Source: Cirrosporium novae-zelandiae
Taxonomy: Eukaryota
Length of the DNA: 64,000 bases
Reading direction: 5' to 3'
Assembly (NCBI GenBank): GCA_026023565.1
Contig: JAPETS010000028.1
Location: 1-64,000 of the forward strand
Numbering within the stretch: the first letter of the stretch is position 1; each line of letters begins with the position of its first letter. The notes under the pieces were generated by a model. It had not been told where the DNA came from, did not search any database, and saw only the letters and a list, made by a program, of their open reading frames with translations. This document shows, piece after piece, positions 1 to 64,000 of this stretch. A program made the translations under genes and the position numbers.

Positions 1-126
<126 letters not shown>

Positions 127-1033
127 ACAGCTAATCCTTCTTGTTGTTCCAACTTAAACGTCAAAAACATCCCAACACCACCCTTTTTTTCCTGAAGCCT
201 TCTTGATTTACTTTTAGTTAATTGCTAAGGGTAAAGAAAGGTGTGTTTTAGTCAAGTGTTTCAGGATGCCCCCGCACATACCATGTACTGTACACACACA
301 CACACTAGACTAGTGTTTATGTTTCTTTCCCTTAAATGGTTGAAGATCGGCATAGAATGGTTGCTAGATTCGAGGGAAATCATTCTAGACTTCCAGCCGA
401 TGGGTTTTGGAATTTAGGTTATCTCTTTTTTTTTTTTTTGGAGGCGGATTGTTACAGAGAGTAGGATTGCATTACATACTCGAGTACACAGTACTTAATA
501 TTTTTACGGGCATCATCGGGATTAGAAAAGGTGATGTAATGCAGTTACTTTTTTTTTTACTTTTGCCTGTAAAAGGGGGTGGGTGGTGTACAAATTGGTT
601 ATGTATTTATTGTATCAAGCTATTTTTTGCTGCAAGGTACAGAAAGCTTTCCCTCCACCAAAGTTTTTGTTTTGGAATGACGACATGACCTTCAGACAAA
701 TGTGGCTCTTTTTACGATTTTCGTGTTTTCCCACAAATTCAATTTACACGGGGTCACGGGATTTTCTTTTATACAGCACGGATTGCTAGCAGCTGGACCT
801 GCTTCATTAACCACAAGATGAAATATGAACCTTTAAAAGAGTTAAAAAAATCAGACCCTTAAAGTGTGTGCGTGGTGTAAATTGTATACAATCTACGTAC
901 GTACGAAGAAGAGAGACAATGATAATAGAGACGTAATAGCTCTTTGGTCTCCGATACGCCACCGCTACCCTTATGCAGTATCCCGACCATATGTGGATTG
1001 ATCGATTTAATCGATACACAAACTTTTATGGGT

Positions 1034-1873
1034 TTAAGCCTCTTCCTTGTTCATTGAGGCATTGAACGGATCGGGACCATCGGTGTCGAGTAATTGGACT
1101 GTTTTACCATCCGGCATCTCGAGCGACCATTCTTGGGTTTGGAACTGTGGTTGATGGTATGATAGTTAGCATATAGATATGACTGGCGGTAGGAAAAATA
1201 TAGAATTTGTGAATATTCTTATATTCTTCAGTGGTAGGTAATAGGGAACACAGGCAAGGACGGGGGGGTTTACTGGTCCGGTCGAGTGACTCTCGTATAG
1301 TCGGACGGACAGGATGCCCAGTCTTCCTCAATCTACCAGTTACATATGCTAGAGAAACGCAAAGCCAAGCGGTATATGGAAATGAACCAATATATTGAAG
1401 ATTCTACTCACATAACCCATCCTCGTTGGCCGCACACTCTTAAATCTCATTAACCCCTTCCCCTTGGTCCCCTTCACCCAATACCTCAGATCAATTTTCC
1501 CATGCATCTGATTCAGTTGCCCTCTAATCAGCGGTATCTTCGCGGCAAAGTAAATCTCATCACCTAGCAGCTCGCGGGCCTTGGGGCTCGTCCGCAGTGC
1601 ATACAATGTGCTGCTGACGACGGGAGAGCTGGATTTCTGGTAGTTGAAGATGGCGAGGCTGGAGATGCCGATTATGGCGAGGAAGATAGGCATGGTGCGT
1701 AGCCACGCATGACTGGAGGAGGAAGAGATGTCGGGGAGTTCGCGGTCGGCCCGCCGTTCCAGGAGGGGACCACTGCCTGGCCGGGGTGCTGCGACGAGGG
1801 TGCGGATGGGAGTGCGTTGGAGGGGGCGGAGGGCGAAATGCGAGGAACGCAGGCGGAATGATCTGATGATCAT
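1034..1873 (-). CDS. COA1: Cytochrome c oxidase assembly factor 1 (Coa1/DUF1783), 2 exons: 1873-1412, 1144-1034
   Basis: Arg/Ser-rich mitochondrial presequence, one TM, FNYQKSSSPVVSSTLYALR motif. The GTGAGT..GCTAAC..CAG intron joins RMGY to FQTQEWSLEMPDGKTVQLL...EEA*. Confidence 0.88.
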
Positions 1874-1973
1874 GGTGAAGGGCGTAGAGTAGAGAGAATG
1901 ATGAAATAGTGCCAATGGAGCAGTGCTGCTGAGGTTGAGGTATGAGAAGATGGTGCTCTATCTAGAGTTTGGC

Positions 1974-1981
1974 ATCACGTG
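1974..1981. promoter_or_regulatory. ATCACGTG E-box in the 238-bp bidirectional COA1 / membrane-protein promoter
   Basis: The same 8-mer occurs in reverse upstream of the JmjC gene (10321-10328) and CCDC25 (11737-11744). It is a bHLH (Cbf1/SREBP-type) consensus. Confidence 0.35.
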
Positions 1982-2111
1982 CTGACATGTCGGTGCGACA
2001 CTTCTCCGATAATTTATCATGCATAGTCTATGCACACGCCTGTTCCCTCTTTCTGCTACAAGTAGTTCCATACCAAGTACCCAACTTATCTAGTAGATAT
2101 ATCGGATTACC

Positions 2112-2863
2112 ATGGCTGCAGCGAGGTTACGCAGAACATTTCGTTATCCAGAAGATGACAGTACAGGAGATGAGCGCGACGAGCTAGATGAAGAAGGTGC
2201 GTCGAGTGAATAAACAAATCTAGAACCTGAGATTGCTGTATAAGGGAACTAGAAAGCAGCTCACACCCGTCTAGAGCAAGAAGCTATTATCGAGAACTTG
2301 CGCCTAGAAGATGAGGGACGCAACAAACTCTACACTGTATATATATTCTATACTTTGGATATCTACACCTGATTACTGAATGCCATAGACAATTTTCGCT
2401 GCCCTTCCCTTAATTCTCACTACCACATTCCTCCCAGCTCTTTTTGGTTCCAGCCCGTCGTTGATCAAGCTCATCTCACTCCTCGGTATCACTTCATTAG
2501 GAGCCACTGCTTACACCCTGATCTTCATTCCAATACCCAAACCCGATCCGAAGGGTAAGCGACCGTTATATAGAGCTGTACAAGAGGAGGGTCCGCTGCA
2601 GAAGTACCTTGAGCTTTTGAATGGAGCTCTATGTGCTTTGCTAAGTATCGCGGCTTGGCGAATAAAGGATAAGCAGGGAGCGCATGAAGGCTTCTGGATG
2701 ATCTGTCTGGTGCCTGCTGGTAAGACAAATCAAAGGTAGTTGCAGGATGATACTGATGGGAGGGATAGTTATGTTCGTGCTCATTACGATTGCAAGGAGG
2801 GTGATGCATACAGTTAATATCGATGAGCTGGAAAGGCTGCGTTATGAATACAAGGGCGCATGA
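2112..2863 (+). CDS. Conserved fungal small multi-TM hypothetical protein, 4 exons: 2112-2196, 2275-2336, 2389-2719, 2769-2863
   Basis: The spliced frame reads MAAARLRRTFRYPEDD...LDEEEQEAIIENL...TM segments...ELERLRYEYKGA*. All introns are GT-AG and phase-consistent. Confidence 0.8.
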
Positions 2864-3058
2864 GGTATCGGATTTACCATTCTATGAGTTCCTTTCATAC
2901 GCTTTTCATGCAGGTTAGTTAGGAGATGCATATGTTATTAAGCATTCATAATCATAATGAGTTATGCAGCAAATGATGGTTAATCACATAACTTCATTGT
3001 AAAAGTCATGTTTGGCAGTTTCTCATATTTTACGAAAGGGTGTGCAATACTTCAAGTA

Positions 3059-4005
3059 TTACGCTGTCGCCGTTGTCTGAACGGAAGCAGCATCTGTAGG
3101 TATCACCGGCCAAGGTTTCTTAAGTGCATCTTGGAGCCTGATAAATGATTTTCGTGGACCTGGAATAGCGCCTAGAATAGCTTTAGTATGGTTTATCCCT
3201 TCCATAGAATCATGGACTTACCACTTATAACCACAATTCCTTCATTTTGGAAGACCTTCAAGATCTTTAGATTCTGTACAGTAACCTGCTCCGCGCCCAT
3301 GTTTCCGGCCATCTTTTTTCCTGGCAGAACCCGAGAACCACCACCTTGACTCTGACCCGCCGAACCCATTGCTCTATGAGTTAAGGATGTACCGTGGCTG
3401 GCTGGTTGACCGTGGAAACCCCACCTCTTCATTCCACCTTCGAAGCCCATGCCCCTGCTCACACCCCTCACATCAACATATTGTCCTTCCTGGAACCAAT
3501 TTGGCTCGATCATCTTCCCGATAGGCAACAGTCCGCTTTCATCCTTTACCCTGAACTCTATCAGCTCCTCTTTAGGGCTAACCCCATTAGCAGTAAAATG
3601 CCCCAATTCCGGTTTCTTCACCCGGCTGGGATGGTTCCATCCACATCCAACCTGTACTGCATAGTATCCATGTCTTTGTCGTGTTTTGTGCGATACAACT
3701 TGACATCGATCCAACTGTACGATAGTGCATGGGGTGCGTTTCCCAGTTTCAAGATCGTAAAGGGCCGTCATTCCCTTTTTCATAGCAATTGCACCAGTTC
3801 GAAGAGGTAGTGTGGCGGATTTCCTTTGGAGAGCTGCTGCGGCTGAAGCGCCGAGAATTGGGATGGAAGGAGACTTATTAAACCGGCTAGGACGTTGTTT
3901 TTGGATGGACTTGATGGTGCGTTTGGGAACATGGTGGAGCTCTACCCGAGGAAGGAGGAAGGGGAGAGGTGAGGCAAAAAGACTGGGAGGTGGTCGAGGA
4001 GGCAT
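3059..4005 (-). CDS. MRPL9: Mitochondrial ribosomal protein uL3m (L3 family), 2 exons: 4005-3222, 3171-3059
   Basis: L3 motifs KKGMT, GYYAVQVG, GQYVDV..SRGMGFEGGMKRWGF, PASHG, GKKMAGNMG. Exon 2 gives GAIPGPRKSFIRLQDALKKPWP. Confidence 0.93.
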
Positions 4006-4332
4006 TGTATCTGTTTGAGTGGAGTATTGTAAAACTTATAATCTATTTCGTTTCTGGACCTTTGGAGTTTAGAGAGATGAAAGTTCGCTATCGGGGAAAA
4101 GCCGGAGTCGGCACCGAACAATACATCAGAAATGCGAAATATGAGCGCAAAAGGCTACAAAAGGTTACAAGCTCCCCCTCCCCCGTCAGCATTTAACTCC
4201 AAGAGGACGCTCGTCCCACAATGGTGCCTCTACATCTTTCTTAATACTCCAAATTCTACCTCATAGTCCTCTTTAATTGAAAAATATAGCTATTTCCTCT
4301 CTTTTCCCTCGTAGGGAGGGAATCGACCGATT

Positions 4333-5169
4333 ATGCAGGCTTTCCGGTCATTCCAAGAGCTTCGGGTTGCCCAGCTCTTCCGCCTTCAAGCTGTCCACAT
4401 AACTCCCTCACAATCCTTGAAGACTTCAATAATTTCCCCTCGCGTGCAGAAGCGCCTCTATCATTTTCAAATATCCTCTAAACTTCTTGCACGCTACCCA
4501 CAATCTCGCCTTGTCCGCCGCTTCCAATCTTTCCACTTACGCTTCAGCTCTTCCAAATCAAACCCCAAACCACCCAACGCTTCTGAACCTTCTCTCTCCT
4601 TGACGCAGCGCCTGCGTAAGCTTAGTAGGGAATATGGCTGGTCAGCGTTAGGTGTATATCTTGCTTTATCTGCTCTTGATTTCCCTTTTAGTTTCCTCGC
4701 GGTGCGGTGGCTTGGGACCGAGAGGATTGGACACTGGGAGCATATTATAATAGAGAATGTCAAAGAGTTCATACGCTGGGAAAAAATCAAGGACATGATT
4801 AAGTGGCCACTGGGAATCAACACAAATTTAGAGCAAGCAGAAGCGCAGGAGGGGGTTGGTCCGGGCGAGGTGAGCAATGAATTGGTTGGGGTTGGATATG
4901 ATCATGGAGTCAAAGAAGCAGAGCAAAGGAACATGAGTGACAATGCCAGTATGTGCTTTCTAACCTCTTTGAACTATTTATTGGCTTACTAATCCCATTG
5001 AATAGGTATATGGACGCAGCTCGCGTTGGCATACGCTATACATAAAAGTTTCATTTTCATTAGGGTTCCTCTCACTGCTGCCGTCACACCAAAAGTCGTT
5101 AAGGTGTTGAGAGGCTGGGGTTGGGATATTGGCAAAAGAAGACCAAAGATAAAGAAGGACGTCAAATGA
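4333..5169 (+). CDS. NAT2: Nat2/FAM210-like DUF1279 mitochondrial membrane protein, 2 exons: 4333-4948, 5006-5169
   Basis: RLRKLSREYGWSALGVYLALSALDFPF and exon-2 SIWTQLALAYAIHKSFIFIRVPLTAAVTPKVVK are typical of DUF1279. The N-terminus looks like a presequence. Confidence 0.82.
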
Positions 5170-5673
5170 GGAAAAATGTATACACTGTATCATATTAGAC
5201 GTGGGCACTGGTAACGAATCAAATATCCACTCCCGTAATAGTCGTCTACCCCGCGTGAGAACTGAGCATTGTATATTTTTTAATAAGTTCCAGTAATAGC
5301 TCGGTGTTACTTTAGGTGTAGATGTTGAGGTATGCAGCAAGGAGTATTCTAAGGAATATTTGCTCTTCTATGCCCCGAGCCATGTTACAACGACATTATT
5401 TGCAGATTACGTCACTGGAGGGTGTAGTTGAATATAGTACACTTGATAGTAACAGTTGAAATCATCGTCCTGCTTTGTAAAGAAGGAAGAGCCTGCACAA
5501 AGTACATTCCATTTTTGCTCCTAGACATCATGCTTCCCCTCAGCAACCTTATTTAGTCCTAGGCTCGAAATACAGTAGATCTTTTGAAACTACAACTTTG
5601 ATGCAGGCTATATCGTGACGTCGGTAGCGTCTTTTGACTACGCATCCATTATCACCACAGCTCGCTATCAAAT

Positions 5674-8600
5674 CTAACGACGAACTTCACTCTTTCTAGG
5701 TCTTCCACGGGGCCTTTTGGGTGTGAGGTTTTTCTTTTCAGTAGCAAGTGCCTTCAAGTCAGGTGACATATTTTGCATTCGTCGTGCTCCCCTAGGTGCC
5801 TTGGCAAGGCCGTCGAGGGAAAGTGGAGATGAGGATCTTATTGCTTTCTTGTTTTTAGCTTTGGAAGGAGACGTTGGACTCTTGTGAGAACGTTGTACTG
5901 GTAAGTCTCCAATATCACCGTTGTTGGAAACCCATGATTCGCTACTGCTGTTGCTAAAAATGTCATCGTCATCTCCTTCTGCCCAGCGCATAGCCATCAT
6001 CTTCGCCCGAAGATTTTTCTCTACTTCCGAGAGATGATGTTGGTCATGAGATTCCGGTGTTGGCTTGGTTTGCTTAGGTTTGGATGTTCCCTCTCGTGGA
6101 TTTAAAGCAGTGGTGCCTTCGACTTTACGATGGCCTTTCGGGATAGACACTGCAGTAACCGAAATCTTTCCACTAGAAATAGTCGATTCAGATGATACTT
6201 CTCTATAATCATGGATTGGTAGAATGGCTGTAACTTCCTCAACAATGTCTCCAATCTGATCATTGAAATCTCCTCTGATTACATCTAGCTGCATTGATTC
6301 CGGATCGATATCATTGTCAGTAGAAAGAGGAGTAGCTTTTCGGGAATCATTGTTTGAATCGGGTTGATATTGGAGCTCTATATCCTGGATAACCTCATCA
6401 ACCATAACTGGGTGGGCTATGCTCAAATTTTTATTTGTATTAGTTCCAGCTATGCTGCTTGATGTTTCCCTAGACATATTTGCTGATGATTCTTGGGTAG
6501 CCTCGCGTCTAGAACTAGTTGAAGGAGATATTGAATCTCCTGTATTTTCTTCATGATCCCCATAACGACGAGCTAAATATGCTGGGACCCGCCTACCAGG
6601 TTTACTGCCTTGCCGAGATTGGACATCAAACGTCGGGACTTGTACATCATCACTATCCTCATCATCGAAGTTCATGTCCCCTAATTTCGTCGTCCTTCGT
6701 GGTCTACCTCGTTTTTTATGGTTTAATGGTCCATTTTTAATTGAGAAGTCCTCATCGTCTGTACCTTCCGCCAAGTCTCTGGTTTCTGTTTGCGTGAGTG
6801 GCAGATCAGATTGAAGAATCAACTCGCCAGTTTCCTCTCTACTTTGGGAGCCTACTGAAGGGATCGTCTGCGTTGGCGATGGCAAATTAGCAATTCTGGC
6901 GAGTTTGCTTTTATCAATTTGGAGTATAACCCGAAGAGATTGACCTCTCGCTGCAGCTTGTGCACTAATATACCGATCATGTCTCCTAGCTTCTGAGAAA
7001 GCTCGATGCAGTTGAGCCTGTTGATATTGTCTATTGGCATCATCCTGAGCAAAAGGCTCCAAGAATGGAGTGAAATCTTGCCTCTTCCGTTTTCGTCCTT
7101 CTTGAATCCGAGACGCTTCAGCCGCAATACGCTGCAATGACTGGTATCTTTGTGACTCCAGGTCGGGTACCATGGTTGGACCCACAACACTAGGAAAAGG
7201 TTGAATGACTTCGGGCCCCAGTCTGGTATTCGAAGCTGCTGTACTGGCATTAGGCCCCTGCGGGCGGTCTCGAGATTCAAGGCCGGCCAAGGAAGCAAAT
7301 GTCTCTGGAGAACGTTCCAGCACAGACATCTCTTGCCCTTGGTCTGGCGTTAATCGGCGTAGAGGTTCTGCTTGACTAGAAAATTGACCATCGAGAGCTC
7401 GTGATAGTGGAGGCAATTCGACTCTGTTCTGGGTTGAGCTCTCTGAGAGGAGGGAAACCGTAGGCAGACTGGGTGATATCTGTCGCGCGGTATTATTATG
7501 ATTTTCGCTATTGACAGGAGAACCTTGCAGGGAAGTTCTGGATGATTCGATAGAGATACCTCCGTTCGGAGAGTAGAGAATAACATCATTTATAGACCCG
7601 GTACCGACTGGACCGGACTCGTCTTCATCACCAGAATGATCACTCAATGTTGTAGTTTTGAGTTTAGCCTTTTCCGCTTCCTCGCGTTTCTTCTGCAACC
7701 TTCGTGTTTCATATGGGTGATCATCTCTAAATTTCTTTAACCATTGGATATTTGAATGGCTAAAATCAACAAGGCTTTCGACGCTCCGAATATCAGCAAT
7801 TTTCTTGGTATCGTGACCCAACAAAGTGCCCGTCGGTTCGAATGGCTTCATATCAGGATTATCTTTGCACCGATGGCAAGAACATATTTTGAGACATTTC
7901 GGGCACTTCCAGCTAGGGTTCTCTAAAATAGTTTGGGGCATCAAATCAAAACCTCGCCATAGACTTCCAAAACAATACGCTTGGCCACAGCTACAGAAGG
8001 CGAGTTTCCAATTCGGGTCCCGGGACCGACAGACATGGCATGGCGTATGCTCTTTATGCCATTTCGCAGAGTGGCGAAGCTTGCGTCTTTTCTTGATAGT
8101 CCCATCATCATTGACCTGGCCCTCGTCTTCTATCTCTATAGGTTCACGAACCAAGGGTTTGGAGATGTCCCGCCAGGGACGAATCCTCAACTGCTCTTGG
8201 CAAATCTGAGCCAGGGTCTTTTTCTTCATTTGAGCCCGTTCAGTCTCCAGGGATTGTGGCAATCTACCATTGGTGATTCCACCCAATGAAATAATCTGTT
8301 GCCTCCAAGCTTCATAGTTCTCGATCAGTACCGCCCAAGGAAACTGCTCGACCCATCTTAGCTTCGAAATACACTCACAACTCCGACCCATTGCATAGCA
8401 GTCCATGCAAATATCATACGTATCTTCTTGACCCTCTCCATAGGGAATAACACATGTTGGACAAGTGAGGAAGCGATTGAAGATGTTACACCTGCAATAA
8501 GAGCAGGTGACATTGCTATCATAAGGAAGATACTCAACCTTCTTCTCGGATGGTAATTCTAGGGAAAACATTTCGGAGAGTAGTATAGTAGAATAGAGGG

Positions 8601-9889
8601 CGAACAGTCGCCGAAAATCTCTTTTCAGTCCTCGAATTTTCAGTCCTCTATTGGGTGGACTGTGTAGATCAGATACAAGCATAGATTGGTTCTGAGATTC
8701 AACTTGCTTGAGAAGGAGCGAATACTTCTGTAAAGTATAGTACACGATAGCTTTATTTTTGTATTGCTCGTCTCGGCACACCATCCGGGCCCCAGGTAAA
8801 GCCTCACCTAGAGCCATCTCTAATGTTTCAACAGTGGTCCGATTCCATGCCACTTTCATGGTGCGAGTTCCACGATTCCAGACCTGATGGGGTGCAAGTG
8901 GTGGTATCAATATAAGATCCCCAGCTCTCTGTTCCACAATGTATGCTTTGAAAGGGGCTGCTTTCCAAGCATTAACTTGGGCAAAATGATTTTCGATCTC
9001 AATGTCATGACCAAGCGTAGATAGCCAGTACTCAGAAACCAAAAATCGATCCTTAGTTTCAGTCATGAACCATATTGAGGATCCTGGTTTGGAAGGTTTC
9101 CCTCCCTCGTCTAGAGTACCCGACGTTTCGACCATGATGTTCTGTCCTAAACTTGCACACATTTCTCGGTGTGCCGGTGTATAGGTTCCCTCGTGGCCAA
9201 TATAGCACATTAAATTTTCAGCTCTCATTTCTAGTGGGAGACTACTCATGAGGTCCCCAGCCCTTGCTACGCCTCTTCCTTTCTTCATACCTGGCCCACG
9301 CGGATCAGGTTCATCTACAGCTCCAGGGCCACCAATCTCACCAGTATTCTCATTAAGGTAGAATACACTAGGAGGTAGTTGATGTTTCAACTTATCGTGC
9401 CATACCTGGGGGCAATCAATATCTTTGAGGTATATGCGTTGCCGATTGGTGTCTTTGTAGTTGTAGGTGTTCCATTGATTAGTGAGGACAGCCATGTGAT
9501 TAAGGTAATGACTGATAGATAAGGGTAGATCTTCGCCTTTAGAGAGGTTGCGAGCATTCTCAACTGAGCTCAAGTTAGATTGAAGCGCCCAAGAATAAGT
9601 GATTTACGAGGGGTTCATTACACTTTTTCCCATAATTATCCTGCAACCACTGCGCTGCAAATGTCCATCGATCAAGGCGTTCTTGGAAACCCTCTATTAC
9701 TAGGGGCTTTCCCCCGTGAACCACATGGCGTAGCACTGCTTTGTCGAACGCTTCGAGGCCCTGCTGATTGATGACATTGCAATGCACCCTGGTAACATAT
9801 TCAAAGTTTGGTGTGCCTTCGACCAGAGCTTTAAGGTCAAGATCTGGTGAGATAGGTTCGAAACGGGCTCGGGGTCTTTGCGCCGGCAT
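5674..9889 (-). CDS. JmjC-domain chromatin protein with Cys-rich Zn fingers (zf-4CXXC_R1-like) and AT-hooks, 2 exons: 9889-9622, 9563-5674
   Basis: JmjC Fe ligands HxE (TPAHREMC) and distal H (PPLAPHQVWN); CxxC clusters (CSYC, CPTC, CMDC; CHVC..CPKCLKICSCHRC); AT-hooks KRGRPRR and RPRGRPRK. A 58-nt GT-AG intron joins GKK to FENARNL. Confidence 0.9.
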
Positions 9890-10642
9890 GTTAACAGCTC
9901 TGGAAAGCTATACGCGCCTCTTTGGTAGTAGCTTAATCGTGTTCGCTTGTGAATGGGAATTAGACTAGAATGCAAGTTGAAGGGGAAAGAGCGCCTCAAA
10001 AGCTATGCAGAGCACTCTGTTGGGTTGATGTTTAGGATTCATTGAAAGTCGAAAGTAACTAAGAGCCCAAGAATGATGAGAGATGAGTTAAAGATATTAG
10101 CTAGTTAGGTTGTGCTATTTAGTGCTAGAAGCGAATTCGCATGAAGTAATAACAATTCCAAAGTTGGAGACTCAATCCGCATTGTGGAAGACGTTTGTAT
10201 ATTCGGACGCTGGGTGAGCTGGGTGCCTTTAAACGTAAGTGGAGGTACCGTACCTAGCCTAAGCATAAATAATTATCGGGAGATAGTAAACGCTCTGGCT
10301 CCGATGTTGGGCTAAATTACCACGTGATTGGTTTCTGCACTTAGAGTCTGGTCAACACATTATCTAACAATCATTGCATCTTTCTTTACTTTACATATCC
10401 CGTGTATGTTGTTGGGAATAATTCTGAGATGGATTCAAGAATGTATATACTTTGAGTGGGGTTTCTTAAGCGAGTGCTTTGCATATGATAACGGTTTTTA
10501 TCCTCTGCAATGACTATGGGATGTGACGAAGGTAATGAATGATAGTTATAGGGCCAATTGCTTTCTAGAAGATAACTCATCTAAGGCCATCCTCGGATCC
10601 ATATAGTAGAGACAACCCAATAAAGAGCCCCGCCCCTACCCT

Positions 10643-11587
10643 TCACATGAAATCATCAAGGAAATCCGTCCCTCTATCCTGGTTACTGCTTGCTTCCATA
10701 TTTTCCTCGGAGAAGAGGTCGTCGTATGCATGGTCCTTCTCATACTTCAGCTTCCTTCGATTATCCATTTCTCTTTTCTCCTCCTTGCGCCTCTTTTCTT
10801 CCATCTGCCTTTCCTTCCTTCGTTTGTCCTTGAGATGCGCCTCCTTCTCCCCAGCAAAGTCGGGAGTCTCATTCGTTACTCGAGTCTTGTTCAAGCGATT
10901 GATGATAGCGTTTTCGCGAGTTGCGATGTGGGTTCTTTTCACGAGTGCTAAATTGTAAAAGGAGACAGCACCTGTCGCCATGGAAGAGTCTTTGTGTAAG
11001 TTCGAGTGTGGCGTATAGACCACTGTTATATTGTCTTTCTTATTCCCTAATAAAAGGGTCAGACTAAGGTTCTGCGTAGTAAAAAAAGTATAGTATAATT
11101 CAGCATGCATTTGAGTACCTTCAATCGAATTGGCTTTGGTCAGCTGCGCACAGTCTTTGAGGAGCGCATCTGGAATAGTTTCCCATGACTGATCTTCGCG
11201 AAGGCGGAGATAAATATGCGCGCTCGATAGTTTATCAACGTGAAACTAGGAGAAATATTCGTTTGTCTGAGGCCACTTCATGAGGAGGCGATAGGAATTT
11301 TGAGGGAAATTTAAGATACGAAAGCAATAGAAGGTCATACCCTAGAGGACGGACTTCGTCAGTGAAACTTTATATAAACTAAGGCGAGTAAAATATATTT
11401 ACCAGACATCTTCCTCCCAGCCATATTTAATTAGGTCCTCATCTGCAACGTATCAATTATATCAGCTGAGAGGATAAGGTAGGTTAGCTATCAAAAGACT
11501 CATTCCTCACTTACTCTCTTCCTTGTCCCTGCCAACATATATTTCAGCAGCAGGCGAGATCACACTAGATTTGAAATAATAGACCAT
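10643..11587 (-). CDS. CCDC25/Jlp2 (DUF814, NFACT-R) protein, 5 exons: 11587-11515, 11442-11403, 11341 (1 nt), 11245-11119, 11046-10643
   Basis: MVYYF..[58 protein letters not shown]..DDFM*. The frame closes only with a single-G exon between two GT-AG introns. Confidence 0.88.
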
Positions 11588-12422
11588 CTTGCTAGAATTA
11601 ATTAAGGTGAGCTGTCTCCCCTTGGAAAAGGAGAACTTCATAAAATATATCTCTAATAGGAAAGTTTGAAACTACGGAATGAAATATCTACACTTAACGT
11701 CCGACGGATTAACAAACAAGCGGCAGACTGATTTTACACGTGATTCTAAGAATATTATTTCTTACACCATGCCAAGACATTTCTGTATGGTAAATGTATT
11801 AATTGAAAATTGAAGTATATGATAGCTAATGATAACTAATATTAATCTACTTAAAATCAGGTTTATGCAAAAACCAATCAATACTTTACAACTATAAGCT
11901 TTCAACTTGATGCTATAGTGACAAAGTAACAACTTCTTGGTAATGGTGAGATACTTGATGGACTAATCAACATCCCTGGTAACTGATTTGATATTTTTTG
12001 GTTATTTGAACTGCTAGTCCTTAGACGGGCTACTAGGTTAATTGATCAAACTCCATAGGCACACTGTGGAACCAACGTCAATCCTCAGTCATGCCTAGGC
12101 CAGTTGCCTAGTGCTTTTAGAATTGAACATGACTGTTTTCTGAACTAGTAAGCTAAGTACGTACTACTATCAATGAAGCCATTCGTAAAATGGTATTTTA
12201 AACGAATGACTTCTAATGTAGACGACTTCGATTATTTGTTGCCCCAAAGGAATTTGTTATCTGCAGTAAAGCAATTGTGGAAAACTAAACTATGAATCGT
12301 TAGCTCAATGATGGACGAACATGGGAGCAAAATGTCTGATTTAGACTCTACCTACTCGGAGATAAGCATAGAAACACGACATCCGAAGGACACTTTCCCA
12401 TCCATGCTAACTATGAGAAGGC

Positions 12423-13674
12423 CTAATGCATCTGATTGATATATTTCTTCGCTTTCTCGAAGATATAGAAGAAAACAGCATTTTGCACACCCGTTCTAGC
12501 CAAAGACACACCGAGTCCCTTATAAGAAGACTTTGCACCGATTCGAGCAACTTCTGCCGCCTTCGTCTTGCCCAAGAGCTTCGATTGAGTGCGAGTCTTG
12601 GTCGTATCCAGCGCATAAGTGACCGACCAGGAAATCATGCCAGAAAGACAACCGGCAATGGACACAGGTACACCTTCGACAGCAGATTTCATTTCCCAGA
12701 AGGCGGTGAGGCCGTGCTTAGCACTTTCATATACGCCAAAGTAAATGGCGGTGCCAATGGTGTCACGAACTATTCCGTTAGATAGTGTCTGAAACTATAA
12801 TATGGGGAAAACTTACCCAAATGTAAGCGTAAGCCAGAGTAGAGACCACCATATCCATGTTGGCGTACAATCTCCTTTAAGGTTGCAGAAGTAGCCATAC
12901 GGGGCGGTGGTTTCCCGTTGAGATGTCTGTTCTCAACAGCAGTACCCTTCACGTGTCTTTCTACAAGAGTCGATGTCATCGAGACATTTCTTGCAAGTTC
13001 GAATGGGCCTAGATAATCCATATATTAATATATGCAGCAATGATATTAGAGCTGGTGGCACTTACAAGCAACAAATGCGGACATGAACCCAGAAACCGCG
13101 CCAGCGGCCGCAAATGTAGTAAATGTTGTAGCATTAGGCCAAGTACCAGGAGTATTAACGACCGTTAGTGGAGATTGACCAGTAACTCTCTCGACTGTGT
13201 CGGAGAGGGAATATTTTGCTTCTTGGTAGATCGTCATGCTGATAAGGCGCACAGTTCCAATAGAAATCAAGGGCGGTATCACACCTAGGCATTAAGAAAC
13301 CTCAGTAAATGAAGAGACAACTGCTAGTGGTACAGACCAGCCCAGAAACCCCTAATTCCTTCATGTTTATAAATGAACGAAGCGCAAGCCGTAGCATTGC
13401 GAAACTCGGCACTGAGCTTAGTTAACTTTGGATAGCCTGCCATAGAGCCAATGCTACCAACCTCTGCATGCGAACTTTAATGTTTTCGAGAGGAGACTAA
13501 GAAATATGAGTTTCGCTGAAGAAAAGACCAGCTAATTCAAGGCTTTGGGTGGGTGATTCATACAGTAGTAAGTGTTGCTCCGGTCGCTGCTAACAAAGAA
13601 GCATACTGAGTGCGAAACTTCTTAGCATTCTCACTAGCTTTGGAGCCTTGAGGAGATGTCTCTAGCGAAGCCAT
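12423..13674 (-). CDS. Mitochondrial carrier family (SLC25) protein, carnitine/ornithine/YMC-like; 6 exons: 13674-13564, 13496-13462, 13411-13338, 13284-13066, 13008-12817, 12769-12423
   Basis: Carrier signatures PLENIKVRMQ, EGIRGFWAG, CPFELAR, GLYSG, RDTIGTAIYFGVYE, YALDTTKTR. An alternative in-frame upstream ATG lies at 13803. Confidence 0.85.
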
Positions 13675-14589
13675 ATGAAGGAGTCGAGGTGGCAGAAGAG
13701 CCGGATTCAAATCACCATTTCGAGAACTATGAGTGTGCGAGGAGGAATGGTTGTTTGGGTGTGTGTGGAGTTTCAGCGTGTCTGGATCGAGTTCACTTGA
13801 CATGGCTCTAGAAATAAGACCTGGCCTGAAACATTGAATAGCCGGGGAATATAATCTTTTAGCAATCCTAACGTAAGTCACAAAATCACAGAGGATTCAA
13901 AATTCGCAGTCAATCACTGTCCCTTAGCGATATTTCGCGCACGCCTCAATCTCCAGGGGCCGTCCATGGGGCTTCCTCTTGAGTATGTCCACCTCTTTTA
14001 TCCTCCTCCTAAATTCTGAGCTCTTGAACGTTCGTGTTATTGTTCTCTGATCTCTAGGCCGTTTGGACTTGGAAGCCTCCGGACGTCCCCCAGCTGGTGG
14101 AAAGGACGCGTTCCGGCCTATACAGGCCTGTGGAGAAAATATACGCTCTGAAATTGCCAGAAAGATGGGTTCATATGGTAGAACACAACAATTAGGTGGC
14201 GGGTTGTGACAGAATGTGACAGAATATGACAGATGGGGAGTTTAGAATAGAGAATTGGAGAGCTTGGGAGGTGGGGGAAATTCAATCTCAATGATGTAAA
14301 AGCCATAAACTTAGCATGCTACACCAAGAGGAGAGGGGAATCCAGTTTGGGTATAGCGGATTATTACGTAACAGGGATTCACAAGCCGCCTCGGCCTCAA
14401 AGGGCAATAATCAACTAGAAAGTACCTGCATGTCCCTGTTTTTTATTGGTTTTCCTAGAGGTGACTAATTGATTATCTAACTCTGGGATATCATGAATAA
14501 TAATTATGAACATCATCATCTTCATTGCCCTCGTGCAAGATTCTCTTCGAGACTTTAAGCTTCCCTAATTGAGAATATTTGGTCGCCAG

Positions 14590-14900
14590 CTAGAGCTGCA
14601 GTACAGTACAATTATAGGTTGCAAAATGGAGCTGTGGTCGGCCATCCCAAAATAGCTAAGTCATTCCTTGTTCCATTTGAAGCGGACTTGGATATCATGG
14701 TTTTGACTGATGAGGTATAAAATATTAGCAGAATATCTCAAGAGGAAGTCAAGGAGAGTCGTTACCTTCTCCTTTAAGCCACGTACTCCCAGCTTTAATC
14801 ACGCTCTGATTAGATAAGGCCAGGTAACATACACGCTAGGCCATAGTGAATATCAACTTACTGAGGGTTGGTGAGAGTTAGTAGATGGGTGAAAAATGGA
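14590..14900 (-). pseudogene. Relic of a TauD/TfdA 2-oxoglutarate-dependent (sulfonate) dioxygenase C-terminus
   Basis: The minus strand reads LLDFL..LISQNHDIQVRFKWNK/NDLAI/WDGRPQLHFATYN with two +1 frameshifts. This matches the remembered family motif NHDLQVRFxW..ND.AIWDNR..H.AT. An HP..TNP trace lies upstream. Confidence 0.65.
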
Positions 14901-15381
14901 GGTAGTAGCTTTGGCGGTTTAGGAGAATACTAAAAAAACACAGGCTTTCCGATGGTGAGCTTCAGATTTCAGTATTAGAATCTGTCGTCCATCTTTCGAG
15001 GAATCCCTTATTAGAATGCTAAGGACCAATTACTCATTTCCTGTTGCTTAGCATTGCAAGATCCCATAAGTGTCCTGACTACTGAAAATCATATTGATCA
15101 CAAGTGTTCAGATTAACGAAAACTCGAGGAATCATGGTGCTTCCGGGTCTTTGGTGATATAACATTAATAACCCAAAGGAGTCAGAGATTTCAAAGGCAT
15201 GTCAAAGGTAAGAGTTTCAATGGAAGCTAAGGAGCTATCCTCTCGATTAGATATCTATTATAGTTTTTCTGGCTAGAGTTAATAACGTTTTTACTGGTAT
15301 ATCATTTCTAGCCATCTAATTCTATTACTTACAGAATCAGTGTTAACAGAAGTGGTGAGCTCCATTGAGCATTCGCTAACG

Positions 15382-16340
15382 TCATACACATGTATCAACA
15401 AGGGTTTTATCATCTTTAGGAAAGGAGTATAGTATATCAATAAGTCGAGGGAGAATATCTGTAGGTTGATAACCCTCCGATCTGGTCTAACTAGAGGTTC
15501 GTGGAAGGAAGATAATACTTATTATCGAATTGACCACACAATCTACGATCGCATAAATGTTGAGCTCCTGAATTCTAGTTAGTTATATAGGAACGATTGC
15601 ATATTACGAACTTAAGATTTCCCAACCATTCCGAAAACATAGGCTTGAATAGCTGAAGATGGTAGTTTAGAAAATACTACAAGTAATTCACTTGCAACTC
15701 GCATCGAGAACTAAATAGGCATCTCTTGCTCCATTGATATTAAAGAGAGGAGAGTGATAACGTATTGATGTCTTAGCCTTGGATAATTTCGAACGTGCCA
15801 GATTGATCATATATCCAGAACAGATTGACGAGATTTAAGAATGCTAGCAATACCCTTGAGTCGTCATCATCGTCCAAGGTTTGAGCATAGTCTATATGCT
15901 TAGTTTAAGCACTACAGGTAGCTTATGAAGCACGCATCCTCCCTCTTCTGCCACAAATAGAAGTTTAAAAAAAATGCGATTTCGAAGTCGTTGCTCTTCG
16001 ATGCTGTGTCTGACATGTCTAAAATCTGAGTGTAAGCCTATCGTCTGTGAATAACTATTAGGGTAGTAATATTTACCTACTTTCTATAATTGATATGTTA
16101 GCGAGCACGCCTGACACTTAGCCTCGATCATTTCTGCTGTGACTGTCTTCCCAACTGCTGTATTGTTCAACTTGAGCTGTGTCATTGTGGCAGTTACTAT
16201 AGCTAAAGCTATGATATAGATTTCGACGTTAGTATCATCCTGTCGAAGGGAGCCGATTTTCTCTTTTCAACATCAACGACTGGCCGGGTAGAAAACATTC
16301 TGACATGATAGGTGGATAGCTGGAGAATGAGAACCGATAC
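15382..16340 (-). pseudogene. Decayed fungal Zn2Cys6 transcription factor (MalR/AmyR/Suc1-like regulatory region)
   Basis: Colinear fragments YHVRMFSTRPVVDVE; YIIALAIVTATMTQL; GLH..EEQRLRNRIFFKLLFVAE..CVLHKLPVVL; VLLAFLNLVNLF..DQSG; VASELL..SKLPSSAIQAYVFGM-intron-ELNIYAI; PTDILPRL. These are broken by stops, frameshifts and deletions. Confidence 0.7.
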
Positions 16341-17875
16341 TAGGATGCATAATCTACATCAATCGGTTGATTTTATCGCTCACTTGGGCACTCCGGAGAA
16401 GGATGAGGTTATTCGATTCCTGCCCTTTAGCAAACATCGTCGTCCTGGCTTATTCAATTTGCTTGAAGAAGGGGAAGAGATTTTGGGGAGAGAGTGGGAT
16501 TTTCAGATGGGTAACAACGTACAAGGAAAATGGCACTTTGGGGCCCTTCAACATACACATAGTACGAGTAGTGAGTACATGGTCGATTGCACCATTGCCA
16601 TGATACAATTGCAATTGGAACTTTTGTAAAGGGTGTTAATTAGCCTTTCATCGCAACCATTCACCATTCAGAGATAATTTTATAAATAAAATGAAAACAT
16701 GCCGAATTAACCGAGTGAATTTGTACTGAGTGTTGAATATCTAATAATTGAGTAAGTTAACAGTTTGGATTATTGAAGTAGAGATGAGATGCGTGCTAGA
16801 GATTAAGGATCTTGGCACAAATCAAGGAGACGTACAGCACATTATTAACCATGAACTACTTCACCTATACTCAGCGCTTATATGTTTCGATGAAAAAACA
16901 ACAACGAACATGTTTGTGTGACCCTGCTTTGACATATAGTCTATATAATGCATGAGGGTTTGATAGATTTCATCCTAGTTAAACGTGCTCAATTATTTCC
17001 CTCACAATTCCTAAGATCATGCCTTTTCTAAAATATCTCCGATCTCAACTGATAGATATAAATTGTGACTTGATACATGTCTATTATTCACTTTTAATAA
17101 TATCATCCGCCTGGGTTACTTCATATCAGAGTGTCGTGGTCAAACAGAAACAATGCCATGTTGTATCGAAGATTGAGCAGCTCTAGGTTGTATGTTTCTG
17201 CAATTGGATTAGTATCTCCTTCAGTATTAGGACGTTAGAACGAGCTAGCTAACTCTCCTTCGTAGGGCGGCTGGCTGACGTTGTTACCTCCCTTTCCGCT
17301 AGATTGATCTTTACTGAAGGCGATTATCATCTAAGTTCGGCGGCCAGTGGATGGTGGTCGGTGCCCTAATGGAGCCAAAAACACGCAACAGTAATGGGGC
17401 TAACATGGATCCTTCTGTAGAGGAAACAGTAATTATTTCTCTTTTTAGACGAATTGCGTGGATGTTTGGGTATATCTATGGATTGGTTGTGGCTGGAGAG
17501 GAAACATGTTCGGATCCGCCTTACCTAAAGTGGAAATAAATACACTTCCAACCCATCGCACGCAATTGACTATGCGATCGCATCATCAAGCTGTCCAAGC
17601 TATTCTTCTTGGAAAGTCCATGATTGAGAAGATTTGTTGATAGTCCTGTTAATTTCTTCAATTTTTTTTCGGGGTCGTTACCTTACCTGATAGAACCACG
17701 TCATATAGAATGGATCTAATCTACCTAGACATTTCCTCATGTTGCACAGCAGGAGATTTATGAAGCCAATCGTATGGAACTTCAATATTACACTTTCGTT
17801 ATTGCTTGTATAAAATCCCCCCGGCTTCACTGGCTTTAGGCTCTTAATTTCTTTGGGCAAGGTCTTCCATTCATC

Positions 17876-20084
17876 ATGTTTCTTCTCATGCTAGAAGCTC
17901 TACAGCTTCTGTTCACCATCTTCCCCTTCTCAGCTGTTGCTGTTTCAAAACCCAACATACTGTTTCTGTTTACTGATGATCAGGACCTGGAGCTTGGATC
18001 ACTGGATTTCCTCAACAATGTCACTGCGCGCATTCAAGGACAAGGTACGTTAGAAAAAACCGAACGCTGTCTTGAGTGGAAGTTAAGGTCTTTAGATAAA
18101 GTCCACCTATATTTGACGTGGTGGTTTACTTCTATGCCGCATTAGCTAATATCCAGACGCCTAGGCTTTTCATTCAGCAATCATTATGCCACCGTTGCGC
18201 TGTGCTGCCCATCTCGTGTTGCTCTCTTGCGTGGTCAACAAGCTCATAATACCAACAACACCCAGGTCTCAGCCCCCGGGTAAGTTCTCCTGACTATAAA
18301 TCACTTCTATCGGAGCTATACTAATAATGACCTCAAGGGGCGGCTACGATAAATGGGTACTGAGCGGCGAAGATCGAAATTACCTGCCTCATTGGCTCAA
18401 AGGGTATCATACTGAATATATTGGGAAACTCATGAATCAGTATGGCACGTATAACTATGAGGATAGGCCGAAGGGTTGGGATCATTTTGATGGGCTTCTT
18501 GATCCGTATACCTACATATACAACACTCCAGTCTTTTCTACCAACGGCGAACGGCCTGTATATTACCCTTACTACCACCAAACCGATGTTCTCCGTGCCA
18601 AGGCTGTTGACCGTCTGGAGAAGCTCCTTTCTAATTCAAGCGGCCAGCCGTGGTTCCTCGAAGTTGCTACTGTCGCGCCTCACCAACAGTTCAACTCCAC
18701 CGGAAAATGGCCACCTGTTCCCGCCATTCGACACGAAAATTTATTTCCCGGCTTGAAAGCACCACGAAGTCCCAATTTCAACCCACTTATCCAGAAGAAG
18801 CCATCTTGGGTGGGTGAGCTTCCGTACATGAATGAAGCGGCCATTGCATTCAGCGATTTAACATATAGGCGAAGAGCGCAAGCACTTCAAGGGATCGAAG
18901 AATTGATAGCAGATTTGCTTGATAGACTTGAGAATGCAGGACAGCTGGAGAATACGGTTATCGTCTTCACGGCTGATCATGGATACCATATCGGCAATCA
19001 CAGAGTCCCTGCTGGCAAAACCTTACCATACAGAGAAGATACTCACGTTCCCCTTTTCATCCGTGGACCTGGAATCCCTAAAGGTATGTGCCTAACTACA
19101 TTATAGCCTCTCAAACTATCATGCGTCAAACATTGCATATATCTTACATATCTCTAGGGGAATCAACCAAGCTCCCATCCAGCCATGTGGACATCGCACC
19201 CACCCTACTGACACTCGCCGGTGTTGATGAGAGCGAGTGGCCTGAATTCTTCGACGGCCGCAGCCTGACCTCATACTTCAGTGGAAATGTCTCGAGTAAT
19301 GGGACAGTATGTTCGAATATCACGTACAAGCCTGAAACTATCAACATCGAGTACTGGGGCTCCAGTATCACCGAAGCTTCGGGCATAAACTACACGATCA
19401 CTGATAGCCGAAATACTTACAAGACGTTAAGGATTGTGGGCGAGGATTATGGCTATTTGTATAGTCACTGGTGCACGAATGAAACGGAATTGTATGACAC
19501 AATTGTAAGTCTAGCCAGTGCTTTTTAGTTCAGGTCCTAGTTGCATTTTTCGTCTCAATTGCACAGGAGAGGGAGCTTGGTCTAATTAATCATTATAGAC
19601 TGACCCTTATGAACTCAACCCCCTAAACCTGAGCACCCACGCGGCCATTGCCAACCGCATGAACGGCATTCTTCTCGTTACCAAATCTTGCGAACAGAAT
19701 TCTTGTCGCGATCCCTGGGCAACCCTTCACCACAACGGTACAGTCCACAATCTAGCGCAGGCCTTAGACACAAAGTATGATTCATTTTATGCCTCCCTCC
19801 CTCGCGTTCAAATAAAAGAATGCCTCTCATACCAACTTCCATCAAACGAAGCTCCATACTTCCCCGAGTTTGTAGAAGGTACTAGCCTGGGTGAGGAATA
19901 TCGTAACAGCACTGATGGGTTTTCGGAAAGTGCTTCTGGAGACGTCATAATAGAAGACGGGCATTGGGGGGCCAATTATACTGATATTGCGACGATGGAG
20001 AAAACAGCTAGGATTTTGACAGACGAAGAACTGGGAATCAACCGTACGATATTCTCGGATAGGATTGTCAGGTACTTGGATTAA
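17876..20084 (+). CDS. Secreted arylsulfatase (N-acetylglucosamine-6-sulfatase-like family), 5 exons: 17876-18044, 18165-18279, 18338-19083, 19158-19504, 19599-20084
   Basis: Signal peptide, KPNILFLFTDDQD, formylglycine motif CCPSRVALLRGQ, YIGKLMN, FTADHGYH, GKTLPYREDTHVP, HVDIAPT, ELYD..DPYEL. Confidence 0.93.
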
Positions 20085-21508
20085 TCGGAAATGTACGAGC
20101 GAGTAGAAAAATGGTTCAAAACTGCTATTACTGCGACTCGTCTCCAAAGCCTTTGAAAAAATTGGCGCTGGAAAAACAGTACATTTTCACCGCTCTGAAA
20201 TTCGTGCACAGTTGGGCATTATTGAAAACATGGAAATCGGGATGATGCGCTAGCTGTGGCTGAACGATGGTAGCACAATCATCAGTAAGCACTAATTATT
20301 AGGAATAACGAGCATCGAGCTTTAGCATACACAAAAATAAAAGAAACAAATAAAAGACCCAACTTTTAAAATCTTGGTTACTCTTTCCTCGTGCACTATC
20401 TCCACAAATACGTCAGGTGATTATATATAACTTTGCTATCCAAAATGCCTGAAGTTTTTAAAACTCGATTTTGTAGATTATCTTCCGTGTAATGTCAATT
20501 TTATAGATCAATGATAGGTTAGTACTAGAGTTCACACAGCAAAATAGCGATATTAAATAGGTTTAGTCACGTTAATCATTCGTTATTCTTGCTGGGTATG
20601 GACAACGGGCCTTGCCCCCATTATCTCCTGAAGACTGATGTCTCGGTAGAATGATCTGAGATCGGCGCAAGGATAGATATTCTGCGTAAGACTTTGGAAG
20701 AGACTTCTCTACTTGGGTATCAATTTTGTTCATAGAAGCTAGCCCACCATCTTTGACATGCTAGCAGAGAAGCACCAGCTAGTTCTAATACGTTTTCCCT
20801 TCTCTCGCCAATTGCTTAACCACGTTCAGGGGCTTTTGAGCAGGCGACCAAGGAACCTAGACAATAGCTTCTATATATCCCACTGCTTTCCACTTATTCC
20901 TAACATACGACCCTCCCTTGAGCACTTATAGAGACCTTGGGTAAGTTTCATGTGCACCAGAAGTAATTATTATCAATGCTTTAAGCTTATCGACAACGAG
21001 CAGCATACGGAAGTAAATTTGACATCAAGCCCCTATGTCTTTTGATACCCCGGCCACATCTACCATCCACTGATCACCTGGCTCCCGGATATCAATCTGA
21101 AAAGATAAATCTAATGGGGCGATGTTCTAGGATAAAGTATTAGAAATGTTTAAGCAGATCTTGAGGGGGTTGGGCCTATCCCCTTTATCAGTTAATCGTC
21201 ATGAATATAACCGGTGGACCTGGAAATATCTCAGATCGCAAACAGATACATCGACGGAGAGTTGGATGTCAATATTTGAGGGGTTTCATGTTTAAGCTAC
21301 GGCAGATAATTACAATACAACAGAGCGGGCCCTTTTTAATATATTGTGCGGTGTTTGTACGCTCGTAACCATTGCATTGGCTCTACTGACAAGAGAAAGT
21401 AGGTATGCATCTAGAATAGACCTACCTAGATGGACGATTTGAGGAATCGATGTAGGAGATAGCTGGGAAGCCAGAGAAAAATGAACCCTAGCATCTTCAA
21501 ATTTGAGA

Positions 21509-22663
21509 TTAAACACCGTCACCGAGCTCGTAATGTTTTGCCCATCGCTATATTTGAGGAATGATCAGAAGTAGTTCCACATAAAATTTAAGAATTTAAC
21601 TTACCGTATCCCAAGGACGTGACGAATCAACAAATCGCAGGTCCGTGGCAAGACGGATGATATTGTTCTGGTCGTGGTTTAAAGTTGACGCATGGATCTG
21701 CATTCTGCTATCAGAATATTGGATTTCAATATGGGCATAATACGGACAGCGAATGGACTGTGCAATACTACATCACCAGCTTCATACGTAGATGCTAGCC
21801 AACGTCGGTTATGCTGGATTCCAAAACCAGCGGGACCATCAGCAAGAAAACCAGTTGACATCATATTTTGGTTGAAACCGTTTTTTGCTTCTTCTTCAGT
21901 TAACCCACAGGCCTTCGCTTTAGCTGTAAATGCATCCTCAATTTCCTGGCCGAGGTTATGACCTTCAGAGGGTGAGCGTCAACGTTGTAAGAAGATGTAT
22001 ATGAGCAGCCTCACCATTTTCTAAATAAATAAGTCCACCTCCGTTAATTCTCACATCTCCAATAGGCACCCATGCCGTTACACTCGTAGGTTCTCCATGG
22101 CGGAGGAAAATCTGGTCATAATGGACCCCAATCGCTTTAGTTCCGGGGACGTTGTTTCTCAGAAGGGTCCTTTGAATGCCCAGAGTATTTAAGCCCCACC
22201 CTGTAAGCTTCGCTATGAAATTGGACAAAGCTGGATGCTTGCAGAAGTCCTCAGCATACCAGTCTTGCGTGTGGGCCTTCAGAGCTAGATCCACAAATGT
22301 GGCTGCATGCTCTCCGGGATGTCCATTCATCCCGACTGCACCAGCTCCAATGCCTGGAAACTTTCCCTTATCCTTAGCTGAGTCAAATATGCCATCCACT
22401 GGTTCAGTTCCAGGCTTTAAAACGCCAGTAGGAGAAATAAATTTGAAATATTCTTGGCGGGCTTTTAGAACGGCATCACGTGGAAGTAGACCTTTCACAA
22501 ATAGATAGCCGTCCTGCTGGAGGCGTCTTCTTAGTTCATCGAGAGGGAGATCTGGGCTAGATGGTTTGAGATATCCGATTTGTGACGGTTGCAATGGACC
22601 GTCATTGACGAAAAGTTTAACGCTGGAGTCGACAGTTTCTTCGCGTTCTGCAGCATAAGGCAT
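21509..22663 (-). CDS. Phytanoyl-CoA dioxygenase (PhyH) family Fe(II)/2OG oxygenase, 4 exons: 22663-22015, 21962-21748, 21697-21605, 21547-21509
   Basis: DGYLFVKGLL, HxD (VHYDQIFLR), TAWVPIGD..GGLIYL, GDVVLH..IHAS..N...IRLATDLRF. Confidence 0.9.
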
Positions 22664-23466
22664 GTTTAAAAGAGTAGTATGTAACAGGTGCCAGCTTATG
22701 ATGAGCGCTGTTGGGGATTATCAAATGGGAGGATTGTTAATGTCCTTAAATACATTTCTTCGTCTTTCTAGATGGACTATAGGCATAATCGTTGCTAAGT
22801 GTTGGAATCATCATAGTGATCTGAAAAGGAATTTTGCGCCGATGATCTGAAAGGAAAAAATTGACAAATTTGGATGGATAGAAAGGCAGAAAGATGGAAA
22901 GGGTATCTACTGTATGTAGTATTACCGGACTCAATCCGAGTTATGTGAGGAGACGATAGACTATCGCGTCGAGTTGCAATTGCGGGGCACTCGGGATTTC
23001 ACTAAAGAAGACCAAACGAAGACATATATCCCGCTGTTGTCAGAATACACACAATAGACTACCGTGACTATCCATCCACCCATCCATCCACGATCAGCAA
23101 CCACAGGCCTTTTTGTACGGAAGTAATCGTTTGACAATGACTGTCCAAATGAAACAGCCGAGATTTCGATGCAGAGTAGGTAAGTAGGGCCTCGGGCCTT
23201 GAGAATTAACCATCTTTGATCTTCACATTTTCTTGATTCTACAGCCATCATTATAGAAGGAATGACGAGGATTAGATTAATCATATTCAAGATAAACTTC
23301 AGAGAAACACCTTAACTATGATCCTAGCAATAATGTTTACTCATCATATAATTTGCAGCCGACGGTGGTATTTATAAGCAAATCCTTATTAATCCCCTGA
23401 TGGTAAGCACAACAGAATTATAAATTGCTAGCATTTCCCAGTCACATTGAAACCAATTCACCTACC

Positions 23467-24037
23467 ATGGACAACTCACGCCCTACACGGATTGTTACTT
23501 TCATCAAGCGTCGTTCCGACATCACGGAACAGCAATTCTATGATCACTGGGGAAACATTCATGCCTCTCTCATTGTTCCCTGGGCCTTGAAACATAATTT
23601 TGAATATACTCAAGTATGTATCCAGCCCATTTTGATTTTCTTTGCTTTGGTGTCTTACCTCGGCTGGAATAAATAAATTTAAGAAGAACCATTTCACCTG
23701 ACGTACTATATAGATTCACACCCCAAAGCATATGCGCAACCAATTCAAAGCTACTGTTCCGGCCCCATTCGACGAAGTGTTAGATTATGATGGTGCAGCC
23801 GAGTGGAATATTCCTAGCCTCGAGAAATTAATTGAGGCATTTGGAGATCCGTACTATCGAGATGTCATTGAGCCGGATGAGCATAACTTTCTACATAAAT
23901 CTTCAAAGGAAGCAATCTCCACTACAGCACATGGCATTTGGAAACCCATTGTCTTGGAAGGGAAAGCGTTGGTGAATGCGAAAGAGGAAATGTTACAATA
24001 CCAGAAAATTGAAAATAGGGAATTAGATAAGGAGTAG
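23467..24037 (+). CDS. EthD-domain (dimeric alpha/beta barrel) protein, 2 exons: 23467-23613, 23714-24037
   Basis: RIVTFIKRRSDITEQQFYDHWGNIHA, YTQ-intron-IHTP, DYDGAAE, DPYYRDVIEPDEHNF. Confidence 0.85.
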
Positions 24038-24141
24038 TAGGAAATAGGGTGTTGATAATAGACAAGGATTTGGTAGACCTTTTATAGACCAAGAAGCTCA
24101 CAGTCTACTTTCACCGACGCTACTATGTAGGGAACTTTTGC

Positions 24142-24192
24142 TTTGGTACTTAGTAGAGTACTTGATTTGGTACTTAGTAGAGTACTTGATTT
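24142..24192. repeat. Perfect 24-bp tandem duplication (TTTGGTACTTAGTAGAGTACTTGA x2)
   Basis: Direct read of 24142-24165 and 24166-24189. Confidence 0.9.
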
Positions 24193-24658
24193 AAGGTTTG
24201 ATTTAGGCGTTAAAATGGCTTTCAAATTAAATTCATGAAAAACTGATTGTATTTAAAACCCCGAAAATAAATTATCTGTGTGAATAATTTCCTAATATCG
24301 TGATTGTGACTCAGCCTCGGTCTCTGAAAGCCCTTGTTGGGGCAAAATTATAATAGAACTGCTATGTTGTTGCTTTTCTTATTAATTAGTTTTGGGCACA
24401 GAACGTTTTTGCGAAACATATAACTAGTACTTCTTCCACGACAAATCTATATAACTTCTTCTTCTACAAATCTATATATTTTTTACATCACACGTTTAAT
24501 CCTCGACACGTGAAGATCCGAGTTTAGGACCAGCGTGATTGAGTAGTCCTGCCAGAACCTTACTATAAGAGAAATCTTAGGTACTTAAGCTATAGTACTC
24601 CTCTACATTCTTCACGAACCGCGAACATCTTCTCAACAACTATCGCTCAAACATCGAT

Positions 24659-25222
24659 ATGAAAGTAGGTGTCCTTACCTCATGTGCCATGGCAGCATTT
24701 GTTACCATGGGTATTACCACGGCCCCTACCACCATAAGCGTTTTAAGCTCCGTCGCATCATCTACACCAACGAATAGTGAAGAAATGGCTATGATTGGGA
24801 CCACAGAGAACATTACGATCCACAAAAGAGATATGTGGGGGTATCCACGCTGTTTAGGGAAGAGTATACATAGCTGGGACTGGGTATGCGAATACGCATA
24901 TGAGGATGGACTTTTTTGGCAGAAAAAGAAGTCGGAGGTTATGAGCTACATCCCTGATAGCGCTCACTACCCCGCTGAGCAACCCATCTACTGCCAGATG
25001 TGGAAACACAGGGTTTCTGACAGGGTAGGTTGTGGGGCGACAAATTATCAATTTTTATGCTTGCTTCATAACTTTCCAAATGGCCTCTATGGAAAAGAAA
25101 TCAAAGAGGTTTTTAAGTCAATGCTGGCCGCTAATTGCTCGGTGTGTGCGGAGATACCACTGAAGAGTGTTCTGGGCGTATACCTCTGGGCGGATTTCTT
25201 TCAAAGAGGTTGGATTGGGTAA
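24659..25222 (+). CDS. Small secreted Cys-rich protein with a Kex2 pro-peptide, divergent KP4 killer-toxin-like
   Basis: Intronless 187-aa ORF with a signal peptide, Ser/Thr-rich pro-region and IHKR site. The mature part has 7 Cys and IPD..HY...PIYC / LCLLHN..G..GKEIK / NCSVCAEIPL, resembling the fungal KP4-like pattern. Confidence 0.7.
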   Translation: MKVGVLTSCAMAAFVTMGITTAPTTISVLSSVASSTPTNSEEMAMIGTTENITIHKRDMWGYPRCLGKSIHSWDWVCEYAYEDGLFWQKKKSEVMSYIPDSAHYPAEQPIYCQMWKHRVSDRVGCGATNYQFLCLLHNFPNGLYGKEIKEVFKSMLAANCSVCAEIPLKSVLGVYLWADFFQRGWIG

Positions 25223-25475
25223 AAGGTGTTATTTATAAACTTGAAATTTAAATACGATGAAACTGGTATAATATTCGTATAATTATTATACACTTAAAGT
25301 CTATGGTTTCTACTAAGGATTCCGGAAGATGCCGTGCCAAGACTAAATAGTATAACTAGAATATTTTGGATAAATTTAATAAAAGACTATATATAAAACT
25401 ACAGCTAGTAATATAATAAAAAAATAAATTAAATACGATAAACTTTTATTATCGTTAAACGGTTAATAATCGTTA

Positions 25476-28400
25476 TTTTTTTTTTTTTTTTTTTTTTTTT
25501 CATTGTTTTATGTCCATATATCACTTAGAAGCTATGACGGACTCTACTCGGGGGTTTTTAGGCCCCTTGGTATCCTTTTTCGGGCTTATTTTTAACTGTG
25601 GTGGTGGGGGTTACCCCCCTGGTTCAGCTATATAGTTTCCCCCCCTTTTTGGGTTTCCTAGAATTACCTGATTTATCTAACCGGATAGTTTTTTAGCGTT
25701 ATTTCGGTATTCGTAATTTATAAATAGGTTTATTCGCACCTATTTTCGATTTTTTCAATTTTTATTTACGTATACGTTTATCCCGTGTTTTTATTACGGG
25801 CCCAGTTTTTATTTAATATTTATTTTTGGGTCGTTTTTTCTTCCGTGTCCGGGTTCTACCCACCTTTAATCCAGATATATCTCACGATTTTCCGTTTCGT
25901 ATCTGATTTAATATTAGGGTTTTTTTATTTCCGTATCGTTTAAAAAACGTATTCAATTTTTAGAAAATTTTCGGTTTTTTAATACGAATATTAGTTTTTT
26001 TTTTTCGGCTATATTAAATTATTAATTCTTCCGTTTTTTTATTATTTCCCGTAATTAGGTTTTAATTATTTTTTAGCGCGGATATATTAATATTAAATAA
26101 AAAATATTTTAATATAGGGCCCCGTATTATTAATATTTTAGAATAATAATAATTTTCGTACGGTATATATATTCTCCGGTAACGGCGTATCCCGTTTTTA
26201 TTTAATAAAATTTATTTATTAATTTTCTAAACGTATATTTTAATATCCGATTTTTTTTATATTTCGGGTATATTCGATAAAATTTATTAAATAATTTTTT
26301 TATTTTTTAATTATATAATTAATTATACGTTTTTATAATTTATTTTTCTATTATATTACGGGTTATATAAATTAACGAAATTTATTCGGCCGTTTTATTA
26401 TTTTTTAATATCGTGTTTATTTTAATTATTTAATTTATTATTTTATTTTTTAATATTTTATAATATTTTAAAATTTATTTAATAATAATTTTCGTTTTTT
26501 AATCGATTAAATATTTAATATATTTATATATTTTTTATATAATCGTTTAATTTTTTTTTAATTTTTTTTTTTCGATCCGTTTAATAATCGTTTACGAATT
26601 AAATAATATTATTATTTTTTTTTTTAGAAATTTTATAATTATATAAATATATTTTAATTATTATTTATAAAATTATTTACGTTTTTTAAAATTTTATATT
26701 AAATATTTTTTTATTTTAATTTAAATAATATTTTTATATTATTTATAAAATTTTTTCGATTATTTTTTAAATTATTTCTATTTTTATTTTATAATTTTTT
26801 AATTTAAATCCGTCCGATTAATTTATATTTTTTTAATTTTACGTTAACGTTTCGCTGAAAATCTATTATTTTAAAAATATTATTATTTTTTTTAAAAATC
26901 TATTTTTTTCGATTATTTAAATTTTTTCGATTTTAAAATTCGGATTTATTATTTTTTTAAATTATCATTATAATTAAATATTAATTTAATATATTTTTTT
27001 TAATTTTTTAAATTTATTAAAAATTTTTTAACGATTATTTTTTTAATTAAATATTTATATTTTTTATTTTAAATATTATCGATAATATTAGATTCGTTAA
27101 ATTTTTTTCGATTTTTTAAAAATATTAAAATCTATATTTTTTTTATATAATATTTAATATTATATTTACGGGATATATATAGATTTTTTATATAATCGTT
27201 ATTATTAAAATTATTTTATAAATTTTTATTATTAATTTAATAAATTTATTTAATAATTTTTGAAATTTTATTTAATAATCGGTTTATTTTTTTTATTAAA
27301 TTTTATATTTATATATATAAATTAATATTATAATCGTTATAATTATTTAACGTATAAATCCCGTAAATAATCCGTTTCGATAATATATATATTTAATTAT
27401 ATTTTTTATATATTAAATTTTAATTAATCGTTAAATATAATAAATCTAAAAATTAAATTTTAAATTTAATTATATATTTAATTATTATATATAATTTTTT
27501 TTATATTTAATTAAATAATTATTAATCTTAATTTTCGGTTTATTATTTATTTAAATTTAATATTTATATAATTTAAAAAAAATTATAATTTTAATTTTTT
27601 AAATATTAAATTCTAATTTTTTTTTTTATTAAACCGCCGTTTTTATTATTTATTAAATAATTTTTTGGATTTGTTTATTATTTATATAAATAATCGAAAA
27701 ATTTATATTATTTATAAATAATAGAGTTTTAATTTTAAAAACCGTTTATTCTACAGCTGCGAATAGCCCGCTATAATATATTAAAAATAATATTAGGGAT
27801 ATAAATAATTTTTACGGTACCTCTATTTTTATATTAATTCGGGATTATATTTTTTTATCGATTATTAATTCGATATTTCGTTAAATTATAAAATTAATTA
27901 TTTATTTAATAATATTTTTATCGATTTTTAATTATTTTAAACGTTATATTAATTTAGATTATAATATATAATTAAACGTTTTTTTAATATTTATAAATAA
28001 AATATAAATTATTTATTTTTAATTAAATTTTTTTTTTATTTAATATATTAAATATATAAATATATTAATTATATTTTAATTATATTTCGATTTAAATTAA
28101 TTTTTATATAATTTATTTAAATTTTCGTATATATTTATTAATATATTAATTATAATTTTTTTAATTATTTTATTTAAATAATATAATAAATTTATTATTT
28201 TATAATTTTTAATTAATATTTTATTAGTCTTTCCGGATTTAAATAATAATATTTTTTAAATATATTTTTATTACGTCGGATAATATTTTAATCGGAAATA
28301 ATATCGGATTATTTCTATTATTTTATAAAAATCCTATTATTATAATATACGAAACGTTCTAAATTAAATTTTATTATATTTTAAAATTTTATTTATATTT

Positions 28401-31400
28401 TATATATATAACGTTTTTTATATTATTTTTTCGGATAATTATTAAACGAATATTTTTTTTATTAAAAATTAAAATTCGGAATTTTCTAAAAATAATAGAA
28501 AAATTCGTTTTTATATAAAAATTTTTTTATTATTAATTTTTATCGTTATTTTTTTATTTTTTATATAAAATATTAATATTAAATTTTAATTTTAAAATTT
28601 ATAATATTTTAATATTTTTTATTCCCGCTAAATATTTTCGGGATTTAAAAATTTATTTAAATCGTTTTTTTTTATATATATTTAAAAAAAATCGATTTAT
28701 TTTTTTTTTTTTTAATTTTAATTAATTTTATAAATTTTTTAAATATTATTTTAATTTTTTCGTAAATTCGGTATTTTTATTTCGTTTTTTTAAATATTAT
28801 ATAATATTCGTATTTTTTAATAATATATTCGGGATTTTATTACGTTTTCGATTAAATATATATTTATTTAAATTTTATATATTTATTTAAAATAATTTTT
28901 AATTAAATAATAATTTTTTATATTTCGTTTTTTAATTATATTTCCGTATAATTTACGATTAATATATTTTTCGTAATTAATTAAAATTTTTATTTTTATT
29001 TTATTTTAATTTATTATTAAAGATTTTTTAATAATTTTAAATTTTATAAATTTAGAATTAATTAATTTATTTTTAAATAATAATTTTTTTATTTAAATTA
29101 AATAAAAATATAATTTAAATTAATTTTTAATTTATTATTTATATTATCGGTTATTATATTTATTAATTATTTTTAAAACGGTTTTATAATAAAATTAATT
29201 ATTATTTAATTAATTATTAAATAATAAACCGATTTTTATTTAAATTAAATATTTTAAACGATATTATTTTATATAATTAAATTTTATTTTTTTATAAATA
29301 TTATTAAAAACGCGTCGTTTATATAAATAATCCGTTCGGGTTTTTATATTAAATTATAAATATTAAAATTTTTTATTAATATTATTTTATTTTTATTAAA
29401 AATAAATTTTTATTTTATATTTTATAAAATTTTTTTAAATTTTTATTATCGGTTTTATTTTTAAAAATATATATTTTTTAATTAAATTTTTTATTTTTTC
29501 GTTAATATTTATTATATTAATATTTAACGTTATAAAATAAAAATAATTAATTAAATTAATTTTTATAATTATTTTAAATATATTATTTTTTTAATTTTTA
29601 TATATAATAATAATCGTTTTTATAATTTTATTTTTAATTTAAATTTTTAATTCGGATTAATAAAAATTTTATATTAAATATAATATTTTTTTTTTTAATT
29701 TTTAATTAAATTTTTATAATAATATTATATCCGTTCCGATTTATATAATTAATTTTAAAATTACGATTATTATATTATATTTTTTATAATAATTATATTA
29801 TAATATTTTTATTTATAATTCGGATATATCGTTATTTATTTACGATATAAATATTATTAATATTTTCGATATTATTAATATTTCGAATATTATTTATATT
29901 TTTTTTTTCGTTTTTTTTTAAAATTCGGGGATTTTTAATTTTTAATTAAAATTTTTTAAATTTATTTTTTTTTTTTAAAAAAATTAATATATAAAACGAT
30001 TATATAATATTTTTTTAATATTTTTTTTTTATATATTTTATTTTTATTTTTCGGATAATTAAATATTTTCCGTTTATAATTATATAAAAATTTAAATAAT
30101 TTATATATTTTAATAAAATATATATATAAATTTTTATATACGCGGATTTATATTTTATTATTTAATATTAATAATTTTATATTTCGTATATTTCCGCGTA
30201 TATAATATATTTAAAAATTTTATTTTTATATTTTAAAAATAATTTATATTTTAATTAAATATATTTTAAATACGTTTTATTTATTTCTAATATAAATTAT
30301 CGGATATATCGAAATTTATATTTTATTAAATAATAATTTTCGATTTTTTATTTTTTATATATTATAAACGGGAATTTTATTTTAATCGAAATAATATATT
30401 TTTTTAATATAAATCCGGTTCGTATTTATTTTTAATAATATTTTTTCGATATTATTTATACGATTATCGTATCGCAGAATAATTAATATATATTTTCTAA
30501 ATTTTTTTTTATTAAATTTAATTTATTTAAATTTTTAAATATTTTTAGAAATATTTTTTATATTTTTATTTAATATAGAATTTTTAATAAATATATATTT
30601 ATTATCGTATTATTTATTTTCGTTATAATTTTTAAAATTTTTTATTTATATTTAAATATTAATATATTTATATTAATTTTTTTATTAAATATAATTTTTA
30701 AATTATTTTTTTTATTAATATAGATTTCCCGTATCCGTAATTCAGACAATACGTTTAAATTAATTAATTTGGCGTTGATCGCCGTTATTATTAATATTAT
30801 AAAATCTAAATATTCGGTTTTTTTTCTATTAAAAATCAATATTTTTTAATTTTTAGTTTCTATATCCCCGTTTACGGGATTAATACGTTTTTTTTTACGG
30901 GGTTTAATTATTTATTATTTTTTATTAGATTTATCTATTATTTTATTAGTTATTTTAATATAAATAAATCCCGTAAATTCCAGCGTTATTTTTATAAAAT
31001 TTTATTTCGGGATTTTCGGTACTAGCGATAGAATTTTTTATTTGGTTATTTTTACCGTCTATTAAAGATTTTTCTGGGTTTTTTTATCCGTTTATATTAT
31101 TATTCGCGTATTAAATATTTACGATCCGGCTATTATATTTATTCGGGATATTATTAAAAAAAATATTATTTTTTTTTTTTTATTATTTATTCGGATTTAA
31201 TTATTAAAATTATATAATTTTTATTTATAAAATTTTCCGTTCTATTATATATAATTTTTATAATTTTTATTTAAATCTATAATATTTAAATTATTATTAT
31301 AATTATTTTTTTAATTATTAAAAATTTTTATTTAATTATATATAATTTTTTTTGATTTTTTTTTTAAATTTTTATAATTTTATTATCTCGTTTTTTTAAA

Positions 31401-31887
31401 ATAATTATTCGGGTTTTTAAACCGAAAAATATTTCCCGTAATTATATCGTAAAATCGTCGGTTTTTAGAATTTAATATATTTCTTTTTTAATTACGGGAA
31501 ATATACGTATTATTATATATTTAGCCGTTTATTTAATTAAAATATCCCGGTTATTAATCTATTTTTTTTTAGAATTTTTTTTTTCGTAAAATCTTTCGAC
31601 GATATTTTTCCGTTTAATCGTTTTTTTTTTAAAATAAAAATTATAATACCGAATCGCTAGATTTTATTATAAAATTTTATTCCGATTCGTTCGATTCGTT
31701 TTTTAGGCGTTGTCGCTTTTTTATATCCGTTTAATTCTCGCTGATAATACGTATTCTTTCAGCCTCTAATATTTCCCTATTATTATTAGATTCTATAAAC
31801 CTTAAATAAACGTTAATTGTTTCGTATAATAGTCGTCACAATAGTGAATTAATTTGGTGGCGCGGGATCACCAAAAAGCGTTTTTTT
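25476..31887 (-). mobile_element. LINE copy A: full-length (~6.4 kb) Tad-like non-LTR retrotransposon, RIP-mutated, poly(A) tail
   Basis: Poly-T at 25476-25500 is followed by the family 3' end (CATTGTTTTATGTCCATATATC...). The 5' end motif TTTTTGGTGATCCCGCGCCACCAAAT is shared with the copy starts at ~44578 and ~53794. Confidence 0.85.
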
Positions 31888-31903
31888 CTATCCTTTCTAA
31901 ATT

Positions 31904-34900
31904 AAACTCTATTATTAATATCGAAGGCCCCGAAATAAATTTCTATAAAAATAACGCCGGAATCTACGGGATTTATTTATACCAAAATAATTAATAAAAT
32001 AGCAGATAAATCTAATAAAAAATAGCAAATAATTAAGCCTCGTAAAAAAAAATATACTAGTTCCGTAGATAAGGATATAAAAACTGAAAATTAGAAAATA
32101 CTGATTTTTAATAGAAAAAAAATTAAATATTCGGGTTTTATAATACCAGTAATAACGGCGATTAACGCTAAATTAATTGATTTAAACGTACCGTCTGAAT
32201 TACGGATACGGGAAATCTATATTAATAAAAAAAATAATTTAAAAACTATATTTAATAAAAAAATTAATACGGATATATTAATATCTAAATATAAATAAAA
32301 AATTTTAAAAATTATAATAAAAATAAATAACGTAATAATAAATATATATTTATTAAAAATTTTATATTAAATAAAAATATAAAAAATATTTCTTTTCTTG
32401 AGTCCGTCATAGCTTCTAAGCGATATATGGACATAAAACAATGAATAATTATTATCATCAAAAAATATTTCTAAAAATATTTAAAAATTTAAATAAATTA
32501 AATTTAATAAAAAAAAATTTAGAAAAAATTTATTAATTATTCCGAAATATAATAATCGTATAAATAATATTAAAAAAATATTATTAAAAATAGGTACGAA
32601 TTGGGTTTATATTAAAAAAATATATTATTTCGATTAAAATAAAATTCCCGTTTATAATATATAAAAAATAAAAAATCGAAAATTATTATTTAATAAAATA
32701 TAAATTTTAATATATCCGATAATTTACGTTAAAAATAAATAAAATATATTTAAAATATATTTAATTAAAATATAAATTATTTTTAGAATATAAAAATAAA
32801 ATTTTTAAATATATTATATACGCGGAAATACACGAAATACAAAACCATTGGTATCGGATAATAAAATATAAATCCGTGTATACGGGAATTTATATATATA
32901 TTTTATTAAAATATATAAACTGTTTAGACCTTTATATAATTACGGACGGAAAATATTTAATTACCCGAAAAATAAAAATAAAATATATAAAAAAAAAACG
33001 CCGAAAAAACGTTATATAATCGTTCTATATATTAATTTTTTTAAAAAAAAAAATAAATCTAAAAAATTTTAATTAAAAATCAAAAATTTCTAAATTTTAA
33101 AAAAAACGGAAGAAAAATATAAATAATACCCGAAATATCGATAATACCGAAAATATCGGTAATATTTATATCGTAAATAAATAATAATATATCTAAATTA
33201 TAAATAAAAATATTATAATATAATTATTATAAAAAATACGATATAATAATCGTAATTTTAGAATCGATTATATAAATCAGAATAAATATAATATTATTAT
33301 AAAAATCTAATTAAAAATTAAAAAAAAAAATATTATATTTAATATAAAATTTTTATTAATCCGAATTAAAAATTTAAATAAAAAATAAAATCGTAAAAAT
33401 AATTATTATTATATATAAAAATCGAAAAAATAATATATTTAAAATAATTATAAAAACCGATTTAATTAATTATTTTTATTTTATAACGTTGGATATTAAT
33501 ATAATAAATATAAATAAAAAAATAAAAAATTTAATTAAAATAATTAATATTTATAATTAAAAATTAAAAAAACGTATATTTTTAAAAATAAAATCGATAA
33601 TAAAAATCTAAAAAAATTTTATAAAATATAAAATAAAAATCTATTTTTAATAAAAATAAAATAATATTAATAAAAAATTTTAATATTTATAATTTAATAT
33701 AAAAATTTAAATAAATTATTTATATAAACGACGCGTTTTTAATAAAATTTATAAAAAAATAAAATTTAATTATATAAAATAATATCGTTTAAAATATTTA
33801 ATTTAAATAAAAATCGGTTTATTATTTAATAATTAATTTAATAATAATTAATCTTATTATAAAATCGTTTTAAAAATAATTAATAAATATAATAATCGAT
33901 AATATAAATAATAAATTAAAAATTAATTTAAATTACGTTTTTATTTAATTCGAATAAAAAAATTATCGTTTCAAAATAGATTAATTAATTTTAAATTTAT
34001 AAAATTTAAAATCGCTAAAAAACCTTTAATAATAAATTAAAATAAAATAAAAATAAAAATCTTAATTAATTACGAAAAATATATTAATTATAGATTATAT
34101 AGAAATATAATTAAAAAACGAAATATAAAAAATTATTATATAATTAAAAATTATTTTAAATAAATATATAAAATCTAAACGAATATATATTTGATCGAAA
34201 ATATAATAAAATCCCGAATATATTATTAAAAAATATAAATATTATATAATATTTAAAAAAACAAAATAAAAATACCGAATTTATAAAAAAATTAAAATAA
34301 TATTTAAAAAATTTATAAAATTAATTAAAATTAAAAAAAAAAAAATCGATTTTTTTTTAAATATATATAAAAAAAACGATTTAAATAAATTTTTAAATCC
34401 CGAAAATATTTAATAAAAATAAAAAATATTAAAATATTATAAATTTTAAAACTAGAATCTAACGCCGGCGTTCCGTATAAAAAACGAGAAAATAATAATA
34501 GAAATTAAAAATAAAAAAACTTTTATATAAAAACGAATATTTCTATTATTTCTAAAAAATTCTGAATTTTAATTTCTAATAAAAAAAAATATTCGCCTAA
34601 TAATTATCCGAAAAAACGGTACGGAAACTATTATGCGTATAAAATATAAATAAAATTCTAAAATATAATAAAATTTAATTTAAAATATTCCGTATATTAT
34701 AATAATAAAACCCTAATAAAATAATAAAAATAATCCGGTATTATTTTTAATTAAAATATTATTCGACGTAATAAAAATATATTTAAAAAATATTATTATT
34801 TAAATCTAAAAAAATCGATAAAATATTAATTAAAAATTATAAAATAATAAATTTAAATCAAAATATAATTAAAATATAATCGATATATTTATATATTTAA

Positions 34901-37431
34901 TATATTAAATAAAAAAAAATTTAATTAAAAATAAATAATTTATATTTTATTTATAAATATAAAAAAAACGTTTAATTATATATTATAATCTAAATTAATA
35001 TAATATTTAAAATAATTAAAAATCGATAAAAATATTATTAAATAAATAATTAATTTTATAATTTAATAAAACGTCGAATTAATAATCGATAAAAAAATAT
35101 AACCCCGAATCAATATAGAAACAGAAGTATTATAAAAATCATTTATATCTCTAATATTATTTTTAATATATTGCAGCGGGCTATTCGTAGTCGTAAAATA
35201 GGCGGTTTTTAGGGTTAAAACTCTATTATTCGTGGACGACGTAAATTTGTCGATTATTTATATAAATAATAAATAAACCCGGAAAATTATTTAATAAATA
35301 ATAAAAACGGCGGTCTAATAAAAAAAAAAATAAATTAAAATTCGATATTTAAAAAATTAAAATTATAATTTTTTTTAAATTATATAAATATTAAATTTAA
35401 ATAAATATTAAATCGATAATTATTTAATTAAATATAAAAAAAATTATATATAATAATTAAATATATAATTAAACCCGAAATTTAATTTTTAAATTTATTA
35501 CGTTTAGCGGTTAATTAAAATCCGATATACGGAAAATATAATTAAATATATATATTACCGAAATAAATTATTTACGGGATTTACGTATTAAATAATCGTA
35601 ATAATTATAATATTAATTTATATATACGGATATAAAATTTAATAAAAAAAATAAATCGATTATTAAATAAAATTTTAAAAATTATTAAATAAATTTATTA
35701 AATTAATAATAAAAATTTCTAAAATAATTTTAATAATAATAATTATATAAAAAATCTATATATATCCCGTAAACGTAATATTAAATATTATATAAAAAAA
35801 ATATAGATTTTAATATTTTTAAAAATCGAAAAAAATTTAACGAATCTAATATTATTAATAATATTTAAAATAAAAAACGTAAATATTTAATTAAAAAAAT
35901 AATTATTAAAAAATTTTTAATAAATTTAAAAAATTAAAAAAAATATATTAAATTAATATTTAATTATAATAATAATTTAAAAAATAATAAATTTAAATTT
36001 TAAAATCGAAAAAATCTAAATAATCGAAAAAAATAATAATATTTCTAAAATAATAAATTTTTAACGAAACGCTAATATAGAATTAAAAACACGTATATTA
36101 ATTAAATAAATCTAAATTAAAAAACCGTAAAATAAAAATAGGAATAATTTAAAAAATAACCGAAAAGATTTTATAAATAATACGGAAATATTATTTAAAT
36201 TAAAATAAAAAAATATTCGATATAAAATTTTAGAAAATATAAACGGCCTTATAAATAGCGGTTAAAATATACCTAAATAATTATAAAATTCCCGAAAAAA
36301 AAATAATAATATTATTTGATTCGCAAACGGCTATTAAACGGATCGAAAAAAAAAATTAAAAAAAATTAAATAATTATATAAAAAATATACGAATATACCA
36401 GATATTTAATAAATCAAAAAATAAAAATCGCTATTAAATAGGTTCTAAAATATTATAGAATATTAAAGAACGAAATAATAAATTAAACGGCCAAAATAAA
36501 TATAATATTAAAAAATAATAAAATAACTAAATAAATTTCGTTAATTTATATAATCCGTAATATAACGGAAAAATAAATTATAAAAATATATAATTAATTA
36601 TATAATTAAAAAATAAAAAAATTATTCGATAAATTTTATCGAATATATCTAAAATATAAAAAGAATTAGGTATTAAAATATATATTTAAAAAATTAATAA
36701 ATAGATTCTATTAAATAAAAACGGGATACGCCGTTATTAAAGAATATATATATTATATAAAAATTATTATTATTCTAGAATATTAATAATACGGGGTTTT
36801 ATATTAAAATATATTTTATTTAATATTAATATATCCGCGCTAAAAAATAGTTAAAGCCCGTTTACAGGGAATAATAAAAAAATAAAGGGATTAATAATCT
36901 AATATAGCCGAAAAAAAAAACTAATATTTATATTAAAAAACCGAAAATTTTTTAAAAATTAGGTGCGTTTTTTAAATAATACGGAAATAAAGAAACCCCA
37001 GTCCTGAGCTAAATATAAAACGGAAAATCGTAAAACGTACCTGGATTAAAAATAGGTAGAACCCGGATATAAAAAAAAAAACGATCCAAAAATAAATATT
37101 AAATAAAAAATTGGGCCCGTAATAAATACGCGGGATAAACGTATACGTAAACAAAAACTGAAAAAATCGAAAATAAATACGAATAAATTTATTTATCGAT
37201 TACGAATACCGAAATAGCGCTAAAAAATTATCCGGGTAAATAAATTAGATAATTTTAGGAAATCTAAAAAAAGGGGGAAACTATATAACCGAATCAGGGG
37301 GGTGATCCCCATTATTTTAGCTAAAAATAAGCCCGAAAAAGGATACGAAAAAATCTAAAAACCCCCGAATAGAGTCCATTATAGCTTCTAAACGGTATAT
37401 AGATATAAAACAATGAATAATCATCATCATC
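31904..37431 (+). mobile_element. LINE copy B: 5'-truncated, RIP-mutated, ending in an AATAAT(CAT)n tail
   Basis: Reverse complement of copy A from ~31040 downwards. RT catalytic relic TTCGTGGACGAC (FVDD) at 35229-35240. Ends ACAATGAATAATCATCATCATC. Confidence 0.85.
32394..32459 (+). mobile_element. ~66-bp extreme 5'-truncated LINE 3'-end insertion with 13-bp TSD
   Basis: GAGTCCGTCATAGCTTCTAAGCGATATATGGACATAAAACAATG plus tail, flanked by AAAAAATATTTCT at 32381-32393 and 32460-32472. Confidence 0.85.
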
Positions 37432-37544
37432 AATAATCGTTATAAAAAACCTGGTTTAAAAAAGAAACTGCCCGCTATTTAATAATAGATTTAACACTAA
37501 TCAACCCCGCAATAAGGTCGCTCTAAAGGTGATCGGCGGATAAA

Positions 37545-40500
37545 TTAATTTTATATTAACGTTTCGTTGAAAATTTGTTATTTAGGAAATATTATTATTT
37601 TTTTTAAAAATCTATTTTTTTGGATTATTTAGATTTTTTCGATTTTAAAATTCGGATTTATAATTTTTTAGATTATTATTATAATTAAATATTAATTTAA
37701 TATATTTTTTTTATATAATATTAAATATTATATTTAGAGAGGCTGGTCGGGTCTTTAGCCAGACCCAGCTTTTAGCCGAAAACACTATAACTTTAATTAT
37801 TCAAATATAATCGACCAACTTATATATTAATTTATATAGAATTACCCTCTATAATTTTTTATTAAAATAAGAAATTTCTAAGAAACTGATTTTTTTTTTA
37901 TTAAATAATTTTGGTTTTCCCCGTTTTTTTCCCTCCGATTTTTTAATTTTATTCTATTTTTATTTCTCCCGCTATTTCTGTAATTCGCGCTCGATATTTT
38001 GTTTATTAATAAATCGATTATTTAAATTAATTATTAGTTTTGCACACGTATTATATTTAAAAATATTTATTTTAATTTACGTTTATTTAAATTATATATT
38101 TATTAAATTTTCGTTGAAATTTTATTAATCGAATTATTTATCGATTTTATTTATTAAAATTCGGAAATCTCGATTTAATATTACGTCGAGATTTTTTATT
38201 AATTTTTTTTAGCTGTTTTCTATTATAAAAGATATCGAAAAATTTAAAAAAATTCGATTGAAAACGTTTAAAAAACGGAATAATTATTTTAAAAAAAAGA
38301 AAAATCGAATTTTTAAATTCGGAAAAAATAAATACTCGGTTAGAATTATAAAAATAGATTCTAGTTTTTTTTTATCCAGCTATAATTATCCGACGAATTA
38401 AATATTTAATACGAGTTTTATTATATATAATAATGAATTTGTTTTTTTTAATAAATATAACGTTATTTTATATAAAAAGATTTTTAATTTTTTTTTTATA
38501 TACGTTTTTTAGAAAAAAAAACACGTTTTTATTTAAAAATTGCAACAAATAAAATATATAAATAAATAAATATAAATATTATATATTATTTTAATAATAT
38601 AATTATATAAATTCTAAAAATATATAATTATTATATCTATTAAATAATAAAATTCGAGCTCTAAACTTATTCGGAGAAATATAAAAAAAAAAATAATCCG
38701 TAATTACGTAATAATAATTTTATTATTCGTCCAATTATTAAAAAAAACAGTATAATATATATTAAAAACCGAATTATTAAATTAAGCGATTATAAGATTT
38801 TTTTTTTTAAATATAATAAAATATAGAATATATTTTCTCCGAATAAATATAGTTTCTAATATAATAATCTAATTACGATTTTCCGGTATAATTTGAATCG
38901 TATATCGTTGATTTATACGTCTAATAATTTTAATAATATTAATATATATTTTTATTATAATTCTTATTTTATTTATATTTTATATATTTTTTAGTTCGAT
39001 TTTATATTCGGTTTTAATATATTCGAAAAAAATAAAAAAACCGATAATATTATCGATAATAAAATAAATTCGGTCGATCGAAAAAAATCGATTTTAAAAA
39101 ATTTTAATATTATCGTATTAATTAATAAATCGAATTATTTATTTTTAATTAAACGAATTTAATTTAGCGAAATATTAGACGATATAAAAAATAAAATAAC
39201 GTATAAATTTAAATATTAAAATTTAATTTCGGTTATTTAAAAATTTTATTTAATTGATTATTGCAATTTCTTGAATATCGATCAAAAATTATTATTTTAT
39301 ATACGATTTACGTATTAATTGATAATAACCGTGAAATCGATTTGCTAATATAAATTAATTAACCCTATATATAGCCGTAAAAACTCGGATATTTGAAAAA
39401 ATATTTTTATTATAATCAGAAATAGTTTTTTATAAAATTGCTTTATCAATAAATTAATAAGGTATTGTGGGGGTGATAAATATAAAGAAATTGATTGAGG
39501 GGTGAGTTGGAGATGAGGTGGAAGTTAGTGTTTTTTTCGGCTAAAAACTGGGTCTGGCTAAAGACCCGACCAGCCTCTCTATAGAATATATATAAATTTT
39601 TTATATAATTATTATTATTAAAATTATTTTATAAATTTTTATTATTAATTTTATAAATTTATTTAATAATTTTTGAAATTCTATTTAATATCCGATTTAT
39701 TTTTTTTATTAAATCTTATACCCGTATATATAAATTAATATTATCGTCGTTACGATTATTTAACGCGTAAACCCCGTAAATAACCCGTTTCGATAATATA
39801 TATATTTAATTACGTTTTTCGCGCGTTTAATTTTAATTAAACGCTGGGCGTAATAGATTTAAAAATTAAATTTCGGATTTAATTATATATTTAATTACCG
39901 CACGTAATTTTTTTTATATTTGATCGGATAATTATCGATCCTAATTTTCGGTTTCGTATTTATCTAAATTTAGTGTTTACGTAATCTAAAAAACGCTATA
40001 ATCTCAGTTTTTTAAACGTCGAATTTTAATTTATTTTTTTTTTTTATTGAAACGCCGTTTTCGTTATTTATTAAATAGTTTTCCGGGTTTATTTATTATT
40101 TATATAAATAGTCGAGAAATTTACGTCGTTCACGAATAATAAAATTTTAATTCTAAAAACCGTTTATTCTATAACTGCGAATAGCCCGCTGTAATATATT
40201 AAAAATAATATTAAGGATACGAATAATTTTTATAGTATCCCTATTTTTATATTAATTCGGGATTATATTTTTCTATTAATTATTAATTCGATATTTCGTT
40301 AAATTATAAAATTAATTATTTATTTAATAATATTTTTATCGATTTTTAATTATTTTAAACGTTATATTAATTTAAATTATAATATATAATTAAACGTTTT
40401 TTTTACGTTTATAAATAAAATATAAATTATTTATTTTTAATTAAATTTTTTTTTATTCGATATATTAAATATATAAATATATCGATTACGTTCCGGTTAT

Positions 40501-43500
40501 ATTTCGATCTAAATTAATTTTTATATAATTTATTTAGATTTTTATATATATCCGTTAACGCGTTAATTATAATTTTTTCGATTATTTTATTTAAATAATA
40601 TAATAAATTTATTATTTTATAATTTTTAATTAATATTTTATCGGTTTTTCCAGATTTAAATAATAATATCCCCCGGGTATATTTTTATTACGTCGGGTGA
40701 TATTTTAACCGGAAATAATATCGGATTACCCCCGTTATTTTACAGAGATCCCACTATTATAATATATGGAACGTTTTAAATTAGATTCCGTTATATTTTA
40801 AGATTTTATTCGTATTTTATACGTATAACGTTTTCCGTATTATTTTTTTAGATAATTGTTGAACGAATACCTTTTTTATCGGAAACCGAGGTTCGGGGTT
40901 TTTTGGGAATAGCGGGAAGGCTCGCTCCCGTATAAAGGCTTGTTTATTTTTAGTCTCCACCGCTACCCTCCCGTCTTCTATACGGAGCGCCGGTGTCGGG
41001 TCTCGGTTTTGGGGCTTGCAGTATTTTAATGCTTTCCATCCCCGTTGAATACTTTCGGGGCTTAGGGGTTTGCCTAGGTCGTCTCCCCCCATATATATTT
41101 GGAGAAAGTCGGTCCATTTATCGCTTTTTTTTGCCCTAAATTCGGGGTTTTTTAAAAATAACGGGAAAACTCGTTTCCGTATAAAAATTTTTTTATTTGT
41201 AATTTTTACCGTTATTCTCCCGTTTTTTATATAGAACGCCGATATCGGGTTGCGGTTTTAAAATTTATAATATTTTAATATTTTTTATCCCCGTTAAATA
41301 TTTTCAGGATTTAAAAATTTATTTAAATCGTTTTTTTTTATATATATTTAAAAAAAATCGATTTATTTATTTTTTTTTTTAATTTTAATTAATTTTATAA
41401 ATTTTTTAAATACCGTTTTAATTTTTTTATAAATCCGGCGTTTTTATTTCGTTTTTTTAAATATTATATAATATTCGTATTTTTCAATAATATATTCGGG
41501 GTTCTATTAAATTTTCGATCAGGCGTATATTTATTTAGATTTTATATATTTATTTAAAATAATTTTTAATTAGATAATAATTTTTTATATTTCGTTTTTT
41601 AATTACGTTTCCGTATAATTTACGGCTAATATATTTTTTATAATTAATTAAAATTCTTATTTTTATTTCGTTTTAATTTATTATTAAGGATTTTTTAACG
41701 GTTTTAAATTCTACGAATTCGGGGTTAGCTAATCTGTTTTTAGATAATAATTTTTTTATTCGAATTAAATAAAAACGTGGTCTAAATTAATTTTTAATTT
41801 ATTATTTATATTATCGGTTATTACGTTTATTAATTATTTTTAAAATAATTTTATCGCGGGATTAATTATTATTAAATTAATTATTAAATAATAAATCGAT
41901 TTTTTTTCGAATTAAATATTTTAAATAATATTATTTTATATTATTAAATTTTATTTTTTTATAAATATTATTAAAAACGCGTCGTTTATATAAATAATCC
42001 ATTCGGGTTTTTATATTAAATTATAAATATTAAAATTTTTTATTAATATTATTTTATTATTATTAAAAATAAATTTTTATTCTATATTTTATAAAATGTT
42101 TTTAGATTTTTATTATCGGTTTTATTTTTAAAAATATATATTTTTTAATTTTTAATCGTAAATATTAATTATTTTAATTAAATTTTTTATTTTTCCGTTT
42201 ACGTTTATTATATTAATATTTAATATTACGAAATAAAAATAATTAATTAAATCGGTTTTTACCATTATTTTAAAAATAACGTTTTTTCGATTTTTGCGTA
42301 TAATAATAACCGTTTTTACGATTTTATATCCCGTTTAAATTTTTAATTCGGGCTAATAAAAATTTTATATTAAATATAATATTTTTTTTTTAATTTTTAA
42401 TTAGATTTTTATAATAATATTATATCCGTTCTAATTTATATAATCGATTTTAAAATTATAATCGTTATATCGTATTTTTTATAATAATTATATTATAATA
42501 TTTTTATTTATAATTCGGATATATTATTATTTATTTATAATATAGATATTATCGATATTTTTAATATTATCGATATTTCGGATATTATTTACGTTTTTTT
42601 TTCTATATTTTTTTAGAATTCGGGAGTTTTTGATTTTTAATTAAAATTTTTTAGATTTATTTTTGTTTTTAAAAAAATTAATATATAAAACGATTATATA
42701 ACGTTTTTTCGATATTTTTTTTTTATATATTCTGTTCTTGTTTTTCGGATAATTAAATATTTTCCGTCCGTAGTTATATAAAGGCCTAAATAATTTATAT
42801 ATTTTAATAAAATATATATATAAATTCCTGTATACGCGGGCTTATATTTTATTATCCGATATTAATAATTTTATATTTCGTATATTTCCGTATATATAAT
42901 ATATTTAAAGGTTTTATTTTTATATTCTAAAAATAATTTATATTTTAATTAAACGTATTCTAAATACGTTTTATTTATTTTTAACGTAAATTATTAAATA
43001 TATCGAAATTTATATTCCGTTAAATAATAATTTTCGATTTTTTATTTTTCGTATATTATAAACGGGAATTTTATTTTAATTAAAATAATATATTTTTTTA
43101 ATATAAATTTAATTTATATTTATTTTTAATAATATTTTTCCAGTATTATTTATACGATTATCGTATCGTAGAATAATTAATATATATTTTTTAAATTTTT
43201 TTTTATTAAATTTAATTTATTTAAATTTTTAAATATTTTTAAAAATATTTTTTATATTTTTATTTAATATAAAATTTTTAATAAATATATATTTATTATT
43301 ACGTTATTTATTTTCGTTATAATTTTTAAAATTTTTTATTTATATTTAAATATTAATATATCCGTATTAATTTTTTTATTAAATATAATTTTAAAATTGT
43401 TTTTTTTATTAATACAAATTTCCCGTATTCGTAATTTAAATAATATATTTAAATTAATTAATTTAACGTTAATCGCCGTTATTATTAATACCGTAAAATC

Positions 43501-44578
43501 TAAATATTCGGTTTTTTTTTTATTAAAAATCTGTATTTTTTAATTTTCAATTCTTATATTCTCATTTACGGAATTAATGCGTTTTTTTTATAAGATTTGA
43601 TTATTTATTATTTTTTATTAAATTTATTTATTATTTTATTAATTATTTTAATATAAATAAATCCCTTAAATTCCGGCGTTATTTTTATAGAATCTTATTT
43701 CGGGATTTTTAATATTAACGGTAGAATTTTTCATTTAATTATTTTTATCGTTTATTAAAAAATTTTTTAGATTTTTTTATTCGTTTATATTATTATCCGC
43801 GTATTAAATATTTACGATTCGATTATTATATTCGTTCGGAACGTTATTAAAAAAAATGTTTTTTTTTTTTTTATTATTTATTCGGATTTAATTATTAAAA
43901 TTATATAATTTTTATTTATAAAATTTTCCGTTTTATTATATATAATTTCTACAATTTTTATTCGGATTTATAATATTTAAATTATTATTATAATTATTTT
44001 TTTAATTATTAAAAATTTTTATTTAATCGTATATAATTTTTTTTAATTTTTTTTTTAAATTTTTATAATTTTATTATCTCGTTTTTTTAAAACGATTATT
44101 CGGATTTTTAAATTGAAAAATATTTCCCGTAATTATACCGTAAAATCGTTGATTTTTAGAATTTAATATATTTTTTTTCTGATTACGGGAAATATACGTA
44201 TTATTATATATTTAATTATTTATTTAATTAAAATATTTTAATTATGAATTTATTTTTTTTTAAAATTTTTTTTTTTTATAAAATCTTTCGACGACGTTTT
44301 TTCGTTTAATCGTTTTTTTTTTAAAATAAAAATTATAATACCGAATTATTAAATTTTATTATAAAATTTTATTATAATTTATTCGATTCGTTTTTTAAAC
44401 GTTATCGTTTTTTTATATTCGTTTAATTTTCGTTAACGATATATATTTTTTTAATTCCCGATATTTTTTTATTATTATTAAATTTTATAAATTTTAAATA
44501 AATATTAATTATTTTATATAACGATTATTATAATAATAAATTAATTTAATAATATAAAATTATTAAAAAACGTTTTTT
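37545..44578 (-). mobile_element. LINE copy C: 3'-deleted, 5' end present, interrupted by a DNA transposon and carrying a 249-bp internal tandem duplication
   Basis: Colinear with copy A from ~26840 to its 5' end. An unmutated ORF2 piece WKALKYCKP..PTPALR lies at 40890-41130. Confidence 0.8.
37737..39579 (-). mobile_element. Pogo/Fot1-like Tc1-mariner DNA transposon (1843 bp), RIP-inactivated
   Basis: ~46-bp TIRs GAGAGGCTGGTCGGGTCTTTAGCCAGACCCAG.TTTTAGCCGAAAA with TA duplications at 37735-36 and 39580-81. A minus-strand relic from ~39465 reads NIRVFTAIYRV...LANRFHG, resembling an HTH-psq transposase N-terminus. Confidence 0.85.
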
Positions 44579-44674
44579 AATAAAAATAAATTTTTTTTAT
44601 ATTAACGAAATATTATTCGATTTTTTAAATATAATTTATATAATATATTTTAACGATATTTTGATTTATTTATT

Positions 44675-46958
44675 TAATATCGCGGAATATACGATATATA
44701 TACGGATAATATTAGAATAATTATATAAATATAAATTATATATAAAATTATTAAAATATATATTTAATAAATCAAAAATAACGTTTCTAGATTTCGCAAT
44801 TAAAACGTAAAAAATCCGTATAAAAAAAAAAATAAAAATAATTTTAAAATAATTAAAATTAAAAAATTATTATAATATTTAAATTTTTATTGAATTCGTT
44901 AATTTTTATAAAAAATTTATAAAAAATTATTTAAAAATAATAAATTTTATTATAAATTTATTAAAAAAAATAAAAAACGATAAAAAAATAAAAAAATTTA
45001 TATAATCCGAAATTATATAAACGATATTTAAAATATTTAAAAAAATATTTACGATAATATTTATATTATATTATTTTAATTTAACGAAAATAATAAAAAT
45101 AAAAACGGATATATTATAAAAAAAAATTACGGGAATTCTATTATAATTAAACGACGAACGTACGGAATAATTATAAAATAAAATATAATATTTAATTATA
45201 TTTTAATTAAAAAAATTAATAAAATTAAAATAAAAATATATAATATACGATTTTGAATTATTCGTAATTATAAAAAAATTTAAAAAATAAAATTATTATT
45301 TATAAAAAAATAAATATATAATATAAATATTAATAAATTATAAAAATTTATAATTATTTATAAAAATAACGGCGTTAAATAAATAATAAATATATTAAAT
45401 AAAAATATTAATAAAATACGATTTCGAAATAATATATAAAATAAAAAAAATTAATCTAATAAATATATTATTAAAAAAATTAGATTATATAAAAAAAAAC
45501 GGAAATAAAAAAACGAAAAATAAATTATTATTTATATTATAAAATAAATTTAAATAATATAAAAAAAATAAAATTAAAATATTCGATTAATTAATAATTA
45601 TAATAACGATATTAAATTATATAAAATATAAATTATTTACGGAAAAAATTTTTTTAATATCAAAAAAAATTTTAAAAATAATAAAAAAAAATAATAAAAT
45701 AAAATTTTTTTTAGAATATATTACGGAAAATATATAATATATATATAATTATTTATTATTATAAAAAATATATAAAATAATAATAATAAAAAATAAATTA
45801 AAAAAAAAAATATTAGAAATATTAATAAATTTATTACGGAAAATACAAAAATTAAATTTTTAATATAAAATATATATAAAAAAAAAAAAAAAAAATAAAA
45901 CGAAAACGATACGGATTTATTACGAAAAAATAAAATAATATACGTATTAAACGATATCGCGCCAAAAAAAAAATAATAAAAATAAATTATAATTTTCCGT
46001 AATTTAAAAAATATTTCGGAAACGAAAAAATAAAAAAAATAATAAATAAAAAATATTAATAAATAAAAATAAACGAAAATATTAAAAAATACGTAAAACG
46101 ATACGATATATATTAACGATCGAAAACGCGTTATTATCGGTTTTACGGAATTCTAATATTATTATAATATTTCTAAAATTTAATAAAAATAATAATAATA
46201 AATTTTATTATCGATTTACCGTTAAATAAATAAAACGATAATATATATATATTATATACGAAAAAAACGAAAATAAAAAATTTAACGGAATTAATATAAA
46301 AAATAATCGGAATAAAATTTAAAATATTTAAAAATATAATATCGAATAAAAAATTAATATTTATTAATATTTATTAAAAATTATTTTATTATTATTTAAT
46401 AATATAAAAAAAATTAAATATTATTTATTATTTATAAACGGATAATTAAATCGAAAAATAAAATTAAATATTAAAAAAATATTTAAAAATATATTATAAT
46501 CATAATTAAAACGATTAAATAATATTATTAATAAACGCAGAATATATATATAATAATACGAAATATTAGAAAACGAAAAAAACGTTATTCGAAATAATAT
46601 ATACATTTAAACCAAAATTAAGAATAAATATAAAAAAAATAAAAAAAAACGAAAATTTTATTAAAAAAATACGTATAAAAAAAATAAAAAAAATATAAAA
46701 AAAAATATAAAAAATATAAAAAAAATCAATTTTAAAATAAAAAATTTATTACGATCGCTATTATATATCGAAATAATATAAAATAAAAAATCAGATATTA
46801 TTAATAATAAAAAATATAGAAACGAAATAAATAAATAAAAAATTAAACGTAAAATATTTAGAATCGTTTATCGTAAAAATTATATACGAATAAAACGCGT
46901 ATTGGCTACGGCTATTTTAGTAATACCAGAAATTATATCCGATATTCTACGTATCACT
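44675..46958. repeat. Unclassified RIP-mutated repeat, possibly a TIR (hAT-like) element
   Basis: A-skewed and AT-rich, not colinear with the LINE. The right end ...ATATTCTACGTATCACTG has a weak inverted match to TAATATCGCGGAATAT... at the left. No TSD found. Confidence 0.25.
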
Positions 46959-48070
46959 GTTAGAATCTTACAAAAAAAATCCGGATTACGAATCCCCAGA
47001 ATTAATATTATTAATAGGAATACCGGAATATATAATAGAAAAAATATTAGAATATAAAAAAAAAAAAAGAAAAACGAATATTTAATAAAATAAAAAAACT
47101 GGTTATATACGGAAAATTAATAAAAAAATATTGAAAATCTAACGAATTACTAAAAAAATATAAAAATATTTTAAAAAAAAAAAAAAAGAAAAAATAATAA
47201 AAAATAAAAAAAATAAAAATAAAAATAAAAATACCGCCGGAAAAAAAATAAAACAAAATAAAAAAAAATTAAAAAAATAATAAAAAAAAAAAAGAATTTT
47301 ATTAACGATTTTAAAAATCACAAAATATTTACCGAAAAAAAAAACGCGTTTTAAACGTACGTAATCCGTAATAAAAAACGCTCGAACACTAATAATTATA
47401 TAAAAAATTTAAATATCGATCGTATTCCTAATAACGCTAGAATTTTTATTATTTTTAGAAGCCGAATCAGTATTAATATTAATATCCGTAAAAGCGTCGT
47501 TAAAAAAAAGGTTGTAGAAGAAATAATTTACGTCGTCGTTATTATCCTTTTTTTTATTATTATCGATATTTACGTTATATTATCCAAAATTAATCAAAAA
47601 AAAAAACATACGAAAATAAAAAAAATACGTATAATAACCGTAAATATCTGACCTAATCACCGAATAAATTGATTGACCTCAAATAATAATTGGTTGATAC
47701 GGGCGTAAGAATCAGATAATATAATACGTTCTAACCGACGGGTAATTATAATCCGACGGTAGAAACGACGGACCGAAACCAAAAACTCTTTACGAAAAAC
47801 GGCACTAATATTATTGGAACGGGCGGAAACGATAATATTGGTTTACGCAAATAAACGGTTTAAACGAAATACCAGAATAAAAAAAATCTGGAAAAATAAT
47901 AAATAAATAAAAAAAAAAAAAAAAAAATAAAAAAATAAAAAAAAAAATAATATTTCGAGATATTTTTTATATTACCTATAATAGACGCTACAGGAGCGGC
48001 CAGATATCTGGGAATATACGAGGGAAGGATTTGCCGCAAGACGCCAGAGATATTTCAGATATATAAATCT

Positions 48071-48228
48071 GAAGGGGAGAGCGTCACGAATAATAGCAAC
48101 AGGGTTGGGGACGGAGGAAAAAAAACGCGAAAAAAATATAATAATAATAATAATAAATAAAAAAATAAATAAAAAAAAAAAAAATCTAAAATATAATTAA
48201 CAGGGACGTCGAAAAAACAGAAACGGGG

Positions 48229-48295
<67 letters not shown>

Positions 48296-48510
48296 AAAAA
48301 AAAAAAAATAAAAAAATATTTACGAACGGTGCTAAAAAAATAGGAAAAAAAAAATAGGAAAAAAATAGCGATTATTTATATTCAAAAACAAAAACGTTAA
48401 TCCGAATAAAAAATAAAAATAATAATTTTAGAGAAACGGAATAATTAATAAAAATAAAAATAATAATATTAACGTAATAAATAAATAAAAAAAATAATGA
48501 AAAAAACTTT

Positions 48511-48545
<35 letters not shown>

Positions 48546-49147
48546 ATAATTTTAGAGAAACGGAATAATTAATAAAAATAAAAATAATAATATTAACGTA
48601 ATAAATAAATAAAAAAAATAATGAAAAAAACTTTTATTAAAAAAAAAAAAAAAAAAAATAAAAAAAATAATAATTTCGCCGAATAAAAAACGATAATAAA
48701 TAAAAAACGGAATTTACGTATATTATAATATTATTAAATCTAAAAAAAAAAAAAGTTATATTTAACGGAACGGAAAATTAATATTAAAAAATTAAAAATA
48801 ATAATTAAAAATAATCGTATAAAAAAAAAATTATATTATAAAAAAAAAAAAAAAAAATATTAAAAAAAAACTCTATTGTAAAAAAAAAAAATAGAATATT
48901 AAAAAAAATCGTTGTATTTAAAAACTAAAAACGGGATAAAAATAGGGAAATAATATTATATAATACCGATAAATTATCGAAAAAACGTCAAATAAAAAGA
49001 TTTATATAAAAAAATAAAAAGAAAACTGGGAAAAACTAGGTTTTAGTTTTGTATTATACAGGAATACTATTATTTAAATACTACTACGATATAGACACAC
49101 TACCTATCCGCCTCGCTACCTACACTATCAGAGCCCCAACCTTGACA
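48071..49147 (+). mobile_element. Probable 3' LTR of an LTR retrotransposon with its polypurine tract
   Basis: PPT-like GAAGGGGAGAG is immediately followed by CGTCACG (canonical TGTCACG) at 48082 and ends CCTTGACA at 49147 (TGTCA..TGACA inverted ends). The interior is RIP-mutated with poly-A expansions. Confidence 0.45.
48418..48660. repeat. Near-identical ~124-bp tandem duplication bounded by poly-A runs
   Basis: AATAATTTTAGAGAAACGGAATAATT...CTTTTATTAAAAAA occurs twice back-to-back. Confidence 0.8.
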
Positions 49148-49174
49148 GTTACGATTATTTAATATGTAAATTTT

Positions 49175-52100
49175 ATAAATAATCCATGGGGGTGGTCCGA
49201 CATTGCTTCCGGCTAGGGTATCACCCGACGCAGTGGAAATGTGCCCGGGGGATATTACTATTCAAGCCTGGAAGAACCAACAAAATATTAATTAAAAATT
49301 ATAGAGTAATAAATTTATTATATTATTTAAATAAAATAATCGAAAAAATTGCAATTAACGCGTTAACGGATATATATAAAAATCTAAATAAATTATATAA
49401 AAATTAATTTAGATCGAAATATAATTGAAATATAATTAATATATTTATATATTTAATATACCGAATAAAAAAAAATTTAATTGAAAATAAATAATTTATA
49501 TTTTATTTATAAATATTAAAAAAACGTTTAATTATATATTATAATTCAGATTAATATAATATTTAAAATAATTAAAATCGATAAAAATATTATTAAATAA
49601 ATAATTAATTTTATAATTTAATAAAATATCGAATTAATAATCCACAGAAAAATATAATCCCGAATTAATATAAAAACGGAAATACTATAAAAATCGCCTA
49701 TATTTTTAATATTATTCCTGATATATTATAGCGGGTTATTCGTAATCGTAGAATAAATAACTTTTAGAATAATAATAATGATGATTATTCATTGTTTTAT
49801 ATTTATATATCGCTTAGAAACTATAACGGACTCTATTCGGGGGTTTTTAGGTTTTTTTATATCCTCTTTCGGGCTTATTTTTAATTAAAATAATAGGGGT
49901 TACTTTTCTAATTCGGTTATATATTTTCCCCTTTTTTTTAGATTTTTTAGAATTATCTAATTTATTTAACCGGATAATTTTTTAACGTTATTTCAGTATT
50001 TGTAATTTATAAATAAATTTATTCGTATTTATTTTCGATTTTTTCAATTTTTATTTATATATACGTTTATTTTATATTTTTATTACGGGCCCAATTTTTA
50101 TTTAATATTTATTTCTGGATGGTTTTTTTTTTCGTATCCGGGTTCTATTTATTTTTAATTTAAATACGTTTTACGATTTTTTATTTCGTATTTAATTTAA
50201 TATTAGGGTTTTTTTATTTCTATATTATTTAAAAAGCGTATTTAATTTTTAAAAAATTTTCGATTTTTTAATATAAATACCAGTTTTTTTTTTCGATTAT
50301 ATTAGATTATTAGTTTTTTTATTTTTTTATTATTTTTTATAAACGGGTTTTAATTATTTTTTAATACGGGTATATTAATATTAAATAAAATATATTTTAA
50401 TATAAAATTTTATATTATTAATATTCCGGAATAATAATAATTTTTGTATAATATATATATTTTTTAATAACGGCGTACCCCGTTTTTATTCAATAAAATT
50501 TATTTATTAATTTTTTAAACGTATATTTTAATATCTAATTTTTTTTATATTTTAAATATATTTAATAAAATTTATTGAACGATTTTTTTATTTTTTAATT
50601 ATATAATTAATTATATATTTTTATAATCTGTTTTTTTTATTATATTACGGATTATATAAATTAACGAAATTTATTTAATTATTTTATTATTTTTTAATAT
50701 TATATTTATTTTAATTATTTAATTTATTATTTCGTTTTTTAATATTTTATAATATTTTAAAATTTATTTAATAATAATTTTCGTTTTTTAATTTATTAAA
50801 TATTTAATATATTCGTATATTTTTTATATAATTATTTAATTTTTTTTTAATTTTTTTTTTCGATTTATTTAATAATCGTTTACGAATCAAATAATATTAT
50901 TATTATTTTTTTAGGAATTTTATAATTATTTAAATATATTTTAATTATTATTTTTAAAATAATTTATATTTTTTAAAATTTTATATCGAATATTTTTTTA
51001 TTTTAATTTAAATAATATTTTCGTATTATTTATAAAATCTTTTCGATTATTTTAAATTATTTCTATTTTTATTTTACGATTTTTTAATTTTACGTTAACG
51101 TTTCGCTAAAAATCTATTATTTTAAAAATATTATTATTTTTTTCGATTATTTAGATTTTTTTAATTTTAAAATTTAAATTTATTATGTTTTAAATTATTA
51201 TTATAATTAAATATTAATTTAATATATTTTTTTTAATTTTTTAAATTTATTAAAAATTTTTTAACGATTATTTTTTTAATTAAATATTTATATTTTTTAT
51301 TTTAAATATTATTAATAATATTAGATTCGTTAAATTTTTTTCGATTTTTTAAAAATACCGAAATCTATATTTTTTTTATACGATATTTAATATTATTTTT
51401 ATAAAATATATATAGATTTTTTATATAATCGTTATTATTAGAATTATTTTATAAATTTTTATTATTAATTTAATAAATTTATTTAATAATTTTTAAAATT
51501 TTATTTAATAATCGATTTATTTTTTTTATTAAATTTTATATTTATATATATAAATTAATATTATAATCGTTATAATTATTTAATATATAAATTTTATAAA
51601 TAATTTATTTTAGTAATATATATATTTAATTATTTTTTCCGCGTATTTAATTTTAATTAACAGTTAAACGTAATAAATTTAGAAATTAAATTTCGGGTTT
51701 AATTATATATTTAATTACTATATATAATCCGTTTTATATTTAATTAAATAATTATTAATTCTAATTTTCGATTTAATATTTATTTAAATTTAGTATTTAC
51801 GTAATTTAGAAAAAAATATAATTTCGATTTTTTAAATATCGAATTTTAGTTTATTTCTTTTTATTGAACCGCCGTTTTCGTTATTTATTAAATAGTTTTT
51901 CGGGTTTATTTATTATCTATATAAATAATTGAGAAATTTACGTTATCCACGAATAATAAGATTTTAATTCTAGAAACCGTCTATTTTACGGCTGCGAATA
52001 GCCCGCTGCAATATATCAGAAATAATATTAGGGATACGAATAACTTTTATAATACCCCGTTTTTATATTAATTCAGAATTATATTTTTCCGTCGATTATT

Positions 52101-53215
52101 AATTCGATATTTCGTTAAATTATAAAATTAATTATTTATTTAATAATATTTTTATCGATTTTTAATTATTTTAAATATTAAATTAATTTAAATTTTGATA
52201 TATAATTAAACGTTTTTTTAATATTTATAAATAAAATATAAATTATTTATTTTCGATTAAATTTTTTTTATTCGATATATTAAATACGTAAATATATCGA
52301 TTACGTTCTAATTATATTTCGATCTAAATTAATTTTTATATAATTTATTTAGATTTTCGTATATATTTATTAGCGCGTTTATTATAATTTTTTCAATTAT
52401 TTTATTTAAATAATATAATAAATTTATTATTTTATAATTTTTAATCAAAGTTTTATTGGTTCGTCTAGGTTTGAATAATAATATCCCCCGGGCACATTTC
52501 TACTGCGTCGGGTGATACCCTAACCGGAAGCAATACCGGACCACCCCCGTTATTCTACCGGGGTCCCACTGCCATAGCATACGGAGCGCCCCAAATTGGG
52601 CTCCGTCGTACCCTGGGGATAATTTTTAGAATTAAAACCCTATTATTTGTAAATAACGTGAATTTTTCGACCATTTATATAGATAATAAATAAATCCGGA
52701 AAATTATTTAATAAATAACGAAAACAATAGTTCAATAAAAAATAAATAACGAAAACAATAGTTCAATAAAAAATAAATAAATTAAAATTCGATATTTAAA
52801 AAACTAAAATTATAGTTTTTTTTAAATTATAAAAATATTAAATCTAAATAAATATTAAATCGAAAATTAGAATCGATAATTATTTAATTAAATATAAAAA
52901 AAATTATATCCAATAATTAAATATATAATTAAATCCGAAAATTTAATTTTTAAATTTATTACGTCCAATATTTAATTAAAATTAAATATATAGAAAATAT
53001 AATTAAATATATATATTACCGAAACGGATTATTTATAAAATTTATATATTAAATAATCGTAACGATTATAATATTAATTTATATATATAAATATAAAATC
53101 TAATAATAAAAATAAATCGGATATTAAATAGAATTTCAAAAATTATTAAATAAATTTACGAAATTAATAATTAAAATTTATAAAATAATTTTAATAATAA
53201 CAATTTTATAAAATT
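49175..53215 (+). mobile_element. LINE copy D: internal RT-region fragment, split by nested copy E
   Basis: Begins with unmutated RT sequence HCFRLGYHPTQWKCARGILLFKPGR...YRVI.LL and resumes at 52633 after the TSD. Confidence 0.8.
49771..52618 (-). mobile_element. LINE copy E: 5'-truncated, nested antisense in copy D, 14-bp TSD
   Basis: 3' tail at 49771-49790. TSD ATAACTTTTAGAAT (49757-49770) / ATAATTTTTAGAAT (52619-52632). Confidence 0.85.
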
Positions 53216-53793
53216 CCTAAAAAAAAATTAATACCGAAAAAATTAAAAAATCTTTAAAAATATTATAATAATTTCCGTAATACTCAATAAAAATTCTAAA
53301 AAAAATTAAACGTATTTAAATAATAATTATTATTGTTATTTTATATTCTAAATAAAAAATACGTAAAATAATAATATTAATTAATATTAGAATTCAAAAA
53401 AATTTTATTTTTTAAAAATTTATTATAAAATAAGAATTTCCTATTATAAATAAAAAAATTAAAATTTATATAATTAATAAATATATTATTCCAATTTATA
53501 ATTAATATTTTATCCGTATTTACGCTATAACTATATAGAATTTGAATAAAAAATATTAATAGATTTTTTTAATTACTAATATTCAAGAATACGATATTAT
53601 TTTAAAATATCTATAATTTGAAAAAACCTTATCTATCTATCGGTAGAAACGAAAAAAATAATATTATTTAGAATCGATACCAACTACTTTAACGGTTATA
53701 GATTTTATAGAAATTACCGCTAAAAAAATAAAAAAAGAATTGAAATATCAAATTCTAGTATACGCTGTATATTATAAATTCAAACAAAAAGAA

Positions 53794-56700
53794 TTTTTTG
53801 GTGACCCTACGCCACTAAATCAATTCATTATTGTAACGACCGTTATACGAAATATTTAACATTTATTTAAGATCTATAAAGGCTAGCAACAGCGGAAAAA
53901 ATCGGGAATTAAAAAAATATATACCGCCAACGAAAATTAAACGGATACGAAAAAACGATAATATCTAAAAAACGAATCGAATAAATCAAAATAAAATTTT
54001 ACGATAAAATCTAATAATTTAGTATTATAATTTCTATTTTAGAAAAAAAATAATTAAATAAAAAAATAATATCGAAAAATTTTATAAAAAAAAAATAGAT
54101 TAATAATCGGAATATTTTAATCGAATAAACGATTAAATATAAAAGAATACGTATATTTCCTGTAATCGGAGAAAAAATATATTAAGTTTTAAAAACCGAC
54201 AATTTTACGATATAATTACGGGAAATACTTTTCGGTTTAAAAACCCGAATAATTATTTTAAAAAAACGAAATAATAGAATTATAAAAATTTAAAAAAAAA
54301 ATTAAAAACAATTATATATAATTAAATAAAAATTTTTAATAATTAAAAAAAAAATATAATAATAATCTAAATATTATAAAAATTATATATAATAAAATAA
54401 AAAATTTTATAAATAAAAATTATATAATTCTAATTATTAAATCCGAACAAATAATAATAAAAAAATATAATATTTTTTTTAATAATATCCCGAATAGAAA
54501 TAATAATCGGATCATAGATACTGAATACGCGGATAATAATATGAATAAATAAAAAAATCTAAAACGTTTTTTAATAAATAATAAAAATAACCGGATAAAA
54601 AATTCTATCGTTAATATTTAAAATCCCGAAACAAATTTTTATAAAATAAATGTTAAAAATTATTAGGATTATTTATATAAAAATAATTAATAAAATAATA
54701 AATAAATTTAATAAAAAATAATAAATAATTAAACCTCGAAAATAAAAATATATTTCTTCTATAAATAAAAATATAAAATCTAAAAATTAAAAAATATTGA
54801 TTTTTAATAAAAAAAATCGAAAATTATTATTTAATAAAACGTAAATTTCGATATACTTAATAATTCATATTAGAAATAAATAAAATATAAATTATTTTTA
54901 AAATATAAAAATAAATCCCCGAAATATATAATATACGCGGAAATATATAAAATATAAAATTACTAATATCGGATAATAAAATATAAATTTATATATTCGG
55001 GGGTTTATATATATATCCCGTTAAAACATATAAATTATTTAAATTTTTATATAATTATTAACGGAAAACGTTTTACGGCCCGAAAAATAAAAATAACATA
55101 TACGAAAAAAAAATACTGAAAAAACGTTATCTAATTATTTTATATATTTATTTTAAAAAAAAAAAATATTTTAAAACCTTAATTAAAAATTAAAAATTCC
55201 CGAATTAATTCTAAAAAAAATAAAAAAAAACGTAAATAATATTTGTACCGTAAATAAATAACGATATATCCGAATTTTAAATAAAAACATTATAATATAA
55301 TTATTATAAAAAATACGATATAATAATTATAATTTTAAAATAGATTATATAAATTAAAACAGATATAATATTATTATAAAAATTTAATTAAACAAAAATA
55401 TATTATATTTAATATAAAATTTTTATTAATCCGAATTAAAAATTTAAATAAAAAATAAAATTATAAACACGATTATTATTATATATAAAAATTAAAAAAA
55501 TGTCATATTTAAAATATTTATAAAAATTAATTTAATTAATTATTTTTATATTATAATATTAAATATTAATATAATAAATATAAACGGAAAAATAAAACTA
55601 ATAATAAATATTTGAAAAAATTCTATAAAATATAAAATAAAAATTTATTTTTAACGGAAATAAAATAATATTAATAAAGAATTTTAATATTTATAATTTA
55701 ATATAAAAACCCGAATAAATTATTTATATAAACGATACGTTTTTAATAATATTTATAAAAAAATAAAATAATATTATTCAGAATATTTAATTTAAAAAAA
55801 AATCGATTTATTATTTAATAATTAATTTTATTATAATTAATTCTACGATAAAACTATTTTAGAAATAATTAATAAATATAATAATTAATAATATAAATAA
55901 TAAATTAGGAACTAATTTAAACCATGTTTTTATTTAATTCGAATAAAAGGATTAACGCTCAACAAGGAGCCAGCCAATCCCGAATTTATAGAATTTAAAA
56001 TTACTAAAAAAACCCTTAATAATAAATTAAAACGAAATAAAAATAGAAATTTTAATTAATTACGAAAAATATATTAGCCACAAATTATATGGAATCGTAA
56101 TTAAAAAATAAAATATAAAAAATTATTCTAAATAAGTATATAAAATCTAAATAAATATATAAAATCTAAATAAATATATATTTAATCGAAAATTTAATAG
56201 AATCTCGAATATACTATTAAAAGATATTGATATTATATAATATTTAAAAAAACGAAATAAAAACGCCGAATCTATAAAAAAATTAAAACGAATTTTTTTA
56301 TTATTTTTAAAAAATCCCGAATCTCGATTTTTAATAAAAAAAATATTCGTTTAATAATTATTCGAAAAAACATTATAAAAAATATTATATATATTATAAT
56401 AATAATATTTTAATAAAATCATAAAAATAATCCGATATTATTTTTAATTAAAATATTATTCGACGTAATAAAAATATATTTAAAAAATATTATTATTTAA
56501 ATTTAAAAAAACTAATAAAATATTAATTATATTATCTAAATAAAATAATCGAAAAATTATAATTAATATATTAACGAATATATACGAAAATCTAAATAAA
56601 TTATATAAAAATTAATTTAAATTAAAATATAATCAAAATATAATTAATATATCGAATAAAAAAAATTTAATTAAAAATAAATAATTTATATTTTATTTAT

Positions 56701-59700
56701 AAACGTTAAAAAAACGTTTAATTATATATTATAATTTAAATTAATATAATATTTAAAATAATTGAAAATTAATAAAAATATTATTAAATAAATAATTAAT
56801 TTTATAATCTAACGAAATATCGAATTAATAATCGACAGAAAAATATAATTCCGAATTAATATAGAAACGGGGGTACCGTAAAAATTATTTATATTTCTAA
56901 TATTATTCCTAATATATTATAACGGGCTATTTGCAGCTATAAAATAAATAATCTTTAAAAATAAAATTTTATTATTCGTAAACGATATAAATTTCTCGAT
57001 TATTTATATAAATAATAAATAAACCCGGAAAACTATTGAATAAATAACGAAAACGGCGGTTTAATAAAAAAAAATAGATTAAAATTATAATTTTTTTTAA
57101 ATTACGAAAATATTAAATTTAAATAAATATTAAATTGAAAATTAAAATAAATAATTATTTAATTAAATATAAAAAGAATTAAATACAATAATTAAACGTA
57201 TAATTAAATCTGAAATTTAATTTCTAAATTTATTATATTTAATATTTAATTAAAATTAAATACGCGGAAAATATAATTAAATATATATATTATTAAAACG
57301 AATTATTTATAAAATTTACGTATTAAATAACTATAACGATTATAATATTAATTTATATTTATAATTATAAAATCTAATAAAAAAATAAATTAAATATTAA
57401 ATAAAATTTTAAAAATTATTAAATAAATTTACGCAATTAATAATTAAAATTTAGAAAATAATTTTAATAATAATAATTATATAAAAGATTTATATATATT
57501 TTATATAATGATAATGATTATTCATTGTTTTATATCCATATATCACTTAAAAGCTATAACGGATATTATTTAGGGGTTTTTAGGTTTTTTCGTATCTTTT
57601 TTCGGGTTTATTTTTAGCTAAAATAGTGGGGGTTATTCCCCTGATTCGGTTATATAGTTTCCCCCTCTCTTTAGGTTTCCTAGAATCACCTGATTTATTT
57701 ACCCGGATAGTTTTTTAGCGCTATTTCGATATTCGTAATCTATAAATAGGTTTATTCGTATTTATTTTCGATTTTTTTAGTTCTTATTTACGTATACGCT
57801 TATCCCGCGTATTTATTACGGGCCCAGTTTTTATTTAATATCTACGTCTGGGTCCTTTTCCCCCCCGTGTCCGGGTTTTATCTACCCCCAATCTAAATAT
57901 ATCTCACGATTTTTATTTTCGTGTTTGGCCCAGGACTGGGATTTCCCCACCTCCGTATTGCCCAAAAAACGCATCTAATTTTTAAAGAATTTTCGGTTCT
58001 TTAATACGAATACTAGTTTTTTTTTTTTGGTTATATTAAATTATTAATTCTTCTATTTTTTTATTATTTTTTATAACCGGATTTTAATTATTTTTTAATA
58101 CGGGTATATTAATATTAAATAAAAAACGTTTTAATATAAAATTTTATATTATTAATATTCCGGAATAATAATAATTTTCGTATAATATATATATTCCCCG
58201 ATAACGGCGTATTCCGTTTTTATTTAATAAAATTTATTTATTAATTTTTTAAACGTGTATTCTAATACCCGATTTCTTTTATATTTCAGATATATTCGAT
58301 ATAATTTATCGGCCGATTTTTTTATTTTTTAATTATATAATTAATTATACGTTTTTATAATACGTTTTTCCGTTATATTACGGATTATATAGATTAACGA
58401 AATTTATTCGGCTATTTTATTATTTTTTAGCGCTGCGTTTATTTTAATCGTTTAATTTATTATTTCGTTTTTTAATATTTTATAATATTTTAAAATTTAT
58501 TTAATAATAATTTTCGTTTTTTAATCGATTCAATATTTAATATATTCGTATATTTTTTATACGATTATTTAATTTTTTTTTAATTTTTTTTTTAATCCGT
58601 TTAATAGCCGTTTACGAATTAAATAATATTATTTTTTTTTTAAAAATTTTATAATTATTTAGATATATTTTAGTCGGTATTTATAGGGCCGTTTGCGTTT
58701 TTTAAAATTCTATATCGAATATTTTTTTATTTTAATTTAAATAATATTTTTATATCGTTTATAAAAAATTTTTAATTATTTTTTAAATTATTTCCGTTTT
58801 TATTTTATAGTTTTTTAATTTAAATCTATTTAATTAATATACGTTTTTTTAATTTTATATTAACGTTTCGTTAAAAATCTATTATTTTAAAAATATTATT
58901 ATTTTTTTCGATTATTTAAATTTTTTTAATTTTAAAATTTAAATTTATTATTTTTTAAATTATCGTTATAATTAAATATTAATTTAATATATTTTTTTTA
59001 ATTTTTTAAATTTATTAAAAATTTTTTAATAATTATTTTTTTAATTAAATATTTATATTTTTTATTTTAAATATTATTAATAATATTAGATTTATTAAAT
59101 TTTTTTACGCGATATTTAGTATTACGTTTACGGAATATATATAAATTTTTTATATTACTATTATTATTAAAATTATTTTATAACTTTCCGTTATTAATTT
59201 AATAAATTTATTTAATAATTTTTAAAATTTTATTTAATAACCGGTTTGTTTTTCTTATTAGATTTTATATCCGTATATATAAATTAATATTATAATCGTT
59301 ACGATTATTTAATACGTAAATCTTATAAATAATCCGTTTCGATAATATATATATTTAATTATTTTTTTTACGTATCTAATTTTAATTAAATATTAAACGT
59401 AATAGATTTAAAAATTAAATTTCGGGTTTAATTATACGTTTAATTATTGTATATAATTTCTTTTATATTTAATTAAATAATTATTAATTTTAATTATCGA
59501 TTTAATATTTATTTAGATTTAATATTTATATAATTTAAAAAAAATTATAATTTCAGTTTTTTAAATATTAAATTCTGATTTACTTTTTTTTTATTAAACC
59601 GCCGTTTTTATTATTTATTAAATAATTTTTTAGATTTATTTATTATTTATATAGATTATCGAAAAATTTACGTCGTTCACGAATAATAAAATTTTAATTT

Positions 59701-62420
59701 TAAAAACCGTTTATTCTACGGCTGCGAATAATCTATTATAATATATTAGAAATCATATTAGAAATATAAATAATTTTTATAATATTCTTATTTTTATTCT
59801 AATTCGGGATTATATTTTTTTATCGATTATTAATTCGACGTTTCGTTAAATTATAAAATTAATTATTTATTTAATAATATTTTTATCGATTTTTAATTAT
59901 TTTAAATATTATATTAATTTAAATTATAATATATAATCGAACGTTTTTTTAATATTTATAAATAAAATATAAATTATTTATTTTTAATTAAATTTTTTTT
60001 TATTCGATATATTAAATATATAAATGTATCGATTACGTTGCGATTACGTTGCGATTACGTTTTAATTTAAATTAATTTTTATATAATTTATTTAGATTTT
60101 CGTATATATTTATTAATATATTAATTATAATTTTTTCGATTATTTTATTTAAATAATATAATAAATTTATTATTTTATTAGAATCCTATTATTATAATAT
60201 ATAAAACGTTCTAAATTAAATTCCGTTATATTTTAGAATTTTATTTATATTTTATATATATAACGTTTGTCGTATCGTTTTTTTGGATAATTATTAGGCG
60301 AATATTTTTTTTATTAAAAATTAAAATTCGAGATTTTTTAAAAATAATAAAAAAATTCGTTTCCGTATAAAATTCTTTTTATTTTTAATTTCTACCGTTA
60401 TTTTCCCGTTTTTTATACGGAACGCTGGTATCGGATTTCGGTTTTAAAATTTATAATATTTTAATATTTTTTTTTCCGCTGAATATTTTCGGGGTTTAAA
60501 AATTTATTTAAATCGTTTTTTTTATATATATTTAAAAAAAATCGGTTTATTTATTTTTTTTTTTAATTTTAATTAATTTTATAAATTTCTTGAATATCGT
60601 TTTAATTTTTCCGTAGATTCGGCGTTTTTATTTCGTTTTTTTAAACGTTACGTAGTACTCGTATTTTTTGGCGGTATATTCGGGGTCCTACCAAATTTTC
60701 GATCAGGCGTATATTTGTTTAGGTTTTACGTATTTATTTAGAATAATTTTTAGTTGGATAATAATCCCCTATACTTTATTTTCTAACTGCGATTCCGTAT
60801 AGTCTGCGGCTAGCGTGCCCCTCGCAATTAATCAGGATTCCTATTCTTGCTTAGCTTTAGCTTGCTGTTGGGGGTCTTCCAGCGGCTTTAGATTCCACGA
60901 GTTCGGGGGTGGCTGGCTTGTTTTTGGGCGTTGACCCCCCCATTCGAATTGAATAAGAGCGTGGTCTGAACCAGTTCCTAATTCATTACCTGCGTTGTCG
61001 GTTACCGCGCCCGCTGACCACCCCTGAAGCGGCCCCAATATATATTTTATAAATATAATATTAAATACTATATAAAAAAAATACGGATTTCGATATTTTT
61101 AAAAAATTAAAAAAGATTTAAAGAATCTAATATTATTTATAATATTAAATATAAAAAACGTAAATATATAATTAAAATAATAATTATTAAAAAATTAAAA
61201 AAAATATATTAACTTAATATTTAATTATAACAATAATCTAAAAAATAATAAATTTAAATAATTAAAAAAAATAATAATATTTCCCGAATAATAAATTTTT
61301 AACGAAATATTAATATAAAATTAAAAAAACGTATATTAATCGGATAAATTTAAATTAAATAACCGTAAAATAAAAAAAGGAATAATTTATAAAATAATTA
61401 AAAAAACCCCGTAAATAATATTTCTATATTATTTCGATTAAAATAAAAAAATATTTAATATAAAATTTTAAAAAATATAAACGATTTTAAAAATAATAAT
61501 TAAAATAAATTTGAATATTTAAATAAATCGCGAAAAAATAATAATATTATTATTCGATTCGTAAACGGCGATTAAATAAATCGAAAAAAAAAAAATTAAA
61601 AAATAAAACTATTATTTAATAAATTTTATCAGATATATTTAAAAAACAAAAAAAATTAGATATTAAAATATATATTTAAAAAATTAATAAATAAATTTTA
61701 TTAATTAAAAATAAAATATATTATCATTAAAAAATATATATATTATATAAAAATTATTATTATTTTAAAATATTAATAATATAAAATTTTATATTAAAAT
61801 ATTTTTTATTTGATATTAATATATTTATGGTAGAAAATAATTAGAACTTATTTACGGAAAATCATAAAAAATTAAAAAGAATACTAGTCTAATATAACTG
61901 ATAAAAAAAATTAGTTTTCGTATTAAAAAACCGAAAATTTTCGAAAAATTAAATATATTTTTTAAACGATACGGAAATAAAAAAACCCTGATTCTAGATT
62001 AAATACGAAAAAAAAAACCGCGAAATTTATTTAAATTAAAAATAAATAGAACCCGGATACGGGAAAAAAAATCTAAATAAATCGGGTATTAAATAAAAAT
62101 TGGGCCCGTAATAAAAAAACGGGGTAAACATATACGTGAAATATAAAAATTAAAAATCGAAAATAAATACGAGTAAATCTATTTATAAATTACGAACACC
62201 GAAATAATATTAAAAAATTATCCGGTTAAATAAATGAAATAATTCTAGGAAATCTAAAAAAAAGGGGAAATTATATAACCGAATTAAAAGAATAACCCCT
62301 ATTATTTTAGCTAAAAATACACCCCGAAAAAAATATAAAAAAACCTGAAATCTTTAAATAGAATCCGTAATAGTTTTTAAACGATATATAAACATAAAAC
62401 AATAAATAATTATCATTATT
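53794..62420 (+). mobile_element. LINE copy F: both ends present, many small deletions, split by nested copy G
   Basis: 5' motif TTTTTTGGTGACCCTACGCCACTAAAT. RT relic ETGVP* (ancestral GVPQG) near 56865. 3' end ACATAAAACAATAAATAATTATCATT at ~62420. Confidence 0.8.
57506..61037 (-). mobile_element. LINE copy G: 5'-truncated within the endonuclease domain, nested antisense in copy F, 14-bp TSD
   Basis: TSD ATATATATTTTATA at 57492-57505 and 61038-61051. The unmutated 5' end encodes GSDHALIQF (APE endonuclease SDH motif). Confidence 0.85.
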
Positions 62421-63749
62421 AATATTAATTTAAATATAATTTTTAAATAAAATTAATTAATTAATTTCTTAATAAATTCTAATATATATATAATAATTTT
62501 TTATATTTCTAATATTTATTTGATTTTAGATTATTTTTTATTTTTTTTATTTTTAATATTAATTCCTGTTTTAATTATAAATTATATAATAATCAAATCT
62601 AAATATATATTAATAATTTTTTTTTATCTTTTTATATATTATTATTTCTAATATATTATAAAAAAGATTAATTAAAATAATTAATTATTCGTGTATTTAT
62701 TTAAATATTTTCGTTATTTAATATTATAATTAATATTTAATTTTAAATTTATAATTATTTAAAATATTAATTAATATTTTAAAATCATCGTAATATTTGT
62801 TATTAATAATAATTTTTTTTAAAATCTGATTTTTATATTAATAATAAAAATTATCTAAATTTTATTTATTATTAAAGGATTTTAGATTATAAAATATTTA
62901 AAATTCTATTTTGGGTAATATATAAATTAATAGTTATTTAAATTAAAATAAAGATTTATTTTATAAAATAAATTTAGGGTTTATATTTTAATAATCTAAT
63001 TTAACCAGGAACCGTAACAATTATTTAGTATATTTAAATTATTTATTAATTTTTTAATCTGGCCGAAAATTTAATCAATTAAAAAAAATGGATCAAAATT
63101 TAATATTATTTTTAATAATAAATTAAATAATAAATTTAAAAAAAATATATTTAATAAAAATTAATTTATATTTAATATTTAATAATATAATATTTTTTTT
63201 TAATAATCGTTTTTAATTTCGATTTTTTGTTATTAATTTCTTTTATTTATATTTTTTATTTTTATAATCCTATTTTATTTATTTTAATTGCGTTTAATTA
63301 TTATTATTTTTAATTTTTTAACGATATTAATTTTTTCGATATTAAATTTTTTTATTTTTTCTATTATAATATTAAAAGATTTATATATTTTTAATTTTTT
63401 AAAATTTAATAAATCGTTATCGTTTATTTTAATTTTATTTTTTTAATTATTTGATTTTTAATTTTAATAATAAAATTATATTAAAAATCATTTTTTATAA
63501 TAATATAAATTAAATAAAAAGTTTTATATTAATAAAAAAATACTTAATCCGTAATTTATAAATAAAATAATATTTATTTAATAATTATTTTAGTAATTTA
63601 TAATATTTTATTTAAAAACTTTTTTCGTTTATTATAAATAATTTATTTATTATTAATTTATATTTTTATTTTATTTTATTAATATAAAAATAATAAAATA
63701 GTATAATAAAATTATATTTATTTTAATTTGTATAATTAATTCTAGAATT

Positions 63750-64000
63750 ATAATTATTATATTGTATTTTTTATAATAATTATATTATAATATTTTTATT
63801 TATAATTCGGATATATTATTATTTATTTACGATACGAATATTATTAATATTCTCGGTATTATTAATATTTCGGGTGTTATTTAATTTTTCTTTTTGTATA
63901 ATATGTTTTTATTTTTTGGGCCGCTGAATATTTTCCGTTTGTGATTATATAAAGGCTTAAACAGTTTATATATTTTAACGGGATATATATATAAATCCCC
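63750..64000 (-). mobile_element. LINE copy H fragment, running off the window end
   Basis: Matches copy A at ~29780-30130 (TATAATTCGGATAT...GATATTTCGG...). Confidence 0.65.

Follow-up and report, generated by a model that had tools for sequence, protein, structure and literature searches.

The closest published counterpart of the locus described here is the one-nucleotide exon of the Fusarium P450 gene CYP621A, for which Nelson and Syed (2026, PMC12940212) present 20 orthologues (24 genes in their Discussion), an AGGGT core and 18 public reads. As that report sets out the case, the candidate exon that we describe in the CCDC25/Jlp2 gene of Cirrosporium novae-zelandiae resembles it in belonging to a filamentous ascomycete and in having the identical AG/G/GT core, the G of which fits both splice-site consensuses. 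In both genes the base lies in a conserved motif, reconciles the intron phases and was missed by automatic annotation, and the Fusarium case was likewise argued from aligned orthologues together with an intron-free relative. The two differ in the gene itself, in the codon position of the base (the middle base of a Gly codon in CYP621A, the third base of a Trp codon in CCDC25), in range (reported within Fusarium/Nectria for the former, spanning several Pezizomycotina classes for the latter) and in the kind of evidence, as CYP621A splicing is confirmed by reads, whereas the CCDC25 exon is predicted here from the comparison of genomic DNA. The one-nucleotide exon of Arabidopsis APC11 (Guo and Liu 2015, PMC4674806) is similarly described as constitutive, located between two spliceosomal introns and mis-annotated in databases, and its authors argue for intron definition and for removal of the introns one after the other; it resides, however, in a plant gene and has an A as its single base, and its demonstration was experimental, by means of reporter constructs. 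In the basidiomycete Coprinopsis cinerea, a long-read annotation reports 13 one-nucleotide exons in 13 genes (PMC12230235), which are also fungal, come with full-length transcripts and break the gene models when omitted; conservation across classes is not among what the passage concerned reports. The first-pass annotation of the present locus had counted the Arabidopsis exon as the one known example, a count that the Fusarium (PMC12940212) and Coprinopsis (PMC12230235) reports make outdated. A literature search lying mostly outside the subscription journals yielded no paper on a one-nucleotide exon in CCDC25/Jlp2, whose one-base exon is an unusually widespread example beside those published.

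The arrangement had also been likened to fungal stwintrons, in which an internal intron interrupts the donor, the branch element or the acceptor of an external one that becomes functional only after the first excision (PMC5639578, PMC5587772), and whose splice sites are described as pairing by intron definition in Pezizomycotina (PMC5639578). The [D1,2]/[A2,3] stwintron (Fekete et al. 2017, PMC5587772; Flipphi et al. 2017, PMC5639578) shares with the CCDC25 locus, in the parts of these reports that describe it, two short U2 introns in direct contact in Pezizomycotina genes, their removal in successive reactions governed by intron definition, intron positions that differ by 1 nt and a confused annotation. 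The order of removal, however, is forced in stwintrons, whereas either order would work in CCDC25; moreover, the internal introns of the [D1,2]/[A2,3] type overlap by one G, whereas the G in CCDC25 separates the introns and would stay in the mRNA. The likeness therefore stops short of the definition, as both CCDC25 introns are complete in the primary transcript, so that either removal order would give the same mRNA. A stwintron reading of the locus was rejected because GT...AG is intact in both introns and no nested arrangement restored the frame upon enumeration. Recursive splicing at ratchet points, which Guo and Liu also mention (PMC4674806), involves zero-length exons (AG/GT); it resembles the CCDC25 arrangement in that an acceptor adjoins a donor and the flanking intronic RNA is removed stepwise, whereas CCDC25 keeps one coding base between the two sites and its introns are tiny, not very long.

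The window, i.e., the whole stretch of DNA analysed, comprises 64,000 nt (positions 1 to 64,000 of contig JAPETS010000028.1), and the gene lies on its minus strand. Read directly on that strand, the critical region runs GAT GTC TG / GTAAAT..CACTGAC..CTCTAG / G / GTATGA..CTCCTAG / TTT CAC GTT GAT. The predicted features, in the direction of transcription and followed by the rival exon, are the following:

11515..11587, minus strand: exon 1, with the ATG at 11587-11585, ending past base 1 of codon 25
11443..11514, minus strand: intron 1, 72 nt, GTAAGT...GCTAAC...TTGCAG, spliced out in the public model P0001 too
11403..11442, minus strand: exon 2, 40 nt, with the terminal TG (11404-11403) as bases 1-2 of the Trp38 codon
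11342..11402, minus strand: intron A, 61 nt, phase 2, GT-AG, GTAAAT...CACTGAC...TCCGTCCTCTAG
11341..11341, minus strand: candidate one-nucleotide exon, G, base 3 of TGG (Trp38), from frame logic and comparison
11246..11340, minus strand: intron B, 95 nt, phase 0, GTATGA...CTCCTAG, removed in both the one-nucleotide-exon and the public models
11119..11245, minus strand: exon 4, starting TTT CAC (Phe39, His40) and encoding the protein up to ...ANSIEG of the NFACT-R domain
11047..11118, minus strand: intron C, 72 nt, GTACTC...CTGAC...TTATTAG, in frame and stop-free
10643..11046, minus strand: exon 5, with the TGA stop at 10645-10643 and the C-terminus ...DFLDDFM
11341..11353, minus strand: rival 13-nt exon, following an acceptor AAG that ends at 11354; CPSSR replaces W, giving the P0001 translation

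The minus-strand sequence places two complete GT-AG introns of 61 and 95 nt on either side of one G, at exactly the coordinates initially claimed. Joining of the five exons yields a 645-nt open frame (214 codons plus TGA) with the motif D-V-W-F-H. Translation without the G at 11341 results in a frameshift and a stop at position 73, and retention of either intron A or intron B leads to an immediate stop. The original argument that excision of 11402-11246 as a single intron would shift the frame was thus right as far as it went, but it had overlooked four other GT/GC-AG models that keep the frame, which are considered below. A stop-to-stop ORF at 10643-11245 runs through intron C, because this intron is in frame and stop-free, and so adds 24 spurious residues. 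Upstream of the gene, ORFs at 12423-13024 of the window (minus strand) resemble a mitochondrial carrier protein by eye. The window also contains an AT-rich block at 25500-64000, with a GC content of 0.075-0.22 per 2-kb bin versus 0.36-0.47 in 1-26000, which resembles an AT isochore of the RIP type, made up of degraded repeats.

The protein encoded from exon 4 onward matches the Pfam domain NFACT-R_1 (PF05670; E 3e-16, 60.4 bits versus a cut-off of 29.8) and the solved CCDC25 chains 8woh, 7eoe and 7eof (E about 3.5e-12). A protein search retrieved 3335 homologues, the best named of which are CCDC25, DUF814 protein or JLP2. The N-terminus encoded by exon 1 agrees with the family consensus MVYYF...GKDK.EN in an alignment of 48 fungal CCDC25 proteins (alignment A1). 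The NFACT-R domain, the length of 214 residues (about 210 in the family) and the C-terminal DFLDDFM all place the product within CCDC25/Jlp2. The identity proposed for the gene, together with a conserved Trp, agrees with the D-V-W-F-H of the model and with the presence of W before F-H at every readable metagenome locus. Yeast Jlp2 is described in a preprint as a peptidyl-tRNA release factor, in which His44 (His41 of human CCDC25) is essential and reported to be catalytic (10.1101/2025.09.04.673968). His40 within W38-F39-H40 corresponds to this residue by motif, rather than by alignment to the yeast protein, and is invariant in alignment A1 (H44 of row 1). With the His matched in this way to His40, the predicted Trp38, completed by the single G, sits two residues ahead of the reported catalytic His.

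Intron A has its own donor, branch element and acceptor, and intron B its own donor and acceptor. The branch-like element of intron A, CACTGAC, is located at 11364-11358 with its A at 11359, i.e., 17 nt before the last intron base, and a pyrimidine-rich stretch, TCCGTCCTC, lies between this A and the TAG acceptor. The weak point of the intron is its donor, GTAAAT, with an A at +5. The acceptor of intron A (TAG/G) and the extended donor of intron B (AGG/GTATGA) overlap. The locus combines what characterizes a single-nucleotide exon: complete GT-AG introns one base apart, and a base between them that keeps the frame and restores the conserved residue at the spacing of the family.

Alignment A1 was used to scan a metagenome collection, from which 80 of 533 confirmed relatives were kept. 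D-[V/I/L]-W-F-H is contiguous in 63 of these 80 loci, and L053 and L056 carry a single phase-0 intron after TGG. In fourteen of the 80, TG and TTY stand more than 100 nt apart, and each of these loci admits one unique TG/GT..AG/G/GT..AG/TTY solution with both parts of at least 40 nt, in which intron A measures 53-90 nt and intron B 48-163 nt. L004 and L005 are identical, as are L072 and L073, and L011 and L045 are 92% alike, so that the 14 loci represent 11 distinct lineages. An additional AG/G/GT locus, L018, is 5'-truncated, its contig (positions 1-70) opening inside the core as ...CAG/G/GTATGAGC...GCGCCTAG/TTCCAC, with a CCTAG acceptor. Beyond the splice signals the introns are unalignable (mean column identity of 31%), invariant columns being almost confined to the flanking exons and the intron ends. 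A strict CTRAY element occurs 8-24 nt before the internal AG in the window and in 10 of the 11 lineages, L021 having a variant only; this range derives solely from the present set of loci. For intron B, a strict CTRAY is found in 6 of the 11 lineages; in the other 5 and in the window it is absent, with near matches only in the latter. The check suggested in the first-pass annotation, conservation of the AG-G-GT core across loci, therefore came out in its favour: the same layout, with the same one-base exon between otherwise diverged introns, was found in 11 other distinct lineages as well as in the truncated L018.

Shuffling of the TG-TTY sequence (20,000 shuffles per locus) placed AGGGT with both parts of at least 40 nt in 0.65-5.6% of cases (1.5% for the window), and a suitably placed AGGGT is present in all 13 loci with more than 100 nt at the site. 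The joint figure of 1e-21 assumes independent lineages, whereas these share ancestry; because of this relatedness, we read the result as conservation under selection and not as independent coincidences. Between the closely related L011 and L045, intron B differs by a 2-nt indel (60 versus 62 nt) with AG/G/GT kept, as expected if the sequence on both sides of the G is non-coding. The single introns of the Aureobasidium-like L053 (572-631) and L056 (2669-2728), GTATGG...CACAG, are 59 nt long and located at the position of intron B; these two loci look as if intron A had been precisely lost or never gained.

Public gene models diverge at precisely this site. The best hit of the window, P0001 ('MAG: hypothetical protein M1834_004471 [Cirrosporium novae-zelandiae]'), equals the translation of the 13-nt-exon model letter for letter. 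Among the best 120 of the 3335 hits, 54 have D-[V/I/L]-W immediately in front of FH[VA]D, which suggests that some annotation pipelines already give the right mRNA, and 66 are disrupted or end early, no later than where exon 4 begins (7 are without FH[VA]D). In 16 of the same 120, exactly V-W is missing and D directly precedes FHVD; other faulty models have D-V-C and then an insert with R or Q as its last residue, W followed by read-through (e.g., V-G-F-L), or truncations. Penicillium annotations with W-V-G-F before FHVD correspond to read-through of G+GTCGGTTTCC as in L004, and such read-throughs suggest that the named Penicillium species may share the layout, just as the patterns of mis-annotation suggest its probable presence in Aspergillus too. 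Near-identical protein pairs differ only at the site, as in Aspergillus fijiensis versus A. aculeatus. P0111, from the Neopestalotiopsis clavispora genome annotation, and P0113 are identical at 211 of 214 positions, with V-W as the sole gap. P0113 is an uninterrupted 214-residue protein from a 970-nt assembled contig and reads D-V-W-F-H; given that Sordariomycetes-like genomic loci carry introns in the CCDC25 gene, this contig was taken as transcript-like, which makes it the sole, and an indirect, hint at the RNA level. No cDNA-like contig matching an AG/G/GT locus was found among the 80 loci, the best cross match being 92.8% over 83 nt to an intron-B-only locus. Likewise, a comparison of the last exon of L004 with the protein collection retrieved no same-species transcript (best full-length match 91%, to Penicillium cinerascens; 97% to a 111-residue fragment). 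The mis-annotation that had been predicted for gene predictors is thus supported, both by the window, whose own public model has CPSSR in place of W, and by the 66 faulty models of the best 120 hits, and the one-base-exon arrangement would be the reason why many gene models of the family are wrong here.

The alternatives were delimited by enumerating every GT/GC-AG combination, with a minimum intron length of 40 nt, and retaining those that keep the frame and are free of stops. Five models pass in the window: the one-nucleotide exon (V-W-F), the 13-nt exon (V-CPSSR-F), an intron with a GTCTGG donor that deletes V-W, and two poor combinations. V-W-F with the exact spacing of the family results from the one-nucleotide-exon model alone. 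When the window and 12 loci were considered together, this was also the sole model possible in 13/13; the V-W-deleting model (GTNTGG donor) is possible in 12/13, and the remaining models are each confined to one locus. That a single-G exon builds the invariant Trp, as first proposed, is supported by the AG/G/GT core in 11 lineages and by the full availability of this model. The 13-nt and one-nucleotide models both remove intron B, so what separates them is where intron A ends. Exons of a single nucleotide are not generally known to be called by ab initio predictors, and the 13-nt model is for that reason the expected fallback. If the public annotation were nevertheless correct, intron A would end with the AAG at 11354, a 13-nt exon would span 11353-11341, and this species would have CPSSR in place of Trp. 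Such a structure is canonical GT-AG, keeps the frame and translates into P0001 exactly, but it replaces a residue that is found at every readable locus and lies two positions from the reported catalytic His (10.1101/2025.09.04.673968), its AAG acceptor is located just 5 nt after the branch A of intron A versus 8-24 nt elsewhere, and other lineages have no equivalent solution. We regard it as quite unlikely to be the main form, although it could occur as a minor isoform.

The same comparison weakens the V-W-deleting model, in which a single 162-nt intron would run from the GTCTGG donor at 11407 to 11246 and leave a protein devoid of Val-Trp. Although it keeps the frame in all but one of the 13 loci and is how those 16 of the best 120 public models read, its 'donor' is made of the codons for Val and Trp, both retained as coding sequence in all 63 loci without an intron. 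Moreover, it cannot apply to L048, which has ATA as the codon, leaves the conserved internal AG/G/GT unexplained, and conflicts with P0113, which has V-W where its 99%-identical annotated twin P0111 does not. Its junction, GAT/TTTCAC, would be incompatible with transcripts carrying GTCTGGTTTCAC, and we hold it to be very unlikely. The conserved core bears equally on removal of all 157 nt in one step at a non-canonical boundary (TA-AG or GT-TA), again with TGG as the outcome. Because its mRNA would be the same as that of the one-nucleotide-exon model, mature reads cannot separate the two; nonetheless, one-step removal offers no reason for keeping an internal AG/G/GT or a branch element 8-24 nt upstream of it, nor for the invariable presence, directly after TG, of the GT that a donor needs, which makes it highly improbable. 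A pseudogene or an assembly error, with one base lost at the end of exon 2 and a coincidental AGGGT, deserves mention because the best protein match is labelled MAG and such assemblies do have single-base errors. However, the same one-base deficit with AGGGT recurs in 11 other lineages from separate assemblies, and the gene is otherwise intact and of full length, so that this explanation is scarcely credible. The reading favoured by the comparative data is an intact five-exon CCDC25/Jlp2 gene at 11587-10643 (minus strand), in which exon 3 is probably the single G at 11341, flanked by two complete short U2-type GT-AG introns (probability of roughly 0.87). Its core, a real single-G exon that would complete the conserved Trp codon, is supported by the genomic evidence gathered here.

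Under the single-G-exon model, each intron is probably recognized across itself, i.e., by intron definition. As the acceptor of intron A overlaps the extended donor of intron B (AG/G/GT), two spliceosomes would be unlikely, on steric grounds, to engage simultaneously, and removal would proceed by two spliceosomal reactions, one after the other. The order would not be forced, because either one leaves a normal splice site: with A removed first, intron B would have the donor context TGG/GTATGA, and with B removed first, intron A would have the acceptor context CTCTAG/GTTT. Either order is expected to yield ...GTC TGG TTT CAC..., with Trp38 two residues before His40. We infer that inclusion of the G is constitutive. 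Pairing of donor A with acceptor B would omit the G and encode a product of 72 residues, the frame ending at codon 73; with this stop located upstream of a further intron, the G-skipped mRNA would probably be a target of NMD.

The distribution of the layout was outlined with a tree of loci that is rough (133 columns), the taxon labels resting on this tree and on the nearest named hits. Over the 132 columns available for comparison, the window matches the Cirrosporium protein at 100% identity, and Cirrosporium novae-zelandiae belongs to the class Xylobotryomycetes. L004, L069 and L080 group with named Penicillium proteins (83-91% identity), L004 and L080 in well-supported clades; L015, L021, L060, L079 and L018 fall in a Sordariomycetes cluster, L011/L045 and L029 in a Eurotiomycetes-like cluster, and the intron-B-only loci group with Aureobasidium. 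L048 joins no assigned group, and L072, which missed the tree pattern, was left out of the tree. We infer that the arrangement is probably old: common to Penicillium-like, Sordariomycetes-like and other Pezizomycotina, it would predate the divergence of at least three classes. It is a further, speculative and rather doubtful, idea that the G may be conserved more widely than any other single-nucleotide exon seen so far, being older than the split of Eurotiomycetes, Sordariomycetes and Xylobotryomycetes, and that it persists because its skipping acts as a tunable switch rather than as a frozen accident. If the switch reading were true, the level of the Jlp2 peptidyl-tRNA release factor would be tied to the condition of the machinery for splicing or translation quality.

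In practice, numerous public records of a protein that is attracting current interest call for correction. Their errors fall right beside the reported catalytic His and distort, at the active pocket, the alignments, structure models and conservation maps that are built from them. The three states found at this site (introns A and B, B only, none) form a series for the loss of abutting introns with positions 1 nt apart. Finally, the layout would offer a natural housekeeping one-nucleotide exon in genetically tractable fungi, where the encounter of two spliceosomes at an overlapping acceptor and donor, their order of action and the frequency of base skipping are testable.

Follow-up and report, generated by a model that had tools for sequence, protein, structure and literature searches.

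A head-to-head pair of LINE copies with unlike outward tails inside one target-site duplication: a candidate case of dual priming

Two decayed copies of one fungal-type LINE lie 5'-to-5' at 25465-37443 of a 64,000-nucleotide stretch of DNA from Cirrosporium novae-zelandiae (referred to here as the window), and one target-site duplication surrounds both. The tails of the two copies, A and B, are of different kinds and both point outward. The features of the locus are listed in Table 1. This anatomy had been described in an earlier note on the same DNA, and direct reading of the sequence agrees with it: the 12-mer AATAATCGTTAT is present at both outer ends, the run of 24 A of copy A (minus strand) adjoins the left 12-mer, and AATAATCATCATCATC of copy B adjoins the right one. 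Copy A is full length, as claimed, with a 5' terminus (31886/31887) that agrees within about 3 nt with those of the copies at 44578 and 53786, and copy B is 5'-truncated. The non-element sequence at the 5'-to-5' junction, put at about 15 nt in the note, measures 16 nt; sequence matching for the origin of this filler gave chance-level matches only. The quasi-palindrome of about 12 kb is likewise present, with 5413 aligned positions in the arms and a spacer of 867 nt (about 0.85 kb in the note). This picture can be refined, in that the right flank is itself a LINE relic, that copy A ends in poly(A) instead of (ATC)n, and that a mini-insertion is nested in B only. In the mini-insertion, 6 extra nt precede the terminal 46 nt of the element, with a tail after them; its duplication AAAAAATATTTCT occupies 32381-32393 and 32460-32472. 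One sequencing run matches the stretch (share 0.68), and two runs of the same study that are labelled as other organisms have next to no matches.

Table 1. Features of the LINE pair and its flanks; positions are counted from the first nucleotide of the window
Feature	Position	Strand	Remarks
Left 12-bp direct repeat AATAATCGTTAT	25465..25476	+	Direct reading; target-site duplication
Copy A 3' tail, 24 A	25477..25500	-	Stands in place of the family's usual AATAAT(CAT)n
Copy A, full-length, ~6.39 kb	25501..31887	-	Heavily RIP-mutated, GC 0.13; 5' terminus as in two other copies
Filler CTATCCTTTCTAAATT, 16 nt	31888..31903		Neither element sequence nor a copy of the 12-mer
Copy B, truncated at element position 852	31904..37431	+	Canonical tail AATAATCATCATCATC at about 37416-37431
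Mini-insertion, 66 nt, in B only, later	32394..32459	+	Own 13-bp duplication AAAAAATATTTCT
Right 12-bp direct repeat AATAATCGTTAT	37432..37443	+	Direct reading
Relic H, old, little RIPped, same LINE	37436..37542	+	Element positions about 2626-2731

The family is identified as a LINE on structural grounds only. Its copies show a shared 3' end tailed by a simple repeat or by poly(A), a variable 5' truncation (5' ends at element positions 1, 1, 1, 852, 2702, 3502, 3570, and 6344), and target-site duplications of variable sequence, which measure 13, 14, and 14 bp at the three ordinary nested insertions of the family in the window and 12 bp around A and B together. A conserved 3' UTR precedes the usual 3' end, AATAAT(CAT)n, and the duplications of the family are 12-15 bp long. 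No Pfam family was found in nine stop-read-through translations of the RIP-degraded coding sequence, a search for homologues with an un-RIPped 64-aa peptide found none, and metagenome scans for the element 3' end and for the 3'-UTR motif gave no matches in either case. The only leads from the ESM Atlas scored below 0.9 and pointed to clusters of Exo_endo_phos and of jockey-like RT. The GSDH in the 64-aa peptide presumably resembles the C-terminal motif of AP-type endonucleases.

The left AATAATCGTTAT is followed by the 24 T of the copy A tail and then by TCATTG, the reverse complement of the element end, and the right AATAATCGTTAT is preceded by ...ACAATGAATAATCATCATCATC. With both strands counted, the 12-mer occurs exactly three times in the window, and its third occurrence (44518-44529, minus strand) is a RIP product inside another copy. 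Its length fits the family, given the duplications at the three ordinary insertions, and the repeat may span up to 15 bp (left copy from 25462) with RIP-type transitions G/A, T, T/C upstream. As the earlier note had stated, the inner 5'-to-5' junction carries no duplication: neither AATAATYRTTAT nor a copy of the 12-mer, even a RIP-degenerate one, is present there. The 12-mer is AT-rich and begins with AATAATC, as in the element tail, and the RIPped tail of a further copy (57511-57522) is one transition away from it, reading AATAATCATTAT. The note had feared that a sequence of this kind might match by chance. Such a coincidence is very improbable: a random pair of 12-mers at 25.3-64 kb is expected to match with a probability of 7e-6 by composition and 7e-5 empirically, or about 1e-5 to 1e-4, and the longest flank match in all eight control tail pairings (with a slop of ±6 nt) was 0-6 nt as against 12 nt at offset 0 for A and B. 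The 12-mer beside A is also in the wrong orientation for a remnant of the A tail.

The tails set the two copies apart. All six 3' ends in the window have ...ATAAAACAATGA in common; five of them have the tail ...ACAATGAATAAT(CAT)n, and only that of A reads ...ACAATGA followed by 24 A, a frequency of poly(A)-tailed copies that is based on a small sample of six ends in one window. RIP (C>T, G>A) cannot turn poly(A) into (ATC)n or the reverse, which means that two RNA 3' ends were copied. Two different RNAs served as the templates for A and B. The sole aberrant tail stands on the sole aberrantly placed copy, as is expected if a second nick primes by simple annealing.

The two arms are 88.8% identical over their aligned positions, and transitions make up 565 of the 608 mismatches. 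The ratio (CpA+TpG)/(ApC+GpT) is 0.23 in A, 0.30 in B, and 1.25 in the genic part; this depletion of CpA/TpG and the excess of transitions mark both copies as RIP-mutated repeats. A comparison at RIP-blind variants, which the earlier note had suggested, was carried out on transversions, and by these characters A is closest to B and B to A. Their transversion distance is 6.3/kb vs 7.7-36/kb in all other pairs with at least 900 compared sites, they have six derived transversions in common where any other pair has at most three, and their private transversion loads are the lowest (1.7 per kb in A and 2.4 per kb in B; 3.7-25 in other copies). Copy B has a 94-nt gap in the alignment of copies. The retained fraction of ancestral C/G is 0.45 in both A and B (0.40-0.59 in other copies), and the excess of co-retention is 1.39 for the pair vs 0.93-1.23 for the remaining 20 pairs. 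In apparent age the sister copies A and B are equal, and their RIP load is the same. Gene conversion between the arms is another process that could have produced the sister relationship. One-sided RIP sites number 320 mutated only in A and 245 mutated only in B, so that RIP has changed A somewhat more than B, as would be expected of an older copy.

On the sequence evidence, there is roughly an even chance that A and B represent one insertion event in which two RNAs were copied, a two-RNA variant of twin priming known as dual priming. The endonuclease of the element would have nicked both strands with a stagger of 12 (up to 15) bp at ...AAACGGTT/AATAATCGTTAT/AAAAAACC..., in an allele that before the insertion would have read ...AAACGGTT-AATAATCGTTAT-AAAAAACCTGG..., with a single copy of the repeat between the flanks. 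With the minus-strand 3'-OH (...ACGATTATT-3') as primer, a canonical RNA of the element with an (AUC)n end would have been reverse-transcribed, and the resulting cDNA would have halted at position 852 to become copy B. The plus-strand 3'-OH (...CGTTAT-3') would have primed on the poly(A) tail of another transcript of that element, a polyadenylated one, which would have been copied to its 5' end to become copy A. The two cDNA ends would have been joined 5'-to-5' with 16 extra nt, the stagger would have been filled in to leave the single flanking duplication, and RIP would afterwards have degraded both arms together. One duplication of normal length, outward and unlike tails, sister copies of equal age, nick sites that look like those of the ordinary insertions, and a sign of second-nick priming in another copy of the family (c491, described below) argue for the two-template reading. 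Of the double TPRT on two templates that the earlier note had proposed, the anatomy is as described and the proposal is the most economical reading of it; that both copies were made at once, which strand primed first, and how the cDNAs were joined are points that we infer from this arrangement.

In the twin priming of human L1 (Ostertag and Kazazian 2001), as it is described in PMC2912911 and bioRxiv 10.1101/2024.08.27.596794, both 3'-OH ends of a staggered break prime reverse transcription and the two cDNAs are joined, which leaves an inverted beside a non-inverted segment within a single target-site duplication. A and B likewise form an inverted and a non-inverted segment inside one target-site duplication. 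In twin priming, however, the second primer anneals internally to the RNA already in use, the product has a single tail, and the inverted piece continues the copy in the 5' direction, nearly contiguous and with little overlap, whereas A and B both start at a 3' tail, the tails are unlike, and the arms overlap by 5.5 kb (element positions 852-6389). Microhomology is described as common at L1 inversion junctions (PMC2912911), unlike the 16 extra nt at the A/B junction; in the same account, extranucleotides accompany 3.9% of 5'-inverted L1 insertions and lie at the 5' junction, not at the inversion junction.

The idea of dual priming is not new in principle. It was postulated speculatively for human L1 by Meyer, Srikanta, Conlin, and Batzer (2010, Mob DNA 1:7; PMC2837659), in a scheme where two mRNAs are annealed by their tails, one at each nick, and the antisense and sense cDNAs are joined internally. 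In that account, as at the present locus, the internal junctions have no microhomology and end-joining is suggested by the authors, and the 39 primate loci have only a 5' poly(T) beside a truncated L1, which makes them inseparable from variants of twin priming. At the locus described here, a tail adjoins the duplication at both ends, the arms are antisense and sense, and poly(A) and (ATC)n represent two distinct template molecules. Unlike the primate loci, the antisense arm (copy A) is a complete 6.4-kb element and the tails tell the two templates apart; the setting also differs, being a RIP-active, fungal-type host genome and a LINE with a microsatellite tail. A literature search for 'dual priming' together with 'retrotransposon' found PMC2837659 alone. 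Antisense L1 chimeras with tRNA, 5S rRNA, or mRNA are ascribed, in PMC13174262, to twin priming on a second RNA. They resemble the present pair in that reverse transcription from the other end of the break takes a second RNA as template and the product is joined in inverted orientation, but their partner is a fragment of cellular RNA, whereas in A and B the element's own RNA, as a second full copy, is the partner. The usual 3' end of the family, a short tandem repeat, is comparable to those of the I element, (TAA)n, and UnaL2, (TGTAA)n, tandem-repeat-tailed LINEs for which 'stringent' 3'-end recognition is described (PMC3747384). Unlike such LINEs, copy A has poly(A) instead.

A feature that the earlier note had not described is an older LINE fragment, relic H, whose 5' edge runs into the duplicated 12-mer and which differs from every other copy by 5-8 transversions per 100 nt. 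The edge of H covers the last 8 nt of the 12-mer, and 8 of the 12 nt align to element positions 2626-2632. By a rough count, a coincidence of this kind has a probability of about 1%, and the dual-priming model does not predict it. Insertions may have used the 12-mer site more than once as a hot spot, and this would also favour scenarios of sequential insertion. A hidden LINE or H-like piece was also sought in the left flank; the scores fell below the shuffle means, with no LINE homology there. The nick sites of the pair are GATTATT^AACC and CGTTAT^AAAA, and both appear similar to those of the three ordinary insertions (TTTTTT^ATAT, AGAAT^TAAA, and TATAT^AAAT). The nest around the locus is heavily rearranged: the truncated H abuts a truncated antisense fragment at 37543/37545, fragments of one copy (copy2) overlap by ~250 bp, and another copy (c555) has internal deletions.

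Sequential insertion is the strongest competitor to dual priming, and we consider it unlikely but far from negligible. According to this scenario, A inserted first with the 12-bp duplication (order L-T-A-T-H), and B inserted later between the A 5' terminus and the right 12-mer through a blunt cut, which would leave B without a duplication of its own and with 16 extra nt at its 5' junction. Once A was in place, the plus strand at that junction would have read GCGTTTTTTT^AATAATCG and the minus strand GATTATT^AAAAAAACGC. Both are sites of the T-run^A-run type used by other insertions, and as they lie exactly opposite each other, a blunt cut through both strands is plausible. B is truncated at its 5' end, and L1 copies with such a truncation are known to have short duplications or none (as described in PMC2912911); extra nucleotides are known in the family from the 5' junction of the mini-insertion. 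The surplus of one-sided RIP sites in A agrees with this order of events, and the same 12-mer at the border of the older relic H suggests a site that was struck repeatedly. On the other hand, the scenario takes three rarities at once, namely a poly(A)-tailed solo insertion (one of six ends), a nick exactly at the terminal nucleotide of A, whose 5' end is intact to about 1 nt, and a duplication-free insertion (all three ordinary insertions have duplications of 13-14 bp). The equal C/G retention, the low and similar private transversion loads, and the sister status of A and B fit one time point better.

A second group of scenarios is improbable. B may have inserted first with the 12-bp duplication and A later without one, in the position separating the left 12-mer from the B 5' end, or a rearrangement in the dense nest (deletion, inversion, or gene conversion) may have removed the middle 12-mer from an array L-T-A-T-B-T-H that arose through re-use of one hot site. 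The heavy rearrangement of the nest, with the abutment at H, the copy2 overlap, and the c555 deletions, is compatible with such a history, as is the position of the 12-mer site at the border of H, which is consistent with repeated use. The inner junction has no degenerate trace of the 12-mer, however, and for an insertion of B first the plus-strand nick would be CGTTAT^CTATCC (if the filler belongs to B), a poorer match to the other nick sites. A rearrangement that removed exactly the middle 12-mer, kept the A 5' terminus intact, and left 16 unrelated nt would be ad hoc. The least probable explanation, an assembly mis-join or fold-back with a coincidental match of the AT-rich, tail-like 12-mer, is opposed by the control pairings and by arms that differ at 11% of aligned sites and have arm-specific indels including the nested insertion, as a one-read fold-back would not, and a mis-join of two unrelated loci would leave the common 12-mer as an unexplained coincidence. 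Snap-back self-copying, DNA fold-back, inversion, and assembly fold-back were likewise considered for the pair and are ruled out because the tails differ.

Twin priming accounts for about a third of L1 insertions. Dual priming has been a speculation since 2010, and the primate loci could not separate it from twin priming; long arms with unlike tails are the kind of evidence those loci lacked, and they come here from a distant LINE family. The locus is possibly, if not quite probably, a sequence-resolved natural instance of dual priming, with one staggered break, two reverse transcriptions, and two RNAs of the same LINE, one microsatellite-tailed and the other polyadenylated and copied full length. 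If so, simple annealing of a tail is enough for a second nick to take on an entire second template, even where the family normally initiates on a specific repeat tail, and one retrotransposition event can produce a 12-kb inverted repeat in a single step. Such a long inverted repeat, if real, would be a ready substrate for RIP, hairpin RNA, and rearrangement. The support so far is a single decayed locus, and the arrangement provides a signature for long-read assemblies: outward tails, one duplication around the pair, and none at the inner junction.

Other copies in the window also have unusual 5' ends. Two nested copies have 'extra' sequence at the 5' end that is rich in GC. An origin from foreign RNA acquired by template switching was considered for it and rejected, and it is un-RIPped element sequence. 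In a further copy (c491), a 40-nt inverted piece (49148-49187) is joined to a plus-strand body, a layout like that of twin priming, and by this layout second-nick priming probably occurs in the LINE family.

The A+B pair consists of two copies of one LINE, the minus-strand copy A and the plus-strand copy B, arranged head-to-head with their tails pointing outward within a single 12-mer direct repeat that is read as one target-site duplication. Every particular of this arrangement, as described in the earlier note, was borne out by direct reading and alignment (see table). No copy of the 12-mer was found at the inner A/B junction, even with forms degenerated by repeat-induced point mutation (RIP) allowed, and the exact 12-mer has only one further occurrence in the 64 kb, within another copy. 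The flanks of A and B match over 12 nt at offset 0, whereas the longest flank match in control pairings of other minus- and plus-strand tail ends (n = 8) was 0-6 nt with a slop of ±6 nt; a random 12-mer match has a probability of 7e-6 based on composition, or 7e-5 as an empirical estimate. The repeat possibly extends to 15 bp when RIP transitions are allowed, and either length is consistent with the 13-14 bp duplications of the family. The A+B observation is genuine and clearly exceeds chance expectation.

Features of the A+B pair and of simple nested insertions
Feature	Position	Strand	Remarks
Left 12-mer	25465-25476		AATAATCGTTAT
T24	25477-25500	minus	poly(A) tail of A
Copy A	up to 31887	minus	full length
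Filler	31888-31903		16 nt
Copy B	31904-37431	plus	element positions 852-6389 + tail AATAATCATCATCATC
Right 12-mer	37432-37443		AATAATCGTTAT
Mini-insertion in B	32394-32459		simple nested insertion, own 13 bp target-site duplication
Copy c497	49771-52618		simple nested insertion, own 14 bp target-site duplication
Copy c575	57506-61037		simple nested insertion, own 14 bp target-site duplication

The GC content is 0.38-0.51 in the genic part (1-25 kb) and 0.07-0.26 in the block from ~25.4 kb to the end of the window, with a (CpA+TpG)/(ApC+GpT) index of 0.23-0.39 in the block versus 1.25 in the genic part. Transitions account for 565 of the 608 mismatches between the A and B arms. This excess and the index are the signature of RIP, which indicates a genome of the filamentous-fungus type. 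Because ordinary alignment is noisy in RIPped DNA, the block was annotated with BLAST searches using a purine/pyrimidine alphabet, blind to RIP transitions.

Nested copies of the element, which is ~6.39 kb long, make up most of the block. All six 3' ends visible in the window share ...ATAAAACAATGA, followed in five by AATAAT(CAT)n, partly RIPped, and in copy A by 24 A. Three copies have a common 5' terminus within ~3 nt (31886/7, 44578, and 53786), and the remaining copies are 5'-truncated at differing points. Shared 3' ends, repeat tails, 5' truncation, and target-site duplications are the structural hallmarks of a tandem-repeat-tailed LINE; such tails, comparable to (CAT)n here, are described in PMC3747384 for the I element, (TAA)n, and UnaL2, (TGTAA)n. 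No Pfam family was detected in nine read-through translations of the element, two metagenome scans, one for its 3' end and one for a 3'-UTR motif, gave no match, and a search with an un-RIPped 64-aa element peptide found no homologue, the same peptide yielding only weak leads to endonuclease/RT clusters in the ESM Atlas.

The two-template, single-break mechanism proposed in the earlier note is the best-supported reading in view of the differing tails and the one duplication, but it is unproven and its concept is not new. Dual priming, a two-RNA variant of twin priming in which both nicks of one staggered break prime at RNA tails, is the simplest account of A+B, and we give it roughly an even chance of being correct. 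After a single staggered break, the minus-strand end would have primed on an RNA with the canonical (AUC)n tail, and copying up to position 852 would have yielded B; the plus-strand end would have primed on the poly(A) tail of another, polyadenylated RNA of the element, and copying as far as the 5' end of that RNA would have yielded A; and both cDNA ends would then have been joined with 16 extra nucleotides. For B, the primer end and downstream bases read GATTATT^AACC; for A, CGTTAT^AAAA; and for the three ordinary insertions, TTTTTT^ATAT, AGAAT^TAAA, and TATAT^AAAT. Priming at the second nick by simple annealing would give the sole aberrant tail on the sole aberrantly placed copy, A. The term "dual priming" of a retrotransposon was found in the full-text literature only in PMC2837659, where a passage by Meyer et al. 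speculates on it for L1 and hopes for validation from later studies. The concept is the same here, and, if the reading is right, A+B is an unusually clear example of this postulated variant, found in a LINE of fungal type whose usual tail is a microsatellite. In a related idea put forward in PMC13174262 for antisense L1 chimeras, twin priming uses a cellular RNA as the second template. Elsewhere in the block, copy c491 carries an antisense piece of 40 nt (49148-49187, element 4552 to 4513) joined directly to a plus-strand body (49186-49770, from element 3570), a layout like a twin-priming 5' inversion, with its 3' end and duplication outside the view; the inverted piece comes from a region that the main arm contains as well.

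The transversion distance between A and B is 6.3/kb (5271 sites) versus 7.7-36/kb in other pairs with at least 900 sites, and A and B have six derived transversions in common versus at most three in any other pair. Private transversions per kb number 1.7 in A and 2.4 in B, versus 3.7-6.5 in other copies and 25 in copy c555. Inferred ancestral C/G is retained at 0.45 in both A and B and at 0.40-0.59 in other copies, and the co-retention excess is 1.39 for A-B versus 0.93-1.23 in the other 20 pairs. These values fit young sister copies that entered jointly and were RIPped as partners, without proving a single event; the apparent kinship could instead stem from gene conversion between the two arms.

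The main alternative, that A inserted alone and B was later added without a duplication at a blunt cut between the 5' end of A and the right 12-mer, is less likely than dual priming. After a solo A, the junction would read TTTTTTT^AATAAT, with ATTATT^AAAAAAA on the complementary strand, placing the nick sites exactly opposite, and 5'-truncated L1 is associated with short or absent duplications in PMC2912911. One-sided RIP changes number 320 in A versus 245 in B, the direction expected were A older. However, this route requires that an aberrantly tailed RNA gave rise to a separate insertion, that a nick fell at the terminal nucleotide of A, and that an insertion occurred without a duplication, whereas all three ordinary insertions in the window carry 13-14 bp duplications. 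Other sequential or rearrangement routes are distinctly improbable. Neither RIP nor arm-to-arm copying can turn one of the A and B tails into the other, and so snap-back of one cDNA, inverted duplication at the DNA level, and an assembly artefact by fold-back are ruled out. Artefact or chance is scarcely credible, as the arms show 11% divergence and arm-specific indels, among them the mini-insertion in B only, and the shared 12-mer would not be explained by a mis-join between unrelated loci.

A point against the single-event reading is that an old relic of this LINE, H (element 2626-2731, plus strand), forms the right flank of A+B (37436/37443-37542), with 5-8 transversions per 100 nt relative to every other copy and its 3' end outside the window. 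The LINE homology score is 80 versus a shuffle mean of 35.9 in the right flank and 38 versus 41.8 in the left flank, which thus has no LINE homology, and the element aligns, with one indel, to the final 8 nt of the 12-mer; the duplicated 12-mer therefore lies on the 5' edge of H. Judged by an approximate count of the fragment boundaries within the nest, this would occur by chance at about 1%. The coincidence suggests either that the 12-mer was already the target duplication of H, with microhomology to the element, and the site was re-used, or that nicking is favoured at the junction TTAT^AAAAAA. At 37543/37545, H adjoins a fragment in antisense orientation (37545-37713, element 5055 to 4886), whose identity to A in purine/pyrimidine code is 97.6%; the two converge, both lacking 3' parts, which suggests deletion of both tails.

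All four CpA dinucleotides are kept in the B tail (37416-37431), unlike the other four repeat tails (49771-49787, 57506-57520, 62407-62425, and 32446-32459), which are partly RIPped. The outer 150-200 nt of both the A and B arms are less RIPped than the arm interiors. In c497 and c575, the 5'-terminal 77 nt (52541-52617) and 236 nt (60802-61037), respectively, are GC-rich and essentially un-RIPped, matching the element at 76-77/77 and 221-222/225 positions in the purine/pyrimidine alphabet, while the rest of each nested copy is heavily RIPped. Two adjoining minus-strand fragments of another copy, copy2 (39578-42150), overlap on element positions 3167-3416, which reflects either a 250-bp tandem duplication or a boundary between two distinct copies; the overlap, at 40851-41180, is GC-rich (0.46). 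The AT-rich stretches 37714-39577, 44579-49147, 53214-53785, and 62426-63700 show no recognisable homology to the LINE by purine/pyrimidine BLAST and presumably belong to other repeat families that have decayed. At 47-49 kb, AT skew and GC skew are both strong.
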